From Gammaproteobacteria bacterium (lineage in GTDB: Bacteria > Pseudomonadota > Gammaproteobacteria > SZUA-229), in assembly GCA_041589615.1 (NCBI GenBank), contig JBFHVK010000001.1, positions 1 through 48,688 on the forward strand: 48,688 nucleotides of DNA. The letters run 5' to 3'. The notes beneath the pieces were generated by a model. The model made no database searches. It saw only the letters and a list, made by a program, of their open reading frames with translations, and was not told the origin of the DNA. The translations under genes were made by a program, and so were the position numbers. This document shows positions 1-48,688 of the stretch, piece after piece (within the stretch, counting starts at the first letter, position 1; every line of letters starts with the position of its first letter).

Positions 1-141
1 AAACAAGGAGGTGACATTGAGGGCAGCATAACGCAAATCATCGGTGCGTAATGCTTGCATGTCGGCGCTGCTAATAGCATTACTAATAGCAGCCACAATA
101 GCCTTGGCATCCCCAGCCCGCAGGCAGAACAAGTTGCCCTC
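1..141. repeat. Terminal overlap, copy 1: nt 1-141 are identical to nt 48548-48688 (circular-assembly closure)
   Basis: Compared base by base: both copies read aaacaaggaggtgacattgag...caggcagaacaagttgccctc. The overlap lies inside one continuous minus-strand reading frame, so it is a linearisation artefact rather than a genetic element. Confidence 0.95.
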
Positions 142-525
142 ACGCCCATCACCACACATCTTAGTGAGCATGTTTTCAAAAGCATAGTAGAGGACAATAA
201 GATTGAACAAGGTCTTATAATCTTCGTTCTGCATGTTCACATGCACATGAATACCAGCCCTCACTGACTCATCAATGACAGCCTCATTCATACGCATTGT
301 TCTGTAGATCGAAGTGATTCGATGCACAGCCTCTTTAAGCTCAACTGGGCCATCGAATACATACTCTGCATTCTCCTCCCCACGTAGGCTCCCATCATGC
401 TCACGGCGGAACCCAATATCTCTTACATCATGGGGGAGATTACGTCCCTCTACTTCCAACTCAAACCCAATATCTTTGTTGGTGTAGTAACGTGGCTGTA
501 CATTGAAAAGGTCTCTAATTAGCAT
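1..525 (-). CDS. Amidoligase_2-type (glutamine-synthetase-fold) carboxylate-amine ligase, 5' part; the gene continues through the junction into 48182..48547 (296 aa in total)
   Basis: ATG at 525-523 is preceded by GGAGGAGAG. Translation is MLIRDLFNVQPRYYTNKDIGFELEVEGRNLPHDVRDIGFRREHDGSLRGEENAEYVF...GIHVHVNM. The 525 nt are exactly 175 codons and the frame is continuous with ORF 48182..48679 through the overlap. The start overlaps the stop of 515..1069. Confidence 0.85.
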   Translation of the reverse strand, partial: MLIRDLFNVQPRYYTNKDIGFELEVEGRNLPHDVRDIGFRREHDGSLRGEENAEYVFDGPVELKEAVHRITSIYRTMRMNEAVIDESVRAGIHVHVNMQNEDYKTLFNLIVLYYAFENMLTKMCGDGREGNLFCLRAGDAKAIVAAISNAISSADMQALRTDDLRYAALNVTSLF

Positions 526-1069
526 AACTCTCCTCCAAATCTTCTTTCAAGTACTGTTTGTTTGGTAACAACTTAACAGCACCGTCAACAATCTCGCCAA
601 CAATACCTGACAGGAAGTTATGCACTTTCCCATCACCAGTAAGTGCCCATTCCTTCCCCCAAGCCACAGACCTTTTCTTGCCTAGGCACTCTAGGGCTTC
701 TTTGAATGTTGGGTAGTCTGACAACAGAGACTTGGCAACAATCCTGCTATTGAAAGGGACAACACGGCCAACTTCAATACTGGTGATTAGGGTATTGTCC
801 CCACGTAGTCCTTGCTTCCAACGGCGAACAGGTTTACGCATAACACTGTACACACGACCATTGTTATTACAGAAGCCAGTGCATAGGTTATCAAACTCAA
901 GTAAGTTTGCTGGGATAATTGCCTCTTCACCTTTTTCCAGATCAAGTATAGTGGCAGTGCCGTCCATACGTACCTGTAGCACAAAGACTGGGGAGTTGTT
1001 AGCAATGACAATACTGTCAGACAGTCTGTAGTTGGCGTACTCCCAATCTTCACCATAAGACCAACCCAT
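515..1069 (-). CDS. Hypothetical protein (184 aa), member of the amidoligase operon
   Basis: Long ORF whose start shares nt 1069 with the upstream stop (TAATG) and whose stop overlaps the downstream ATG. I recognise no motif. Confidence 0.7.
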   Translation of the reverse strand: MGWSYGEDWEYANYRLSDSIVIANNSPVFVLQVRMDGTATILDLEKGEEAIIPANLLEFDNLCTGFCNNNGRVYSVMRKPVRRWKQGLRGDNTLITSIEVGRVVPFNSRIVAKSLLSDYPTFKEALECLGKKRSVAWGKEWALTGDGKVHNFLSGIVGEIVDGAVKLLPNKQYLKEDLEESYAN

Positions 1070-1890
1070 TACACATACTCCTCTATTAAGCCAAAGTCAT
1101 CTAACCGACGATGTACCCTGGCCTCAAATGGCAACCCCTTAGAGGCATTGTCCAACACCCTTTTAACATCTTGAGGGTTAAGAAAACCATAAGAGTTAAG
1201 TGTCAACCCATCTTTAGCCCTGTTAAGCACACGCATTACTTGGCGGTACACCCAGCCCATGATTTTCTCATCCTTGAGCCAAGCATTGCTTAATACCCGG
1301 TACTCAAGTCCATAAGGCTTATAACGGAAGCTACCAAACGAACCATACAAAGCACGACGACGTTGGTCATTGTCATAATGGTTGAATCGAGCACCTAAAC
1401 AAATGTCCAAAGTTTTTACAAGTTCAATGCAGGTTTCACGGTGCCTGATATCATCAGCACTTGCGCCATTAGTCCAGCCAATGTGGATGTGACCAGCACC
1501 AGTACGGAATGGGGCTTGTGCATTGGGTCGAGGGTTCTCCTTGCCTTTATCCCAAGCATTAAAGTCAGGCTCACAGCCCAGCTCCAAAGCTTCTGGTGGC
1601 ATAGCAGCCATAATCTCTGCCGAGAAATCAGCAGATGGGGAGGCATCAAGCTCATACCCCGGCACCATGTCCTTAAGAATGGACATAACAGTTTTGATAT
1701 TGCCAATGAATTCTTCTTCATTCTTGGCAGGGTCGATGTTAAATTCAAGGGCCATGCCATCCACTTGGACAGCACCCTTATCAACCTTGAATGGATTCTT
1801 CTTATCCCCTTGGATTGCACCATGTGCTGATACAAAACCATTGGGGCCACGCATAAATACTTCTGGGTCACAACCGATAAGGAAGGTCAT
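1069..1890 (-). CDS. phiEco32-like COOH-NH2 ligase type 2 (GCS/glutamine-synthetase-like amidoligase)
   Basis: 273 aa beginning MTFLIGCDPEVF, with GMALEFNI and TGAGHIHIGW segments, recognised from memory as the phage COOH-NH2_lig family. SD AGGTGA lies 5 nt upstream. Confidence 0.8.
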   Translation of the reverse strand: MTFLIGCDPEVFMRGPNGFVSAHGAIQGDKKNPFKVDKGAVQVDGMALEFNIDPAKNEEEFIGNIKTVMSILKDMVPGYELDASPSADFSAEIMAAMPPEALELGCEPDFNAWDKGKENPRPNAQAPFRTGAGHIHIGWTNGASADDIRHRETCIELVKTLDICLGARFNHYDNDQRRRALYGSFGSFRYKPYGLEYRVLSNAWLKDEKIMGWVYRQVMRVLNRAKDGLTLNSYGFLNPQDVKRVLDNASKGLPFEARVHRRLDDFGLIEEYV

Positions 1891-1900
1891 TTATATTCAC

Positions 1901-3163
1901 CTAGTTCAAAACAAGTTGTTGGATGTAGGGTTTAACATTGTCTTCTTCTGCACATGACTTACAGAGGAAGTTCTCTTTATCAAACCAGATAATGTCATCA
2001 GCGTCTGCTGCATCTGGTGCTTGTGTGCACCAACAGCAACCACAAGAGGTAGCAAGATTGAATTGCTCCTCTGTCACCATCTCCCCGTCATAAATCTTGA
2101 AAAGCTCTGGCCCTTCTTCTTCAATCACTTCGATGATTGACCTCAAATCTACAGTCAGATACCCACCGCCAACATAATTGCAAGACTTAGCAGTTACTTT
2201 GAACAGGTTAGGGGAGGTAAGAAGATTTTCCCATTGCTCGCTGTTTTCTTGGGCAAAGATACGGAACATAATGTCCCGATCATTTTCCAAAGTAGCTTCA
2301 ACATAAGCTTGAGAATATTGACCAGTAGGCTTAACCTCTCGAACTACCTCTACCAAAGAAGGTACGCCCACATACTGCGATAGCTCTTTTGAGGACTTTT
2401 TTGGGAAGTTACTCACGTTACTGGTATTGGTATTGGCGGAGTAGGTCACGTATTTATAACCTTCCAACACCTGCTTATCAAACTCAATCATAGGACAGTT
2501 AGCGGCCAGTGCTTGAGGAACATTAAACTTGTAATACTCCATAGGAGCCACTTGCTTAATGTCACCATGCTTCAAGCCAACATTGGCTAAAGCTACGATA
2601 AGCATCCAATCCTCAGAGGCCCAGAACAATGTCTTACCGTCATTACTGCGCGTCATGTACATGGGTCGCTCAGCATTACGGGTGATGTTGAGGGTAGCAT
2701 CACGCTTGTCATACCAAGTGAGAGCAAAAGCACCATTAACCTTTTTGATGGTATCTTCAACGGTGTTCTTGTTCATGTGGTGATACAAGGCTTCACTGTC
2801 CACATCGAATTGGAGGTAATCATCCAATTGGTACATAGAGCGGAGAGTGCCATTATGGGCACCAATAATATGCTCAAACTCAAACGGGTGGGCATTGATC
2901 TTATTGATAGCACCTTGAGTGGCATAACGGTTATGCCCCAGCAGCAGGTTATGGCTGCCTTGTATGAACTTGTCCCACTTCTTACTGTCGAACAATTCCC
3001 AAGGCGTACCAACCTCCTTAATTACCTTGGCTTCCCCTTTCTGATTGACGCTGAGCACACCTGTGCTGTGCGGGCCACGTACTGTATCCAATTGAAGGAG
3101 GTATTTAAATGCCTTCTCCTCTTGAAAAGTAATACGCCCCATTACCCCTACCAAACCACACAT
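1901..3163 (-). CDS. Class II (Ntn) glutamine amidotransferase with a Cys-rich C-terminal domain
   Basis: N-terminus MCGLVG (Cys2 nucleophile), GHNRYATQG and AHNGTL motifs typical of PurF/AsnB/GlmS-type GATase domains. C-terminus carries SCGCCWC...CKSC, a possible zinc ribbon. Confidence 0.85.
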   Translation of the reverse strand: MCGLVGVMGRITFQEEKAFKYLLQLDTVRGPHSTGVLSVNQKGEAKVIKEVGTPWELFDSKKWDKFIQGSHNLLLGHNRYATQGAINKINAHPFEFEHIIGAHNGTLRSMYQLDDYLQFDVDSEALYHHMNKNTVEDTIKKVNGAFALTWYDKRDATLNITRNAERPMYMTRSNDGKTLFWASEDWMLIVALANVGLKHGDIKQVAPMEYYKFNVPQALAANCPMIEFDKQVLEGYKYVTYSANTNTSNVSNFPKKSSKELSQYVGVPSLVEVVREVKPTGQYSQAYVEATLENDRDIMFRIFAQENSEQWENLLTSPNLFKVTAKSCNYVGGGYLTVDLRSIIEVIEEEGPELFKIYDGEMVTEEQFNLATSCGCCWCTQAPDAADADDIIWFDKENFLCKSCAEEDNVKPYIQQLVLN

Positions 3164-3558
3164 TATTTAACCTCCTTCTTTACAAAACGACCTTTTGCAT
3201 CACGCGCAGGAGGGTCAAGGTTGATTGTTGACAGCTTGCCTACCTTACCAAGTGGACAGTAAGCCAGAATAAGTTGTGTTTCTGGGTGCTTGCCCTTGTA
3301 CATAGGTGGGGATAAGGTAAATCCACACTCAAGCAGCGCTTTGATGCCCACTTTTTGTTGGTTATTTACAGTGGCGACAAGAACTGCCAGTCCATCATCA
3401 ATTGCTTCTTGCTTTCTCATCTCAATAGCATTCTTGAGCTGTTGCAAATCAACTGTATTATTGTTGAGAGGACGTATGCCGTACTCCGCAGTTTTTGTTT
3501 GACCAAACCCCGCAATAATGTTAGCAGAGCAGCAACCCGGAAAATCAAAAACCTTCAT
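3163..3558 (-). CDS. Hypothetical protein (131 aa), possibly a small GNAT-like fold
   Basis: ORF with SD GGAGG upstream of the ATG at 3558. The stop shares nt 3163 with the next start (TAATG). The segment NNQQKVGIKALLECGF weakly resembles GNAT motif A. Confidence 0.65.
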   Translation of the reverse strand: MKVFDFPGCCSANIIAGFGQTKTAEYGIRPLNNNTVDLQQLKNAIEMRKQEAIDDGLAVLVATVNNQQKVGIKALLECGFTLSPPMYKGKHPETQLILAYCPLGKVGKLSTINLDPPARDAKGRFVKKEVK

Positions 3559-3576
3559 TTGAAACCTCCAAAAAAT

Positions 3577-3605
3577 TTTCTAACCTAAATTAAGACCTTT
3601 AGCAC
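3577..3605 (-). promoter_or_regulatory. Conserved promoter-like motif, copy A (minus strand GTGCTA-N17-TAGAAA)
   Basis: Minus strand reads GGGGTGCTAAAGGTCTTAATTTAGGTTAGAAAATTTTTT. It sits in the only sizeable gap (3559..3636) of the amidoligase operon. Copies at 6888..6916 and 31757..31785 have the same hexamers and the same 17-nt spacer. Confidence 0.55.
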
Positions 3606-3636
3606 CCCATAACGGGGACTGCCCAATAATGGTCTA

Positions 3637-4260
3637 TTACAATGAAATCAGCTTATCAACACACTCAAAGAAATACTTACGGCAATCATCCAAGTGTGCG
3701 CCATTAAACTCTGGGTGTGGTTGGAAACAAAGGGACTTGCTGAATGGGTACAGTACTACCTCAACATCGTAGTAACTTTCACACCAATCATCGTCACCTA
3801 AGTGCTCACGATCTTTAGACAGCTCACCACCATGTGCTAAGATAATGGCTTTACCCAAATCAGGACGCATCATCTGGTGGTGTGTGGATGAAACCTCGCC
3901 CAAGTAGGTACTATCACTGTAACTGTACAGTGGGTGAGTGCCACCAATAGCATGTTTATCTACATTCTGCCACATCTTACCGCCAGACATGACATTAAGG
4001 AACTGACCACCACGACAAATGCCTACCATTGGCTTCTTGCTAGCAAGGCATTGTTCAAACACCTCAGCTTCTGCTAAGTCACGGCGCAGGTTGCACATAG
4101 TTGTGCGGTGCTTTTCTTCCCCATACATCACAGGGTCAACATCTTCCCCACCAGTGAACTGTACAATGTCGGCCTCTTCAACACTGCTCACAATTTCATG
4201 GCCAGCATTTGTCCATAATTTTGAATAGGCATAAGAGCCATCAACAATATAAACTTTCAT
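3637..4260 (-). CDS. Class I glutamine amidotransferase-like / peptidase C26 gamma-glutamyl hydrolase
   Basis: 207 aa with MVGICRGGQFLNV (nucleophile elbow) and STHHQM, as in PuuD/C26-type enzymes. Confidence 0.8.
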   Translation of the reverse strand: MKVYIVDGSYAYSKLWTNAGHEIVSSVEEADIVQFTGGEDVDPVMYGEEKHRTTMCNLRRDLAEAEVFEQCLASKKPMVGICRGGQFLNVMSGGKMWQNVDKHAIGGTHPLYSYSDSTYLGEVSSTHHQMMRPDLGKAIILAHGGELSKDREHLGDDDWCESYYDVEVVLYPFSKSLCFQPHPEFNGAHLDDCRKYFFECVDKLISL

Positions 4261-5111
4261 AGTACACCCATCTCCTTAAGTTTTTCTTTAACACCCAAGA
4301 TGCCCTTGGGGTTTGGGTTAAAGATTCCAATACGGCGTGCAACATCTTGCATGGCATATTTAAATACACCATCAAACTTCAATGGCTGGTTTCCTGCTAG
4401 GTCATCTAAGAGACTACCATCAGCGTCACCCTCGATAAACATTTTTGAGTAGCCTTGGTAGACACGAAACTCATTGTAAGGTTTGTCAAAACGAACTTTA
4501 ACCGGAGTATTGTTTATAAAGTTATCAAACACCTTTCCGGTTAGGAAGCCCCCATCAAATGCCATGTGCCCACCGCCGTAATAAATGTGGAACGTCCCAT
4601 CTACAAGCTTGACATTATGCGCCAATACAAAAGCAACATGCTTATTGATACGATACTTACGGACAAGTTCATACCAACAATCAAGTTGATAAGGGAACTC
4701 CCATAACAAGCGAGTGGCAACACATGCTCCACCTAGATAAGTACCTGCCACGTTGGGATTCATAATGGCATAGCCATGCTTGAGCATGGTCTTACCTACC
4801 TTACTAATGAAGGCATCTTTGTAAGGGCTTTCTTTAGCCAGCCAGCTGAGATAAAGGGCACATTTATCAGGCCAGTCTTCTTTGCCCCTTAATTCCTCTC
4901 CGTTATAATCTTCTTCATAGCGAACCTGAAAGAAGTTGACTATTAACTTGAGTGGTGTGCCACCACGATGACCATTTAACCCAGCATGACATGCTGTATT
5001 AGGTGAGGCTTTGAACTTATCGTCCTCACTGATAGAGCCCCAGTAGGCACATTGATCAGTAGCAACTTTAACATCCTGATTTTTCAGCACTTTGTTCACA
5101 TAGCTAAACAT
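4257..5111 (-). CDS. Hypothetical protein (284 aa), distal member of the amidoligase operon
   Basis: Long ORF with a 4-nt ATGA overlap to 3637..4260. No motif recognised. Confidence 0.7.
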   Translation of the reverse strand: MFSYVNKVLKNQDVKVATDQCAYWGSISEDDKFKASPNTACHAGLNGHRGGTPLKLIVNFFQVRYEEDYNGEELRGKEDWPDKCALYLSWLAKESPYKDAFISKVGKTMLKHGYAIMNPNVAGTYLGGACVATRLLWEFPYQLDCWYELVRKYRINKHVAFVLAHNVKLVDGTFHIYYGGGHMAFDGGFLTGKVFDNFINNTPVKVRFDKPYNEFRVYQGYSKMFIEGDADGSLLDDLAGNQPLKFDGVFKYAMQDVARRIGIFNPNPKGILGVKEKLKEMGVL

Positions 5112-5289
5112 TACCTACCTCCATTTTCATTTCGACGTAGTGGATACATGACTCTTGGTAGAGCCGCTTGCATTTACGATAGTGGTCTAATGCAGCGTCG
5201 GCTTGTACACCGGGTTTAGCATTAAGCCATTGCTTGTAGCGCTTGTTCTTCACGTTGAACAGGCGCTTAAGTTGAGTTAACTCATCCAT
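5104..5289 (-). CDS. Hypothetical protein (61 aa)
   Basis: ORF with an 8-nt overlap to the downstream gene; basic and helical-looking. Confidence 0.55.
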   Translation of the reverse strand: MDELTQLKRLFNVKNKRYKQWLNAKPGVQADAALDHYRKCKRLYQESCIHYVEMKMEVGNV

Positions 5290-5311
5290 GCCTACCTCAC
5301 AATAAAAATAC

Positions 5312-5614
5312 TTAAACTAACACACGCCACAAACTTTTATCTAATTCAGCAGGGTGAAAACTACGACCATCCCCACGGACAGGTTCCTCACGTGAGCACC
5401 CACAATAACCACAGGTTTTGGTCACTGTCTTAGTGGCTTTTTCTAGCTCGGCGTAATGCAGCACAACCATGCCAGACCCGTACTCCCGTACAAGGTAATC
5501 CTCAACAGACTTAGGGTCTTCACTTGTCAATAGCCTGATGACCTTAGTTCTACTTGGGGTGTCTACAAGGTGAAACTTTACTTCATAATGTACTAAAGGC
5601 ATGGTTAACCCCAT
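5312..5614 (-). CDS. Hypothetical protein (100 aa)
   Basis: ORF immediately downstream of the tRNA pair; contains CGYCGC. Confidence 0.6.
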   Translation of the reverse strand: MGLTMPLVHYEVKFHLVDTPSRTKVIRLLTSEDPKSVEDYLVREYGSGMVVLHYAELEKATKTVTKTCGYCGCSREEPVRGDGRSFHPAELDKSLWRVLV

Positions 5615-5629
5615 TTTAATGTGTGAAAT

Positions 5630-5705
5630 TGGTACGGCCAGTAGGATTTGAACCTACGACCTGCCCCTTAGGAGGGGGCTGCTCTATCCGCTGAGCTATG
5701 ACCGT
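5630..5705 (-). tRNA. tRNA-Arg (anticodon CCU, reads AGG), CCA encoded
   Basis: Folded by hand as ACGGTCA-TA-GCTC-AGCGGATA-GAGC-A-GCCCC-CTCCTAA-GGGGC-AGGTC-GTAGG-TTCAAAT-CCTAC-TGGCCGT-A-CCA. This gives 76 nt, a 7-bp acceptor stem with one G.U pair, and U8 present. Confidence 0.9.
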
Positions 5706-5719
5706 ATGTTTGAATGGCT

Positions 5720-5815
5720 CTGTAAGCCCCTGTAAGGGGCATAGGAGAAGAGATAGGCATATAACCTGCCCTACCCTACACACTCACCCTTACAAGAGCT
5801 TACAGAGGCTTACAG
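5720..5815. repeat. Inter-tRNA spacer with 17-nt inverted arms (CTGTAAGCCCCTGTAAG / CTTACAGAGGCTTACAG) and 10-bp-phased CTTACAG units
   Basis: Arms at 5720..5736 and 5799..5815 are complementary at 16 of 17 positions. An inner hairpin CCCC-TGTAA-GGGG lies at 5727..5739. A paralogous degenerate copy lies at 6790..6886. Confidence 0.75.
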
Positions 5816-5816
5816 T

Positions 5817-5893
5817 TGGTTCCCGGCACAGGACTTGAACCTGTAACCTATAGCTTAGAAGGCTATTGCTCTATCCAATTGAGCTAGTCGGGA
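5817..5893 (-). tRNA. tRNA-Arg (anticodon UCU, reads AGA), CCA encoded
   Basis: Folded by hand as TCCCGAC-TA-GCTC-AATTGGATA-GAGC-A-ATAGC-CTTCTAA-GCTAT-AGGTT-ACAGG-TTCAAGT-CCTGT-GCCGGGA-A-CCA. This gives 77 nt with one A.C mismatch at acceptor pair 6:67. Confidence 0.85.
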
Positions 5894-5899
5894 GTATTA

Positions 5900-6319
5900 T
5901 CACACCCCCTTAGGACGTTCGGTGAGGGTTAGTTTCCAGTCGGTGACTTGATCTTTCTTAATCACCATAAGCAAGGGTAAAGGGTAGCAACTACAATCTT
6001 TGTAAGACCACCTACTAACTCCGATGGAAGGTTTACCCGAGTAAAAGAATATTCGACCGTCCTCATCCATTGCGGCATAGTTAATGGCAGTATGAACATA
6101 GCCCCAAGGAATATCTAACGGCTGTGGTTCAGGTTGTTTCACACGATACTGGAAATCACCACTAAAACGGGGGTTGGTGGAGTTAGTCCAACCTGCCCCG
6201 TGGTTAAATTCTAATTTTCCCCCGTCAACAAACGCCTTAAAAACGTCAAGGTGTTTTCCAAGAGCGTGTTTAGTGAAGGAGCCTTTCAGAAAAGCATCAA
6301 TATATTTTTGTTCAATCAT
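5900..6319 (-). CDS. Hypothetical protein (139 aa)
   Basis: I prefer the ATG at 6319 (MIEQKYIDAF), preceded by GGGAGAG and overlapping the upstream stop (ATGATTGA), over the track start at 6352. Confidence 0.65.
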   Translation of the reverse strand: MIEQKYIDAFLKGSFTKHALGKHLDVFKAFVDGGKLEFNHGAGWTNSTNPRFSGDFQYRVKQPEPQPLDIPWGYVHTAINYAAMDEDGRIFFYSGKPSIGVSRWSYKDCSCYPLPLLMVIKKDQVTDWKLTLTERPKGV

Positions 6320-6542
6320 TACCACTCTCCCGCTCAAAGATTGCCCCATCATTACAACGGACAGTGATTGTGCCGTTGTTGTCCTTATTGTAGGTTTTCA
6401 CTTCGTGGTTGTTCTTGCAAACAAGCAAGAATTCATCAACGTCATCCACGGTAAAGCCCACATCTGAATAGAGGCCAGTTAGTACAGCACCACAGGCTGC
6501 AATAACCAGCCCAACAAACAGGCCAAAAACTAAATCACTCAT
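6312..6542 (-). CDS. Small membrane protein (76 aa)
   Basis: N-terminal hydrophobic helix LVFGLFVGLVIAACGAVLTGL; ATGA overlap with the upstream gene. Confidence 0.6.
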   Translation of the reverse strand: MSDLVFGLFVGLVIAACGAVLTGLYSDVGFTVDDVDEFLLVCKNNHEVKTYNKDNNGTITVRCNDGAIFERESGND

Positions 6543-6787
6543 ATCGAATACCCCTTAGCAAACATGCACAAATGGAAAGACTCACCGTTCAGTGAGTTAT
6601 GCTTATGGAGAAATAAAATACAGCGTAGGCCAGCCCTGTCAGAACTTTCCTGCCAATAGTCATTGGTGATGTGCTGTTCCTTTGGCTCTGGCACATGCTT
6701 GTACATGTCAAACAGGCCACTTAAAGCCCATATAGCCATACCAGTGCCAACAAACACCAACACTTCTCCCATCCCTACTTTGTTCAT
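6539..6787 (-). CDS. Small membrane protein (82 aa)
   Basis: Hydrophobic N-terminus GEVLVFVGTGMAIWALSGLF; SD AGGAG lies inside the repeat just upstream. Confidence 0.6.
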   Translation of the reverse strand: MNKVGMGEVLVFVGTGMAIWALSGLFDMYKHVPEPKEQHITNDYWQESSDRAGLRCILFLHKHNSLNGESFHLCMFAKGYSI

Positions 6788-6789
6788 AG

Positions 6790-6886
6790 CCCTGTAAGCT
6801 CCTGTAAGGCCGTATAAGGCCGTTAAATAGGCTTACCTATCCTACCCTACAGGCTAGCCTTTCCAAACGCTTAAACAGGCTTAAAT
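6790..6886. repeat. Degenerate paralogue of the 5707..5816 spacer, with 10-bp-phased CTGTAAG-like units and a CCTACCCTACA core
   Basis: Aligned by eye: CTGTAAGCTCCTGTAAGG, ATAGGC, CCTACCCTACA and GCTTAAACAGGCTTAAAT correspond to the elements in 5720..5815. Confidence 0.65.
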
Positions 6887-6887
6887 T

Positions 6888-6916
6888 TTTCTAATGTAAA
6901 TTCAGCCCACTAGCAC
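6888..6916 (-). promoter_or_regulatory. Conserved promoter-like motif, copy B (GTGCTA-N17-TAGAAA)
   Basis: Minus strand reads GGGGTGCTAGTGGGCTGAATTTACATTAGAAAAATTT, lying downstream of 6948..7085 and upstream of 6539..6787. Confidence 0.55.
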
Positions 6917-6947
6917 CCCGTAACTGGCCTGCTTCAGAATGGAGCTA

Positions 6948-7085
6948 CTATGCCAGCAGCTTCTTATAGCTGCTCAACTTCTCTTGAGCCAATGCCTTAG
7001 TGTCAGCGGTATCAACACGCACACCATTAACCATCACCCACCAACACACACGGGCAGGACTTCTCACCACTTCAAAGGACACCAT
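6948..7085 (-). CDS. Hypothetical small protein (45 aa)
   Basis: I prefer the ATG at 7085 (MVSFEVVRSPARV), preceded by GGAGG at 6-nt spacing. The longer track ORF would overlap 7072..7311 extensively. Confidence 0.5.
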   Translation of the reverse strand: MVSFEVVRSPARVCWWVMVNGVRVDTADTKALAQEKLSSYKKLLA

Positions 7086-7311
7086 GGTAAACCTCCAAGG
7101 ATGCTTCAATAAGCTGTTTGTTCCACTTGTGCTGGCATGTCTCAGCCATGCTGACAAGACGTTCCTTTGGCATGTCTTTCAACATGTTAGCAACGTCGAT
7201 GAATGCCGCTGTCTTAGTAAACTCCCCTTTAGATTCATGCTCATCATAATCAAAGATGATGGTAAGGATACGGGCAGGGAGTTTATGCTTGTTTGTGATG
7301 AGAGTTTGCAT
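7072..7311 (-). CDS. Hypothetical protein (79 aa), first gene of a transcription unit
   Basis: ORF preceded by AAGAGAAA and by the palindromic motif at 7339..7366. Confidence 0.6.
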   Translation of the reverse strand: MQTLITNKHKLPARILTIIFDYDEHESKGEFTKTAAFIDVANMLKDMPKERLVSMAETCQHKWNKQLIEASLEVYHGVL

Positions 7312-7338
7312 AATATTTCTCTTTTTTCCTGTAAAAAA

Positions 7339-7366
7339 GGGTCATATAAGTATATCTAGTATACTT
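7339..7366. promoter_or_regulatory. GGGTCATATAAGTATATCTAGTATACTT: copy of the GGGKC(T)ATATAAG motif, containing palindrome AAGTATA-TCTAG-TATACTT
   Basis: Perfect 7-bp inverted arms at 7348..7354 and 7360..7366. Related plus-strand strings lie at 9137..9152 and 16868..16890. Confidence 0.5.
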
Positions 7367-7519
7367 CTGCGGAGCAGGCTTCCCATTCTTGTTTATTGTT
7401 TTTCTTCTTTCTCTTGCTTCTCTTAAGAATAGTTCTGTTAGAACAAACAAGATCGAAGAGCTAAACACTTAAGGATAATATATAAATACACATACAATGC
7501 TTAAGCATTCAGACAAGAC

Positions 7520-7546
7520 AAAGCCCCTAATACTTCTAGGGGCTTT
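7520..7546 (-). terminator. Intrinsic terminator after the first early unit (stem AAAGCCCCTA / TAGGGGCTTT)
   Basis: 10-bp perfect stem with a 7-nt loop, followed on the minus strand by TTTGTCTTGTCT. It lies 19 nt downstream of the stop at 7565. Confidence 0.7.
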
Positions 7547-7564
7547 ATCATTTACAACATTAGG

Positions 7565-8113
7565 TTATGCCGCTTGTTGGTCTTGTTCTTCAACCCCTTC
7601 AATCATTTCTTCAAAGTTACACAAGGCCAGCACTTGCTTAATGGTGACATCATTAACATGCACTTGAATCTTATCAGCATCATCGGGGTTTGCCTCAACC
7701 ATTTTCATAGCCTTAGCATGTTGAGCTAACACATTCTTCAAGGCTTGCTCAAGATCAAAACCTTTATAGGGATTCTTTTTCTTCAAGTCCCACCACATAG
7801 TGGCCTTGGCCGCTTCAAAGTGTTCTTTGACATGTTCCTTACCAGACCATCCGCTGAAACCTTTACCATCTTCAACCTTGAGCCCACCGAATTGAACAAA
7901 CCATTCGACTAAGGCTTGGCCGTTGATAGTATTACCTAACCCATCGACCAAGGTTTGTGCGAATGTCCAATCACCATGATCGTAGGCATGTTTGATAGTT
8001 GCGACCGCTGCAATCTGTACCATATCACGCGCTTTGTTCACTGAATTAACAGCACGCTTTTGGATACGTGACAGCTCAGCAGCATCTTTAGCAAAGATAT
8101 ATTTGATAGCCAT
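7565..8113 (-). CDS. Hypothetical early protein (182 aa)
   Basis: I prefer the ATG at 8113 (MAIKYIFAKD), preceded by GGAGGT. The track start at 8197 would overlap the upstream gene. Confidence 0.65.
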   Translation of the reverse strand: MAIKYIFAKDAAELSRIQKRAVNSVNKARDMVQIAAVATIKHAYDHGDWTFAQTLVDGLGNTINGQALVEWFVQFGGLKVEDGKGFSGWSGKEHVKEHFEAAKATMWWDLKKKNPYKGFDLEQALKNVLAQHAKAMKMVEANPDDADKIQVHVNDVTIKQVLALCNFEEMIEGVEEQDQQAA

Positions 8114-8138
8114 GTTTGTTACCTCCAGTTTGTTTGGG

Positions 8139-8372
8139 TTATGCCTTAGCAGTTGGGATATTCTTATACCAACCAGCCAAGTTATGCTTAGCACCACGAT
8201 AAACGTGGGTATTCATGCGCTTAAGCTCTTTGCGTGACTCAATGGTGTTAAGCTCATTAAGTACAGCAATCTTTTTGAACTTGTTTGCAATCTTGCTACC
8301 CTTTGGACGCATGTCTTTTAGTGTGCCATCGGGGTTAACAGGGTTAATGCGTGGTTTCTTTTGGAAGGCCAT
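8139..8372 (-). CDS. Basic early protein (77 aa), first gene of the minus arm
   Basis: I prefer the ATG at 8372 (MAFQKKPRINP), preceded by GAGAGGTGA, over the GTG at 8381. The protein is Lys/Arg-rich. Confidence 0.6.
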   Translation of the reverse strand: MAFQKKPRINPVNPDGTLKDMRPKGSKIANKFKKIAVLNELNTIESRKELKRMNTHVYRGAKHNLAGWYKNIPTAKA

Positions 8373-8421
8373 TTTATTCACCTCTCTAGATTTTTAATAA
8401 GCACTCATTGAATGCCTATTA

Positions 8422-8439
8422 AGAATCTAGATAGATTCT
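8422..8439. promoter_or_regulatory. Perfect palindrome AGAATCTA-GA-TAGATTCT, about 50 nt upstream of the first early gene
   Basis: Read directly; 8-bp arms. The position is operator-like. Confidence 0.45.
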
Positions 8440-9136
8440 CGCTGGCTATGGTTGGCCAGACTTAGCAGGGCCAGTGCCTAAGCACTAACAACTACTCCCC
8501 AGTTATCCTCTAGCTATCCACGGTTGCTAATCGCTTCAATCTAGCCATTGTATGGGCACTAGGTAGGCCCCCTAACTACTCTTCTTCCCCTAGCAGGCTG
8601 GGGTAATAACATAGGCCGTATTTAGCCGAGGACTACAAACTGTCCTGAAGTCATCAAACCTTTCGTTTAGCCACCATCCCAAAGGGACAGCTATCAAACT
8701 ACTTAGCCCAACGCCTAACACTCTCTGTTAAGTACAGTTATCGACCGTTGCCGCTAGTCAGTAGGCCCGTTTGCCTTTGACGCTTACCATTCTACAGCAA
8801 TCTAACTTATTGTCAACCTAGCATCTTGTGTTAGACATTGGCCCTAAGGCTTACCCTAACGTGCAATGGCTGGCGTGTACCGTTATCCGCCTGACTAAGC
8901 CCCCTAGGCTTAAGCCGTCACACTTGACGCTTGATTGACATACTACACAAGGTAGTTAAGTTAGTCAACCACCTGTTAGCTGTCTGGCTAGGCCATGTCG
9001 CTAATCAGTGAGGCCATCCTACATAGACGGGATAAGGTAGTCAACACTGGTAATTTATACAGGCATTGTTAGGCGTATATATAGAAGCACTCGCGTACGC
9101 ACAGACAATACCCACTATACATACTCGCCCCGTCAG

Positions 9137-9152
9137 GGGCATATAAGCTAGA
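9137..9152 (+). promoter_or_regulatory. GGGGCATATAAGCTAG: copy of the GGGKC(T)ATATAAG motif, facing the structural arm
   Basis: Shares GGGNCATATAAG with 7339 and 16868 and is preceded by hairpin GCCCC-GTCA-GGGGC (9127..9140). Confidence 0.4.
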
Positions 9153-9364
9153 GCCCAGTAAATACGGGGGTGTGATGTGGTAGATGGTGGGGGAGTGTAA
9201 TACACCCCGTCCCTACCTGGGCCAATACCATGTATACACATGTATACTTATGGATGAATCCTGAATGTCTCGCCCGAAGGGCTTAATAAGCTGTACATAC
9301 GTACAGCGAGTATGTCCTAAGGGGGTACAAGGGGGGAAGGGGGTTAGTTCTATAGTGCAATACC

Positions 9365-9430
9365 CCTCAAAAATTTCTAGGGGAAATTACAGTCCCCCTA
9401 AAATTTCTAATAGAAATTACCCCCTCTCAA
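9365..9430. promoter_or_regulatory. Tandem ~31-nt units CCCCTMAAAATTTCTA..GAAATTAC, two copies, the second holding perfect palindrome AATTTCTA-A-TAGAAATT (9402..9418)
   Basis: These units share the TAATTT-N-TAGAAAWWTTT core of motif copies A-C (minus-strand reading). A TTGAGA hexamer lies 15 nt upstream of the second TAGAAA. Confidence 0.5.
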
Positions 9431-9601
9431 GAATTCCCAGTATGTTCCTGTCGTTAAGCTTAAGGATAAGCTTATGTTCCCTAAGAGTAGCACGAAGTTA
9501 TTCCTAAGGGTAAACGAAGAGGAGCTATTAAGTTGGCTAGCGCCAACGAGAATACCTATAGAATTAGGTATGCAATAAACGACGAAGCGATAGCTGAGTC
9601 A

Positions 9602-9615
9602 TAAGACATGTCTTA
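9602..9615. promoter_or_regulatory. Perfect 14-bp palindrome TAAGACATGTCTTA abutting the SD of the first tail-fibre gene
   Basis: Read directly. SD AGGAG starts at 9615 and the ATG is at 9628. Confidence 0.4.
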
Positions 9616-9627
9616 GGAGAAAACCGA

Positions 9628-10251
9628 ATGACCGACATTACTTTAAGCACTATCACAAGTGGGTATAACGTCTCTAAGATCAATACCAACTTTGAGAAGC
9701 TTGAGCAAGTGGTTAATGATGAAGTGTTACACCGAGTAGGTGGTAATAACGTCATGAACCAACACTTGGATATGAACGGCTATTCTATTCTTAATATTGG
9801 TGTTGATGAGAACTCACCAGATAGCTTCATTACATTAGGAGCTGCTGACCTGAGGTATTACAATGTCAGTGGGGATAAGCTCACTGGCCCTATGGATGTG
9901 GATGGGCAACAAGTAGTTAACCTACCAGCCCCTACACTTTCTCATCAAGCTGCTAGAAAGCAGGATGTGGATACAGTACAAGCTAATGCGGAAGCTCTTG
10001 TTGCCGCTGAAGCTGATGTACGATTGGCAACAGATAATAGCTTACAGAATCAGATTCTTGGGCTAGTGGCTGTACCAGCCAGTCCCTTTGCTGCTGTATC
10101 ATGGCATGACCAAGTAATTAACGACACCTTCACTATTCCCCCTAACAAGAATGCTTGGTCATTTGGCCCAGAGCTTTCTATTGGCGTAGGTGGTGAAGTG
10201 GTGGTCGGTAGTGGTTCCTTTTGGACTATTGCGAATGGAGAGTTAGTTTAA
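9628..10251 (+). CDS. Tail fibre / receptor-binding protein, proximal part
   Basis: 207 aa with SD TAGGAGAAAA. The segment NVMNQHLDMNGYSILNIG..LRYYN resembles N-terminal regions of phage fibre and spike proteins (my recognition). It is the first gene of the plus arm. Confidence 0.65.
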   Translation: MTDITLSTITSGYNVSKINTNFEKLEQVVNDEVLHRVGGNNVMNQHLDMNGYSILNIGVDENSPDSFITLGAADLRYYNVSGDKLTGPMDVDGQQVVNLPAPTLSHQAARKQDVDTVQANAEALVAAEADVRLATDNSLQNQILGLVAVPASPFAAVSWHDQVINDTFTIPPNKNAWSFGPELSIGVGGEVVVGSGSFWTIANGELV

Positions 10252-10661
10252 TGTCTAAGATTAGAGTAGATGAAATTGCTACGTTGGATAATAGCATTAT
10301 TGTCCCACTAGCAGAGGTTGTATTGGATGCTGATCTAGCTCCATACATCAAACCAGATAGTCCTACAGGGGCTATTACAATTCCTGTCGGCACTACAGCA
10401 GAACGTCCTGCTAATGGTGTCGGTAAGTTTCGATATAACAGTACGCTAGGAAGGCCAGAGGTTAATAATGGCACCTCTTGGGGTAGCTTAGGTGGTGCCA
10501 CTGGTGCCGGTAGTGATGATGTGTTCTATGAGAACAGTAAGACCATCACAGCAAGCTACACTGTTTCAACCAATAAGAATGCAATGACAGCAGGGCCGGT
10601 AACATTAGATGTTGGTGTGTCGGTAACAGTACCGGCTGGCAGTGCATGGACAGTGGTATAA
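10251..10661 (+). CDS. Tail fibre protein
   Basis: I prefer the ATG at 10251 (MSKIRVDEIATLD) with a TAATG junction. The motif IPVGTTAERPANGVGKFRYNSTLGRPEV..WGSLGG is common in fibre proteins. Confidence 0.65.
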   Translation: MSKIRVDEIATLDNSIIVPLAEVVLDADLAPYIKPDSPTGAITIPVGTTAERPANGVGKFRYNSTLGRPEVNNGTSWGSLGGATGAGSDDVFYENSKTITASYTVSTNKNAMTAGPVTLDVGVSVTVPAGSAWTVV

Positions 10662-10670
10662 GGAGAGAAT

Positions 10671-11264
10671 ATGTCTACAACAATTAGATCAGAAACCACT
10701 CGCTCAGTAGTAGTGGTAAATGGTGTGGATGTATTGAGCGTCAAGCCAGATGGTAACTTAGATATCCTAACTACCACTGGACTCACTGACACTCATATCC
10801 CATTGATGAAGCAGTTTAGTGCAATTAGTACAACTAGCGGTACTTTTCAAGACCAATTGAATATTCCGAGTTGGGCTAAGAAGATAACTATTAGTCTTAA
10901 CGGAGTGAGCACGAACGGTGTTAGTAACTTGCAATTACAGCTAGGAACTTCAAGCGGGCTTGAAAGCACCGGATACGTCGGCGGCGCGGAGCTTAACGCC
11001 ACCGCCACCGTAAACACGACCGGTATTCAACTTACCCGCGCAACAGGGGCAAGTAGTGCGACCGACGTTAATATTACCCTTCACAAACACACTGGCAATA
11101 CTTGGGTAGCTGCTGGCACCTGCTACATAGCGGACGTTCTGCGTGTGGGCTATATCAATGGCAAGAAGTCTTTATCTGGCACCCTAGACCGCATCCGCCT
11201 AACTACAGTAAACGGCACAGACGTATTCGATGCCGGTTCATTCTCAGTATTAGTGGAGGGCTAA
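10671..11264 (+). CDS. Tail fibre distal / receptor-recognition protein
   Basis: 197 aa, Ser/Thr/Gly/Asn-rich. GC content rises sharply from about nt 10950. Confidence 0.55.
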   Translation: MSTTIRSETTRSVVVVNGVDVLSVKPDGNLDILTTTGLTDTHIPLMKQFSAISTTSGTFQDQLNIPSWAKKITISLNGVSTNGVSNLQLQLGTSSGLESTGYVGGAELNATATVNTTGIQLTRATGASSATDVNITLHKHTGNTWVAAGTCYIADVLRVGYINGKKSLSGTLDRIRLTTVNGTDVFDAGSFSVLVEG

Positions 11265-11265
11265 G

Positions 11266-11718
11266 ATGAGTATTGTTAAAACAGCAAAAGTACAAACAGG
11301 CATTAGCACTACCTCTACTAATAACTTCCACACTCGCGCACCAGAAGATGGCACCTTAAGGATTAGTCGCGGCAACGCTGAATCGCCAATCTCTGACGTG
11401 CTGACTGTTGGCGCTGACGGTTCAATTACGGGCGCAGTTTATGGGCTTAAAACACTGCAAGACGTTACAGGCCTACGAAACCCAAACATCGTATACACAA
11501 ACAGCAAGCCTTACCCTATTGACGTCGTTGTGAATGTCTCAATCGCCAACACAAACACCTTTACGCGGCTTGTTGTTGATGGTGTTGATTTTTCAAAAAC
11601 AACTGCCCCCGGAAGCGGAACGTATACCTATGAGTTAAAGGGCGTTGTTCCTCCAAACAAAGGCGTTCAGGTAACTGGCGGAAGTTTCACAATCCAGTCA
11701 TGGCGGGAGTCGCAATAA
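11266..11718 (+). CDS. Tail fibre-associated protein (150 aa)
   Basis: ORF in the GC-rich patch with beta-rich composition. Confidence 0.5.
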   Translation: MSIVKTAKVQTGISTTSTNNFHTRAPEDGTLRISRGNAESPISDVLTVGADGSITGAVYGLKTLQDVTGLRNPNIVYTNSKPYPIDVVVNVSIANTNTFTRLVVDGVDFSKTTAPGSGTYTYELKGVVPPNKGVQVTGGSFTIQSWRESQ

Positions 11719-12158
11719 TGAATTACTTCAAAAAAGACGGCATTGTTTACGCTTTCAGCGACGAGCAGCTGGGGCAAGGCTATGGCTCAGATATGGAGCC
11801 AATGACGTCCGAGGAATTGGACGCCCACCTGAACCCGCCAAAGCCAAAGGAGCAGCTACAGGCTGAATACACGGCTTTCATGCAATCCATCCTAGATGGC
11901 AGGGCTCAGGACTATGGTTATGACAGCGTGGCCACGGCAGTGACATACGCTGAAGAGCCTAGCGTACCTAAGTTCCAAGAGGAAGGCAAGGCATTCCGTT
12001 CGTGGCGCTCTGCTTTCTGGGCTAAGGGGTATGAGATTATGGCACAAGTAGAAGGTGGTGAACGAGGTTTGCCAACTAATGAAGAGCTGCTTGCTGAACT
12101 ACCTACATTCCCACTTGAACCTCAAGAGGAAGCTACAGCAGAGCCGGAGGTAGTATGA
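11718..12158 (+). CDS. Tail-fibre assembly (chaperone)-like protein
   Basis: I prefer the ATG at 11718 (MNYFKKDGIVYAF) with a TAATG junction. The pattern of an early aromatic-rich start, AEYTAFMQSILD..YGYDS and ..LPTNEELLAELP resembles Tfa/DUF4376-type chaperones. Confidence 0.55.
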   Translation: MNYFKKDGIVYAFSDEQLGQGYGSDMEPMTSEELDAHLNPPKPKEQLQAEYTAFMQSILDGRAQDYGYDSVATAVTYAEEPSVPKFQEEGKAFRSWRSAFWAKGYEIMAQVEGGERGLPTNEELLAELPTFPLEPQEEATAEPEVV

Positions 12159-12715
12159 TATACCTTAAATGGCTTGGTCTGTTTGCCCTTGACGTCCTGC
12201 TGCACATCTCTATGCTAATTGTCCCTCAAGTGTTGGCTTTGTTTACAAAAGCACAACCTTACAAAGAGGGGGATGAGGAGTATTCTTGGGGTGGTTGGTG
12301 GGGCACTTATGACAACCCACCTCAAGGTGATGAGGGCTTCGTAGAGAAGCGAGCAACCTTCCCTAATGTAATCACTGGCTGGAAAGGGTATGTCAATCGT
12401 GTCCACTGGATGTGGAGAAATCCATTATACGGTTTCCAGAAGCAAGTGGCGGTGGAGTATGACACAGGCATCTACTTGAAGGTAAAGGGTAACTTAAACA
12501 TCAGTGACAAGTATAAGGTTCCGGGCTACTACTTCGTAAGAGCCTATAAGGACGGTAAGCTTGTTGGTTTTGAGTACTACCTTGTTAAGCCATACAAAGA
12601 GAACAAGTGCATTCGTATCCGACTAGGTTGGAAGTTTGCCACTGATAAGTTTGAACGGTATGGTTTTGCTCAGCTAGTGGACACCATCAATCCAGTTAAG
12701 AAGTACGGAAAATAA
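12155..12715 (+). CDS. Membrane-anchored hypothetical protein (186 aa)
   Basis: N-terminal TM helix LGLFALDVLLHISMLIVPQVLALF; ATGA overlap with the upstream gene. Confidence 0.6.
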   Translation: MIYLKWLGLFALDVLLHISMLIVPQVLALFTKAQPYKEGDEEYSWGGWWGTYDNPPQGDEGFVEKRATFPNVITGWKGYVNRVHWMWRNPLYGFQKQVAVEYDTGIYLKVKGNLNISDKYKVPGYYFVRAYKDGKLVGFEYYLVKPYKENKCIRIRLGWKFATDKFERYGFAQLVDTINPVKKYGK

Positions 12716-12743
12716 AGGAGGGGCCAAGGATGGCCTAACTAAT

Positions 12744-13247
12744 ATGATCGAGAAAGAAAAACTTTTAGATGCTATGGGCCGTCCATTGACTCAGAGCTTG
12801 TTCTTAGAGGTAGGTTACTCTGACTATGCAGTGTACACCTTAAAGGACTATGACCATGAGTATAAGGGCAAGGTATACCCATCGCTTAAGAAGCTCTATC
12901 TGGCCGAGGAAGACCCCACAGAGTATAACTTTGCCACTAAGCACCTGTTAGGTTGGCAGCATTGGAAACGTCTTAATGAAAACAAAGTGCTGGCTAAGCA
13001 TATTGATGAATGGCGAGAAGAGCTTGAGTTGAAGATTCGTTCACAAGCTGTACGTGACATGGTTAGTATGTGTGCCAATGAGGGCGGTAACTTCTCTGCT
13101 GCTAAGTTCTTAGCTGAACGTGGCTGGGATAAGCGACAAGCTGGTCGCCCATCTAAGGCAGAGAAAGAGCGTCATTTACGAGTGGAAGAAAGGATTAACG
13201 AAGAGTTCAGTGCTGACATTAAGCGCATGGGCGACTATAAGAGGTAA
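12744..13247 (+). CDS. terS: Candidate small terminase subunit
   Basis: 167 aa directly upstream of terL, with NFSAAKFLAERGWDKRQAGRPSK, a helix-like DNA-binding tail. There is no SD next to the ATG (see the mini-ORF finding). Confidence 0.55.
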   Translation: MIEKEKLLDAMGRPLTQSLFLEVGYSDYAVYTLKDYDHEYKGKVYPSLKKLYLAEEDPTEYNFATKHLLGWQHWKRLNENKVLAKHIDEWREELELKIRSQAVRDMVSMCANEGGNFSAAKFLAERGWDKRQAGRPSKAEKERHLRVEERINEEFSADIKRMGDYKR

Positions 13248-13250
13248 GGA

Positions 13251-14858
13251 ATGGCTGAAGAAGATTGGTTGGAGGAGGCCAAAAGAAAACTCCAGAGAAT
13301 GCCTAAAGAAGCTCTTGAGGTAAGACAGAGGGCTCTTGAAGACTTATACTTCTTTGCTAAGCTAGTAAACCCCGGATACATGTACGGGGAGGTTCACCGA
13401 GAAGTATTTGCTTGGATGCAAGAGTATACTTTGTTCGGGTATAAGAAGAGCATCACTGGCAACAAGCTAATCATGCTACCTCGTGCTCACCTTAAATCTC
13501 ACATGGTAGCTACTTGGTGTGCTTGGATTATCGCTAGGCACCCTGAGGTGACAATGTTATATGTGTCAGCTACAGCTAGCCTAGCTGAGACCCAGTTGTA
13601 TGCAATTAAGAACATCTTAGCCTCTTCTGTGTTTAACAGGTTCTTCCCTGAGTACATTCACCCACAAGAGGGTAAGAGGGAGAAGTGGTCTTCAACAGCC
13701 CTGTCTGTAGATCACCCACAGCGCCGTGAGGAAGGTATTCGAGATGCCACTATCAGTACAGCAGGCCTAACCACAAACACCACAGGATGGCACGCTGACG
13801 TCATTCTAGCTGATGACTTGGTAGTCCCTGAGAATGCTTACACTGAAGATGGTCGTGACTCTGTAGCTAAGAAAGCATCTCAGTTCACCTCTATCCGTAA
13901 CGCAGGTGGCTTCACAATGGCTTGTGGTACACGATACCACCCAGCAGATATTTATGCCACTTGGCGGGAACAGTTCTATGACGAGTATGATGAAGAGGGT
14001 GTTAAGATTGACACCTTGCCTGTGTGGGAGATCAAGGAGTTTGCTGTAGAGTCAGATGGTATTTTCATCTGGCCTAGGGTTGTACGGGAGGATGGCAAAG
14101 CATTTGGTTTTAACCAGAGCGTACTGTCACGTATTCGAGCTGAGTATATTGACCGAGTGCAGTTCTTTGCTCAGTATTACAATAACCCAAATGACCCCGG
14201 CTCTGATAGGATTAGTAGGGAGAAGTTCCAATACTTCAACCAGCGGCTACTCAAGAAGCAAGGTGGTACTTGGTATTACAATGACAGGAAGCTTAACGTA
14301 TATGCAGCGGTGGACTTTGCGTTCTCCTTGTCCCGTAAAGCTGACTACACTGCCATTGTAGTTATTGGTGTTGACTATGCTGGTAACATCTATGTACTTG
14401 ACATAGACAGATTTAAGTCTGATAAGATTGTGGAATACTTTGAACACATCAAAGAGCTACACTCTAAATGGTGCTTTAGGAAGCTTAATGCAGAAGTGAC
14501 AGTTGCACAGAGAGTGATTGTCAATGGTATTAAAGACTACATCAAGAAAGAGGGTATGACCCTATCAGTACAAGACTTCCAACCCACAAGACGAGAGGGC
14601 AGTAAGGAAGAGCGTATTGCAGCTATCCTTGAGCCACGTTATGATGAGATGATGGTGTGGCACCATGAAGGTGGATGGACGCATGTACTGGAAGAAGAAC
14701 TTGTGCTTGCAAGGCCCGCACATGACGATATTAAAGATAGTTTGGCAAGTGCTGTGAGTATCTCTACAGCCCCTGCAAAAAGCTCATCTAGCTCAGCTAT
14801 GGAGCTTCTGATGGCAACAAACAAGAGATCGAGATTTGGAGGAGTTCAATTTAGATGA
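13251..14858 (+). CDS. terL: Terminase large subunit
   Basis: 535 aa. It has the ATPase segment LPRAHLKSH...ILADDLVVPEN (Walker B-like) and an RNaseH-like nuclease part VYAAVDFAFSLSRKADYTAIVVIGVD. It lies upstream of the portal gene. Confidence 0.9.
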   Translation: MAEEDWLEEAKRKLQRMPKEALEVRQRALEDLYFFAKLVNPGYMYGEVHREVFAWMQEYTLFGYKKSITGNKLIMLPRAHLKSHMVATWCAWIIARHPEVTMLYVSATASLAETQLYAIKNILASSVFNRFFPEYIHPQEGKREKWSSTALSVDHPQRREEGIRDATISTAGLTTNTTGWHADVILADDLVVPENAYTEDGRDSVAKKASQFTSIRNAGGFTMACGTRYHPADIYATWREQFYDEYDEEGVKIDTLPVWEIKEFAVESDGIFIWPRVVREDGKAFGFNQSVLSRIRAEYIDRVQFFAQYYNNPNDPGSDRISREKFQYFNQRLLKKQGGTWYYNDRKLNVYAAVDFAFSLSRKADYTAIVVIGVDYAGNIYVLDIDRFKSDKIVEYFEHIKELHSKWCFRKLNAEVTVAQRVIVNGIKDYIKKEGMTLSVQDFQPTRREGSKEERIAAILEPRYDEMMVWHHEGGWTHVLEEELVLARPAHDDIKDSLASAVSISTAPAKSSSSSAMELLMATNKRSRFGGVQFR

Positions 14859-16600
14859 GCAGGAAAGTAGCAGAGTTATCCAAGGTACTTAATCGAGAGG
14901 ATGGTGCAGCTTGGATTTCAAACCTATGGGACACATACAATGACCAACGTAGGTCAAAGATTGGTGAATGGTTAGAGCTTAGAGATTACATCTTTGCCAC
15001 TGACACCTCGACAACAACTAACAGTAGCCTTCCTTGGAAGAACTCAACTACTATGCCAAAGCTATGCCAGATCAGGGATAACTTGCACTCTAACTACATC
15101 AGTGCTCTGTTTCCAAATGACAACTGGCTACGTTGGAATGGTTATAGCAAGAGTGACTCTACCAAGAAGAAAGCTAAAGCCATCCAAGAGTATATGGCCA
15201 ATAAGTGCCGAGAGACTCACTTCCGTACAGAGGTCTCTAAGCTCCTGTATGACTATGTAGATTATGGCAATGCCTTTGCCATGCCTTACTACGAAGAGTC
15301 CACCAAGGAGCTTGCAGACGGCTCTGTGGTGGCAGATTATATTGGCCCTAGGTTAAAGCGTGTAAGTCCTCTGGACATTGTGTTTAACCCTACAGCAGAT
15401 TCATTCCGTGAGAGCTTTAAGATCATCCGATCTTTGAAAACTGTAGGTGAGCTCAAGAGATTGTCACAGACAGAACCTGAGAGTGCCTTCTGGGCGCCCG
15501 CAGTGGCCCGTAGAGAAGAGTTAAAGCAAGTGCTAGGGGGTTACCGCAGGGAGGACTTTGACAAGGCTTCTGGGTACTCTGTAGACGGTTTTGGTAATTT
15601 ACAAGAATACTACGGCAGTGACTTTGTAGAAGTGTTAGAGTTCTTTGGTGATTACCATAACCCTGAGACTGGTGATATCCACACTAACCGAGTGATTACA
15701 GTAGTTGATAGGTCTATTGTGGTACGTGATGTTGAGATTCCATCTTGGTTTGGACATGCCCCCATCTACCACGTAGGTTGGAGGTTCCGTCCTGATAACC
15801 TGTGGGCAATGGGCCCATTGGATAACTTGGTTGGCATGCAATACCGTATCGACCACCTAGAGAACTTAAAGGCAGATGCCCTAGACTTAGTTGTGCATCC
15901 TCCGCTCAAGATCATTGGTGAGGTAGAGGAGTTTGTGTGGGGGCCGGGTGCAGAGATTCATATTGACGAGAATGGGGATGTTAGTGAGGTAGCTAAGAAC
16001 CTGCAAGGGCTGATAGCTGCTGAGAATAACATCGCTGCCTATGAGTCTCGTATGGAGCTTTACGCAGGTGCCCCAAGAGATGCTATGGGTATTCGTACCC
16101 CCGGTGAGAAGACTGCATTTGAGGTGCAGCAATTACAAACTGCTGCTGGTAGAATCTTCCAAGAGAAGATCACTAACTTTGAGATTGAACTGCTTGAGCC
16201 ATTGCTCAATGCTATGCTGGAAGTGGCTAGACGTAATATGAACCAAGCAGATGTTATCCGTGTGGTTGATGATGAGCTAGGTGTACGTGAGTTCCTGACA
16301 ATCACCAAGGAAGATATCACTGCTAATGGTGTATTACGTCCTGTTGGTGCGAGGCATTTTGCTAAGCAAGCACAAGACCTACAGAACTTGATTGGTGTGT
16401 TCAACTCTCCGATTAGCCAGTTCATTGCACCTCACACTAGCGGTAAGTCTCTCACCCAGTTTGTTAATGACATTACTGGTCTTGAGGGCTACAACATCTT
16501 CAAACCTAACGTAGCTGTGTTTGAGCAACAGGAGACTGCTGCAATTCAAAACCAAGCACAGGAAGACTTAGAGATGCAAGCGAGGGCGCCTAGCGAGTAA
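14855..16600 (+). CDS. Portal protein
   Basis: 581 aa, ATGA overlap with terL, in the T7-like order terminase-portal-scaffold-capsid. Confidence 0.85.
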   Translation: MSRKVAELSKVLNREDGAAWISNLWDTYNDQRRSKIGEWLELRDYIFATDTSTTTNSSLPWKNSTTMPKLCQIRDNLHSNYISALFPNDNWLRWNGYSKSDSTKKKAKAIQEYMANKCRETHFRTEVSKLLYDYVDYGNAFAMPYYEESTKELADGSVVADYIGPRLKRVSPLDIVFNPTADSFRESFKIIRSLKTVGELKRLSQTEPESAFWAPAVARREELKQVLGGYRREDFDKASGYSVDGFGNLQEYYGSDFVEVLEFFGDYHNPETGDIHTNRVITVVDRSIVVRDVEIPSWFGHAPIYHVGWRFRPDNLWAMGPLDNLVGMQYRIDHLENLKADALDLVVHPPLKIIGEVEEFVWGPGAEIHIDENGDVSEVAKNLQGLIAAENNIAAYESRMELYAGAPRDAMGIRTPGEKTAFEVQQLQTAAGRIFQEKITNFEIELLEPLLNAMLEVARRNMNQADVIRVVDDELGVREFLTITKEDITANGVLRPVGARHFAKQAQDLQNLIGVFNSPISQFIAPHTSGKSLTQFVNDITGLEGYNIFKPNVAVFEQQETAAIQNQAQEDLEMQARAPSE

Positions 16601-16601
16601 T

Positions 16602-16844
16602 ATGAAAACGTCTTGGACACAAGGCTTAGATGCCGATCAAAAGAAGGACGTTGTGGCAGATTTCAAGGGGTCTCTTGTAACACGCAAGAGACTCTCTGAC
16701 ATGCTACAAGCAAAGTTAGCTAACTCTGTTAAAGGCTCACACAGCAAGGATGGTTATGATAACCCTAATTGGGCATACCTCCAAGCTGATGCTAGAGGCT
16801 ATGAGAGAGCACTTTCTGAAGTTATTTCACTTATTTCTGAGTAG
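16602..16844 (+). CDS. Hypothetical protein (80 aa)
   Basis: ORF starting 2 nt after the portal stop. Confidence 0.55.
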   Translation: MKTSWTQGLDADQKKDVVADFKGSLVTRKRLSDMLQAKLANSVKGSHSKDGYDNPNWAYLQADARGYERALSEVISLISE

Positions 16845-16867
16845 GTTTCTCAAAAACCTCTAGAAAA

Positions 16868-16890
16868 GGGGTCTATATAAGTATATTTAG
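16868..16890 (+). promoter_or_regulatory. GGGGTCTATATAAGTATATTTAG: candidate late promoter ahead of the scaffold/capsid genes
   Basis: It lies in the 119-nt gap before the scaffold ATG (16964) and shares GGGKC(T)ATATAAGTATAT with 7339..7366. Confidence 0.5.
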
Positions 16891-16963
16891 AAATTATATA
16901 GGAATTGATTGTTTATTGATTATCTTCTTATATAATCCTAATCAAATCTAAAAGGATAGATAA

Positions 16964-17743
16964 ATGGCAGACCAGCCTAATGATATTTTTTCAAATGCAC
17001 CTGAAGTTAAACCAACTACCCAAGAGGTTAACCAGGGGCAGGAAGTAGCACAACCTAGCAACCAGCTAGCAGAGATGCTCAAATCAATTAAGAATGAGCA
17101 AGGTGCTCAGAAGTACGACAGTGTTGAAAAAGCCCTTGAGGGTCTATTGCACGCCCAGAACTATATTCCTCAATTAAAATCTGAGCTAGAGAAAGAGCGG
17201 GAGGAATTGAACAGGTTGAAGGTTGAGCTAGATCAACGAGGCAGTATTGAAGAAGTCGTCGAAAGATTGACTGCTAAGCAGAAAGAGGCACAAGGCAAGG
17301 AACAACCGACCGGGCCAAGTGGTCTTGATGAACAAGCAGTATTGCAACTCGTGCAGAAGAGTTTGTCCCAAGCTAAAGAGCAGGAATCGGCAGTAGCCAA
17401 TCAAGCACGAGTACAACAAGCTTTGCAATCTAAGTTTGGTGAGAAGACACGTGAGGAAGTAGAACGACGAGCTAAAGAGCTTGGCACAACTCCTCAAGAA
17501 CTTGGAGCATTAGCTAGCAAGAATCCTAGTATGGTTCTTGCATTGTTCAACGCAGCCTCACAGGCTGGCGTAAAACCAACCACTGGCAGTGTACACATTG
17601 CGGACACTTACCGTAAGCAAACTAAGGTTGAACTTGAGCGTCCCACTAAATCTATGTTAGCTGGTGCCTCAGGAAAAGACCAAGCAGAGTATATGCGTAA
17701 GGTTAAGGAAGCCGTGTACGCTCGGCATAATATTGAATCATAA
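16964..17743 (+). CDS. Scaffolding protein
   Basis: 259 aa with Gln/Glu/Lys-rich coiled-coil composition, directly upstream of the major capsid gene. Confidence 0.75.
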   Translation: MADQPNDIFSNAPEVKPTTQEVNQGQEVAQPSNQLAEMLKSIKNEQGAQKYDSVEKALEGLLHAQNYIPQLKSELEKEREELNRLKVELDQRGSIEEVVERLTAKQKEAQGKEQPTGPSGLDEQAVLQLVQKSLSQAKEQESAVANQARVQQALQSKFGEKTREEVERRAKELGTTPQELGALASKNPSMVLALFNAASQAGVKPTTGSVHIADTYRKQTKVELERPTKSMLAGASGKDQAEYMRKVKEAVYARHNIES

Positions 17744-17753
17744 GGAAAAGTAA

Positions 17754-18701
17754 ATGCAAGTAACTTCTAATACTCGTGCATTCATCGAAGCGGAACAGTA
17801 TTCCGATTTCATTCTGATGAACCTGCATGACGGCCTGCTTGGCGAGTCTTTCTACCGTAACGTATCTGACTTCGGCAAGGGCGAAACCCTCCACATTAAA
17901 ACCGTTGGCTCTGTAACCATCCAAGAAGCTGAGGAAGACACCCCGCTGGTGTACAGCCCGATTGAGACTGGTGAGGTAACTTTCCAGATCACCGAATACA
18001 AAGGTGATGCTTGGTACGTGACCGATGACCTGCGTGAAGATGGTTCTGACATTGAGATGTTGATGGCAGCTCGTGCTGCTGAGTCCACTCGTGCAATTCA
18101 AGAGACCTTCGAGTCTAACTTCCTGCGTACTGCTGGTAAGTATTACGAAGATAACCCTGGCCCGCATTTGATTAACGGCTTTGCCCACGCAATCGTCTCC
18201 AGTGGTACTAACAAAGCATTCCAACTGGATGGCCTGATTAAAGGTCGTCTGGCTTTTGACAAAGCCAACGTCCCGGCTGAAGGTCGTGTGTTCATCTGTG
18301 ACCCGGTTGTAGAAGCAACCCTGAATGGTCTTGTAACCATCACCCACGACGTAACCCCCTTCGGTGAGGAAATCCTGAAAGGTGGTATGGCTCGTGGCCA
18401 ACGCTTCATTATGAACCTGTACGGCTGGAACATCATCACCTCTAACCGTCTGTATGTTGGTGACTTCAACGACGGTACTACTTCCATCACTGGTGGTGTA
18501 GCTAACCTGATGATGTGTGTTCTGGATGACCAATGCAAGCCGATTATGGGTGCATGGCGTCGTCTGCCGAAGGTAGAAGGTGAGCGTAATAAAGATCGTG
18601 CTCGTGATGAGTTCGTATCTCGCTGCCGCTACGGCTTTGGTATCCAACGTGTGGACACTCTGGGTGTTTACGTTACCAGCGCAACCGCTATCTCTAACTA
18701 A
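17754..18701 (+). CDS. Major capsid protein
   Basis: 315 aa at the expected position, with strong highly-expressed codon bias (CTG, CGT, GGT, ACC, AAC, GAA) unlike its neighbours. Confidence 0.85.
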   Translation: MQVTSNTRAFIEAEQYSDFILMNLHDGLLGESFYRNVSDFGKGETLHIKTVGSVTIQEAEEDTPLVYSPIETGEVTFQITEYKGDAWYVTDDLREDGSDIEMLMAARAAESTRAIQETFESNFLRTAGKYYEDNPGPHLINGFAHAIVSSGTNKAFQLDGLIKGRLAFDKANVPAEGRVFICDPVVEATLNGLVTITHDVTPFGEEILKGGMARGQRFIMNLYGWNIITSNRLYVGDFNDGTTSITGGVANLMMCVLDDQCKPIMGAWRRLPKVEGERNKDRARDEFVSRCRYGFGIQRVDTLGVYVTSATAISN

Positions 18702-18712
18702 GGAGAATAAGA

Positions 18713-19075
18713 ATGGCTTTTGAAAATAGTGCTGGCCTTGGTGTAAACAACCATTATGGCCCGCGTGACACTGGTGGCACTCAAGGTGTGTATAAGACCG
18801 AGGGCTACTACAATGAATTTATTTACAACATTGATGGCCAGAACCTGCCTGTCAAGTTTCCGCGCAATGTGGAAGTAATCGGTGTAGACGAGACCTTTGT
18901 AACAGGCAACGTCACCGCACTGACCGTAGGTGGTGTTGATGTAATTGCAGCCACTGAGGCGGCTCCAGTAGCAGTAGTAGCTGCTAACACTGGTGTACTG
19001 GCTCAAACTGGTGGCACTGCTGGTTACATTGTTGTACGTTATAAGACTGCCCCCGCTGGCGTCACTGTAGCGTAA
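18713..19075 (+). CDS. Hypothetical virion protein (120 aa), possible capsid decoration
   Basis: SD AAGGAGAA; co-transcribed with the capsid gene and followed by a terminator. Confidence 0.55.
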   Translation: MAFENSAGLGVNNHYGPRDTGGTQGVYKTEGYYNEFIYNIDGQNLPVKFPRNVEVIGVDETFVTGNVTALTVGGVDVIAATEAAPVAVVAANTGVLAQTGGTAGYIVVRYKTAPAGVTVA

Positions 19076-19081
19076 TTCGAG

Positions 19082-19116
19082 GGCTGGTCAGGTAACACTG
19101 GCCAGCCTTTTTCTTT
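19082..19116 (+). terminator. Intrinsic terminator after the capsid block
   Basis: Stem GGCTGGTCAG / CTGGCCAGCC (one mismatch), loop GTAACA, then TTTTTCTTT. Confidence 0.8.
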
Positions 19117-19127
19117 ATGGAGGTTTT

Positions 19128-19766
19128 ATGCCAGAACATGTAAACATTTTAGATTCACAACGACACGAAGCTAAGCATGCCTCTACAGCTACAGCTAACA
19201 CAGTATTGCATGCTAAAGGGGATGGCACCACAGAGTTTAAGTTTCTTAACTACGCAAACCTAGCAAACATTCCAACACCGAAAGGTTACGTCTCTGTATT
19301 GACAAGTGCCTCTACAGTAACTTCTCAACAACCAACAGCAGTAAATACTCCCTTGCAAGTAGAGTTTGGTGCTGGTGTAACTACAGCAGATGCCACTCTT
19401 GATAACACTGGTGTCCTTACTTTTAACCAAGCAGGTGATTATTTCATCACTGTGTTCTTGCGTTATGGCAGGACTACTTCAGCAGGACAAGCAATCCTGT
19501 TTAACAGATTCTTGGTTAACGGGGCACAAATCCTTAACTCTAATGTGGTTAAGCTGCCAGATCAAGATATCGTAGTTCCATTCTCAGCCACCCTTGCTTA
19601 CACAGCAACCGCTGGCGATACTGTTAAGATGGAGATTATGCGAGACTCTGCTGGTGTTAATAATGGTGGTCTGTTCCGCATTGTGCCCACAGCAGCAGGT
19701 TGGAATCCAGCCCCTTCTGCAACTCTTGTTTTGAGTAAGTTCATTGGTGGGGTAGTAGGCGCATGA
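19128..19766 (+). CDS. Virion protein (212 aa) with a possible C1q/TNF-like jelly-roll C-terminus
   Basis: The segment GDYFITVFLRYG...FLVNGAQI...ATAGDTVKMEIMRD...GGLF resembles the C1q-domain pattern. This is a weak, memory-based call. Confidence 0.45.
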   Translation: MPEHVNILDSQRHEAKHASTATANTVLHAKGDGTTEFKFLNYANLANIPTPKGYVSVLTSASTVTSQQPTAVNTPLQVEFGAGVTTADATLDNTGVLTFNQAGDYFITVFLRYGRTTSAGQAILFNRFLVNGAQILNSNVVKLPDQDIVVPFSATLAYTATAGDTVKMEIMRDSAGVNNGGLFRIVPTAAGWNPAPSATLVLSKFIGGVVGA

Positions 19767-20548
19767 AGCTAACACTGTTAGAGATTGTACAAGACATTCT
19801 CAATGACCTAGATTCAGATGAAGTCAACAGTATTGATGATACCGTTGAAGCACAACAGATAGCACAGATTGTAAAATCTACATACTTTGCCTTGCTCTCT
19901 AACAGGAATTGGCCACACCTAAAGAAAGGCATTAAGCTAGAAGCTTATGCTGACCTTACTAAGCCAACTCACATGAAGTTAGCTGACAATGTTAAAGAGC
20001 TGAGTTTTGTTAATTACGACAAGCGTAAGCTTAACGAAACTAGGAAAAGGTATGAGCAGATTAAGTGGATGGAACCAGATGACTTCCTAGCTTATACCAA
20101 CAAAAGGAATAGTGACGAACCAACTGTAAAGGTAGTGGTTGACTTCTCTGGTATTGATTTGCTTATTCGGAATGACCAACAGCCAACCTATTACACATCT
20201 TTTGATGACAGTAATATGGTGTTTGATTCTTATGATGCTCAAGTGGATGATACACTTGTGGCTGCTAAGTTTCAGGCACAGGGTTATGTAATCCCAACTT
20301 GGTCTCCAACCGATGACTTTATCCCTGACTTACCTGATGAGGCATTCACTTTGCTTCTGGAAGAGTCTAAGAGCAGGGCGTCATTCAAGCTTAAGCAAGT
20401 GCAAGATGTTAAAGCTGAGCAAGAGGCTGGTAGGCAGAATCGCTGGCTAAGCCGTAAAGCTTGGCGTGTAAATGGAGATCAACAATACCCTGATTATGGT
20501 AGGTTGTCTAGGAAAGGTAAACGAGATTCAACTTTTAGGAGTAGGTAA
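19763..20548 (+). CDS. Head-to-tail adaptor / tail tubular protein A-like (T7 gp11 position)
   Basis: 261 aa beginning MKLTLLEIVQDILNDLDSDEVNSIDDT, typical of podovirus adaptor proteins. Called by synteny. Confidence 0.65.
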   Translation: MKLTLLEIVQDILNDLDSDEVNSIDDTVEAQQIAQIVKSTYFALLSNRNWPHLKKGIKLEAYADLTKPTHMKLADNVKELSFVNYDKRKLNETRKRYEQIKWMEPDDFLAYTNKRNSDEPTVKVVVDFSGIDLLIRNDQQPTYYTSFDDSNMVFDSYDAQVDDTLVAAKFQAQGYVIPTWSPTDDFIPDLPDEAFTLLLEESKSRASFKLKQVQDVKAEQEAGRQNRWLSRKAWRVNGDQQYPDYGRLSRKGKRDSTFRSR

Positions 20549-20754
20549 TGCAGGAAGAGTATAACGGTTATTTGATTGTAGGTGATGGCACTTACGGGAT
20601 GAAAGAGATTAAACCTATAGGTAAGGGCTCTGTACACCTCCAATTAAGAGGGAAATATACTACCTCTGCCTTAGCTAAAGTTGCTATTGATCTACATTCT
20701 AAGAGCACTAAGGGGGTTAAAGGTGGCAAGGCAGACGAGTCTAGTAGAGATTAA
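20548..20754 (+). CDS. Hypothetical protein (68 aa)
   Basis: TAATG junction with the upstream gene. Confidence 0.5.
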   Translation: MQEEYNGYLIVGDGTYGMKEIKPIGKGSVHLQLRGKYTTSALAKVAIDLHSKSTKGVKGGKADESSRD

Positions 20755-23017
20755 CAACTTTGTGGCTGGCCTTATCACTGAGGCTAGCCCATTAAACTTT
20801 CCACCTAATGCCTCTCTAGATGAGGTTAACTTTGTATTGCGCCGTGATGGTAGCAGGAAGCGAAGATTAGGAATGGATTATGAGGGTGGGTATTCAATTA
20901 TCAACACCCCTTATTCTGTTATGGATGGTGGTGTTGTACAAGCGTTTAGATGGGACAATGCCGGTGGTGATGAAAGACGTACATTCATTGCAGTACAGGT
21001 TGCCAATGCCCTTTATGTGTTTGATGGGGGGCAGCCTGTAATCAGTGGTAGTCAATTATACAACACAGCATTCTCCACAGTAGGGACTAAGAAGTTTTCA
21101 TTTGCTGTAGTAGACGGCATCTTAGTTATTGCAAACGGCTCTCCTTCTATCACCCTACTTAAGTATGATGACGGAGAGTTCATTGAAGAGTCTGTGTCAC
21201 TTAAGATCAGGGACTTGTTTGGTGTAGAAGATATCTATGGTGGTGTTAACCTACGTGAAGGCTCTAACATCTCCAAAAGGATTAGTGGTCAATCACATAA
21301 CCATGTTTACAACCTCCGTAACCAGACTTGGGCACTACGTCCTAAGGTAGTTGATGTTGAAAACACACAAGACGCCATTACTGAATTTATTAGTAAGGCT
21401 GGTGCTTGGCCATCTAACGCTGACGTAGTAACCTTCTCACTATACCCAGATGCTAACGATGAAGATGACCGACTGACGGACAGGTTTAATGCCAAGGATG
21501 TTGCCTTCAACATCATCGGTACATCGCCTGCCCCTAAAGGTTATTTCATCATTGATGCTTTGTCTAGGGGCAATAGTCGGTTAACTGAGATTGCTAACCT
21601 GCACGGCAGGGTAGGCCTTAACTATTATGTGTCAACATTACCAGAGGATAGAACCCCAGGTGGTGCTACAGTAGTTGCTGAGTACGCTGGTAGAGCATTC
21701 TATGCTGGCTTTAGTGGAGAGGTTATAGGTGGGGACTCTATCTCCCCTCGTATGTCTTCTTATGTACTGTTCAGTCGTTTGGTAGACAGCAGTGCTGACC
21801 TAGGTACTTGCTACCAAGCAGGAGACCCCACCTCTAAGGAAGAGCCTGACCTACTAGACACTGATGGTGGCTTCATCAGGATTGATGGTGCTTACGGCAT
21901 CACAGCCCTTGTTAATGTAGGTTCAGCCCTGTTGGTAATTGCTGCTAATGGGGTATGGAAGATTCAAGGTGGTAGTGAGTTTGGCTTTAAGGCCACTAAC
22001 TACATGGTAGAGAAAGTAACACCTTATGGTTGTACCTCTCCCGGTTCAATTGTTCAAGTTGACAGTGGCGTGATCTACTGGTCTCAAGATGGTATTTATA
22101 ACGTAGCTAAGAACCAGTTCGGTGACTATGTTGCAGACAACTTGACACAGAAGACTATCCAAACATTATATGACTCACTGGACAACACAGACAAAGTTAA
22201 TTGCTCTGCTGTCTATGACTCTTACGAAAGGAAAGTTACTTGGACTTACAACAACACCACGCTTAAGAGTGGCAATGTCAAGCAGCTTGTTTTGGATATC
22301 ACCCTTGGTGCATTCTACAAGGTAGAGTTGTATGGAGGTGGTACGCCTAAAGTAGTTGGTGGTGTATTAGTCCCTCCTTATAAGCTTGAGCTAGGGTTTG
22401 ATGATGTAGAGGTTGGTGGCGAGGATGTTACTGTCCTTGGTGAGAAGGTAACTATCTCATTCGCTATTGAGACCCCCTCACTAACAGAGGTTGCATACTT
22501 GACTATCACCAGTGCTACAGAGGCAGGCACTTCATTCACCTTCTCCAAATACTCTGACGCTAACTTCAGAGATTGGGCTAGTTACAACGGCCAAGGGTTT
22601 GATGCTAATGCATACTTATTGGCAGGTTGGCTGTCTGGTGGGGATAACCAGAGACAGAAAGCAGTACCTTGGCTCACTACATACTTCCACAGAACAGAGG
22701 ATGGATTCAATGTGGATGAGTTTGATGACTTTGTGCCAAGGAATGAGTCAAGTTGTAAGGTGAGCAGCCAATGGAACTGGACTAATAGTGCTGCTGCTGG
22801 TAAGTGGGGAAAGCCATTCCAAGCTTACAGGCACAAGAGGCATTTCATCCCAGTTAATGAGAATGGTGATTTTGACAATGGTGAATTGCTTGTTGTCACT
22901 AAGAATAAACTTAGGGGCAGTGGTAAGGCAGTGTCAATACTGTTTGAAACTGAGCCGGACAAGGATTGCCATTTGGTGGGGTGGTCGATGATTGTAGGGG
23001 CTAATTCTTATGTATAA
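20681..23017 (+). CDS. Tail tubular protein B / nozzle-like (T7 gp12 position)
   Basis: 778-aa ORF with size and order as for T7 gp12. A GTG at 20723 preceded by AAGGGGG is an alternative, perhaps better, start. Confidence 0.7.
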   Translation: MLLIYILRALRGLKVARQTSLVEINNFVAGLITEASPLNFPPNASLDEVNFVLRRDGSRKRRLGMDYEGGYSIINTPYSVMDGGVVQAFRWDNAGGDERRTFIAVQVANALYVFDGGQPVISGSQLYNTAFSTVGTKKFSFAVVDGILVIANGSPSITLLKYDDGEFIEESVSLKIRDLFGVEDIYGGVNLREGSNISKRISGQSHNHVYNLRNQTWALRPKVVDVENTQDAITEFISKAGAWPSNADVVTFSLYPDANDEDDRLTDRFNAKDVAFNIIGTSPAPKGYFIIDALSRGNSRLTEIANLHGRVGLNYYVSTLPEDRTPGGATVVAEYAGRAFYAGFSGEVIGGDSISPRMSSYVLFSRLVDSSADLGTCYQAGDPTSKEEPDLLDTDGGFIRIDGAYGITALVNVGSALLVIAANGVWKIQGGSEFGFKATNYMVEKVTPYGCTSPGSIVQVDSGVIYWSQDGIYNVAKNQFGDYVADNLTQKTIQTLYDSLDNTDKVNCSAVYDSYERKVTWTYNNTTLKSGNVKQLVLDITLGAFYKVELYGGGTPKVVGGVLVPPYKLELGFDDVEVGGEDVTVLGEKVTISFAIETPSLTEVAYLTITSATEAGTSFTFSKYSDANFRDWASYNGQGFDANAYLLAGWLSGGDNQRQKAVPWLTTYFHRTEDGFNVDEFDDFVPRNESSCKVSSQWNWTNSAAAGKWGKPFQAYRHKRHFIPVNENGDFDNGELLVVTKNKLRGSGKAVSILFETEPDKDCHLVGWSMIVGANSYV

Positions 23018-23456
23018 GATTCAAGAGGAAGACAACTTAGAAGCTTTCAAGGAATGTCTTGAACTAGGCCGTTTGCATTATGCTGAGGTAGAAGTCAAGA
23101 ACGATAGAATCCCATACAACTATAACTTTGAGACGATCAAAGCCTTGCAGTCACTTGGCCTACTTACTGTAGTAACCGCCAGAGGGGAGGACAACTCCCT
23201 TCTCGGTTACGTTGCATTCTTCACTGGGGAGGATTTCCAAACATCAGTGGTGTGTGCAAGGGAGCTTGGCATGTTTGTCAAGAAGGAGTACAGAGGCACG
23301 TCACTGTTCTACAGGATGTTTAAGATGGCTGAAAATTGTCTAAAAGAGAAAGGCGTAAAGGCCATCTACATCATGTTCAAGAAAGGGCATGACGCTGGGT
23401 TTGCTGGTCGTCTTGGTTATGAACTAACAGAAACCGTATATCAAAAGGTGGTATAA
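23010..23456 (+). CDS. GNAT-family N-acetyltransferase embedded in the virion module
   Basis: 148 aa. The segment VKKEYRGTSLFYRMFKMAENCLKEKGVKAIYI fits GNAT motif A. The start overlaps the nozzle gene by 8 nt. Confidence 0.65.
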   Translation: MYKIQEEDNLEAFKECLELGRLHYAEVEVKNDRIPYNYNFETIKALQSLGLLTVVTARGEDNSLLGYVAFFTGEDFQTSVVCARELGMFVKKEYRGTSLFYRMFKMAENCLKEKGVKAIYIMFKKGHDAGFAGRLGYELTETVYQKVV

Positions 23457-24008
23457 ATGGCAGCAGTATCTACGATTGTAGCTGTTGCGGCTGTTGCTGT
23501 TGCTGGTGTATCTGCTTATGAGCAGAAGCAACAAGCTAAGAAAGCCGCTAAGAAAGAAAAAGAAGCACGTGCTGTAGCTAGTGCTGAGCAAGCAGCTCAA
23601 CAGACAGCACAGACACGAGCACAATTAAGGGAAGAGAGAATCCGAAGGGCACAAATCCTACAGCAATCACAGAACACTGGTGTTGGGGGTAGCTCAGGAG
23701 CTAGTGGCTCTACTGGAGCATTGGCAACCACTGTTGGTAGTAATATTGCAGCAGCCTCTAGACAAGCTAACTCAGCGAATGCTATTAGTGGGTTGCAACA
23801 ACAAGCTGCTGATGCTAGGACTAAAGGAGCTGAGATTGCAGCTACAGGTCAGTTAGCATCTAGCTTACTGTCTGCCGGTGGCAGTATCTTTGGGGCTACA
23901 GCAAGTACAACCCCTCCGCAACCTACACAATCTGGCACACCACAGACAGGTGCATTCTCTCCGGCTACACAGCCGAACCCGTATGATTTGAATAACATCT
24001 TCCGCTAA
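23457..24008 (+). CDS. Internal virion / ejection protein (T7 gp14-like position)
   Basis: 183 aa with N-terminal TM helix AAVSTIVAVAAVAVAGVSAY followed by Ala/Gln-rich low complexity. Confidence 0.6.
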   Translation: MAAVSTIVAVAAVAVAGVSAYEQKQQAKKAAKKEKEARAVASAEQAAQQTAQTRAQLREERIRRAQILQQSQNTGVGGSSGASGSTGALATTVGSNIAAASRQANSANAISGLQQQAADARTKGAEIAATGQLASSLLSAGGSIFGATASTTPPQPTQSGTPQTGAFSPATQPNPYDLNNIFR

Positions 24009-24016
24009 GAGGTAAT

Positions 24017-27000
24017 ATGGCTAGTCTTGAGGAATTGAACGGCTCTGCTGGGCCTACTATTGACGATTTTAACTTCGACAAGGATACAGTTGCACCAGTG
24101 GTCAATAAGGCTTCTAACCTTAACCTAGCCACTTACACGGCAGCCTTGTCAGATAATCCACAGAACATCATCGACACTTACAGGGCCACTGAGGCAGAGC
24201 TTACACTTGAAGGTAAGTCCCAGCTAACTACTGAGATTCACAATCAAGCTAAGCAACGTGCCTACCAAGCAAACCTGAAAGCTGCCACATCTATCTTAGC
24301 CGACCCTAACATCCCTGATGAAGAGAAGTTACGGATTGCTAATGAGCTGGCAGATGTTAATGGCAGGCAGTATGAGTTGCGTAACCTGCTGTCCACAGAG
24401 ATGTTGGCTAAAGAGTCCCGTGGTGAAGATGAGAGAGCAGAGACTTTCCGTGTTGACACTGCCGCTGCCATTCAGTATATGAATGAGATTAAGAGGCAGG
24501 AACAAGCAATCCTTAATGCTGAGTTATCCAAAGAAACTCCCACTATGATTCGTAAGGTGGAAGACTTTGTTGAACTCATGGTGCCATTCGTAGATCAAGC
24601 TATGGCCACTAGCATTAAGAAGAAGCTTGGGGAAGGCACTGCCGAATCTGCATGGGATGCTTTCACACTCCTAGGCTCGGCTAAGGCTGACATGAGGGAT
24701 ATGATGGCAAGCCTACCGCCAGAGCAACGCCTAGAGATGACTCGTGTTGTAGCTGACTTCATTAACGAATCTTCTACAATCACTGGCCCTGATGGCAATG
24801 ACTTTGCTCGTAGGGAATACTTACAGGCTGTACTAGACCAAGGCTCTTATACTGACGTGGATGAGTGGGTGGATAACATCATTGGTGTCCTCGACATGAC
24901 TATCGTTGGTGGGATTGCTGGTAGGTTGTTAATGAGATCAACCAAGGTAGCCACTGGAGTGGAACGAGCACAACGAGCTGTAAGCAGCGTAGTGAAGCGT
25001 TCTGTTAAGACCCGTGTACAACCTACCTCCTTAGCTCAAAACCTCAAGGACGCTAACCCAGAGGCTCTCAGGAATGCTCATGCTGCTGCTGTCTCGGATG
25101 AGACTGGTGAAGCTGCACAAGCAATGTACGGAGCTAGTAAGGAAGATGTTGTGATGAACGACATTATGCCTGAAATGCTGGATGAAGTAGGGGAGGTGAG
25201 TGCTAAGGTAAGTGACCCAGACAAGAACCTTCGTTTAGATGAGATGAAGGCACCTGAGCTTCAAGATTGGCTAGGCACTGAGCATGCTGGCTATGCTTTC
25301 AAGGCTGAAAGGGCACAAGCTATTGCTGCCACAGTAAACCGTATGGAGAACGTCATTGGCCTAGCCCCACGTAAGGAAATGTTCCAAGTAGGGGAGAGAG
25401 GCGGTAACGTAGTGATGCGGGCTGTGTATGGCCCATCGGAAGGAGGCTTCTCCTCTGTTGAAGAGGCTATTAACCTGACAGAGTTTGCCTTAAGGGAAGA
25501 GGGTATTGCTAGGGAGCAGATTAAACTATTGGAGCGTCAAGGTGATAGGTATGTTGAGATTGACCCTAAACTATATGAAGGGCAACTGTTTAACAAACCT
25601 ATTGTTGAGAAGGTAGTTGCAGAAGATATCAGCGGGGCTAAGACCACTATCTCTGTGTCACGTAAGCCAAAGGATATCCTAGTATCTGTTGAGCATGAGA
25701 GGGCATTTAACCCCGGTGATGTAGTTGCATGGTCTGAGGCTGATGTACTTTACAACATCTTTGACAGGTTAAATGTATTCAACGGCAAGGCTGGTGCTGG
25801 CAGTCTGCAAAGGTCTTTAATGGACAATGCCTCCATGCTACATCCTAAGTTGTCCACATCTGGTGTGACAGCAGTGGATAGGGCAGCAGGTCTTGAGAAG
25901 ACTCTCCTTGATCTTGGTGGTGACTTTGCTAAGCAGTTCTCCAAAGCTGGCCCTGAGATGCAAGCAGTAATGACCAAGATGATTAAGGAAGCTAACTACT
26001 ACGGTAAGGACTTCTCTTATAATGAAATGGTTGCGGCTGGTCTTAGAGGGGAACAGATTGAAGCACTTCGTACTTGGCGTAAGTATTGGGACAATGCCTA
26101 TTACCTTGAGAACAGGGACTTGGCTCGTACCTTGTCTGCTCGTGGTTTCAAGGAGTATGTAGACAAAGCTTCTGACACTAGGCTCATTGTCAAGCCTGTA
26201 GCACGTAACCAACTAGGTAAGGTAGGTCAAATCTATGACCCTGCCACTGGTGAGGTTAGGCGTATGACAGACGCAGAGCTAACAGCTTTGTATGAGTCAG
26301 GTGGTCAGATTGCTAAGATGCAACGTCCTCTGGTTGTAGGTGATGATGCTTATGAGTATATCCGCGTAGCTAACCAAGCCGACACTTCTTACTTGAAAGG
26401 TATCTCTGATTCCACTCAAGTATTGAACTACAGGAAAGGCTACTACACTGTATCGTACCAAGACCCTTACTTTATTGTACAGAAGGTAAGGAACTCTCGT
26501 GGTGATGTATTGTTTGAAAGGGCTATTGCAACTGCTGGCTCCAAGAAGGAAGCTGAGGCTTTTGCAACCTCTAAAGCAGGAGTTGATGGGAAGCCTGTTG
26601 ATGACTTCTACGTGAGGGGTGATCTTAAGAAGCTGTCTGTTGATAGTGATGTGTATTGGGATTTGAATCAATCAATGGGTAGAAGTGCTCAGAAGATTCG
26701 TGGTAAGCGTCTTGAAGAAGCTGACACCAATGCCATGTCCTCCTTACAAGCCAATGTACTTGACCCAGTTGATAGCATGATTATCTCTGCTCGCTCATTG
26801 GCGAATAGGGTGTCATTGCGTGGTATGTTAGAAACTACTAAGTCTAGGTTCATTGCCCAGTATAAGGAGTTTCTACCGCTGGATGACTTCAACAATCCTC
26901 GTATGCCTAACAGCGTGTCTGAGGTAGCTTACCGTGGAGGACAAGCTGAGAACCAAAAGAAACTGGCAGATGCTCGTACCACCTATGAGTACATCCGTCA

Positions 27001-28759
27001 AATGGAAGATGGTTACATCAACCACATTGATGATGCTTACAAATCTGCATTGAAAGTAATCTCTGATGTAGCTGGTAATGCTGGCTTAGCTAAGCTTGAC
27101 AAGTCATTGAAGTGGATGGCTGACAGTCGTGGCCCTAGTGCTATGGGCAAGAACCTAGCGTTCAACATGTATCTAGCAACTAACCCGGCACGCCAGTTTG
27201 TAATCCAGTCCCACCAAGCTATGCAGCTAGTGGCTAACTATCCACGTTGGATTGCTGGTGGAGAGGCAACTCCTCAATTGTTAGTGCTTATGGCTAAGCA
27301 GTTAGGTGCCCCTATTCCAAAGAATGTTCTCAAAGGAGCAGGGTTAACTGAAGAATCTGCTGAGCGTATGTATAAGCAATTCAAGGCTACAGGTCAAGTG
27401 GCTGCTATTGACAAACAGAACCTGATTCGTGGGGCTCTGCTTGACTTAGCAGACCAAATGTCCCTTGGAAGAACTGGTGCTGGTAAAGCTTGGCGTAATG
27501 TCACAGCTCCAATCACTTGGTTGCGTAAGATTGGTTTCGATGCTGGTGAGAACGTAAACACCATGACTGCATGGTTAGCTAACAGGGACACAGCCCTGAG
27601 AGCTGGTAAGAATATGGATGACCCATTGGTGCAAGCAGAGGTCGCAGGTAAAGCTCGTAACTATACCTACAACATGAATGCTGCTGGTGATATGCCATAC
27701 AACCAGAACTTCCTTGCTGCTGTATTCCAGTTTATGCAAGTTCCACACAAAGCAATGCTTACTATGACTTTTAACCGTGTGCTTACCCCGGCTCAGAAGG
27801 TAAGGCTAGCAACTTTCAATGGTATCATGTACACACTCCCTCCAGCGGCCATGTTAGCATGGTTTGGTGAGGATGGTATGGATGTATTACCAGAAGACCC
27901 AGAAGCTCGTGACGCGGTTATTCAAGGCCTTGAAGGGGCTGTATTGAATAAGCTACTGAGCATGGGTTATGGTGAGAATATCTCTGTAGATTGGTCTGGC
28001 TTATCTCCTTTAGATGTCTATGGCACTATGGAGTTTGTAACTGGACTTCTTACCACAGACCTAGGCACCATTATTGCTGGCACTCCGTCTGGTCAGTTGT
28101 TCTTTGGTAATAACCCAAGGTTAACTAACTTCGCTAAGACTGCTGCTAGGTATGTTAACCTAGTGGATGATTACGAAGACCCAACAGAGTTTGGTCAAGT
28201 GGTGACAGACTTTGGTAAGTTGTCCTCTGGTTTCTCTAACGCATTCAAAGCAGCTTATGCTATGGAGTATTTCAGGAAGTATGGCACGTTAGGTGGCAAC
28301 ACCAACTCACAAATCCCAACCCCTGAGGCAGTGGCTTTGGTATTTGGTTTCCAATCTATGGATGATGTTTACCGTAGGTATGCCAATGACAAAGTGTATC
28401 GTAAGGGCAAGGACTTTGAAGAGGATGTGAGGAACTGGTATCGTGAACTTAAGCGTCACGTCCTGAGCAAAGAGCCGGGCGTAGAAGACGCTGAGTATAT
28501 GAAAAAGGTTATTAACGAATCTTGGAGGGTGTTTGGGAATGATGATTACAGAGCGCGTCAGACATTGCTGACTGAGATGAAGAGGGACATGGCTAACAAA
28601 GACCTGACCTTGCTTAACCGCATCATCAGGGAGTCTGGTATTATGTCACATGAAGAAAGGGAAAACCTGTTCAGGTCTATCCCGATGAAGGATGAAGCTC
28701 AACGTAACAAGCTTCTTGATTTGAACAAATATATTCTTGAATATAAGGAAGGTGAATAA
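24017..28759 (+). CDS. Large internal virion / ejection protein (1580 aa)
   Basis: Largest ORF, at the T7 gp15/gp16 position. I saw no polymerase or lysozyme motifs. Confidence 0.7.
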   Translation: MASLEELNGSAGPTIDDFNFDKDTVAPVVNKASNLNLATYTAALSDNPQNIIDTYRATEAELTLEGKSQLTTEIHNQAKQRAYQANLKAATSILADPNIPDEEKLRIANELADVNGRQYELRNLLSTEMLAKESRGEDERAETFRVDTAAAIQYMNEIKRQEQAILNAELSKETPTMIRKVEDFVELMVPFVDQAMATSIKKKLGEGTAESAWDAFTLLGSAKADMRDMMASLPPEQRLEMTRVVADFINESSTITGPDGNDFARREYLQAVLDQGSYTDVDEWVDNIIGVLDMTIVGGIAGRLLMRSTKVATGVERAQRAVSSVVKRSVKTRVQPTSLAQNLKDANPEALRNAHAAAVSDETGEAAQAMYGASKEDVVMNDIMPEMLDEVGEVSAKVSDPDKNLRLDEMKAPELQDWLGTEHAGYAFKAERAQAIAATVNRMENVIGLAPRKEMFQVGERGGNVVMRAVYGPSEGGFSSVEEAINLTEFALREEGIAREQIKLLERQGDRYVEIDPKLYEGQLFNKPIVEKVVAEDISGAKTTISVSRKPKDILVSVEHERAFNPGDVVAWSEADVLYNIFDRLNVFNGKAGAGSLQRSLMDNASMLHPKLSTSGVTAVDRAAGLEKTLLDLGGDFAKQFSKAGPEMQAVMTKMIKEANYYGKDFSYNEMVAAGLRGEQIEALRTWRKYWDNAYYLENRDLARTLSARGFKEYVDKASDTRLIVKPVARNQLGKVGQIYDPATGEVRRMTDAELTALYESGGQIAKMQRPLVVGDDAYEYIRVANQADTSYLKGISDSTQVLNYRKGYYTVSYQDPYFIVQKVRNSRGDVLFERAIATAGSKKEAEAFATSKAGVDGKPVDDFYVRGDLKKLSVDSDVYWDLNQSMGRSAQKIRGKRLEEADTNAMSSLQANVLDPVDSMIISARSLANRVSLRGMLETTKSRFIAQYKEFLPLDDFNNPRMPNSVSEVAYRGGQAENQKKLADARTTYEYIRQMEDGYINHIDDAYKSALKVISDVAGNAGLAKLDKSLKWMADSRGPSAMGKNLAFNMYLATNPARQFVIQSHQAMQLVANYPRWIAGGEATPQLLVLMAKQLGAPIPKNVLKGAGLTEESAERMYKQFKATGQVAAIDKQNLIRGALLDLADQMSLGRTGAGKAWRNVTAPITWLRKIGFDAGENVNTMTAWLANRDTALRAGKNMDDPLVQAEVAGKARNYTYNMNAAGDMPYNQNFLAAVFQFMQVPHKAMLTMTFNRVLTPAQKVRLATFNGIMYTLPPAAMLAWFGEDGMDVLPEDPEARDAVIQGLEGAVLNKLLSMGYGENISVDWSGLSPLDVYGTMEFVTGLLTTDLGTIIAGTPSGQLFFGNNPRLTNFAKTAARYVNLVDDYEDPTEFGQVVTDFGKLSSGFSNAFKAAYAMEYFRKYGTLGGNTNSQIPTPEAVALVFGFQSMDDVYRRYANDKVYRKGKDFEEDVRNWYRELKRHVLSKEPGVEDAEYMKKVINESWRVFGNDDYRARQTLLTEMKRDMANKDLTLLNRIIRESGIMSHEERENLFRSIPMKDEAQRNKLLDLNKYILEYKEGE

Positions 28760-30562
28760 GTGGCGGACTTTACTGTAAGTTATGTTGGAGGCCCGGAAGG
28801 GTCTCCTGTAACTCCCCTCGCCCCTGTAGAGGACAGAAGTTCTCTTGTTGGATTAAGTGCCCTTAGTAATATTGCTGAGGGTGTCTCAGGCTTTGCCTCT
28901 GACTTTGCAGAGCAACGTCGTATCGAAGCCAAGGAACGAGCTCAAGCTGAGCTTGAAGCCTATAACAGCAGTGTTATGTCTGAGTTTGGTCAGAAACAAT
29001 TACGCATTGCTGAAGCCCTTGAGACAGGTGAGATCACCTCCTCTGCTCAGGCTCGCTCTTTAATGCGTCATAACCTAACTAGAGCTATTGCAGATAATCC
29101 GTCGCTGACGGTTGACCTAGGTAAAGTGCATACCAACCTCCTTAAGTCCACTGGATTAGGTGAGGCTGTCTACGAAGGCACTGATGAAGAAAAGCAATTC
29201 CGTGCTATTGAGAGCAAAGCACTAGAGCGTGGCTGGGTAACACCTAACATGGCTCAAGGTGATAAGCTTATAGCTCTTGAGGCCATGCGTAGCTTTGATA
29301 TGGCACAAGAGCAGATGAAGTTTGCTCAGCAGAAGAATAGCTTAGCTGAGTCTAACATCTCACTAAGGACTGCTGGCATCACTCAAAGGAAGGCACTATT
29401 ACAATTAGATGAGCTATCACAACGTAAGCAATCTCAGGTGGCTGTAGGTCAAATGGCTCAGGCATACCAAGTGAAATTGTCTAACGACCTAGAGGCTATT
29501 CGCCAGAAGAAAGAGTCTGGTGAGATAAGTCCTGAGCAAGCAGTGATGCTAGCTGACCAAGCTTACCTTAATGTGGAAACTCTTACTAGGCAAGTAGGTG
29601 CTCAAGCTGGTAATGATTACATCACTAACATGACCACTGGCCTTAGAATGCAGTATGACAACTACAAGGGGTATTTGTCTGGTAAAACAAAGCTAGAGAC
29701 ATTGAACACAATGAACGCCACAGCAATTGCCATTCAGACTAACTTAGCTCTTGGAGACCCTTTGATGGGCAGGCTAGCTGCTGTCAGTAAGATTGTCCCC
29801 AATAGTGAAGCAGTTACTGTGGGAACTGGGCTTGAGCTTGCCAGTGAGTTCTTGCGTAACGGGGCTAACCCAAACACTTGGCCTAATAACCTACTTGCCA
29901 ATGATGAGGAAAGCAAACAAAAAACCGAGAACTATCTTAAGTTTATTGACAACTCGTTATCTGCGGTTAACCGTGGTACTGCAATTGAACCAGAGCTGAC
30001 TAAACAAGAGTTGAATAATAACATCAATGATATGTTGAAAGGCATCTCTGTCTATGGCCCAGGAGCTTCTTCCCCGTCTGACTATAATCAAGTGGTTGAC
30101 ATGCTGGCCAATGTTGAGTTTGGTAAGTTCATAAAAAGTCAAGATGGGTTTACTGACAATGATGCTAGGCAAAGGGCTAGTGATATTTTCGACTCTGAAT
30201 ACTACAACAAGGTAATGCCAGTAGTTTTGCAAGAGTACAAGAGGACACAAATCTTAACTAAGACTGGTACACGCACACGTAGACCTACTTATGAACCTAC
30301 AGCATCTAGGGTAGTGCCTAAGTTCACTGGCTCAGGTGTATCGTTTATGCCAGAGCAAGGGTTAGGAGATAGTAATACCATCTCTCAAGCTAAGGAGCTT
30401 AATGAGAAGGTAGCACCTGTTCTTAACAGGATGATTAGGGCAGCAGCTCACTTGAATGCTACTACTGATTATCGTAGTGTGTATGAGAACCAATTTGCAA
30501 ACCTGTTTTTACAGGAAGAGCAGGTAGAGGAGAATGTAGATGGCGGAAACACTGGGGAGTAA
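28760..30562 (+). CDS. Internal virion protein (600 aa)
   Basis: GTG start directly after the upstream TAA, SD AAGGAAGGTGA, coiled-coil-rich. Confidence 0.65.
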   Translation: MADFTVSYVGGPEGSPVTPLAPVEDRSSLVGLSALSNIAEGVSGFASDFAEQRRIEAKERAQAELEAYNSSVMSEFGQKQLRIAEALETGEITSSAQARSLMRHNLTRAIADNPSLTVDLGKVHTNLLKSTGLGEAVYEGTDEEKQFRAIESKALERGWVTPNMAQGDKLIALEAMRSFDMAQEQMKFAQQKNSLAESNISLRTAGITQRKALLQLDELSQRKQSQVAVGQMAQAYQVKLSNDLEAIRQKKESGEISPEQAVMLADQAYLNVETLTRQVGAQAGNDYITNMTTGLRMQYDNYKGYLSGKTKLETLNTMNATAIAIQTNLALGDPLMGRLAAVSKIVPNSEAVTVGTGLELASEFLRNGANPNTWPNNLLANDEESKQKTENYLKFIDNSLSAVNRGTAIEPELTKQELNNNINDMLKGISVYGPGASSPSDYNQVVDMLANVEFGKFIKSQDGFTDNDARQRASDIFDSEYYNKVMPVVLQEYKRTQILTKTGTRTRRPTYEPTASRVVPKFTGSGVSFMPEQGLGDSNTISQAKELNEKVAPVLNRMIRAAAHLNATTDYRSVYENQFANLFLQEEQVEENVDGGNTGE

Positions 30563-30881
30563 ACAACGTAGGTTCGTACTGATGATCTCTAAGTTGATTC
30601 AGTGGGCCTATGAGAACGGATATGAGCTTACTTTTGGCGATGCCTTTAGAGACCCTAGGCTTCATGGACAAGTAGGCGAGAAGAAGGGATATGGGGCTTC
30701 TAACAGCCTCCATAAGAGTAGGTTGGCAGTAGACTTCAACCTATTTAAAGATGGTAAGTTCCTGACGAGTAGTGAAGATCACAAACCGTTAGGGGAGTAT
30801 TGGGAATCAATGGGCGGTTCTTGGGGCGGAAGGTTCCAAGACGGCAACCACTATAGCTTAGAGCATGAGGGTAGAAAATAA
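30540..30881 (+). CDS. Endolysin, peptidase M15 (VanY / L-Ala-D-Glu peptidase-like)
   Basis: 113 aa with SNSLHKSRLAVDFNL and DGNHYSLEH, the H-x-D ... H zinc-ligand pattern of M15 peptidases. Confidence 0.8.
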   Translation: MAETLGSKQRRFVLMISKLIQWAYENGYELTFGDAFRDPRLHGQVGEKKGYGASNSLHKSRLAVDFNLFKDGKFLTSSEDHKPLGEYWESMGGSWGGRFQDGNHYSLEHEGRK

Positions 30882-31051
30882 TGGCTTACGACGATAAGAA
30901 AAAGAAGAAGGACAAGAAGGACACCAAGAAGAAAGACTCTGGTGTTATTTGGAAGGAGAAAGAAGACTTGTCTAAAGGACTAGGTACAGGCGGGGCACGT
31001 AAAGCTGCTGATGCCATTATCAACCGTCAGAAGATGCTTGAAGGTATCTAA
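30881..31051 (+). CDS. Lys-rich small protein (56 aa), not in the supplied ORF track
   Basis: Translated by hand as MAYDDKKKKKDKKDTKKKDSGVIWKEKEDLSKGLGTGGARKAADAIINRQKMLEGI. It has a TAATG junction with the endolysin gene and its stop is at 31049..31051. Confidence 0.45.
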   Translation: MAYDDKKKKKDKKDTKKKDSGVIWKEKEDLSKGLGTGGARKAADAIINRQKMLEGI

Positions 31052-31060
31052 GGAGCTAAC

Positions 31061-31420
31061 ATGTGGGGAGCGATTGCAGCAATCTTCTCCCCCTTAGGTA
31101 ATGTTGTTTCAACATGGCTTGAGGGGAGACAGAAGGTACAAGAGGCTAAGATTGAACGGGAAGTGAAAGCCCTAACTCACGAAGCGAATTGGGACTTAGT
31201 TCAAGCTGAGGCTGCTAAAGGAAGTTGGAAGGATGAGTGGTTAACCTTGCTTGTATCCATCCCCCTCATCATGGCATTCATTCCGGGCACACATGAAACC
31301 TTAACTACTGGTTTCGCTGTACTAGAGAGTTGCCCTGAGTGGTATCAGATTCTGGTGGGGGTTGTATTTGCAGCTTCCTTTGGTATTAAGAAGATTCACG
31401 ACATTGTGGTTAGGAAATGA
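31061..31420 (+). CDS. Holin (3-TM, GTA/DUF3154-like)
   Basis: 119 aa with hydrophobic segments at the N-terminus, LTLLVSIPLIMAFIP and ILVGVVFAASFGI. It is adjacent to the endolysin gene. Confidence 0.6.
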   Translation: MWGAIAAIFSPLGNVVSTWLEGRQKVQEAKIEREVKALTHEANWDLVQAEAAKGSWKDEWLTLLVSIPLIMAFIPGTHETLTTGFAVLESCPEWYQILVGVVFAASFGIKKIHDIVVRK

Positions 31421-31698
31421 AGGTGATGCAGGATATAGCTCAATGGGCTCAACCAGTTGTCACTGTTGTTAGCCTAGCTTTTGGTGGCGGGGTTTTGTAC
31501 GGGGATGTTCAGGAGGTCAAGAAGGCCGTTGAGGATAACGACAAGCTTGAGAAGCAGGTAGTGGTCATGGAACAACGACTAGCGACTGCGGAAGAGGCTC
31601 AACGAGCCACTGTGATTGTACTGAGCAAGATGACAGACACACTAAACAAGTTGAATAACACTGTCATTAAACTCGAAGCAAAACTAGAGGACAAATAA
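31417..31698 (+). CDS. i-spanin-like / lysis accessory protein
   Basis: 93 aa with an N-terminal TM helix (PVVTVVSLAFGGGVLY) and a coiled coil. It is the last gene of the plus arm. Confidence 0.5.
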   Translation: MKVMQDIAQWAQPVVTVVSLAFGGGVLYGDVQEVKKAVEDNDKLEKQVVVMEQRLATAEEAQRATVIVLSKMTDTLNKLNNTVIKLEAKLEDK

Positions 31699-31703
31699 AT
31701 AAA

Positions 31704-31734
31704 CCCCCTTGGGAAATTCCCTTGGGGGTTTTCT
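31704..31734. terminator. Bidirectional intrinsic terminator at the convergence of the two arms
   Basis: Hairpin CCCCC-TT-GGG-AAATT-CCC-TT-GGGGG, flanked by TTTTCTTGTTT on the plus strand and TTTATTTATTT on the minus strand. Confidence 0.8.
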
Positions 31735-31756
31735 TGTTTACAATCCTTGAAAAATT

Positions 31757-31785
31757 TTTCTAGCAGAAATTACGTCCTTTAGCAC
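31757..31785 (-). promoter_or_regulatory. Conserved promoter-like motif, copy C (GTGCTA-N17-TAGAAA), orphaned between a gene end and the terminator
   Basis: Minus strand reads GTGGGTGCTAAAGGACGTAATTTCTGCTAGAAAAATTTTTC. It starts 3 nt after the stop of 31789..31992. Confidence 0.5.
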
Positions 31786-31788
31786 CCA

Positions 31789-31992
31789 CTAATTACTGCC
31801 AGTCAAACACTTCTTACATGTACACTGTGTGTACACACTGTCTTGCTTGTTATGAGGAACTGACATACACCAACATGCACTGCCAGACTTACCAGCTTCC
31901 ATTGCGCAGTAAGTTCCTTGGCCACAGGAAGGACACTTATGTGTCTCCCTGTTGCCCTTAGCAGCATTGATAAACTGCTCATGGTATGCCAT
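31789..31992 (-). CDS. Cysteine-rich CWC-family small protein
   Basis: 67 aa with CPSCGQGTYC...SACWCMSVP, matching the Cys_rich_CWC pattern as I remember it. Confidence 0.65.
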   Translation of the reverse strand: MAYHEQFINAAKGNRETHKCPSCGQGTYCAMEAGKSGSACWCMSVPHNKQDSVYTQCTCKKCLTGSN

Positions 31993-34178
31993 TAGAACAC
32001 AACCTCACAAGCACCACCAGCACATGCTGCACCAGCTAGTGTACCAACGTCAGTGTATTCCTTCTTACCAAGTTCCTTGGAGAAGTCCACCTCAACCATG
32101 TTACGCATGATCTTTTCCCAACGGTAGAAGTTGTGGCAATCCTTCAAACAGAAAGTCATTTCCATTTCTTTCCCGTCGAAGAAGTTAGCGGCAAACTTTT
32201 TAGCTCGTCGCACCCAGTCCCTCTTAAGTAGGTCTCTACTGTCATCTGTAAGCTTGATGCCATAACCAAGAACAGTATCACAGGCAACCCACAGATCGCC
32301 ATCAAAAGCATGAAGAGCATCGACAATAAGACCAGAGGCAAACATAGAACAACTGCCATACTTGGAAAGAAGCTGCTCCGCCGTAACCACTTCAGTAAAA
32401 GGTGCTTGTGCATAAGCCTTATCTCCTAAAGCACTTAACAGTGAGATGCCAGCGAACCACTGTCGGTTATTGTAGATGTATTCCTCCACCTCATCCCAGT
32501 CATCAACTGTAATGGTGTTGGATACGTTATGGCGTAGACGCTTATCTACGCACAGGTCAACATTAGTCCCATGCTCAATCCAATATTGCTGAGCCTTCTT
32601 GACATAATCAAGTTGCTTTACACCAAGCAAGTCAGCTTTATAGATAGAACCTTCTTGGCTAATAACAGGGAAGCTCACTACAACATCAGTCTTGTTAGGG
32701 CTCCATACAGATTCTTCCACCATTGCTGGGTTAGTCTCTGCAATAAGCTTAGTGATTTCCTCTTCCTTGTTAAGCTGCACGTTACGGAAGTAACGAGGGC
32801 TATGCTCACCATGAATACCAGAGGCCGTCCCTAACAGCACAGAAGCGTTTCCTGAGGGTTTTACAGCAGTTACCCTAGCTGCCCTATTGATACCAAGCAA
32901 AGACGCTACAGAAGTGTTCACAGAGCGGCACAGCGTAGCCCCTTCAATCATGTTGCTTTCATCAAACAACACTTCAGGGTTGTTCATCCAACCTGTGATT
33001 GATACACCTAGCAGAGCTTCATGCTCTGTGATACGACGTGTAGCATCTGACACATACCTGAAGTTGGAATAACCAGCTTGCAATGTGCCAAGGATGGATG
33101 CTGCTTCACATGCCTCTAGGAACTCTTCCTTGCTATTGCACATTGAACCATTGATCTCAGTCAGGTTACAGAACTGGAACCCTGATTCCCCATCTTGTGC
33201 TCTAGGAAGCATGCCAATCTCAACACATGGGTTGTAGCAGAACTCCTTACTGTCAGTGAAGATGAAGCCCGGCTCCCCCACCTGACGTACACTCTTCATA
33301 ATGTGAGCCCATTCCCCACGAGTAAGCTCATCACGAACCAACATCACTGAGTTATTAGAGCGACCACGTTGCGGGTTAGCTACATACCAATCACCTGTCT
33401 TAGCATTCAACATGTCCTCGTCATCTTTATCGAAGAGGCATATAGTAGCTGAACGACGTACCCCACCAGACAGCACAGCATCAGCCATGTGCATAACGAA
33501 ATCGTATGCTACAATAGATGTTAATGCTGTTGCACCTTCACTTGTGAGTTTGTCTAGCAGGTCTTCACATTTAAGAATGGCATTGCGTAGGCCATCTGGG
33601 CCGGGAGCCTTAAATCCACCAGAGATCATAGAGCCACGTGGGCGTACCTTAGTGAAGTCAAAGTGAATCTGATACCCCTGATACTCAGGGAAGGTGGCCC
33701 CTTCAGTTAAGTATGAAGAGATGAGGGCACCGAAAGCATCAGCCCAACCTTCAATACTATCCTCCACAACAAATACCTTAGACTCATTGCCACGGGCATT
33801 CAACAGTGGAATCTTGCTGATGTGATGTTTCTGTACAGAGAACCCTACACCGCAACCACATAACAGAAGGTACATACATTCTTGGAAGAATGCAGGTCTG
33901 TCACAATAACTCACTGAGCAGTTATACATCTTAGCTTCATGCTTGAATAACTGCTCCCCACCAAACTGGAGGGCACGTTGTGCCCCCAATACCAGCTTCT
34001 TCTTATAGGCATCCTCTGCCTTCTTGATAGCCGCATCCAATGCAGGGCTCATTACATCACGATACTTCTCTCGGTGCATGTCCATAACACGAGACACAGA
34101 TTCCTCCCATGTCTCGTATCGTTCCTCTGCATCCAGCCATCGACTATAGCCAGTGTAGAACTTACTGGATGATAACAT
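31992..34178 (-). CDS. nrdJ: Class II (adenosylcobalamin-dependent) ribonucleotide reductase
   Basis: About 728 aa. The N-terminus KFYTGYSRW..ERYETWEESVSRV, the FQFCNLTEIN and NPCVEIG segments and a C-terminal Cys-rich tail are typical of NrdJ. I prefer the ATG at 34178 over the TTG at 34217, which overlaps the thioredoxin gene. Confidence 0.9.
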   Translation of the reverse strand: MLSSSKFYTGYSRWLDAEERYETWEESVSRVMDMHREKYRDVMSPALDAAIKKAEDAYKKKLVLGAQRALQFGGEQLFKHEAKMYNCSVSYCDRPAFFQECMYLLLCGCGVGFSVQKHHISKIPLLNARGNESKVFVVEDSIEGWADAFGALISSYLTEGATFPEYQGYQIHFDFTKVRPRGSMISGGFKAPGPDGLRNAILKCEDLLDKLTSEGATALTSIVAYDFVMHMADAVLSGGVRRSATICLFDKDDEDMLNAKTGDWYVANPQRGRSNNSVMLVRDELTRGEWAHIMKSVRQVGEPGFIFTDSKEFCYNPCVEIGMLPRAQDGESGFQFCNLTEINGSMCNSKEEFLEACEAASILGTLQAGYSNFRYVSDATRRITEHEALLGVSITGWMNNPEVLFDESNMIEGATLCRSVNTSVASLLGINRAARVTAVKPSGNASVLLGTASGIHGEHSPRYFRNVQLNKEEEITKLIAETNPAMVEESVWSPNKTDVVVSFPVISQEGSIYKADLLGVKQLDYVKKAQQYWIEHGTNVDLCVDKRLRHNVSNTITVDDWDEVEEYIYNNRQWFAGISLLSALGDKAYAQAPFTEVVTAEQLLSKYGSCSMFASGLIVDALHAFDGDLWVACDTVLGYGIKLTDDSRDLLKRDWVRRAKKFAANFFDGKEMEMTFCLKDCHNFYRWEKIMRNMVEVDFSKELGKKEYTDVGTLAGAACAGGACEVVF

Positions 34179-34179
34179 A

Positions 34180-34422
34180 TTACTCAACTGATTCCCCTTT
34201 CCCGTAAACCTTTTCAATCTCTTTCATAATCGGCACAGCTCCAACCAATACTGAGCCATCCCCAAAGTAGAGGGCAGGCACAGAACGTACACCAGCGGCT
34301 CTAGCAAGCTCAGGAGACTTATCAACATCAATGATTTCAACTGCATGGTCATAGGTTGCTAGTTTCATCTTTACAGCTTGGCATGGGTGACACCACTCTG
34401 CTGTGAATAACTTCATGGTCAT
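34180..34422 (-). CDS. Thioredoxin / NrdH-like redoxin
   Basis: 80 aa with the WCHPCQ active-site CxxC, directly upstream of nrdJ. Confidence 0.85.
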   Translation of the reverse strand: MTMKLFTAEWCHPCQAVKMKLATYDHAVEIIDVDKSPELARAAGVRSVPALYFGDGSVLVGAVPIMKEIEKVYGKGESVE

Positions 34423-34565
34423 TCCTCCTCCTCATCTTCATCCACTACCTTGTAGGCAATCACCATCATAGGCAAGAGCTCAAACCGTCCGAGCAAGTAG
34501 ATACAGCCAGCAGTGACAACCCCAGTGAAGAAACATTCAGCCAGTGCATTAAAAGCGCTTATCAT
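34419..34565 (-). CDS. Small membrane protein (48 aa), not in the supplied ORF track
   Basis: Translated by hand as MISAFNALAECFFTGVVTAGCIYLLGRFELLPMMVIAYKVVDEDEEEE. It has an ATGA overlap with the thioredoxin start. Confidence 0.4.
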   Translation of the reverse strand: MISAFNALAECFFTGVVTAGCIYLLGRFELLPMMVIAYKVVDEDEEEE

Positions 34566-35028
34566 AATCACCCTCCTCCCACTTCTCAATAATTCGTTTA
34601 CCTGAATGTATTGAACCTATTGTAGACCTAGGAGCCCCAAAAAGGATTGCCAGATCAACTTGCCTCATCTTTCCTTTCATATCCAAGATGTACTGAGCCT
34701 CTTCATCAGAAATGTACATCCTGCCCCTAGTAGGTTTCCTACCTAGGATATCAAATGCGTGCTTATTATTCTCCGAATCTGTCATCCACTCAAGGTTTGA
34801 CAGGGAGTTATTTAACTTGTTGCCATCCTTGTGGTTCACTGTCCTTTTTCCGTAAGGGTTTGGGATATACCTCTTCGCCAATTCCTTGTGCAATAAGACT
34901 GTCCCACTGCTCCCGGCGACGAAGGTTAGGTAGCCGTTGCTTGCCACGGCTGGTTTAATCTCTTTGTAAGGGGAGAAGACCCTCCCCTCCTCTGTGATAG
35001 TGTAATCATCAAGAGTCAACTTTCGCAT
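34549..35028 (-). CDS. Free-standing HNH homing endonuclease
   Basis: 159 aa with VNHKDGNKLNNSLSNLEW (HNH_3-like) and a C-terminal helix-turn-helix-like tail. Confidence 0.8.
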   Translation of the reverse strand: MRKLTLDDYTITEEGRVFSPYKEIKPAVASNGYLTFVAGSSGTVLLHKELAKRYIPNPYGKRTVNHKDGNKLNNSLSNLEWMTDSENNKHAFDILGRKPTRGRMYISDEEAQYILDMKGKMRQVDLAILFGAPRSTIGSIHSGKRIIEKWEEGDYDKRF

Positions 35029-35668
35029 GGCCCATCATCTCCCAGCGTTCGTAAGCTTCGATCATCATCTTACAAGTTTCACTCCGCATAATATCATCCT
35101 TTGTGAAGTGGATAGTATGAACAGGAAGGTCTAACATATGAACCATCTTAATGAAGCTAGCTAAGCCACTTCCCTTGAACTTAGGTGAGGTTTGTGCAAC
35201 ATCACCACACAGCACAAGTTTACTGTATTGACCAATCCTTGTGGTAAGTACACGTAGCTGCTCAAAGGTCATGTTCTGACATTCATCCACAATGATAAGC
35301 GAGTTGTCAAAGGTAAGCCCTTGAATATGCTCAAGCATGTGGTAGCGGATACGGCCATTCTTTTCTAGGTCTTGTTGGTGACGAATGCCAATACCATTCT
35401 GAACAAAGTTCTGCTCTAAGGGTTTAATCCAAGGTTCGAGCTTCTCACGTTCAGTGCCCGGTAAGTAGCCATTAGTGTCCGCGAATGAGACATTTGGCCT
35501 AATAAGAATAACCTGATTCTTTCGTCCATCAGCAAGCCATTCAACTGCTCGTCCGACAGCTCCATAAGTTTTTCCAGTTCCAGCGCTGCCATACGCAACG
35601 ACTGGCATGTTCTTCTTATCTCGGAGCGCATTGTAATATGCCTCGTGAGTTTTAGTTGGTTTTAGCAT
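35009..35668 (-). CDS. phoH: PhoH-like ATPase
   Basis: GSAGTGKTY Walker A, GYLPGTEREKLEPW, IIVDECQNMT and LCGDVAQ, all as in PhoH. Confidence 0.9.
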   Translation of the reverse strand: MLKPTKTHEAYYNALRDKKNMPVVAYGSAGTGKTYGAVGRAVEWLADGRKNQVILIRPNVSFADTNGYLPGTEREKLEPWIKPLEQNFVQNGIGIRHQQDLEKNGRIRYHMLEHIQGLTFDNSLIIVDECQNMTFEQLRVLTTRIGQYSKLVLCGDVAQTSPKFKGSGLASFIKMVHMLDLPVHTIHFTKDDIMRSETCKMMIEAYERWEMMGHAKVDS

Positions 35669-35861
35669 TTAACTTCCTCTGGCCGATAATAGCTGAAGTA
35701 AGTACAACAGCAGTGCATAGTGCAAATATGGAACCAAGCAATGTGTCCCCTTGCTTAAACAACATTGGCACTGTCACAACAGAAACACCTAGCATAACGC
35801 AATCCACCATCAAGCACTCAACTGTGCCCGGTGATAGGATATTTTTAATGTACTTTAGCAT
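35652..35861 (-). CDS. Small membrane protein (69 aa)
   Basis: Two hydrophobic segments; overlaps both neighbouring genes. Confidence 0.55.
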   Translation of the reverse strand: MLKYIKNILSPGTVECLMVDCVMLGVSVVTVPMLFKQGDTLLGSIFALCTAVVLTSAIIGQRKLNAKTN

Positions 35862-36498
35862 GTTCAGTCAAAGCCTCCCAACAGGTAGGGAACAAAGGTT
35901 TAATGATTTCTTCCAACTTCTTAGCAAACTCTTGTGCTTCCACTTGAGAGCCATTACCAATACGCAATCGCCATACATGGAAGAATGCTAGGAGATTGCC
36001 AGTCCACACATAGTCCACCATCATTGATTGTGGGAGTAGCATACGAGCTTGCTCAGGTGCTACACCTCCACGAATCATATCATCATAGAAGGTGATTGCA
36101 GCCCACAGGAACTTATCATACTTGTCAGCATAAGCAGAGGATGATGGATGTTTATCACCACTCCCTTGCTTTATCCCGTCACTAGGGCGACTACGCCAAC
36201 AATCAGGAACAAAGAATTCAATCCCACTGTCAACGTAGCGACGACTAACTTCATTCCAACTAAGTCCAGCTTGGTGCTTACCGAGTTGCCTAGCCAAGAA
36301 CACAGGCACCTTACAACGGATGGATAGTTGAGTATGCCTAAAAGGACTGTTATGTTCGTGAGCAGCAAGGTAATCAATAAGACGAGCATCTTTCTGATCG
36401 AACTCCTCTTTCCATTTATTAAAGGACACACGGGCGACATTAGCCACCCGCAGGTCATCCCCCATGTGGTCAATATATTCTATTGAGATATTACTCAT
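35845..36498 (-). CDS. thyX: ThyX-like flavin-dependent thymidylate synthase with a degenerate signature
   Basis: 217 aa that aligns by eye to ThyX (SPFRH..VPVFLARQL..SWNEVSRRY). The canonical RHR is KHQ and the HAQ region reads GSQ. Confidence 0.75.
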   Translation of the reverse strand: MSNISIEYIDHMGDDLRVANVARVSFNKWKEEFDQKDARLIDYLAAHEHNSPFRHTQLSIRCKVPVFLARQLGKHQAGLSWNEVSRRYVDSGIEFFVPDCWRSRPSDGIKQGSGDKHPSSSAYADKYDKFLWAAITFYDDMIRGGVAPEQARMLLPQSMMVDYVWTGNLLAFFHVWRLRIGNGSQVEAQEFAKKLEEIIKPLFPTCWEALTEHAKVH

Positions 36499-36803
36499 TC
36501 ACTGTCCCTGTAAGTTGTTGGTGTGCCTTCGTAGTCATTCAGTACAGACTCAGGCAGGTCATCTACCCAAACCTCCACCTCAATACCAAGACCCCTCATA
36601 TACTCCCGCTTAGCTTTATGCTCAGTGAAGTATACATCAAAACCCATGCGTTTAAGGAAACTCAAATCCTCTGGGTAAGTGGTACTCTCCCTTCCTGTTA
36701 CCACCACTACCTTGTGGCCACGTGATTCCATAAGCTTCATTATCGAACAAAAACCATTAGCATCCTTACTAATGGTATTGTCGAAATCAAATGCAATAAT
36801 CAT
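36495..36803 (-). CDS. HAD-superfamily phosphatase (nucleotidase-like)
   Basis: 102 aa with IIAFDFDNT (DxDxT motif I), VVVVTGR and WVDD. Confidence 0.7.
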   Translation of the reverse strand: MIIAFDFDNTISKDANGFCSIMKLMESRGHKVVVVTGRESTTYPEDLSFLKRMGFDVYFTEHKAKREYMRGLGIEVEVWVDDLPESVLNDYEGTPTTYRDSE

Positions 36804-37570
36804 TGTGCATTTACAAGCAATGCTCGCCTCTTGTCTTTGTCATACTCATTGTATCGTGTACGTGCCCAACCACCACAACTACCACAACGATAGCGTTGGA
36901 ACTTACTTACGTTGGTGTGGTAATAACCACGCTTAACCATGTGAACACTGCCACACTTAGGGCACACAGGAACATCAGCCTCAGCGAACACACCAAGGTT
37001 AGGGTGGTTCTTAATGTAAGGCAACATCTTCTTATACAACTCACGAGTGGCTAAGGTGTCCCTTACGTTATACACCTTCATCTCTTCCCATGCATCAGGG
37101 TTCCCTTTAAGGCATTCTTGCCATAACAGGAAACCGGGGAACTTTGCATGTGCAAGCTTCTGGTAGTTACATTGGAAGAAGTCAAGCATGTACTCTAGCG
37201 AATAGCTTTCAAGCTTGAAGTTCTTTCTAGCAACTTGCATAGTATCTACTACACGATAGGGTGATGGTGGCTTGATGCCATGCTTAACAGCAAAAGCGTT
37301 AATAGTACCAATGTCAAACCTCTCTACGTTCTGGCCAATTACCACATCAGCCTCATCAAGAACCTGGATAAGATCACGTGTGATCTCTGCCTCAGCATCT
37401 AGCTTTCGGTTCTCTGCATAGATTACTTCATCTTCATTATCAAACACAGCAGCGAATGACATGATGGAGCCATGATTCTGAATCTGTTTAGCCCCAATAT
37501 TCTCTTTGAACATTCGCCATACATAAGCAAGCTTAGGTGCTGTTTCAATATCAAGAGTTACTATTCGCAT
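36800..37570 (-). CDS. DnaQ/PolB-exo-like 3'-5' exonuclease with a C-terminal zinc ribbon
   Basis: I prefer the ATG at 37570 (MRIVTLDIETAP), preceded by GAAGGAAGGA. It has an ExoI DIET motif and CPKCGS...CGSCGG. Confidence 0.75.
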   Translation of the reverse strand: MRIVTLDIETAPKLAYVWRMFKENIGAKQIQNHGSIMSFAAVFDNEDEVIYAENRKLDAEAEITRDLIQVLDEADVVIGQNVERFDIGTINAFAVKHGIKPPSPYRVVDTMQVARKNFKLESYSLEYMLDFFQCNYQKLAHAKFPGFLLWQECLKGNPDAWEEMKVYNVRDTLATRELYKKMLPYIKNHPNLGVFAEADVPVCPKCGSVHMVKRGYYHTNVSKFQRYRCGSCGGWARTRYNEYDKDKRRALLVNAQ

Positions 37571-37892
37571 TAATTCCTTCCTTCGATCTATCATCCAACT
37601 CTGGATGTGTTGTAATCATCTCTGCAAGGAATAAGGCATTGCAAAGAATGTGGTAGGCATGATGTAGTTTTGACTCATCATCAATGTCTTCCCCTGATAG
37701 GTAGTAGCCCATGTGCCTGAGAAGGCTGTCACAAATCTCAGTGTGCTTAAGACCCTTACGCCAGTTACCCCTGTCGTACTTGGCCTTACCAAAGCTAAGC
37801 ACTTTGGCACACCCACTAAGGGCATGCCGTGCTTCTAAGATCATTGACAGCTCAGGCTTACCAGTATTATACCTAGAGCCTAGTGCAGTCAT
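37551..37892 (-). CDS. All-alpha MazG-like dNTP diphosphohydrolase (dATP/dGTP-PPase N-terminal-domain-like)
   Basis: 113 aa with YNTGKPELSMI..AKVLSFGKAKYDRGNWRKG..LLRHM..DDESKLHHAYHILCNALFL, a pattern I recall from the DUF5664/MazZ-like family. Confidence 0.65.
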   Translation of the reverse strand: MTALGSRYNTGKPELSMILEARHALSGCAKVLSFGKAKYDRGNWRKGLKHTEICDSLLRHMGYYLSGEDIDDESKLHHAYHILCNALFLAEMITTHPELDDRSKEGINANSNS

Positions 37893-38122
37893 TACTGGGT
37901 CTCCACCATCTTGTTAATAGCAGCTCGTGTACGTTCATAACCTTGAGTTTTGATAAGCTCAAACAGGGCGTACACATCGGCCTTGTCTTCTTGTGAGAAC
38001 TGATTCAAATACTTCTTAGTAGCCAGTGCCCCTTGCTGTGATAGCAAGTTAAACGACATAGCTGCTCGGTTCCAAGTACGCAAAGGCTTGGACAATACTT
38101 CATTGAAAGTGGGGTTAGCCAT
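37892..38122 (-). CDS. Hypothetical protein (76 aa)
   Basis: ORF with 1-nt junctions on both sides. Confidence 0.55.
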   Translation of the reverse strand: MANPTFNEVLSKPLRTWNRAAMSFNLLSQQGALATKKYLNQFSQEDKADVYALFELIKTQGYERTRAAINKMVETQ

Positions 38123-38535
38123 TATTCTTTTTCCTTTTCTCTTCTCTGTTTTGCCAAGGCAGTTTCCTCAGCAGTCTTCACGTCGTGACATTTCTTACAC
38201 AGCAGTTGTAAGTTGTCTATCTCACAGAAGAGCCCCTCAATGATATCATCCCAGTTGGTGAATCCAATCTCTGGGTCTACTGTCGGAGCTATGTGGTCTA
38301 CAAAGATGTTCTTAACACGCTTCTTCTTATCTTCATCATAGATAGTTGGGGGCACTATTTCCCCGCAACATTCGCATTTATACTCACCTCTGCCCACATG
38401 TGCATTCTTACGGCATTGTTGGATTGGTGCCCACTTCCTAGTAGCGCTACGAAGGTTGCCCTTAATAAAGCTACGGAAGCGAGCCTCAGTCCATAGACCC
38501 CCGCAACGGGTCTTCTCTCCTGAAGGTCTAGCCAT
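38122..38535 (-). CDS. HNH endonuclease
   Basis: 137 aa with CECCGE..VDHIAP...LQLLCKKCHDVKT. Confidence 0.8.
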   Translation of the reverse strand: MARPSGEKTRCGGLWTEARFRSFIKGNLRSATRKWAPIQQCRKNAHVGRGEYKCECCGEIVPPTIYDEDKKKRVKNIFVDHIAPTVDPEIGFTNWDDIIEGLFCEIDNLQLLCKKCHDVKTAEETALAKQRREKEKE

Positions 38536-38795
38536 TATTCCCCTTCAATCTCCACCTCTACATCGTAATGCACTGCAATAGCAATAAGCTCAATAAGAGT
38601 GAGGCCATCGTTCCAATACAGGTCTTCAATCATATCACTTCCAGTTTTGGCTTTAATGGCATGTACATAACACTCTTCATCAGTTGTGAACCTCTTACCT
38701 GTAATCTCACAAGTATACACTTCCCATTGAGTAGGCTCACAACAATCACACCCATTACTCGTATATTCAAAACTAAGCTTGAACTTATAGTTCAT
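38535..38795 (-). CDS. Hypothetical protein (86 aa)
   Basis: ORF containing CDCCEP; coupled to its neighbours. Confidence 0.55.
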   Translation of the reverse strand: MNYKFKLSFEYTSNGCDCCEPTQWEVYTCEITGKRFTTDEECYVHAIKAKTGSDMIEDLYWNDGLTLIELIAIAVHYDVEVEIEGE

Positions 38796-39670
38796 TCAAC
38801 CTATCCTCCCAGAGAACATACCTAACAGGATTACCTTCCTCATCCAGCTCCCTTACCATCCATAGCAGGTCACATTGCTCCTGCATGTGAGCCTTCCAAT
38901 CAGGCCCGTAGTGGCCCTCATACAAGGAGGCAGTAGTACGGTATAGGTCTTCCTCTGTTTCGCACTCAGAGAGCGCCTTATAGGCCTTTACTGGCCCCAT
39001 TCTAGGTAAGCCGGGGATATTATCTACACCATCCCCCATCAACACTTGTGAGTAGAAGAACTTAAGGCCAGTGCCTACAAGTTTCTTGCCGCCTTTGAGT
39101 TCAAGATCACCCACCTCAGTGACACGCCTAGGGCCAAACTGTGGTTGCTTGCCACAAGGCCAGCCGAAGTGCATGCCGGGAGTGATTCTCAAATCCTTAT
39201 CACGAGAGCAGATGATGGTGTCTAACTTACCTTCCTTAACCCTTGCCCATTGGTCAATAGACATTAGGTCATCAGCCTCTAAACCAATAGCCATCCTGCA
39301 TTCATACTTGCCCATAATGTAAGCAGTAAGATTGTCATAGTGAAAGGGCTTAGGTTTCTTACGGTTCCCTTTGTACACCTTCTTCTTGGCAATAGCTTCA
39401 CGGAAGTTAGGAGTGTATTCAGTCTCTTCTAGTCCTTCCTTCTTACGTCGCTTGTTAAGCCGTTTGTGTGTACGAGCATCATAGGTTAGGTAGAGGATGG
39501 GCTCTTCCGTAGCCCATACCTCCCCACAAATCTCCTTGATACGTTGATCTAGTAGCTCAGCTACGAAATCAAAATCCCTGATTTGAGGATTACCTTCCTC
39601 ATCAATATACTCCCCAGAGAATCCAATCTCGTACCGTTCGTAGGACGTCAGCGTCGATCAATGCTTTCAT
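38785..39670 (-). pseudogene. T7 gp6-like 5'-3' exonuclease (FEN/PIN fold) whose reading frame is broken near codon 11
   Basis: The SD-backed ATG at 39670 (GAAGGAGGG-N8-ATG) gives MKALIDADVLRTVRDWILWGVY and then a stop at 39602. The long frame (39657..38785) encodes RYEIGFSGEY...YKGNRK..LEADDLMS..SRDKDLRITP..GDGVDNIPGLP but has no ATG, GTG or TTG before 39378. The two frames differ by +1. Confidence 0.75.
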
Positions 39671-39723
39671 CCAGTATACCCTCCTTCACACAACTCTTCT
39701 GTGTGTTAGTTTTGTGGCCCCTA

Positions 39724-40041
39724 TCAATTAGAGGTTTCATCCTCAGCTACCTTCTTAAAGTCCTCGGCACGAATAGCATCAAGCTCTTTCTGCTTGCTAT
39801 CACTCACAGGGGTGAGGCTCACACCATTAACCAAGAAAGGTTTATCCTTTACTTGGATGTGATTATCTTTCATGTATGCTGCAATGAATAACTTACGCAG
39901 CAAGTAAGGGTCATCACTCTCAATAGGAGAGAGAGTGGAGCCAGCCACATAAACTAACTGGCCCTTCTTTACACCATACTTCTCATACTCAGTGTTATTA
40001 ACTCGGCAGAACTGGCCTACCTCAACTAGCGTAGATGGCAT
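39724..40041 (-). CDS. Hypothetical protein (105 aa)
   Basis: I prefer the ATG at 40041 (MPSTLVEVGQ). The longer track start would overlap 40022..40216 heavily. Confidence 0.55.
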   Translation of the reverse strand: MPSTLVEVGQFCRVNNTEYEKYGVKKGQLVYVAGSTLSPIESDDPYLLRKLFIAAYMKDNHIQVKDKPFLVNGVSLTPVSDSKQKELDAIRAEDFKKVAEDETSN

Positions 40042-40216
40042 TACGTCGCTTCTCCATTTCATCGACGGCCTCAAGGCACGCCTTTTGTTCAACAGTAGTT
40101 AGATACTTAAGGGCACACTTATCTAGGGAAACTAAAGTGTGAGGGAAACGACGCCGTTCTGGCGTCGCCTCATCATAGAAATCCCAAGTGCCATTACCAT
40201 AAACTACGATTACCAA
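40022..40216 (-). CDS. Hypothetical protein (64 aa)
   Basis: ORF overlapping the SSB stop by 7 nt. Confidence 0.5.
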   Translation of the reverse strand: MVIVVYGNGTWDFYDEATPERRRFPHTLVSLDKCALKYLTTVEQKACLEAVDEMEKRRNAIYAS

Positions 40217-40908
40217 GGTTCATCCCCTTCTTGTTGGTCATCATCCTCAGGCTCTTCTACCTCAGGTTTGGCTTTCTTCTTCTCTTTAACCTTGCCGTTC
40301 AACAGCTCGTCAAGCTTGCTGCCCTTGAACTCAAGGTTCTCTTTGATCTTATCTTGCAGCCACTGAGGTAATGAACCAAACACTTCCATATCAGGTTCAT
40401 CCAGTACGAACACCTTAGGTGGGTTAACAAGATCAGGTGCTTTCTGTGCATCACGCTCACGCATTGCTGCTACGTTAGCAATGTTAGAGTAAATCTTACC
40501 AGCGTTCTTACCTTTACCTGCATTGTTCACGATAGTGACAAGGCAAGGAGTGCCTACCAGCTTAGTGAAGTCACCTTCACATGCTTCGTTAGGGTCAAGT
40601 GCATAGTAACGCTTAGTAGAGCGTGCCTTGTCAGCCTGTAGACTATGGAATGGCATAGTCTCTGACAACCAACGAGGCTTGTCCTCTTGCTCGTCGCCAT
40701 TCTCATCAATCATAAACTCATCTAGAAACTCATAGGTGAGCATGATCTCATGTGCTGGGGGCTTCTCTTGTCCTTGGTATGGACGTTGGGGTTGAATACC
40801 CAAATCCAATACCTGCACCAATCGACACGGATAAGTACCTGCGTCAAGTACAGGTTGTTCTACACGGTTGCCACCATTGCCAGCAACTTTGTTTGCATTA
40901 AGTCCCAT
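40210..40908 (-). CDS. Single-stranded DNA-binding protein (T7 gp2.5-like)
   Basis: I prefer the ATG at 40908 (MGLNANKVAG), preceded by AAGAGGAAA. The acidic C-terminal tail EEPEDDDQQEGDEPW ends in an aromatic residue, as in gp2.5. Confidence 0.7.
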   Translation of the reverse strand: MGLNANKVAGNGGNRVEQPVLDAGTYPCRLVQVLDLGIQPQRPYQGQEKPPAHEIMLTYEFLDEFMIDENGDEQEDKPRWLSETMPFHSLQADKARSTKRYYALDPNEACEGDFTKLVGTPCLVTIVNNAGKGKNAGKIYSNIANVAAMRERDAQKAPDLVNPPKVFVLDEPDMEVFGSLPQWLQDKIKENLEFKGSKLDELLNGKVKEKKKAKPEVEEPEDDDQQEGDEPW

Positions 40909-40921
40909 TAAATATTTCCTC

Positions 40922-41379
40922 TTAGTGGATATCGGCGTAGTTGTCGCCAAACTCTACAGAACATTCCAACTCCCTGTTGAGTTGTAGTTCCTCATTGACA
41001 AGCTTAATGGCTCTCGCCACATGCTTCTTCATTCTTTCTCTGTTACCTTTCTTAATCAAGGCAATCCATTCATCGTGCATTTGTCCAATGATTGGAGGGC
41101 CACCATCCATAACATGTGACAACCACCTATCAAAGCAATACACACCAGTACCTTGGTTGAGGGTAGAGAACCTATCCTTCTCATACCGAAGGCTATACCA
41201 GAACTTACTAACAGGATTGAATAACCACTTTTGGCCTCCAACTACTTTAACAATTTGCTCTTCTGCAATGGCCTTGACAGACCAATTACGTTTCCAGTAT
41301 GTCTCTACTAGCTCTTCTCCTTTATGCAAAGGGACACCAGCAGACCTAGCTACAGTGGCTCCACCTGCCCCGTATACAC
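40922..41379 (-). CDS. Family A DNA polymerase, exon 2 (rest of motif B, and motif C QMHDE)
   Basis: The open frame upstream of the listed TTG start reads ..GVYGAGGATVARSAGVPLHKGEEL.. and contains IIGQMHDEW. Confidence 0.75.
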
Positions 41380-42041
41380 CGTTGTGTTCAGGGAGGGTCG
41401 TTAATCCTCCCCCGCTTTATTCAAGCTGCTGCATGTCCCCATGCAGACCAGACTATATCATCACCTATTGGTGTTGCGCGCTTCGAGCCACTTGACCCTA
41501 CTCCTTTCGGATAGTCGTTGCACTTTCTAAGTACTCAATCGCCGTTTTAATTCTGTTAGTGTCATCCTTCAGTAGACCTAATGCTCTGTTGCAATTATGA
41601 CACAACAGACCTCTCACTGCACCAGTGGAGTGGCAATGATCCACATTCAAAGGAGACCTAACATGTTTATTCATATCAAACCCAACTTCCTTACAGATGG
41701 CACATAAGTTATTCTGTGCCTCTAATAACCACAACACTTCCCAGTATTGTATCTTATAAGACTTTCTGTAGTAGTTGTCAATTTCAACATACCCCTTACA
41801 CCTATCTGAACAATAGTGATGGGAGGGTGCATGAGGGGTAAAAATATTACCACACAGTTTACAAGGCTTGTCTTTGAAGCTGCCTTGTGGGTATTTACTT
41901 GGCGATGCAGTCATCTCTGACTGCGGGGCATTGCTCAATCTAATCATAATACTCCTTGTTTAGATTGAGTACTTAGCTTAGCTCAGGATTGTCTGTTCTA
42001 GATGTCCCCTGAGTTCACGCAATTTTACATGCGCCTAATTA
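41380..42041 (-). mobile_element. Candidate group I intron (662 nt) carrying a homing-endonuclease ORF
   Basis: Exon end AUGCGU pairs with the internal guide GCGCAU 8 nt downstream, giving a U.G pair at the splice site. The intron ends in G. Joining T + GT gives Cys and restores KQVNYACVYGAG. The flanks contain hairpins CUCAGG...CCUGAG, CUGCAUG-GGGA-CAUGCAG and GGGAGG...CCUCCC. Confidence 0.65.
41498..41947 (-). CDS. Endonuclease VII / HNH-family homing endonuclease (intron ORF)
   Basis: 149 aa with SD AAGGAG and CAICK...LNVDHCHSTGAVRGLLCHNCNRALG, the Endonuclease_7 signature. Confidence 0.85.
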   Translation of the reverse strand: MIRLSNAPQSEMTASPSKYPQGSFKDKPCKLCGNIFTPHAPSHHYCSDRCKGYVEIDNYYRKSYKIQYWEVLWLLEAQNNLCAICKEVGFDMNKHVRSPLNVDHCHSTGAVRGLLCHNCNRALGLLKDDTNRIKTAIEYLESATTIRKE

Positions 42042-43467
42042 ACGCATAATTAACTTGCTTATATACATGGCGGATGCCTTTGATAAGTTTCATTTCCTCA
42101 TCCTGTAGCTCTTCAGCCTTATAGGCCAACACCTTCTCAGGTGTAAGTGCCTTGGCGAACTCTGCAAGGTTTAAGTGAGGGTCGAAGTCAGGAGTCATCA
42201 TCTCCCTGACATAATCAGGGTCATGCTTCCACATGTAATGCTGCTTAGTCCTGTCTTCGAGGCTGCTCATATCGCTACCACAAAGCTCATAACCTTCAGG
42301 AGCAACCAGACAACCACGGATATCACTACCATAAGGCTTATCAATGCCTGGAAGGTTAACCACCACCCGGTGCTTGAAGCGTAGCGTGTTGGTGAGTCCT
42401 TGCACTTCTGCTCGGACATAACCTTCCTCGTCTACATTCTCCAGAAAACCGTTCAGCACAGATATACGGTGAGTAAGGATAGTTAAGCCTTCTAACGGCT
42501 CAAGCCCCGGCTCTTTGGCAAACAGCTCTTTAACACTCCTGCATAGCCCCGGCCCTTTGCTCTTATCCTGTTGAATCTGTGGGATTTTCCTTACGTCTCC
42601 AGTCTCCTTATTCCTGTCATACTTGAAGGTTTCAGGCTCCCAACCCAAGGAATCCAACCAACTCTTTAGTTGAGGGATGGAGTTAGGGTTAGGTTCTTCC
42701 CAACTCTTTACATACTCAACAACTCCTTCGTAATCTTCTGGTAGGTTTTGCTCTTTAAGTAATGTAAACCAAGACTCACCAGCCACGGTAAGCTTCTTCA
42801 ACTTACCTTTCAGGTACATCTTATTAGGTTTGTGCTTCTTAGCCATCTTTGGCACAGGAGGCATAGCTGACTTAAGCTCTTCTACCTTCTGTTCTTTTTC
42901 AGCAGACAACCTATCAAACACTTCCCTGCATCTATCTACATCAAGCTTCCATCTATGTTGTTCTTGAAGCTGGGCACATTTTAATTTGAAAGAGAGGTAG
43001 TCAATGAGACGTAATGCCTCTTCCTCGCTGCCGTATAACTTAAGCAGCTTATCCCACATCTTCTTCCAAAGAAGCCTGTTGATCTCTACGTCAGTCTCAC
43101 AACGGTGAATGTAATCCTTAACGTCAAGATTTTCCCAGTCATCAATCTTAGGTTTCTCTACCCCTAACTCTTCCCCCCATTGCTCTAGTCCGTGCATTAA
43201 CCTGTCAGGGTACAAGTACCAAGAGAGGGCCAGTGTATCTACTAGCCTAGCCTCCACTTTAATATCTAACAATCTTTCGATTGCTGGGATATCATACCTG
43301 ATGATGTTGTGACCAACCAATATCTTAGCCTTCCCCATGTACTTACGGATGTTGGCATAGTTAGAGGTTGACTTTTTCTTCTTGTCCCCATCAACAGACA
43401 CAGACAAGCAATGGATTTTTGTAGGGGAGAGTCCGTCAGTTTCAATGTCGAACACATCTCCAATCAT
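42042..43467 (-). CDS. Family A DNA polymerase, exon 1 (3'-5' exonuclease, motif A, first half of motif B)
   Basis: It starts MIGDVFDIETDGL (ExoI), has CGSDMSSLEDR (motif A), and ends ..RHVYKQVNYA followed by an in-intron stop after 5 more codons. Confidence 0.85.
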
Positions 43468-43958
43468 CTACTAAATCTCTTAGCCATCTTCCTGTTGTGC
43501 ATATCTACAATGTACCGAACTTGGTGTTCAGCCATATCCTCTCGTATCTCAGAAATCTCTTTGATACGATAATTATACTTGTAGTATAAAGTTAAGACCT
43601 CCTTAGCAGGGGAATCTGGTAGTTTATTTACTGTCTTGATGATATGGTGCAACTCATCACCACGGAACACATCCTGTGCCTCGTCTTCTAGTTCAAGCTC
43701 ATCCACATCAGAGGTCATACCAAACTTACGCTCTGCTGTCATGTAGTCCTTAAGGGCGTTATTCAATGTTACAGTGAACCATCCCTCAAGGTTGCCTACA
43801 TCCTCATCCTTAAGGTAGCGTAAAGCTCTTTCAAACGCATTCATCACAACATCTTCTGCGTTCTCAATAGACCCAGCGCGTCGATGCACTGCTTTCACAT
43901 ACCTTTGGTAATTATCTTTGAACAACTTCTCAAGAGCTGCCTTACTTACTTCACTCAT
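43464..43958 (-). CDS. ECF-type sigma-70 family sigma factor
   Basis: I prefer the ATG at 43958 (MSEVSKAALEK) with an ATGA overlap to the upstream gene. It has region 2-like AEDVVMNAFERALRY..GWFTVTLNNALKDY and region 4-like EVLTLYYKYNYRIKEISE. Confidence 0.75.
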   Translation of the reverse strand: MSEVSKAALEKLFKDNYQRYVKAVHRRAGSIENAEDVVMNAFERALRYLKDEDVGNLEGWFTVTLNNALKDYMTAERKFGMTSDVDELELEDEAQDVFRGDELHHIIKTVNKLPDSPAKEVLTLYYKYNYRIKEISEIREDMAEHQVRYIVDMHNRKMAKRFSR

Positions 43959-44518
43959 TGGTGTTCCTTGTTTAATTTGCAATCCGGATGATGATCTAGC
44001 CAAGTGCAGCGGCCGTCGCAGAATTGCTCAGCTAACAGCGTGGGCGCTGCCGGTAGCGGCAACCAGTGAGTGACAATACCTTCGTTCACCGCAATACTGC
44101 TGTAATCGCCCCAGTTGTCGATGCACTCATACCAGCCTGCGGGCAGGTAATAGGCATCCTCCTGCTCGCTATACTCGAAGCACTCGGTATCAGGGTCTGA
44201 CAGGTCGTCCGCCTGAATCGTCCAAGCATCGACGTGCTGCGCGCGAATGCGCCGCTCCATGCCGTAGGTGTTCAGGTAGAAAGCCAGAACTGTTTGCCCG
44301 CTAGGCGGCTTTCGCTCACTGCAAGCTATCCATGCGGGCGTTTCCGGCTGCTCATCCTGCGGGGTGGCGACCGGAATCTGCTCATGCTCCAGCAGTCCGT
44401 CCAGTGCGGCGTACACATCCCCCATGTAAGGGCGGCCCTGCCGGTCTGAGAAGTCTTTGCACAGTTGCTTCACTGCATCCACAAACTGTCGGGATAGCAA
44501 GTGTTTAACTTCGCTCAT
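43955..44518 (-). CDS. DUF551-domain protein in a GC-rich patch
   Basis: The C-terminus reads WIACSERKPP..VLAFY.....GIVTHWLPLPAAP, as in DUF551. Local GC is about 60 percent against about 40-45 percent in the flanks. Confidence 0.7.
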   Translation of the reverse strand: MSEVKHLLSRQFVDAVKQLCKDFSDRQGRPYMGDVYAALDGLLEHEQIPVATPQDEQPETPAWIACSERKPPSGQTVLAFYLNTYGMERRIRAQHVDAWTIQADDLSDPDTECFEYSEQEDAYYLPAGWYECIDNWGDYSSIAVNEGIVTHWLPLPAAPTLLAEQFCDGRCTWLDHHPDCKLNKEHQ

Positions 44519-44581
44519 TGCTCACTCTCCAATTGCTTGTCAGGGTTGTATGCCCTACGGATAATCTCACAGATAGTCATG

Positions 44582-46246
44582 TCAATCCCTCATCTCATTA
44601 AACAATGTAGTGTTGTCGTCCCAGTATAATCTAGTACGACCTACCTCACCAAACTCACGGTCATCTAGCAATACCAATGTACGAATGTTCCTCTCCACCT
44701 TTGGTAAGTCAGGGTCTTTGTTCCCCTCAATACCGAACATGTAGTTACAGGAGCGTCCCATTGCACGAGAGCCAGCAAACTGTGAGGTGAGCACAGCACC
44801 ACCACGATCATGTGGTAAGCCACTCTCTGGATTACGCAAGTGACAGAAGATAAAGATCACAATGTTCAAGTCCTTAGCCATTGCTGATAGTTCTTGTGCA
44901 ATCTCTTGTAGCTTGGTGTTAGCCTCAGCAGCATTGATGCCATTGGTAAGGTTGGTGATAGGGTCAATGAATACAGCATCCACACCATCAGCGGCAGCAG
45001 CAATGATATCTGCCTTAAGAGTTTCCCAACCTAAGTGCTGGTATAAGTTTACCATGCACACCTTACGTCCAATCAAATGCTTGATAGCATTGTTGAACTT
45101 CTCTTCATCAAACTCTACCTTAGGGTCATGGAACCTAGCATGAGCAAGCTTACCTGCCAACAACTTAACTGTCTTGACATTAGCTTCCTCTGGCTTGGCA
45201 AGCATTACCTTCCAACCATGCTCTTCTACAAGGTGAGAGGCAATCTGATTAAGCAGCTCAGACTTACCCATCTTCTGGGCAGCACCAATGTAGATTGTCT
45301 CACCCTTACGAATACCACGAGTACGGTCAGTCACATCTTCCCAAGGCCAGCTAACACCAAACTCAGGTGGAGTCTTAGCCTCTTCCCAAATGTCATCAAG
45401 CCATACAAGCCTTGAGTTACTTGGGGTCTCAGCGTCCCACTTAGCTGCCTTATAAGCTTGCTTACCCTTACCTTCAATGAGACATTGGTTAGCATCCTTC
45501 AACGGCAACACAATAGACTTGGCATTAGGAAGCATCTTAAGGGCATCCTCAAGAGCTTTCTCTCCAGCCTTGTCTTTATCAAAGGACAACAACACTCCCT
45601 TCTTAAACAGCCTGTTAATATCTTTCAGGTGCCTTGCAATATCATTCTTGGCAGAGCTTGAGCCATTAACTAAAGATACAATAGCTGGGATGTATTCCTT
45701 ATACTCTTCCTTCTCATAGATTTCAAAGATACGATGCCATGCTAGGGCATCATTCTCACCTTCGCAGATAAGAAGTCTAGATGCACCAGATTCAACAGCT
45801 TGTTTCCAGCCGAACATGTCTACATCTTTCATGCCAGCTAGGTTCCAGAACCTTTTCTCCGGCATGTACTTCACTTTGTAATCTACAAGTTCATCCCCTC
45901 GGTAGTAGGGGAAGTATTGAAACTCAGGTGTCTCCCCATCCTGTTGACTTACCCCTACCTTAACACCGAACAGGGCCATTGTAGCACCACGTAAGCGTCT
46001 CTCAGGTAGGTCAATAGAATGGTATTGACTGATCTCCTCAATCTCCTCCTGAATCTCCTCAGGAGTCTTCTTGATACGTTTTGCTACAGGTATTTGGTCT
46101 GCCGTAACACCTTCCCCTAATGGGTCTTTGACAGGGGTACGGCAGTTGAAGCAATACCCAGATACACTACCGTCCTCATTACCAAATACCTGAAGCCCTT
46201 TCCTAGTACCACAAGAGTGTGGCAACTTGACAAGGCATTGCCCCAT
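44582..46246 (-). CDS. Bifunctional primase-helicase (T7 gp4-like)
   Basis: 554 aa with an N-terminal zinc finger (CGTRKG..CFNCRTP), a TOPRIM segment (LLICEGENDALA) and a DnaB-type Walker A (GAAQKMGKS). Confidence 0.9.
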   Translation of the reverse strand: MGQCLVKLPHSCGTRKGLQVFGNEDGSVSGYCFNCRTPVKDPLGEGVTADQIPVAKRIKKTPEEIQEEIEEISQYHSIDLPERRLRGATMALFGVKVGVSQQDGETPEFQYFPYYRGDELVDYKVKYMPEKRFWNLAGMKDVDMFGWKQAVESGASRLLICEGENDALAWHRIFEIYEKEEYKEYIPAIVSLVNGSSSAKNDIARHLKDINRLFKKGVLLSFDKDKAGEKALEDALKMLPNAKSIVLPLKDANQCLIEGKGKQAYKAAKWDAETPSNSRLVWLDDIWEEAKTPPEFGVSWPWEDVTDRTRGIRKGETIYIGAAQKMGKSELLNQIASHLVEEHGWKVMLAKPEEANVKTVKLLAGKLAHARFHDPKVEFDEEKFNNAIKHLIGRKVCMVNLYQHLGWETLKADIIAAAADGVDAVFIDPITNLTNGINAAEANTKLQEIAQELSAMAKDLNIVIFIFCHLRNPESGLPHDRGGAVLTSQFAGSRAMGRSCNYMFGIEGNKDPDLPKVERNIRTLVLLDDREFGEVGRTRLYWDDNTTLFNEMRD

Positions 46247-46248
46247 AA

Positions 46249-46455
46249 TTACTCCTTAAATCTTTTTGACAGCCAGTCTAAAGTAATACCTATGCATGTA
46301 AATAGACAAGCAGTTACAAGGATGGCTACAATAAATGGCCAAAACAGTCCAATGATAAATTGCACTACTGTATCTGTTTCCCCTTGCTCATAATCTACAA
46401 AGTAGTTAGCAACCAGTACTGCCACAACAAGGTAGATGAATAGCAGCAACAACAT
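46249..46455 (-). CDS. Small membrane protein (68 aa)
   Basis: Two TM helices (LLLLFIYLVVAVLVANYF and IIGLFWPFIVAILVTACLF). Confidence 0.6.
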   Translation of the reverse strand: MLLLLFIYLVVAVLVANYFVDYEQGETDTVVQFIIGLFWPFIVAILVTACLFTCIGITLDWLSKRFKE

Positions 46456-46466
46456 AAGTCACCTCC

Positions 46467-46829
46467 TTAACTTAATTCTTTAAGTCTATCGAACAGCTCA
46501 GAGGCTTCCTTGTCATTCTCTGCTAAGTATTTGTAGATGGCCATTTGCTCCACCTCTTTCTTCTTAGCTTCAAGCTTTTCAATGATGGACTTCTTCAGCT
46601 TTTCCTTCTCGATACGTGCTAAGTAATCCTTGTCATCAATCTTGCTTACTATCCATTTGGTTGCTATGTTCCTTGCACCTTCAGTTAAGGAATCAACAGT
46701 AACAGCAACATAGCCGTTACTAGGACTATCAACAATTACCTTCTCACCGAAACTTACGTCGAGGTCAGTTAGGTAATGATATACCTTAGGATTGCAATCA
46801 AAAGTAACACCAATAGTTTTTACGCTCAT
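46467..46829 (-). CDS. Hypothetical protein (120 aa)
   Basis: ORF with an ATGA overlap to the MazG gene and a coiled-coil C-terminus. Confidence 0.6.
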   Translation of the reverse strand: MSVKTIGVTFDCNPKVYHYLTDLDVSFGEKVIVDSPSNGYVAVTVDSLTEGARNIATKWIVSKIDDKDYLARIEKEKLKKSIIEKLEAKKKEVEQMAIYKYLAENDKEASELFDRLKELS

Positions 46830-47317
46830 TTCAAATCCTCTTCTTTAATAAACACACCACCTTCCACCATCTTGCCCTCCCTATTTTTAATCTTATTCCA
46901 AGCAAGTTCCATACATTCCTCTTGGTCAATACCTTCTGAGATTAAGAATAGTTTTAATTTATCATAGCACCTCAATAGGAAGTATGGATCATTGTGTGAC
47001 AAGGATGAGGTGACACACACCCCATTAAGGTAATACTGGGAGCTCTTGTGAATTAACTCATTGCCAAAGACAGGCTCAAGCAATACCTTAAGCACACTGT
47101 CAGACATTTCACTGCAAATAGTCAACAGCGCAAGCACATCACCAATCTCCATCTTAAGCTTGTCAACATTACCTTTTAGGTATTCATCAACAACCTCACC
47201 CACTTCAGTGAATAGCTTGAGTACTTGTGTCTGGTAATTGGAATGCTCAAGGATACCACGATCAGTGGCCCATTGCAATACATTCTTTTTGAAATCAACG
47301 GTAGTCATCAACATCAC
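46826..47317 (-). CDS. mazG: MazG-type nucleoside triphosphate pyrophosphohydrolase
   Basis: The segment LFTEVGEVVDEY...KMEIGDVLALLTI is the EExxE...ExxD pattern of all-alpha NTP-PPases. The start (GTG 47317, ATG 47314 or ATG 47308) overlaps the ATP-grasp stop. Confidence 0.75.
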   Translation of the reverse strand: MMLMTTVDFKKNVLQWATDRGILEHSNYQTQVLKLFTEVGEVVDEYLKGNVDKLKMEIGDVLALLTICSEMSDSVLKVLLEPVFGNELIHKSSQYYLNGVCVTSSLSHNDPYFLLRCYDKLKLFLISEGIDQEECMELAWNKIKNREGKMVEGGVFIKEEDLK

Positions 47318-48182
47318 CTAGTACAACATTAGCATCATTATTAAATGCAATATTGTTGAAGTTTGCTTGCAACCAATCCTTAGGAATATCTCTTGGTTTT
47401 TGCATTACTAGCACAGCTTCTGGAGGGGCCAGATACTCGGCAATAGCATTAGCATAACTATCAACAGTACTGCCTTCTAAGCCCGGTGCTGTGTTAACTT
47501 CCAGCACATAGGCTTGCCCACGCTTCTCGTTGAAGATAACATCCACTGCACCAAACACCAAACCTAATGCTTCTACAGCTTGGATAGCGTTGTAGATGAC
47601 AGAACGTGGCACTTCACCAAGGGCTTCCCCTTTAGCAAACACAAAACCATTGGCGTAGCTCCGTACCTTCCAATTGATCTGGTCATCAGGTACATCCATA
47701 CGTCGTGCCTTACGACGTACATCAATCACCTTACCATTGAAAACATGCACACGATACTCAGACTTCTTAGGGATATACATTGTGTACAATGGGGCATCAA
47801 CAAGTTGGCCACCCTCAGTTGCAATGACAATACCCTCCCCTGAATGGCCATTTAACTTCTGGCGGCAAACAACTGCACAGCCACCACGTAGCCACACCTC
47901 GGCTATCAAGGGGTCAGTTGCATAGTCTGGGATTGCCACATCACCTGCTCCCAAAGTATCTAAGCACACAAGCTTATCACTTGCCTTGCCCACTGCCTCT
48001 GGGGAGTTGATTACCTTGGCACCAATGACATTCTCAGGGAGGTTACTAGAGCCCCAGTTAATCACTGTCTTTTCTTCAGTGCCCACAAACTTACTGTTCT
48101 TATGGCGGATTAACTTGGCACCGATAGCTTCTGCCAAAACTTTAGCTGAGGCTGAGCCTGCTTTATACGGATAGATAAACAT
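47295..48182 (-). CDS. ATP-grasp (RimK-like) carboxylate-amine ligase
   Basis: 295 aa with KLNGHSGEGI, EYRVHVFNGKVIDV and AVDVIF...YVLEVNTAPGL, typical ATP-grasp strands. Confidence 0.85.
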   Translation of the reverse strand: MFIYPYKAGSASAKVLAEAIGAKLIRHKNSKFVGTEEKTVINWGSSNLPENVIGAKVINSPEAVGKASDKLVCLDTLGAGDVAIPDYATDPLIAEVWLRGGCAVVCRQKLNGHSGEGIVIATEGGQLVDAPLYTMYIPKKSEYRVHVFNGKVIDVRRKARRMDVPDDQINWKVRSYANGFVFAKGEALGEVPRSVIYNAIQAVEALGLVFGAVDVIFNEKRGQAYVLEVNTAPGLEGSTVDSYANAIAEYLAPPEAVLVMQKPRDIPKDWLQANFNNIAFNNDANVVLGDVDDYR

Positions 48183-48688
48183 TAGAAGTCCTCCAAAGGT
48201 TCTTCATAAACAACCCCATCACGCTTGGGGAATTTTAAACCACCAATTTCAATGTACTGGAATAGCTTGTCCCAATCTGCTGCATAAGCAATGTGCTGGG
48301 CCAGACGCACCCCTTTCATTACATCCTTCTCCCATCCATCATACAGTTTGAGGTACTTAAACATCTGCCCAAACACACGTTGAGTGAAACCTTCAATCTC
48401 GTTAACTGAGATGTGCTCAACAACCTCAGTTGGGTTATTGAAAGTACGGGCAGCCTCACGTAATTGATGTACCAGCTTTACCCAACGAACAACCTCCATC
48501 ACCTTAGGTGTGGTACGCATGGCACGGAACTCCACGGAACCATACTTAAACAAGGAGGTGACATTGAGGGCAGCATAACGCAAATCATCGGTGCGTAATG
48601 CTTGCATGTCGGCGCTGCTAATAGCATTACTAATAGCAGCCACAATAGCCTTGGCATCCCCAGCCCGCAGGCAGAACAAGTTGCCCTC
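48182..48688 (-). CDS. Amidoligase_2-type ligase, 3' part (continuation of 1..525 through the junction)
   Basis: 507 nt are exactly 169 codons in frame with 1..525 after removing the 141-nt overlap. The segment VEFRAMRTT is typical of the family. The stop shares nt 48182 with the ATP-grasp ATG (TAATG). Confidence 0.85.
   Translation of the reverse strand, partial: EGNLFCLRAGDAKAIVAAISNAISSADMQALRTDDLRYAALNVTSLFKYGSVEFRAMRTTPKVMEVVRWVKLVHQLREAARTFNNPTEVVEHISVNEIEGFTQRVFGQMFKYLKLYDGWEKDVMKGVRLAQHIAYAADWDKLFQYIEIGGLKFPKRDGVVYEEPLEDF
48548..48688. repeat. Terminal overlap, copy 2 (identical to 1..141)
   Basis: See copy 1. Confidence 0.95.

Follow-up and report, generated by a model that had tools for sequence, protein, structure and literature searches.

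What is made by the closely packed amide-bond-forming enzymes encoded across the ends of this phage assembly, and to what is the product attached? The window, which is the whole stretch of 48,688 nt analysed here, begins and ends with the same 141 nt, so the genome is circular with a length of 48,547 bp, and positions 48548–48688 duplicate positions 1–141. At this locus a new relative of the PA11-like Zobellviridae carries a further copy of the “phiEco32-type” amidoligase cassette, a conserved unit specific to phages. A preliminary description had read it as a nine-gene operon led by MazG and possibly devoted to nucleotide or DNA modification. The gene run and the enzyme families stand; the leading position of MazG, the discrete operon, the membership of all nine genes in one unit, and an atypical ThyX do not.

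Layout of the gene run

Nine consecutive ORFs, all on the minus strand, span the ends of the circular assembly. At nearly all boundaries, adjacent ORFs share 1 to 23 nt, the exceptions being a 10-nt gap (1891–1900) and a 78-nt gap (3559–3636). The ORF coordinates and overlaps bear out the picture of tightly joined genes running across the contig ends. The junction gene, which encodes an Amidoligase_2 protein (AL2; minus strand, 3' part 48182..48688, 5' part 1..525), yields a 296-aa protein when the duplicated stretch is left out. The nine genes do not form a bounded operon: they continue unbroken into a 120-aa gene, a 68-aa gene, the primase/helicase and a sigma factor, and at their upstream end they are overlapped by a 61-aa ORF. 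The run sits within a leftward early/replication block of roughly 25 kb.

On the minus strand, transcription proceeds from the gene of the 284-aa protein down to that of the MazG-type NTP pyrophosphohydrolase (46826..47317, minus strand; Pfam MazG 32.8 bits; PHROG 1992, E = 4e-33). MazG is thus encoded by the 3'-most gene of the run, not by its leader. Conservation was assessed mainly with 75 complete loci, defined as unique loci flanked by 7 kb or more on each side. A MazG homologue occupies the same position in one of these and in 3 of 153 unique loci; the gene adjoins the cassette and is not a conserved part of it.

The larger gap had been described as holding a promoter-like motif. A generic sigma-70 scan found no sigma-70-type promoter there, and what the gap does contain is a 32-nt motif, GGGTGCTARWGGNCNKAATTTNNNNTAGAAAA (3576..3607, minus strand). 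It occurs three times, only on the minus strand (3576–3607, 6887–6918 and 31756–31787), and is absent from 223 related loci. This repetition makes a phage-specific promoter or regulatory site plausible, and the motif is a candidate for one.

Enzymes and orphan proteins of the cassette

A profile check with Pfam recovers every enzyme family that had been named from the sequence. PHROG matches are much stronger (E = 1e-51 to 1e-123 for the five cassette enzymes, 4e-33 for MazG), and alignments show conserved catalytic motifs in all five. The RimK-like ATP-grasp ligase (47295..48182, minus strand; PHROG 2599, E = 1e-86) scores 22 bits with Pfam RimK (cut-off 21) and 25 bits with R2K_2, just under the cut-off of 26.2. 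Among solved sequences it comes closest to the RimK-type alpha-L-glutamate ligases 7qys and 7qyr (E about 1e-3), and its top NCBIfam matches, MptN and rimK_fam, both lie under their cut-offs. AL2 is a glutamine-synthetase-like ligase (PF12224, 41.3 bits; PHROG 7469, E = 3e-73). The phiEco32-type COOH-NH2 ligase (CNL; 1069..1890, minus strand) is a GCS2/YbdK-like carboxylate-amine ligase (PF14395, 33.7 bits; PHROG 3815, E = 9e-83).

The class II (Ntn) glutaminase, GAT2 (1901..3163, minus strand; GATase_6, 60.6 bits; PHROG 18128, E = 9e-123), begins with Met-Cys and conserves Cys2 and the GHNR, AHPF, HNG and DSE motifs. Its PDB sequence matches are limited to the glutaminase domains of GlmS and PurF. 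The Ntn domain covers residues 1 to about 240 and is followed by a variable C-terminal region ending in two CxxC pairs (376/379 and 401/404), each kept in at least 50% of sequences. The Cys-rich tail noted earlier is therefore real and partly conserved; it is a Zn-ribbon. The Peptidase_C26 enzyme, of the class I glutamine-amidotransferase fold (3637..4260, minus strand; PF07722, 73.9 bits; PHROG 7218, E = 3e-51), conserves a GiCRG nucleophile elbow and an HPE motif. Its nearest solved sequences are 3fij and 7d4r, the latter a “probable glutamine amidotransferase”, and its top NCBIfam matches, gamma-glutamyl-CDP-amidate hydrolase and PuuD, score far under their cut-offs. It is predicted to be a gamma-glutamyl-amide hydrolase. 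The label “double amidotransferase” may be a misnomer, as both this enzyme and GAT2 could equally be gamma-glutamyl-amide hydrolases.

The remaining three proteins, X284, Y184 and s131, have no match in Pfam, NCBIfam or PDB sequences. X284 (284 aa; 4257..5111, minus strand) is the product of the first cassette gene in this lineage and belongs to a phage-only family that counts 518 clusters (E ≤ 1e-3) in a set of 1.84 billion representatives. Cys41, Arg134, Glu138 and His182 are invariant in an alignment of 124 sequences. Its AF2 model is confident (pLDDT 83.7, pTM 0.85); no fold in the PDB matches it (best E = 4.3), and in BFVD it matches uncharacterised phage proteins only. Relatives occur in 45 of the complete loci, or in 58 if the upstream proteins of Kuravirus and Bruynoghevirus are counted; the protein is absent or undetected in the other 17. 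By profile comparison, the homology of those upstream proteins to X284 is marginal to unsupported, and fold similarity backs only the ones from Kuravirus-like phages.

Y184 (184 aa; 515..1069, minus strand; PHROG 11055 only) does not look like an enzyme, and its gene overlaps both neighbours. It is present in 73 of the 75 complete loci, always in the order CNL-Y184-AL2, and it aligns with gp087 of Kuravirus SU10 at 99.9% probability (hhalign, E = 7e-31). The AF2 model (pLDDT 90.3, pTM 0.83) predicts tandem SH3/KOW-like beta-barrels. The best PDB fold matches are Spt5 KOW6, the kin17 tandem SH3-like domain and Tudor domains, all weak (E 0.014–0.1, TM ≤ 0.41). Small beta-barrels of the SH3, KOW and Tudor type are binding modules. 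The C-terminus of Y184 is not conserved and carries no conserved residue that would mark a carrier or a tag. The accessory protein s131 (131 aa; 3163..3558, minus strand; PHROG 8299 only) conserves Cys9-Cys10, Gln68 and Gly79. The suggestion that it is GNAT-like finds no support in Pfam or PDB matches. It occurs in 10 of 75 complete loci, lies outside the cassette in phage DL54, and is not part of the conserved core.

A conserved, phage-restricted core

GAT2, CNL, AL2 and the ATP-grasp ligase are each present in all 75 complete loci, and CNL-Y184-AL2 is contiguous in 73. A gamma-glutamyl-cleaving enzyme is encoded in nearly every one (C26 alone in 42 and gamma-glutamyl cyclotransferase, GGCT, alone in 24, with both in 5 and neither in 4). 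By these counts the cassette needs one such activity, of either fold, and across loci the two enzymes are largely interchangeable. The core therefore comprises the CNL-Y184-AL2 triad, GAT2, the RimK-like ATP-grasp ligase, one gamma-glutamyl-cleaving enzyme and usually a 284-aa-type protein. The supposed nine-gene unit is really six to seven conserved genes with two lineage-specific inserts, for MazG and s131. The triad order, with GAT2 and the ATP-grasp ligase alongside and upstream of the primase/helicase, is found in Zobellviridae, Kuravirus, Bruynoghevirus and Vibrio phages; GAT2 is placed differently from one phage lineage to another. CNL occurs in 318 phage records and in no fewer than 561 IMG/VR stretches. 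Among 185,579 species genomes there were 55 loci only, almost all of them from MAGs and most on contigs as long as a phage genome. The cassette is phage-restricted and present in hundreds of tailed phages.

This neighbourhood was predicted by comparative genomics (Iyer et al. 2009). As had been stated, it is known in that way only: papers through 2025 still treat its role as speculation, and no product or target was found in the searchable literature. Cassette proteins of SU10 have been detected by mass spectrometry, and parallel missense changes in the amidoligase and amidotransferase have been reported in an evolved Pseudomonas phage, which points to an adaptive role.

What the cassette may build

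With the family assignments upheld, the earlier idea of stepwise amide assembly and trimming is a reasonable reading. We consider it somewhat probable, at about 55%, that the cassette encodes a multi-enzyme assembly line which first builds and later trims a short amide-linked adduct that contains glutamate. These folds go together with gamma-glutamyl or peptide-tag chemistry in PuuA/PuuD, in GshA/GshB with EgtC, in RimK and in PafA/Dop. The analysis establishes gene content, conservation, synteny, the intact catalytic motifs and the predicted folds. Enzymes are assigned to steps purely by analogy, with NCBIfam scores all far under the family cut-offs, and we infer every chemical step as well as the target. 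The cassette is expressed together with the early and replication genes. CNL and AL2 would each use ATP to activate a carboxylate, which they would couple to an amine, and at least one of the bonds made would be a gamma-glutamyl amide. Y184, encoded between these ligases and translationally coupled to both, might hold the substrate or act as a ligase scaffold. The ATP-grasp ligase would add glutamate, or an amino acid like it, in alpha linkage. The Ntn glutaminase might supply ammonia for amidating an activated carboxylate or hydrolyse a gamma-glutamyl amide. Peptidase_C26 would remove a gamma-glutamyl handle, a role that would fall to gamma-glutamyl cyclotransferase in other lineages. X284, with its Cys/His/Arg/Glu set, could be an additional thiol-type enzyme.

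As the substrate we favour a protein, another macromolecule or a carrier-bound compound, somewhat ahead of a free metabolite; DNA ranks below both. Small-molecule pathways are no less typical a setting for the cassette's enzyme families than protein modification is. It is conceivable, at perhaps one chance in four, that the cassette makes a soluble compound (glutathione-like, a gamma-glutamyl-amine or polyamine conjugate, or a glutamylated cofactor) that reprograms the host, modifies the cell wall or excludes superinfecting phages. A GCS2-type ligase with an ATP-grasp enzyme mirrors GshA/GshB, a GS-like ligase with C26 mirrors PuuA/PuuD, and MptN and RimK are the best matches of the ATP-grasp ligase. 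The cell-wall and superinfection idea originates with Iyer et al. and is repeated in later literature. However, all of these similarity scores are far under family cut-offs, the cassette includes no transporter or export gene, and macromolecular recognition is a better fit for a non-catalytic beta-barrel protein that is universal and coupled to two ligases, and for the Zn-ribbon tail of the glutaminase. An eLife 2024 paper reads the same genes in Phage-ZRK32 as host-derived auxiliary metabolic genes that raise the nitrogen or amino-acid metabolism of the infected cell. This is very improbable for a fixed multi-gene unit that includes the phage-only X284 and Y184, is carried by virulent podophages and has a CNL family essentially absent from cellular genomes (the 55 loci in 185,579 species).

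An amino-acid-derived side chain built on a nucleobase or dNTP, shielding phage DNA from restriction, is unlikely and weakly disfavoured. The link to nucleotides had been drawn because MazG was taken as the operon leader, but MazG is encoded last and holds this position in only one complete locus. ThyX, which had been called atypical, matches the full-length Thy1 profile at 140 bits with nothing atypical seen. A scan of early and replication ORFs turned up no hydroxymethylase, 5-HMUDK-like kinase, aGPT-Pplase, transglycosylase or DpdA-like enzyme. In this genome, six-base palindromes are strongly depleted (observed/expected 0.65; 16 absent), and GATC occurs 65 times against 157 expected. All cassette-bearing phages sampled, including Kuravirus, have palindrome ratios of 0.63–0.82; such avoidance suggests that the phages are exposed to restriction, and might on its own account for RM resistance. 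Additionally, the DNA of phage tf, itself encoding the amidoligase and glutamine amidotransferase and a member of the LUZ24-like, cassette-carrying group, was cut by five type II enzymes (RsaI, HpaI, EcoRV, SmaI and HaeIII) and then cloned. On the other side, the cassette always adjoins replication genes, the modelled fold of Y184 is similar to KOW and Tudor domains, among which there are binders of nucleic acid, and the best NCBIfam match of C26, far under its cut-off, is a nucleotide-linked gamma-glutamyl hydrolase. Amidoligase and glutamine-amidotransferase domains also co-occur with thymidine-hypermodification genes in viral contigs (Lee et al.).

Among known systems, the thymidine hypermodification clusters (Lee et al. 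2018, 2021) are likewise biosynthetic-style phage clusters near replication genes, and amidoligase and amidotransferase domains have been seen adjoining them. They are defined by a dUMP hydroxymethylase or TET/JBP, 5-HMUDK and aGPT-Pplase, which were not found here. Systems for tagging or glutamylation (RimK acting on ribosomal protein S6, PafA/Dop pupylation, LysX/LysW) similarly use RimK-family ATP-grasp enzymes, GCS/GS-like ligases and amidohydrolases, but a tag or carrier whose C-terminal Glu or Gln is conserved was not identified in the cassette, and its scores lie under the curated membership cut-offs of these families. At the fold level, the E. coli Puu pathway has an alike pairing of a GS-like ligase (PuuA, gamma-glutamylputrescine synthetase) and a C26 hydrolase. 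PuuD is a gamma-glutamyl-GABA hydrolase that removes the gamma-glutamyl protecting group. The cassette C26 reaches 22.7 bits with the PuuD profile against an equivalog cut-off of 266 bits, and the cassette is without the oxidase and dehydrogenase partners and has extra ligases, Y184 and X284.

The closest likeness is to the phiEco32-type neighbourhood (Iyer, Abhiman, Burroughs and Aravind 2009; PF14395, PF12224), which has five enzyme families in common with this locus and is annotated in Paundecimvirus (PA11, O4, TC6), Citrovirus, Kuravirus (phiEco32, SU10) and Bruynoghevirus (LUZ24, DL54, tf). The nearest isolates share only about 30–60% protein identity, and there is no match at the DNA level. 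Compared with its relatives, this genome has the 131-aa gene inserted and MazG appended, and it encodes C26 where Kuravirus and Bruynoghevirus have GGCT. In phages O4 and Klyazma, the gene order is identical to that of this locus, likewise upstream of the primase/helicase.

A minus-strand gene run across the contig ends

The first 141 nt of the window (1-141) recur as an exact direct repeat at its end (48548-48688). This repeat reflects overlapping ends in the assembly of a circular (or terminally redundant) genome, the true length of which is 48,547 bp. The overlap splits the gene of the Amidoligase_2 protein (AL2), so plain joining of the ends would insert a spurious duplication of 47 aa; once the duplicate is removed, AL2, which crosses the window ends, has 296 aa. 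The GC content of the window is 45%. In the ORF listing, nine minus-strand genes follow in succession. Transcription order runs from the orphan X284 (4257-5111, 284 aa) through a Peptidase_C26 homologue (C26; 3637-4260, 207 aa), the orphan s131 (3163-3558, 131 aa), an Ntn (class II) glutaminase (GAT2; 1901-3163, 420 aa), the phiEco32-type COOH-NH2 ligase (CNL; 1069-1890, 273 aa), the orphan Y184 (515-1069, 184 aa), AL2 (48182 via the junction to 525) and a RimK-like ATP-grasp ligase (47295-48182, 295 aa) to MazG (46826-47317, 163 aa), which is transcribed last.

The genes of this run overlap by 1 to 23 nt, save for gaps of 10 nt (1891-1900) and 78 nt (3559-3636). The preliminary description had treated them as a nine-gene operon; the nine near-gapless genes are indeed there, but the run has no boundaries, since genes continue on both sides. 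Its upstream end is overlapped by a 61-aa ORF, and past MazG, the same strand encodes a 120-aa and a 68-aa protein, a primase/helicase, a DUF551 protein and a sigma factor. The whole minus-strand block starts near 8.2 kb, crosses the junction and extends to about 32 kb; it also encodes endonuclease VII, split PolA/exonuclease genes, ThyX, PhoH, a DUF550-type dNTP diphosphohydrolase and a class II RNR. The cassette takes up about 10% of the 48.5 kb genome. A promoter scan placed three tandem sigma-70-like promoters at 8789-9044 of the minus strand, at the head of this leftward block, with TTGACA or TTGACT followed by TAGAAT, TAGTAT or TAGGAT. They are probably host-RNAP early promoters of the transcription unit that holds the cassette.

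A promoter-like motif had also been proposed for the 3559-3636 gap. The generic promoter scan called no sigma-70 promoter there, but the gap does hold a repeated 32-nt motif, GGGTGCTARWGGNCNKAATTTNNNNTAGAAAA, with three copies in the window (3576-3607, 6887-6918 and 31756-31787), all on the minus strand and all between ORFs. The phage-encoded sigma factor may use the motif as its promoter. The third copy is oriented towards the late plus-strand genes, at their 3' end, and none of the 223 fetched related loci contains it. The shuffle expectation of zero for this pattern is no independent test, because the pattern was derived from the same three sites.

Several other features of the genome were recorded. 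The Rfam search returned two tRNAs and nothing else: both are tRNA-Arg genes directly upstream of the cassette on the minus strand (5630-5705 and 5817-5893; anticodons CCT and TCT), and a 55-aa ORF that overlaps one of them (5616-5783) is probably spurious. Phage O4 likewise has a tRNA-Arg in the equivalent region. HNH endonuclease genes lie among the replication genes (34549-35028, 38122-38535, 40922-41329 and 42025-43467), and DNA polymerase A appears to be fragmented, with a 135-aa ORF that holds only the Pol A C-terminal end; this combination suggests homing-endonuclease or intron interruptions, as in LUZ24-like phages. The DUF550-type gene (37551-37892, minus strand) matches the dATP/dGTP diphosphohydrolase N-terminal domain (PF18909, E=1e-26). 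In phages with 2-aminoadenine genomes, members of this family occur alongside PurZ; the ORFs scanned here include no PurZ-like gene. The HAD phosphatase mentioned earlier is probably the 102-aa protein at 36495-36803 (minus strand), for which PHROG gave weak matches to families of phosphoheptose isomerase and polynucleotide kinase and Pfam gave none at E<=0.01.

Pfam and PHROG searches recovered every enzyme family that the first reading had named, and the catalytic motifs are intact throughout the cassette enzymes. CNL matches COOH-NH2_lig (PF14395) at 33.7 bits against a cut-off of 25 (PHROG 3815, E=9e-83), and AL2, with the junction repaired, matches Amidoligase_2 (PF12224) at 41.3 bits against 22 (PHROG, E=3e-73). 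The ATP-grasp ligase scores 22 bits for RimK (cut-off 21) and 25 bits for R2K_2 (cut-off 26.2), with PHROG 2599 at E=1e-86; its nearest relatives are RimK-type alpha-L-glutamate ligases (PDB, E about 1e-3) and MptN. GAT2 matches GATase_6 at 60.6 bits (PHROG, E=9e-123), and this match is limited to the first ~240 residues, which resemble the glutaminase domains of GlmS and PurF. Its N-terminus reads MCG (Met-Cys), the glutaminase motifs are conserved, and the variable C-terminal part terminates in two CxxC pairs. C26 (Peptidase_C26, 73.9 bits; PHROG, E=3e-51) keeps the Cys nucleophile elbow and the HPE motif. Its nearest named relatives are gamma-glutamyl hydrolases (PuuD and gamma-glutamyl-CDP-amidate hydrolase), at scores far below the curated cut-offs. 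MazG reaches 32.8 bits against a Pfam gathering score of 22 (PHROG, E=4e-33). Pfam showed no further domains in the longer forms of the cassette enzymes from Kuravirus, Bruynoghevirus and Vibrio phages. X284, Y184 and s131 have no Pfam, NCBIfam or PDB sequence match, and the guess that s131 might be a GNAT protein was dropped, as no match supports it.

Distribution and composition of the cassette

No DNA-level relative of the window was found among 50,697 phage records. With the PA11/O4 group (Zobellviridae, Paundecimvirus), it shares 78% identity in the large terminase and 30-60% in the cassette proteins. The window is therefore, by sequence comparison, a new, fairly distant relative of PA11-like phages. 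Relatives of CNL occur in at least 318 phage records, with hosts that include Pseudomonas, Escherichia, Vibrio, Aeromonas and Proteus, as well as in a crAss-like phage, and in at least 561 IMG/VR stretches. Among 185,579 bacterial and archaeal species (one genome each), CNL was found at only 55 loci (L169-L223, GTDB genomes). Nearly all of these lie in MAGs, and most of the longer contigs have the size of phage genomes, about 45-55 kb, so the cassette is phage-restricted; the loci are most simply explained as mis-binned phage contigs. The MAGs concerned span many phyla, including Patescibacteria, Saccharibacteria and one Woesearchaeota archaeon.

The composition of the cassette was examined by iterated HMM searches over the ORFs of 168 fetched loci, and conservation was counted in those 75 unique loci in which CNL is flanked by 7 kb or more on each side. 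GAT2, CNL, AL2 and the ATP-grasp ligase are each present in all 75 complete loci, and Y184 in 73, with CNL, Y184 and AL2 contiguous in 73/75. C26 or a gamma-glutamyl cyclotransferase (GGCT) was detected in 71 loci: 42 have C26 without GGCT, 24 have GGCT without C26 and five have both, while four have neither. X284 occurs in 45/75, a number that rises to 58/75 when the Kuravirus and Bruynoghevirus proteins in the equivalent upstream position are included. The protein s131 was found at ten of the 75 loci (the DL54 homologue lies elsewhere in the early region, outside the cassette), and MazG adjoins the cassette at only one. The commonest order is X284-C26-GAT2-CNL-Y184-AL2-ATP-grasp-primase/helicase, and the same core lies upstream of the primase/helicase in the annotated Kuravirus SU10, Bruynoghevirus DL54 and Vibrio phage WD615.

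These counts show that the real unit is a five-gene universal core, Y184 included, joined by a single gamma-glutamyl-cleaving enzyme (C26 or GGCT) and, in most cases, by a protein of the X284 type, and that s131 and MazG were added locally. For the most part, C26 and GGCT replace one another. MazG, which had been taken for the leader of the operon, is the last of the nine genes to be transcribed and is irrelevant to the cassette. The ligase complement differs between lineages: in many Zobellviridae-like contigs (e.g., L019, L023 and L017), a second ATP-grasp gene separates C26 from GAT2. Some related loci have both C26 and GGCT. A single-protein locus search with DL54 gp49 returned near-identical contigs only.

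The orphan families Y184 and X284

A word-indexed protein search with Y184, X284 and the X284 alignment gave almost only self-matches. Homologues of Y184 were gathered by exact cluster look-up and then aligned, and the protein proved homologous to the Kuravirus protein in the same position (hhalign 99.9%, E=7e-31). Its AlphaFold2 model (pLDDT 90.3, pTM 0.83) consists mostly of short beta-strands with a C-terminal helix. When compared with the PDB by Foldseek, the model gave only weak matches (E 0.014-0.1, TM <=0.41). These matches are alike in kind, being to KOW domains of Spt5, to the tandem SH3-like domain of kin17 and to Tudor domains. The conserved residues (Gly, Asn, two Arg and a Tyr-Pro pair) do not look like a catalytic set, and Y184 may be a binding or scaffolding subunit. 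The idea that Y184 could itself be a Pup/LysW-like tag was rejected, as its C-terminus is not conserved.

At E<=1e-3, a search of 1.84 billion representatives assigned 518 clusters to the X284 family, and Cys41, Arg134, Glu138 and His182 are invariant in an alignment of 124 sequences. The model, for which the alignment was drawn from the representative-library search, is confident (pLDDT 83.7, pTM 0.85) and has no fold match in the PDB (best E=4.3). Its BFVD matches are uncharacterised phage proteins only, from Aeromonas, Proteus, Cronobacter (two paralogues) and Escherichia Kuravirus-type phages, among others. In hhalign comparisons with the ~320-aa proteins upstream of CNL, SU10 gp089 and gp090 scored 78% and 65% probability, and DL54 gp51 and gp52 remained below 3%. 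Together, the fold matches and the marginal hhalign scores suggest a common fold with the Kuravirus-like proteins and leave the Bruynoghevirus ones unlinked; homology of X284 to the proteins of Kuravirus-like, Aeromonas and Proteus phages is thus probable. Pfam recognised no extra domain in the longer homologues.

Possible function and known systems

In a fixed, phage-only set, the cassette combines three ATP-dependent ligases, of the carboxylate-amine or ATP-grasp kind, with an Ntn glutaminase and a gamma-glutamyl-cleaving enzyme that has one of two unrelated folds, and Y184, a beta-barrel protein of non-catalytic appearance, sits between two of the ligases. The near-exclusive alternation of C26 and GGCT suggests that one step removes a gamma-glutamyl group and hence that one ligase would have to make a gamma-glutamyl amide. 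The making and removal of gamma-glutamyl groups have precedents in PuuA/PuuD, GshA with EgtC, and PafA/Dop. By the same logic, one cassette ligase would form the gamma-glutamyl amide and C26 or GGCT would take the gamma-glutamyl group off, the RimK-like enzyme would attach an alpha-linked amino acid, and GAT2 would give ammonia or, like EgtC, hydrolyse a gamma-glutamyl amide.

Cassette proteins have been detected in SU10 by mass spectrometry, and an experimentally evolved Pseudomonas phage showed parallel missense changes in the amidoligase and the amidotransferase. Because of these changes, the adaptor-like Y184 and the Zn-ribbon tail of GAT2, the analysis somewhat favours a substrate that is a macromolecule or is bound to a carrier, and a role in host interaction. 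A bolder reading, to which we give a probability of roughly 0.3, is that the cassette is a phage macromolecule-tagging system of the pupylation or RimK-like kind, or else a new nucleic-acid hypermodification pathway. In this reading, the two carboxylate-amine ligases would receive a host or phage macromolecule from the SH3/KOW-like Y184, X284, a phage-only Cys/His protein of new fold, would carry out a previously undescribed reaction, and the outcome would be a covalent glutamate-derived mark for host takeover or immunity evasion.

Modification of DNA or nucleotides by the cassette, as the preliminary description had considered, seems unlikely. The cassette adjoins replication genes, and amidoligase and amidotransferase domains have been noted in the literature beside thymidine-hypermodification genes. 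However, the pointers to nucleotide chemistry found no support: MazG is neither first nor conserved, and the only thymidylate-synthase-type gene, described as an atypical ThyX, is typical and matches the full Thy1 profile at 140 bits. The early and replication ORFs scanned include no base-modification entry enzyme such as a dUMP/dCMP hydroxymethylase or a TET/JBP dioxygenase, and no scanned ORF has a Pfam or PHROG match to a 5-HMUDK-type kinase, an aGPT-Pplase or a DpdA-type transglycosylase.

Cassette-bearing Gordonclarkvirinae are reported to be unexpectedly resistant to restriction-modification systems, which would fit modified DNA, but palindrome avoidance, which fits genomes exposed to restriction, is an alternative explanation. 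In the window, six-base palindromes are avoided (observed/expected 0.65; 26/64 with z below -2 and none above +2), 16 of them are absent, including GGATCC, CTGCAG, GTCGAC and CTCGAG, and GATC occurs 65 times against 157 expected. All other cassette-bearing phages sampled, Kuravirus included, avoid palindromes too (ratio 0.63-0.82). Moreover, the DNA of phage tf, a member of the cassette-carrying LUZ24-like group that encodes an amidoligase and a glutamine amidotransferase, was digested by RsaI, HpaI, EcoRV, SmaI and HaeIII and then cloned. This evidence is not decisive, because partial or context-specific modification would escape such tests.

In 2009, Iyer et al. reportedly suggested cell-wall modification, superinfection exclusion, and secondary metabolites or peptide tags. 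Papers from 2012 to 2025 either list the cassette genes or restate these suggestions, and full-text literature searches found no experimental assignment of the cassette function. One paper proposes a role in nitrogen metabolism; an origin as host-derived nitrogen-metabolism genes was rejected, since the cassette is essentially absent from cellular genomes. Among the carriers are Bruynoghevirus, Paundecimvirus and Kuravirus, groups that are in use or under study for phage therapy of Pseudomonas aeruginosa and E. coli. The cassette is expressed, and identification of its product would give functions to two Pfam families and two unannotated families, one of which has no structural relative in the PDB, and might explain phenotypes such as the restriction resistance of Gordonclarkvirinae. 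The function of the cassette can be tested experimentally in cultured relatives.

Among known systems, glutathione-type synthesis by GshA and GshB is set apart by scores below the curated thresholds of GshA/YbdK and GshB: AL2 matches the YbdK family at 19.5 bits against 176, and there is no GshB match. The likeness to PuuA/PuuD is at the fold level only, with C26 at 22.7 bits against the PuuD equivalog cut-off of 266. With the phiEco32-type amidoligase cassette, in contrast, the window shares CNL, AL2, the RimK-like ligase, the Ntn glutaminase, a gamma-glutamyl-cleaving enzyme and the gene order. The gene set is thus a known, widely distributed phage cassette rather than a new kind of system, and the window is an ordinary, divergent member.

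Follow-up and report, generated by a model that had tools for sequence, protein, structure and literature searches.

The window, which is the whole 48,688-nt stretch of DNA that was analyzed, is a complete phage genome assembled as a circle (141-nt overlap of the contig ends). Within it, an ORF-free gap at 8373-9627 is bounded by the ATG of a minus-strand gene (8372) and by an ATG at 9628. The gap separates the early arm, encoded on the minus strand, from the tail-fiber gene that opens the plus-strand structural arm, and eight relatives that span this site carry gaps of 1.3-2.4 kb at the same position. Its description in an earlier note as the largest non-coding stretch of the genome was confirmed, because the other apparent gap, at 30.5-32 kb, is full of ORFs. 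Three ORFs of 43-80 aa inside the gap matched no PHROG family, and their coding potential was therefore rejected.

Genes for portal, capsid, tail, primase-helicase, a split DNA polymerase and ribonucleotide reductase were detected by PHROG matches. The genome has the Paundecimvirus-like architecture of the Zobellviridae, with T7-supergroup structural and replication genes homologous to those of PA11 and O4, and its nearest relatives are the Pseudomonas phages PA11, O4 and K4 (78% amino acid identity in TerL). Judged from these genes, the phage is a PA11-like podophage of the Zobellviridae, near Paundecimvirus. No RNA polymerase gene was found among 20 ORFs scanned, which included all of the largest. 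Zobellviridae are widespread podophages of marine, soil and clinical settings that lack an RNA polymerase of their own, and to our knowledge their early transcription and genome cutting have hardly been studied.

Homologues of the first structural-arm gene adjoin the genome end in O4, K4, TC6, IME180 and the Klebsiella phage vB_KpnP_Klyazma (hereafter Klyazma); a scan of viral contigs with the fiber protein retrieved one distant locus only. On the early side, 12 of the relatives examined have, behind the leader, a homologue of the small basic protein with the pattern MAFQKK...EARKALKKMNDxVYRG, and O4 and L015 have a variant. This MAFQKK protein gave no usable Pfam or PDB match; its PHROG matches were all weak and fell on families of unknown function. 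Searching the DNA of the gap region against phages yielded a single 49-nt chance-like match. The features of the locus are collected in Table 1.

Table 1. Positions of genes, predicted elements and sequence motifs in and around the ORF-free gap
Feature	Position	Strand	Basis or remark
First early gene, 77 aa, small basic protein, N-terminus MAFQKK...	8139..8372	-	SD GAGGTG at 8380-8385
Conserved structured leader RNA, ~410 nt	8373..8782	-	Homologue alignment and covariation
Terminal long hairpin, arms 8434-8409 and 8407-8382 (26 nt, 85%)	8382..8439	-	Abuts SD
5' element AGGCAAACGGGCCU, predicted 4-bp stem AGGC/GCCU, loop AAACGG	8763..8776	-	Invariance
Candidate promoter P_E1, TTGACA-16-TAGAAT, 11/12	8789..8816	-	Sigma-70-like match
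Candidate promoter P_E2, TTGACT-17-TAGTAT, 9/12	8940..8968	-	Sigma-70-like match
Candidate promoter P_E3, TTGACT-17-TAGGAT, 9/12	9016..9044	-	Sigma-70-like match
TTGACGCTT	8777 and 8924		
TTGTCAAC	8810		
TTGACA	8935		
AAGGTAGT	8949 and 9034		
TAGTCAAC	8962 and 9038		
Junction-associated module, hairpin GCCCC-GTCA-GGGGC then ATATAAGCT	9127..9150	+	Single copy in genome
Conserved block left of repeat, (A)ATGTGGTAGATGGTGG...GTGTAA	9165..9200	+	Aligns with O4, L009, L010, L023
Predicted direct terminal repeat, 159 bp (+/-1 at right boundary), TACACCCCG...CTATAGTGCA	9201..9359	.	Homology to O4/K4
ATGTATAC	9230 and 9240		
Palindromes listed in the earlier note	8422, 9291, 9552, 9602		
Two tandem 30-nt units, block AAAAATTTCT..GAAATT just right of repeat	9364..9423	-	Family-wide
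AATTTC/GAAATT	9372/9383 and 9402/9413		
Upstream region of first late gene, palindromes 9457-9474, 9552-9571, 9602-9615	9430..9627	+	SD AGGAG 9616-9620
First structural-arm gene, tail-fiber N-terminal/adaptor-like protein, 207 aa	9628..10251	+	phrog_18671 match and tail-fiber N-terminal matches
TerS	12744-13247		
TerL	13251-14858		

Composition and repeats of the gap

The earlier note had described the gap as rich in CTAG and packed with palindromes and short direct repeats, and all of the motifs it listed were found where it had placed them. CTAG occurs 13 times (a density of 10.4 per kb, the remaining genome having 3.3 per kb), making the gap the top 1255-nt window of the genome for this tetramer, and base composition alone predicts 4.8 copies, in line with the five or so that had been expected. 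The excess is nevertheless explained by dinucleotide content, because the non-coding composition is rich in TA, AG and CT: dinucleotide-preserving shuffles hold 10.5±2.8 copies and a second-order Markov estimate gives 12.5. With 239 of 1000 such shuffles reaching 13 (p≈0.24), CTAG enrichment was rejected as a functional signal. Nor does the statement that CTAG is usually avoided apply here, the genome containing 171 copies against ~187 expected from composition.

The enrichment in palindromes is real. Perfect hairpins (stem ≥6, loop ≤8) number 20 in the gap against 3.7±2.2 in shuffles, none of 300 shuffles reaches 20, and the gap ranks highest among 119 genome windows; a stem of 7 agrees (10 against 1.0). 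Short direct repeats (k=8-10), on the other hand, were at chance level, showing no enrichment relative to shuffles or to the remaining genome, and a repeated 9-mer such as TTGACGCTT is what chance would produce. The only meaningful repeats are a 31-nt pair formed by two of the promoters and the tandem pair of 30-nt units.

Predicted early promoters and the leader RNA

Three leftward sigma-70-like promoter matches, P_E1 to P_E3, coincide with the TTGTCAAC/TAGTCAAC repeats of the earlier note. All three point toward the early genes with spacers within 16-18 nt, and P_E2 and P_E3 together make up the 31-nt direct repeat (71%). A wider scan of 7500-10500 returned 4 promoter matches against 5.8±2.2 in shuffles, a count not above chance, so that strength and conservation alone set P_E1-P_E3 apart. 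P_E1, the strongest, recurs at an unchanged distance from the leader in 19 or more relatives, and its position and sequence before the leader are conserved in O4, PA11, L009, L010, L015, L016, L107 and metagenome loci; the reading of the gap as an early-promoter region is thereby supported. By eye, several leftward TTGACA boxes were also seen in the P_E2 zone of L009, L010 and O4. The A/T-rich conserved block ATTTATACAG (9053-9062) lies directly upstream of the -35 box of P_E3, and this block, in the form CTGTATAAAT(A/T)A(C/A)CAG, also occurs in O4, K4 and L010.

Some 20 related phages preserve, through compensatory changes, the structure of the segment between P_E1 and the first early gene, and the small basic protein gene always comes next. 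The leader was delimited from an inferred start ~7 nt past the -10 box of P_E1 to the start codon, and the region is presumably transcribed. Homologues were gathered by a metagenome scan and a viral scan, aligned, and evaluated with RNAalifold and pair counts; the pair statistics cover five helices in good register, and the P2 hairpin and several central hairpins were seen by eye in addition. Covariation of leader pairs was strong in 14 homologues: paired cells amounted to 88.3%, compared with 70.9% in shuffles and 35-49% in slid controls, and the covariation measure was 0.462, compared with 0.165±0.021 in shuffles (0/500) and 0.08-0.16 in slid controls. Double changes were present in 17 of the 29 pairs tested. 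Four of the five measures were reached by none of 500 shuffles, and the number of double-change pairs by 2 of 500. Read on the minus strand, the pairs include G.U in 61 of 400 cells, so that the opposite strand would pair only 73% against 88%; these G.U pairs and the conserved minus-strand promoter make the leader strand-specific. A covariance model recovered the leader in L018, which had been left out of model building (E=9e-8), and the single-sequence fold gave z=-2.4. In the window's own sequence, helix 3 occurs in another register.

Using the covariance models of Rfam 15, no match to the leader and chance-level matches only were obtained in the window (E≤1-5), and six homologous leader loci gave tRNAs and chance matches only. 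On the comparative evidence, we regard the leader as a new RNA family, ~400 nt long and supported by covariation, whose 14-nt head is invariant and which is tied to one conserved small protein. A covariance or RNA-fold scan had been proposed in the earlier note, which had overlooked the conserved structured RNA that makes up one third of the gap; the comparative analysis did reveal a structured RNA, at 8373-8782.

At the 5' end, the 13-nt core AGGCAAACGGGCC is identical in all 17 aligned homologues, of which 16 have U as the 14th base, in an alignment whose mean column identity is 55%. The element always lies 8-20 nt downstream of a TTGACA-N16-18-TAnAAT promoter. Because it is invariant, covariation is impossible and its pairing is a prediction. 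At the other end, all 10 homologues that were folded finish with a long hairpin (~14 to >20 bp) of unrelated sequence just before the SD, and in the window the small palindrome 8422-8439 overlaps this hairpin as a mutually exclusive alternative. In the folded homologues, a GGUUUA segment could by eye pair with an upstream or a downstream copy of UAAAC.

The earlier note had also proposed a replication origin in the gap. It is very improbable, in our estimate, that 8373-8782 works as DNA or as a replication primer, in a transcription-activated or RNA-primed origin, rather than as the leader of an early mRNA. Such an origin would accommodate the strong conserved promoter reading into a structured, conserved non-coding segment and the GC-skew minimum that sits here, and the primary origins of T7 depend on promoters. 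However, the skew switches just where the genes change orientation, no AT-rich unwinding elements above chance were found in the gap, and the short direct repeats were rejected as iterons, being at chance level against shuffles; the strand-specific G.U pairs and the hairpin abutting the SD fit an mRNA leader. The GC content of the gap (0.44-0.46) is like that of the remaining genome. With iteron-like repeats at chance level and the skew switch matching gene orientation, the origin proposal is left without evidence.

Predicted genome ends and the junction

For this family, the literature documents direct terminal repeats located in the ORF-free interval that separates the two gene arms (PMC9960094, PMC6775973). 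The records of O4 and K4 carry identical 74-bp exact terminal repeats, though the orientation of the K4 record may have been taken from O4, and the boundaries and flanks of this repeat align to positions 9201 and 9359 of the window. It is this homology that places the predicted repeat at 9201-9359 and lends support to the candidate genome termini of the earlier note. Both predicted boundaries have a similar motif, GTGYAA/TAC(A)CCC (the slash marks the boundary), in the form AGTGTAA/TACACCCC on the left (9194-9208) and AGTGCA/ATACCCC on the right (9354-9366). Between them lie the tandem CATGTATACA x2, the palindrome CTGTACATACGTACAG and G-tracts at 9322-9344. The first bases of the metagenomic contig L024 are precisely the homologous TACACC, and among contigs of 47-50 kb many terminate 60-1100 bp upstream of the fiber gene. 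We infer that the virion DNA would be linear with a 159-bp direct terminal repeat. The records of IME180, TC6 and GP100 begin at arbitrary points inside the repeat zone and are uninformative on ends, and the TC6 paper contains no data on termini or promoters. Near-identical phages were sought with a 19-mer from inside the repeat in a viral scan, which returned none, and with an 18-mer in a genome scan, which returned two chance matches with no further similarity.

Comparison with relatives, which had been suggested as a check, revealed conserved blocks across the region; those at the repeat boundaries surpass all other non-coding DNA of the family in conservation. The block CTCAAAAATTTCT..AAATT follows directly past the repeat boundary in all relatives examined, Klyazma included. 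On the minus strand, each 30-nt unit reads TAATTT-N4-TAGAAATTTT, which is an AATTTC-N5-GAAATT dyad, and three further minus-strand copies of the unit are intergenic, at 3592, 6903 and 31772, with GGGTGCTA before each. The hairpin and ATATAAGCT module is present in one to three copies between the early promoters and the repeat in O4/K4, L009, L010, IME180 and TC6; as a genome-wide promoter class the hairpin and TATAAG module was rejected, only one copy existing in this genome. At the equivalent of 9430-9627, relatives carry a hairpin and, after it, a TAAACG-type stretch rich in A/T.

Klyazma (OP125547; PMC9960094) belongs to the same family and has its junction at the same position, with a TACACC...GGGGG...GGTGCA/TTGACC...TTTTCT..AAAATT block upstream of the fiber gene, as here. 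No leader RNA was found in it by the covariance model. Its repeat, whose ends were verified by Sanger sequencing, is 711 bp long and lies left of the conserved block, ending 6 nt before TACACC, so that boundary use differs within the family. The genome ends of the window might by analogy flank a long, Klyazma-type repeat left of TACACC, which would take in the early promoters and possibly some of the leader; the Klyazma repeat itself contains leftward TTGACA boxes, and repeats of both kinds would be collapsed in a circular assembly. We judge this unlikely, because the window is much nearer to O4/K4 than to Klyazma, because both O4-type boundary motifs are retained here and resemble each other, and because L024, running rightward from TACACC, represents a left end and not a right end.

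Headful packaging of a circularly permuted genome, with the region reduced to divergent promoters and no fixed ends, is barely plausible. The contig was assembled as a circle and IME180 was deposited as circular, as such packaging would predict; yet TerL falls in the T7-like group, all family members with mapped ends have fixed terminal repeats, those of O4/K4 are exact, contig ends cluster at the junction, and the strong conservation of the boundary blocks speaks for fixed ends.

Joint reading and known systems

Taking termini, promoters and leader RNA together, the region is probably the site of both the concatemer junction and the early control of a T7-supergroup podophage. The terminase (TerS/TerL) would cut concatemers at the two similar boundary motifs, with ATGTGGTAGATGG to the left of the repeat, the G-tracts within it and AAAAATTTCT..GAAATT to its right as putative recognition signals. 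After injection, host RNA polymerase would fire from P_E1-P_E3 near the right genome end and proceed leftward through the early arm. The leader may act in cis on the early transcript through its invariant 5' hairpin, which a protein or the polymerase would contact. At the long terminal hairpin it could serve RNA processing or stability, comparable to the RNase III sites of T7 early RNA, or it could instead control elongation or translation. The base-level predictions made here, namely two terminase cut motifs, a terminal repeat and three early promoters, could serve the correct linearization and annotation of related genomes from metagenomes.

T7 has a 160-bp terminal repeat, the host promoters A1-A3 and a long leader that ends at the RNase III site R0.3. 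The present junction likewise combines a predicted short direct terminal repeat with three strong host-type promoters near a genome end, and a leader of several hundred nt, with a long hairpin just upstream of the first early gene. Relative to the structural genes, however, the promoters occupy the other end from those of T7. The ORFs scanned include no phage RNA polymerase, and the leader has a conserved structure of several helices together with an invariant 5' element.

Leader RNA elements of 20-75 nt also occur in phage early operons as lambda nut (boxA/boxB) and HK022 put. Shared with these are a small hairpin at the start of the early transcript, a first gene that encodes a small basic protein, as N does in the lambda PL operon, and dependence on the host RNA polymerase, whereas the RNA described here is ~410 nt long with at least 6 helices and has no sequence similarity to them and no Rfam match. 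We offer the likeness to antitermination of the lambda N/nut type as an analogy only. It is possible, if rather doubtful, that the leader with its AGGCAAACGGGCCU hairpin and the MAFQKK protein form an undescribed RNA-protein module controlling host polymerase or early mRNA by antitermination, autoregulation or RNA-primed replication. If so, phages without their own RNA polymerase could steer host polymerase or the fate of early mRNA by this means. As a new family, the RNA would provide an experimental handle in the cultivable Pseudomonas phages PA11, O4, K4 and TC6.

The closest parallels are O4 (NC_031274) and K4 (MW929175), both Paundecimvirus of the Zobellviridae. They share with the window the gene order and an ORF-free junction before the tail-fiber gene, the P_E1 promoter and a homologous leader RNA, as well as the ATGTGG block, the TACACC repeat start, the G-tracts, the GTGCA end and the AAATTTCT block. 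Their proteins are just 46-78% identical to those encoded here and the non-coding DNA aligns in short blocks only. The O4/K4 repeat measures 74 bp against the predicted 159 bp (~85 extra internal bases here), and O4, unlike the window, has an HNH endonuclease gene between repeat and fiber gene and small genes among the early promoters.

Layout of the phage genome and its ORF-free gap

The unexpected content of the ORF-free gap at 8373-9627 is a family of leader RNAs together with a small protein linked to it; the proposed termini and early promoters are an ordinary case of known architecture. The window is one entire contig of a 638-contig, 3.3-Mb metagenome-assembled genome (MAG). Because its first 141 nt (1-141) are identical to its last (48548-48688), the contig closes into a circle with 48,547 unique bases, and a minus-strand ORF (525..1 joined to 48688..48182) is in frame across the join. 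A PHROG scan matched terminase large subunit (TerL), portal, major head protein, tail proteins, a 1580-aa internal virion protein, primase-helicase, a split family-A DNA polymerase, ribonucleotide reductase and an amidoligase cassette; no RNA polymerase was matched among the 20 ORFs scanned, which include all the largest. The window's TerL shares 78% identity with its counterparts in Pseudomonas phages PA11, O4, K4, TC6 and IME180 (Zobellviridae, Paundecimvirus) and ~72% with those in Vibrio and Salinivibrio relatives. The viral contig collection yielded no relative closer than the Paundecimvirus phages. Phage O4 has a single tRNA-Arg at the place matching the window's two.

The gap is the largest ORF-free stretch of the genome, small ORFs inside it gave no matches, and the motifs listed in the earlier note were all found in place. 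Its palindromes stand out, with 20 perfect hairpins (stem at least 6) vs 3.7±2.2 in shuffles (0/300), the highest rank among 119 genome windows. The reported 13 CTAG tetramers were counted correctly (4.8 expected from base composition), but CTAG fails as a signal because dinucleotide shuffles (10.5±2.8) and a Markov estimate (12.5) predict nearly as many, and CTAG is not avoided across the phage as a whole. The proposed termini and early promoters were right in kind and are placed to the base by homology, whereas nothing supports the proposed origin: short direct repeats are no commoner than expected by chance, GC content is ordinary, and the GC-skew switch lends no support since it equals the gene-orientation switch.

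Coordinates and sequence elements of the phage genome and its junction region (junction blocks in the order in which they occur)
Feature	Position	Strand	Sequence or remark
Leftward-reading genes	1-8372 and 31.8-48.7 kb	-	
Rightward-reading genes	9628-31.7 kb	+	
tRNA-Arg genes, early arm	5630-5705, 5817-5893	-	anticodons CCT and TCT
Gap edge, left	ATG 8372	-	SD GAGGTG
Gap edge, right	ATG 9628	+	
Sigma-70-like promoter	8816-8789	leftward	TTGACA-16-TAGAAT, 11/12 match
Sigma-70-like promoter	8968-8940	leftward	TTGACT-17-TAGTAT, consensus scan
Sigma-70-like promoter	9044-9016	leftward	TTGACT-17-TAGGAT, consensus scan
Leader conserved blocks, first			AACyGUAyGUCCC..GGGGGCG, GUAAGUAG, GCGAACCUUGAAUG, GAAAGC
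Leader conserved blocks, remaining			GGAUUGUAGA, GGnnn-UAGCnUG-nnnCC, GAAGUCCCGUAAAGGGC
Leader helix 1	8776-8773/8766-8763		
Leader helix 2	8731-8727/8719-8715		
Leader helix 3	8697-8690/8674-8667		register shifted in this phage
Leader helix 4	8570-8567/8557-8554		
Leader helix 5	8496-8487/8472-8464		
Long terminal hairpin	8434-8382		
Hairpin module	9127-9150		GCCCC-GTCA-GGGGC then ATATAAGCT; sole copy in this genome
Terminal repeat (predicted)	9201-9359		159 bp
Junction block 1			AATGTGGTrGTGATGG..GTGCAA, left of repeat
Junction block 2			TACAC, repeat start
Junction block 3			G-tracts GGGG..GGGGG..GGGG
G-runs	9322-9344	+	three or four, 4-10 G each; 15-25 nt before right repeat boundary
Junction block 4			TGCA, repeat end; invariant in alignment
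Junction block 5			CTCAAAAATTTCT-N4-6-AAATT, after repeat end
Tandem 30-nt units	9364-9423	-	TAATTT-N4-TAGAAATTTT
Further copies of unit	3577-3605 (3592), 6888-6916 (6903), 31757-31785 (31772)	-	

Candidate early promoters and the leader RNA

A consensus scan picked out three leftward sigma-70-like promoter sites, the reverse complements of the TTGTCAAC and TAGTCAAC repeats of the earlier note, two of which (8968-8940 and 9044-9016) together form a 31-nt direct repeat. The number of matches alone is not above shuffles. The promoter at 8816-8789 and the sequence after it are kept in O4, PA11, six viral contigs and further metagenome contigs. Downstream of it, the invariant 13-mer AGGCAAACGGGCC occurs in every relative, lengthened by a U to AGGCAAACGGGCCU in all but one, and is followed by 350-460 nt without an ORF, reaching the first early gene. 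Among the early promoters of relatives, upstream of the leader promoter, sits a ~49-aa gene with a good SD (L010 ~3800-3945; O4 gp67, L003 3876-4025; L-numbers denote sequences of relatives) that has no counterpart in the window.

Leader homologues were aligned with L-INS-i and MAFFT, and the alignments contain conserved blocks with sequence-variable hairpins between them. RNAalifold predicted 27 pairs, 16 of them with compensatory changes. Pairing was counted over 29 pairs in five helices and 14 sequences, with helix 2 lengthened by two pairs over RNAalifold. Paired cells amount to 88.3% vs 70.9±1.6% in shuffles, and the covariation score is 0.462 vs 0.165±0.021. On four of five measures none of 500 shuffles reached the observed value; on the fifth, pairs changed on both sides, 2 of 500 did. 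When partners were slid by 1-3 columns, pairing fell to 35-49%. G.U accounts for 61 of 400 helix cells (one pair is G.U in 14/14 sequences), and therefore pairing on the opposite strand would drop to 73% of cells, which makes the element specific to the strand that the conserved promoter reads.

A long terminal hairpin of roughly 14 to over 20 bp, unrelated in sequence between homologues, abuts the SD in all 10 homologues folded. It has one arm in common with a short hairpin preceding it, which in the window is the palindrome noted earlier at 8422-8439 and in relatives is AAACCC-GAAA-GGGUUU. Read by eye, the shared arm raises the speculative possibility of a conformational switch.

A covariance model built on the 5' 140 nt of the leader found it in L018 (E=9e-8), a sequence outside the building set, and matched L222 and L095 weakly; it found no leader RNA in Klyazma or Vibrio-type loci. 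Neither the window nor six homologous loci matched any family in Rfam 15, and the motif was not found in the literature searched. The first early gene behind the leader encodes a conserved small basic protein (MAFQKK...EARKALKKMNDxVYRG) that is present in 12 of the examined relatives, takes a variant form in O4 and L015, and has no Pfam or PDB relative. A more distant phage (L095/L189, IMGVR_UViG_2706795980_000001, 45.4 kb) has the same promoter and invariant 13-mer, a much diverged leader, matched by the covariance model at E=3e-5, and a first protein that has also diverged (MAFESK).

The predicted terminal repeat

In this family, direct terminal repeats (DTRs) of 74-711 bp sit in the ORF-free zone between the gene arms (PMC9960094, PMC6775973). 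The 711-bp DTR of Klyazma was confirmed by PhageTerm and Sanger sequencing (PMC9960094), repeats of 74-138 bp in other members are quoted there from the RIO-1, VpV262 and O4 papers, and cobaviruses have 159-173 bp DTRs by PacBio (family literature). The O4 record carries an exact 74-bp repeat, TACACCCACC...TTAGGTGCA, at both ends, as does the independent K4 record. Sequences around both boundaries of this repeat are conserved in the window, L009, L010, L014, L023/L024 and L052, and alignment to the O4/K4 ends predicts the window's own repeat. Contig L024 starts exactly at the homologous TACACC, and many 47-50 kb contigs end upstream of the fibre gene, at a distance of 60-1100 bp. The two boundaries in the window are alike (AGTGTAA|TACACCCC and AGTGCA|ATACCCC), as they are in O4, L009, L010 and L023, which fits a single terminase cut motif used twice. 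Klyazma has the TACACC block and everything rightward of it in common with the window and relatives, but its verified repeat lies left of the conserved block, unlike the O4/K4 placement, a caveat for the predicted repeat.

The G-runs are conserved across the family, at homologous places in L014, L047, L052, L065, L072 and O4, and might form a G-quadruplex. The 18-mer over the right repeat boundary also occurs in L301 and L302 (a Prolixibacteraceae MAG and a gammaproteobacterial single-cell contig), by chance, there being no other similarity. Between terminal repeat and fibre gene, O4 (L002 123-590) has an annotated endonuclease gene, absent from K4, IME180, TC6 and the window; this distribution suggests that a mobile element inserted immediately beside the genome end.

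Other junction elements

Five copies of (T/G)AATTT-N4-TAGAAA(A/T)(A/T)TT occur in the window, all minus-strand and all intergenic. Those at 3592, 6903 and 31772 are each preceded by GGGTGCTA at 17-nt (sigma-70-like) spacing, and these units may represent a phage-specific type of promoter or operator. At 31772 the copy is directed into the 3' ends of plus-strand lysis-region genes. As promoters, the tandem units beside the repeat would read leftward across it, much as phiOR does at the junction of T7. The hairpin module with ATATAAGCT recurs at the same place in relatives, in 1-3 copies.

Follow-up and report, generated by a model that had tools for sequence, protein, structure and literature searches.

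The intron of the bacteriophage T4 thymidylate synthase gene (td) is the classic, proven self-splicing intron. Subgroup IA2 of the group I introns is recognised by two helices, P7.1 and P7.2, that lie between P7 and the 3' strand of P3 and are joined by the nucleotides G-U-A, and a P2-less IA2 intron of a polymerase gene has been reported to self-splice (PMC3428280). The same paper describes the intron in the family A polymerase gene of the podophage Pf-WMP3, a cyanophage. This intron is a P2-less IA2 element with UAA directly after the 5' splice site and an ORF that begins in P6a and extends across P6, P7, P7.1, and P7.2; it lies at E. coli position 674 in the numbering of that paper, and its product, I-PfoP3I, is a conventional HNH nicking enzyme (PMC3428280). 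Polymerase introns of the PhiI/W31 type in T7-like phages go back to Bonocora & Shub 2004, as cited in PMC3428280 and PMC6083498. The DHHRN clade of homing endonucleases is characterised by the pattern CX2-4C ... DHxH ... R ... CX2C-N in the C-terminal half; among its members are ORFs from the polymerase introns of Pseudomonas phage LUZ24 and the Yersinia phages Berlin and YpP-G (PMC6083498). A split polymerase, with an intron suspected, was reported for an OM43-phage lineage related to Zobellviridae (PMC10580990).

The locus described here lies in a 48,688-nt stretch of DNA (the window) that is, judged by its sequence, a podophage of ~48.7 kb with a polymerase nearest those of Zobellviridae phages. 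Its polymerase gene very likely harbours a functional, P2-less IA2 group I intron with a homing endonuclease, related to T4 td and inserted in the Cys codon of motif B. The element resembles the Pf-WMP3 intron in subgroup, lack of P2, host gene, the UAA at its 5' end, and the placement of its ORF, and differs from it in the insertion site and the endonuclease type. It extends an already established family of mobile introns to a new host lineage and is not a new kind of element; the current understanding of group I introns is unchanged, and a data point is added for a Zobellviridae-like phage.

The interrupted polymerase gene and its predicted splice junction

The coordinates of all features are shown in Table 1. 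A 662-nt insert, present once in the 48.7-kb contig (part of a fragmented 3.3-Mb assembly), separates the two exons. The ORF that contains exon 1 (480 codons, 43467..42025, minus strand) reads ...IRHVYKQVNYA and then LIRRM before the stop codon at 42027..42025, in agreement with the initial annotation, in which exon 1 ended in KQVNYA with a stop five codons on. The frame of exon 2 is open from 41416, has no start codon, and continues through ...GVYGAGGATVARS... and QMHDE to the stop codon at 40924..40922 (minus strand). The initial annotation had placed this frame 458 nt beyond the stop of exon 1; that figure is in error and corresponds to the length of exon 2, while the distance from the stop to the 3' splice site is 645 nt. 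Its description of the frame as lacking a start was borne out by a scan of the exon-2 sequence, in which there was no in-frame start upstream of the TTG at 41329 and no Shine-Dalgarno (SD) sequence.

Joining 42042 to 41379 removes 662 nt, creates a TGT (Cys) codon, and yields a 627-aa protein containing ...KQVNYACVYGAG..., as had been claimed together with the terminal G at 41380. The insertion point is between the first and second bases of this codon (T^GT, with the caret marking the insertion point) in motif B. The predicted ligated junction would be ...AATTATGCGT^GTGTATACGGGG..., i.e. GCGU^GUGUA. Excision of the insert thus restores an uninterrupted, conserved polymerase frame. The spliced protein aligns in a single piece over its full length with uninterrupted polymerases of Zobellviridae phages (PA11, TC6, O4, and K4, each at ~65% identity, as well as GP100 and CW02), Rhizobium phages, and many others. 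The intron-less sequences TC6 and O4 read KSVNYACVYGAG at the junction, CW02 reads KATNYSCTYGAG, and two further intron-less relatives (L018 and L019) read exactly KQVNYACVYGAG. The insertion point inferred earlier therefore agrees with intron-less homologues to the base, including the predicted Cys codon.

Profile searches gave the same picture. PF00476 (DNA_pol_A) matched the spliced protein with 44.4 bits (cut-off 34.3) in one stretch, residues 359–519, that spans C476; with the separate halves, exon 1 gave no match and exon 2 gave 25.3 bits. The best NCBIfam Pol I match (residues 460–516) is centred on the junction. The break falls inside the best-conserved stretch of the enzyme, the motif B/catalytic O-helix region. 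No PDB sequence matched the C-terminal 248 aa of the spliced polymerase at E ≤ 0.001.

Table 1 Features of the interrupted polymerase locus, with positions in the window.
Feature	Position	Strand	Details	Basis
Exon 1, family A DNA polymerase gene	42042..43467	minus	ATG at 43467; last base U 42042; ends ...KQVNYA plus Cys base 1; 3'-5' exonuclease-like N-terminus and first part of polymerase domain	ORF list, translation, RNase_H_2 Pfam match, colinearity with uninterrupted polymerases over full length
Group I intron, subgroup IA2, 662 nt	41380..42041	minus	5' splice site between 42042 and 42041; terminal G 41380	RF00028 full-model match, blastn, structure and covariation, P9.0
P1	42029..42047	minus	exon AUGCGU 42047..42042; 7-nt loop UAAUUAG; internal guide GCGCAU 42034..42029	
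P3	42022..42016 with 41480..41474	minus	5' strand UUGCGUG with 3' strand CGCGCAA	
P4	42012..42007 with 41988..41983	minus	UCAGGG/UCCUGA	
P5 hairpin	42002..41992	minus	UCU-AGAAC-AGA	
P6		minus	2 bp	
P6a	41976..41964 with 41539..41527	minus	13-bp stem, CUAAGUACUCAAU with AUUGAGUACUUAG	sequence, covariation, Rfam alignment
Intron ORF, 149 aa, Endo VII-motif (DHHRN/HNH-superfamily) putative homing endonuclease	41498..41947	minus		PF02945, PHROG, PDB, homologues
Catalytic core, 3' half	41451..41521	minus		
J6/7 and P7 5' strand	41521..41512	minus	GCAACGACUA	
P7.1	41511..41502	minus	UCC-GAAA-GGA, then GUA linker	
P7.2	41498..41485	minus	GGGUC-AAGU-GGCUC	
P8	41473..41462	minus	CACC-AAUA-GGUG	
J8/7 and P7 3' strand	41461..41451	minus	AUGAUAUAGUC	
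Peripheral 3' domain	41380..41446	minus		
P9	41446..41429	minus	CUGCAUG-GGGA-CAUGCAG, 7 bp	
P9.1	41426..41414	minus		
P9.2	41411..41391	minus	GGGAGG-AUUAACGAC-CCUCCC	
3' tail, 11 nt		minus	UGAACACAACG, ends in terminal G 41380	
P9.0		minus	GU of J7/9 with AC just before terminal G41380	
Exon 2, polymerase gene	40922..41379	minus	starts with GU of Cys codon, then VYGAGG...QMHDE...	

The bases flanking the insert also allow both splice sites to be moved one base downstream (after U42041 and G41379). The intron begins with U, and an additional G stands both before the guide strand and after the terminal G; the shifted product would stay in frame with a Phe codon (TTT) and read KQVNYAFVYGAG, like T7 ...IYGFLYGAG. 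The two junction sequences are GCGTGTGTA for the main reading and GCGTTTGTA for the shifted one. In the intron of a Yersinia T7-like phage such a shift fits P9.0 better and reproduces the KTF of T7. In the subgroup of the window's intron, on the other hand, P9.0 (GU with AC) fits only G41380, and the shift breaks both pairs; the G41380 equivalent is picked as the terminal G in 6/6 subgroup members, with compensatory changes. Among the 22 relatives caught by the motif pattern, the junction codon is Cys in 20 and Phe in none. Moreover, the first intron base at this site is A in both ZCPS13 and 4HA13, which leaves no ambiguity and gives T^GT. We consider the shifted sites highly improbable.

The insert could also be something other than an intron. 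It might be an intein, a chimera produced during assembly, or a free-standing endonuclease gene with naturally separate genes on either side. Apart from the origin of the contig in a fragmented, metagenome-like assembly, these are general possibilities, and they can practically be dismissed. An intein is at odds with the stop five codons into the insert in the host frame. Removal of the insert at its boundaries restores the conserved codon to the base, and the same architecture at the same codon recurs in independently sequenced isolates. As for separate genes, all 34 relatives from viral contigs (34/34) have an uninterrupted polymerase, so the halves are never apart, and no homologue expressing two halves with their own starts was found, which agrees with the splicing reading of the initial annotation.

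Secondary structure, covariation, and RNA family

Within the window, the only group I match in the RF00028 (Rfam Intron_gpI) search was the polymerase insert. The match at 42076..41429 covers model positions 1–253 with 32.8 bits and a 426-nt insertion placed in P6; its E-value is 4e-6 for the region and 1e-4 for the entire window. By a sensitive blastn search, the 3' ~140 nt of the insert align with the 3' half of the T4 td intron (72%, E=1e-10) and match introns in hundreds of phage records, and ORF-less elements of ~250–270 nt match the insert at each of its ends.

The fold predicted by homology with related introns comprises 13 helices (P1 and P3–P9.2), in which 64/64 pairs of the window's copy are standard with zero mismatches. 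P1 had been proposed earlier as pairing of the exon end AUGCGU with GCGCAU 8 nt into the insert and a U.G at the splice site; this pairing was recovered with the guide at intron positions 8–13 and the wobble U42042.G42029. P2 is absent. P7 is formed by GACUA with UAGUC and crosses P3 to give the canonical P3/P7 pseudoknot, and P7.1, GUA, and P7.2 follow one another at 41511..41485, as in subgroup IA2 (PMC3428280). The P6a stem closes a loop that contains most of the intron ORF. GNRA-capped hairpins, one of which had been noted previously, are present as P9 (loop GGGA) and P7.1 (loop GAAA). The initial annotation did not include the 13-bp P6a stem or the overlap of the ORF 3' end with core helices, nor did it mention that P2 is missing and that homologous introns of other phages are known from the same codon.

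To these data a covariation analysis of nine introns in seven host-gene contexts was added. The set comprised the introns of the window, the Pakpunavirus polymerases of Kat and ZCPS13, the Chaseviridae polymerase of 4HA13, the polymerase of a Yersinia T7-like phage, the primase/helicase gene of VL73, the polymerase of Valrath (PNL^QN motif), the T7-type RNA polymerase gene of Draal02, and T4 td. MAFFT alone misaligned the variable loops and the P2 of td, and a layout with helices in fixed N-padded fields was used instead, with P6a interiors trimmed and each row verified base by base against its source sequence. Standard pairs made up 99.5% of 570 cells, compared with 76.3% after shuffling and 33–44% after sliding by 1–3 columns; the alignment was built by hand on the proposed structure and its pair counts are biased toward it, a bias that the controls and the independent Rfam alignment lessen but do not remove. 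Compensatory changes were found at 40/64 pairs (23.4 expected), and none of 500 shuffles matched the observed value on any measure; together with the Rfam E-values, this places the pattern well beyond chance. The Yersinia intron used here probably has each of its boundaries misplaced by one base, with no material change to the pairing counts.

The splice-site U.G is invariant in 9/9 members, while the other five of the six P1 positions covary with the host exons. Covariation of P1 with each host exon around a constant U.G is what a functional guide sequence predicts. P6a covaries at 6/6 counted positions and P7.2 at 4/5, and P3, P4, P5, and P8 also covary. P7 and J8/7 do not differ among the nine members, T4 td being one of them, and most of P9 is invariant. 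The core strands P7, J8/7, and J6/7 of the window are those of T4 td.

Loss of splicing would leave an inactive polymerase or two assembling polypeptides, one ending ...LIRRM and one with an internal start in exon 2. The RF00028 score is compatible with such decay in that it lies below the gathering score of 50 bits (an operational threshold, not a biological definition), and inspection by eye gave no convincing P10 pairing of the guide region with the 3' exon. However, low scores are common to the ORF-bearing relatives. The ORF-less siblings in Kat (Pseudomonas phage) and Valrath (Xanthomonas phage) scored 71.9 and 69.7 bits, the ORF-bearing introns of the Yersinia T7-like phage and E. coli phage 4HA13 scored 27.0 and 26.7 bits, and the T4 td intron, proven to splice, did worse than the window and failed E ≤ 0.01. 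The sub-threshold score is best explained by the penalty on the 426-nt ORF insertion and probably not by a defective core; the covariance-model search is positive, in line with the earlier identification as a group I intron. Decay is also hard to reconcile with 0 non-pairs in 64 and with core strands identical to those of T4 td. An independent product of exon 2 would lack the YGAG half of motif B, and the insert interrupts the most strongly conserved part of the polymerase, for which no second family A gene was seen in the window. A non-splicing element would very probably be lethal because exon 2 lacks a start and an SD and the O-helix of apparently the only replicative polymerase would be broken. 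Altogether, we regard a decayed intron as very unlikely.

For the preferred reading, a functional intron, the following pathway is proposed. One RNA would be transcribed across the polymerase gene, and the intron would fold into the P1–P9.2 architecture. An external guanosine would attack after U42042, held in the U.G pair by the guide GCGCAU, and the freed exon 1 would then attack after the terminal G41380, positioned by P9.0. Ligation of the exons would give an mRNA for the continuous 627-aa polymerase with ...KQVNYACVYGAG.... Self-splicing in vivo is thus predicted from the sequence.

The putative homing endonuclease of the intron

The ORF accounts for 450 nt of the insert and leaves 212 nt of non-ORF sequence, as had been estimated (~212 nt). 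Its own SD, likewise noted before, is AAGGAG at 41957..41952, 4 nt before the ATG. The last ~14 codons overlap P6a-3', P6, J6/7, P7-5', and P7.1, and the stop codon TAG at 41500..41498 abuts P7.2. A predicted 10-bp local hairpin at 41969..41934 would hold the SD and AUG of the ORF in its loop and compete with the 5' strand of P6a.

The assignment of the ORF product to the EndoVII/HNH type was confirmed by PF02945 (Endonuclease_7) with 74.7 bits (cut-off 23.6, E=5.7e-21). The ORF also matched endonuclease VII families of PHROG (E down to 1e-28) and, in the PDB, T4 endonuclease VII and the restriction enzyme Hpy99I. All catalytic residues are kept and lie in the C-terminal half (C82xxC85, D103-H104-x-H106, R112, C116xxC119, and N120), with the pattern and position typical of the DHHRN clade (PMC6083498). 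The nearest homologues are the polymerase-intron ORF of Yersinia T7-like phages (55% identity, E=1e-50) and the intron ORF of Pakpunavirus Ps12 (49%, E=1e-51). A chimeric origin, with a Pakpunavirus-like ribozyme and the endonuclease of a T7-like phage, was considered and dropped, the ORF being about equally similar to both. In a tblastn search of the window the ORF found only itself, and no paralogue was present elsewhere.

By analogy with its homologues, the product is presumed to be an active endonuclease with a target near the insertion site. The 149-aa Endo VII-motif (DHHRN) protein, translated from the P6a loop with its own SD, would cut intron-less polymerase alleles near the site in mixed infections, and repair would copy the intron in (homing). 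A ribozyme that works with an ORF that is degenerating or already inactive, leaving the intron immobile in this lineage, would fit the frequent decay of ORFs in this family: Kat has none, and ZCPS13 retains only the C-terminal 84 of 159 aa. The window's ORF, however, is not truncated in comparison with the Yersinia and Ps12 ORFs, has a strong SD, and keeps both zinc-binding Cys pairs and the D, H, H, R, and N residues. We therefore regard an inactive ORF as unlikely and favour a mobile intron.

Related introns in polymerase motif B and the annotation of the gene

Introns at the same codon were found sporadically in other phages. In the Pakpunavirus phages Kat, ZCPS13, and Ps12, the polymerase is split at the codon and phase of the window (Y-G-C, T^GT) by introns of its P2-less IA2 subgroup (76–80% identity over ~240 core positions). 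Ps12 carries the same endonuclease family in P6a, so that the ORF in this group is full (Ps12), truncated (ZCPS13), or missing (Kat). In contrast to the window, these phages are of another family, their polymerase is a different and much larger myovirus enzyme, and P7.1 is expanded. In Escherichia phage vB_EcoM_4HA13 (Chaseviridae), the insertion site (NYA-C^QYGAG) and P1 (AUGCGU/GCGCAU) are the same and the core is also IA2, while the core subgroup is td-like (66% core identity) and the HNH protein has no relationship to the ORF of the window's intron (E=0.03).

More distant members differ in site or host gene. The Yersinia T7-like phages Berlin, Yepe2, YpP-G, and AKS2022HT72GU, which stand in for the PhiI/W31-type introns, are autographiviruses with a site four codons upstream (KT-F/C^IYG) and 63% core identity. 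PMC3428280 places the PhiI/W31 introns at “site 881”, which is at odds with the Yersinia introns seen here, as these interrupt motif B (KTF^IYG). Neighbouring motif B sites are also occupied in Bas94 (KTFI^) and BOESR1 (FIYGFL^YGAG). The T4 td intron shares the core architecture including P7.1/P7.2, and its P7, J8/7, and P9 are nearly identical; unlike the window's intron it is 1016 nt long, contains P2, encodes the GIY-YIG endonuclease I-TevI, and interrupts the thymidylate synthase gene.

Polymerase motif B is thus a repeated target of this intron family at several neighbouring positions. In a speculative reading of rather low probability, the Cys codon (T^GT before N-TAY-GG) may be a landing site colonised independently by related IA2 ribozymes in at least three unrelated phage lineages (Zobellviridae-like podophage, Pakpunavirus, and Chaseviridae) with two unrelated endonuclease families, and the hairpin at 41969..41934 may couple translation of the endonuclease to ribozyme folding.

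The polymerase should be annotated as one joined CDS of 627 aa (43467..42042 and 41379..40922), together with features for the intron and the endonuclease that it encodes, and not as two truncated genes plus “endonuclease VII”. For 4HA13 the public record already gives the polymerase as a joined CDS that encloses an HNH gene. In the public records of Kat, ZCPS13, Ps12, JHP, Valrath, and BOESR1, the two polymerase halves are annotated as separate proteins, in the first four without an intron.

Endonuclease ORF and its start region

The polymerase intron of the Pakpunavirus phages is the same element in three ORF states in Kat, ZCPS13 and Ps12 (Table), and these states look like successive stages of endonuclease loss. 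In the window copy, which carries the endonuclease ORF in the loop of P6a, both the Shine-Dalgarno sequence (SD) and the AUG of the endonuclease lie within the loop of a local hairpin. This hairpin competes with P6a because the sequence ACUCAAU belongs to both the hairpin and the 5' strand of P6a. The 81-nt stretch containing the hairpin has a minimum free energy (MFE) of -23.2 kcal/mol (z = -3.2). In the introns of ZCPS13, Ps12 and the Yersinia T7-like phage, the SD itself appears to be paired to upstream sequence. The arrangement of the SD and AUG may provide translational control of the endonuclease.

Table. Coordinates of introns, hairpin and other genes.
Feature	Position	Strand	Details
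Hairpin over endonuclease start	window 41934-41969	minus	10 bp, CUCAAUCUAA...UUAGAUUGAG, 16-nt loop
Ps12 intron	L052		full endonuclease ORF, 159 aa
ZCPS13 intron	L011:1191-1899		C-terminal 84 aa of endonuclease ORF only
Kat intron	L001:1482-1750		269 nt, without ORF
Yersinia T7-like phage intron	L002:2089-2768		boundaries as used in comparison
Erwinia phage VL73 intron	L016:929-1653		in primase/helicase gene
Sigma-factor-like gene	window 43464-44003		adjoins polymerase gene upstream, overlaps polymerase start
tRNA gene	window 5633-5705	minus	Rfam 68.9 bits
tRNA gene	window 5820-5893	minus	Rfam 64.8 bits

Insertion sites of related introns

P1 of the VL73 intron is identical to that of the window polymerase intron (guide GCGCAU pairing with exon AUGCGU), and the two cores share 76% identity, although the host genes differ and the ORFs that the two introns carry are unrelated. 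The 6-nt exon end common to both could be a sign that the intron moved into a new site matching the guide sequence. For the Yersinia T7-like intron, P9.0 and the KTF of T7 are more consistent with splice sites lying one base further downstream than the boundaries used (TT|T, Phe). The PhiI and W31 introns were placed at “site 881” of the polymerase (PMC3428280), which disagrees with the motif B position observed for the Yersinia T7-like intron.

Annotation and detection of the introns

In the public records of Kat, ZCPS13, Ps12, JHP, Valrath and BOESR1, the intron-split polymerase halves are separate CDSs labelled “DNA polymerase” or “hypothetical protein”, without an intron feature, and introns lacking an ORF carry small spurious ORF calls (e.g. 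Valrath CDS0026). A permissive E-value search with Rfam gave RF00028 scores of about 27–33 bits for ORF-bearing phage IA2 introns and no RF00028 match at E ≤ 0.01 for the T4 td intron. Scans at the gathering threshold will thus miss ORF-containing phage introns systematically.

Gene order around the polymerase

The sigma-factor-like gene precedes the polymerase gene in the window, and Paundecimvirus TC6 has the same annotated order, RNA polymerase sigma factor followed by DNA polymerase. Because of this match in gene order, the arrangement supports assignment to a Zobellviridae-type replication module.
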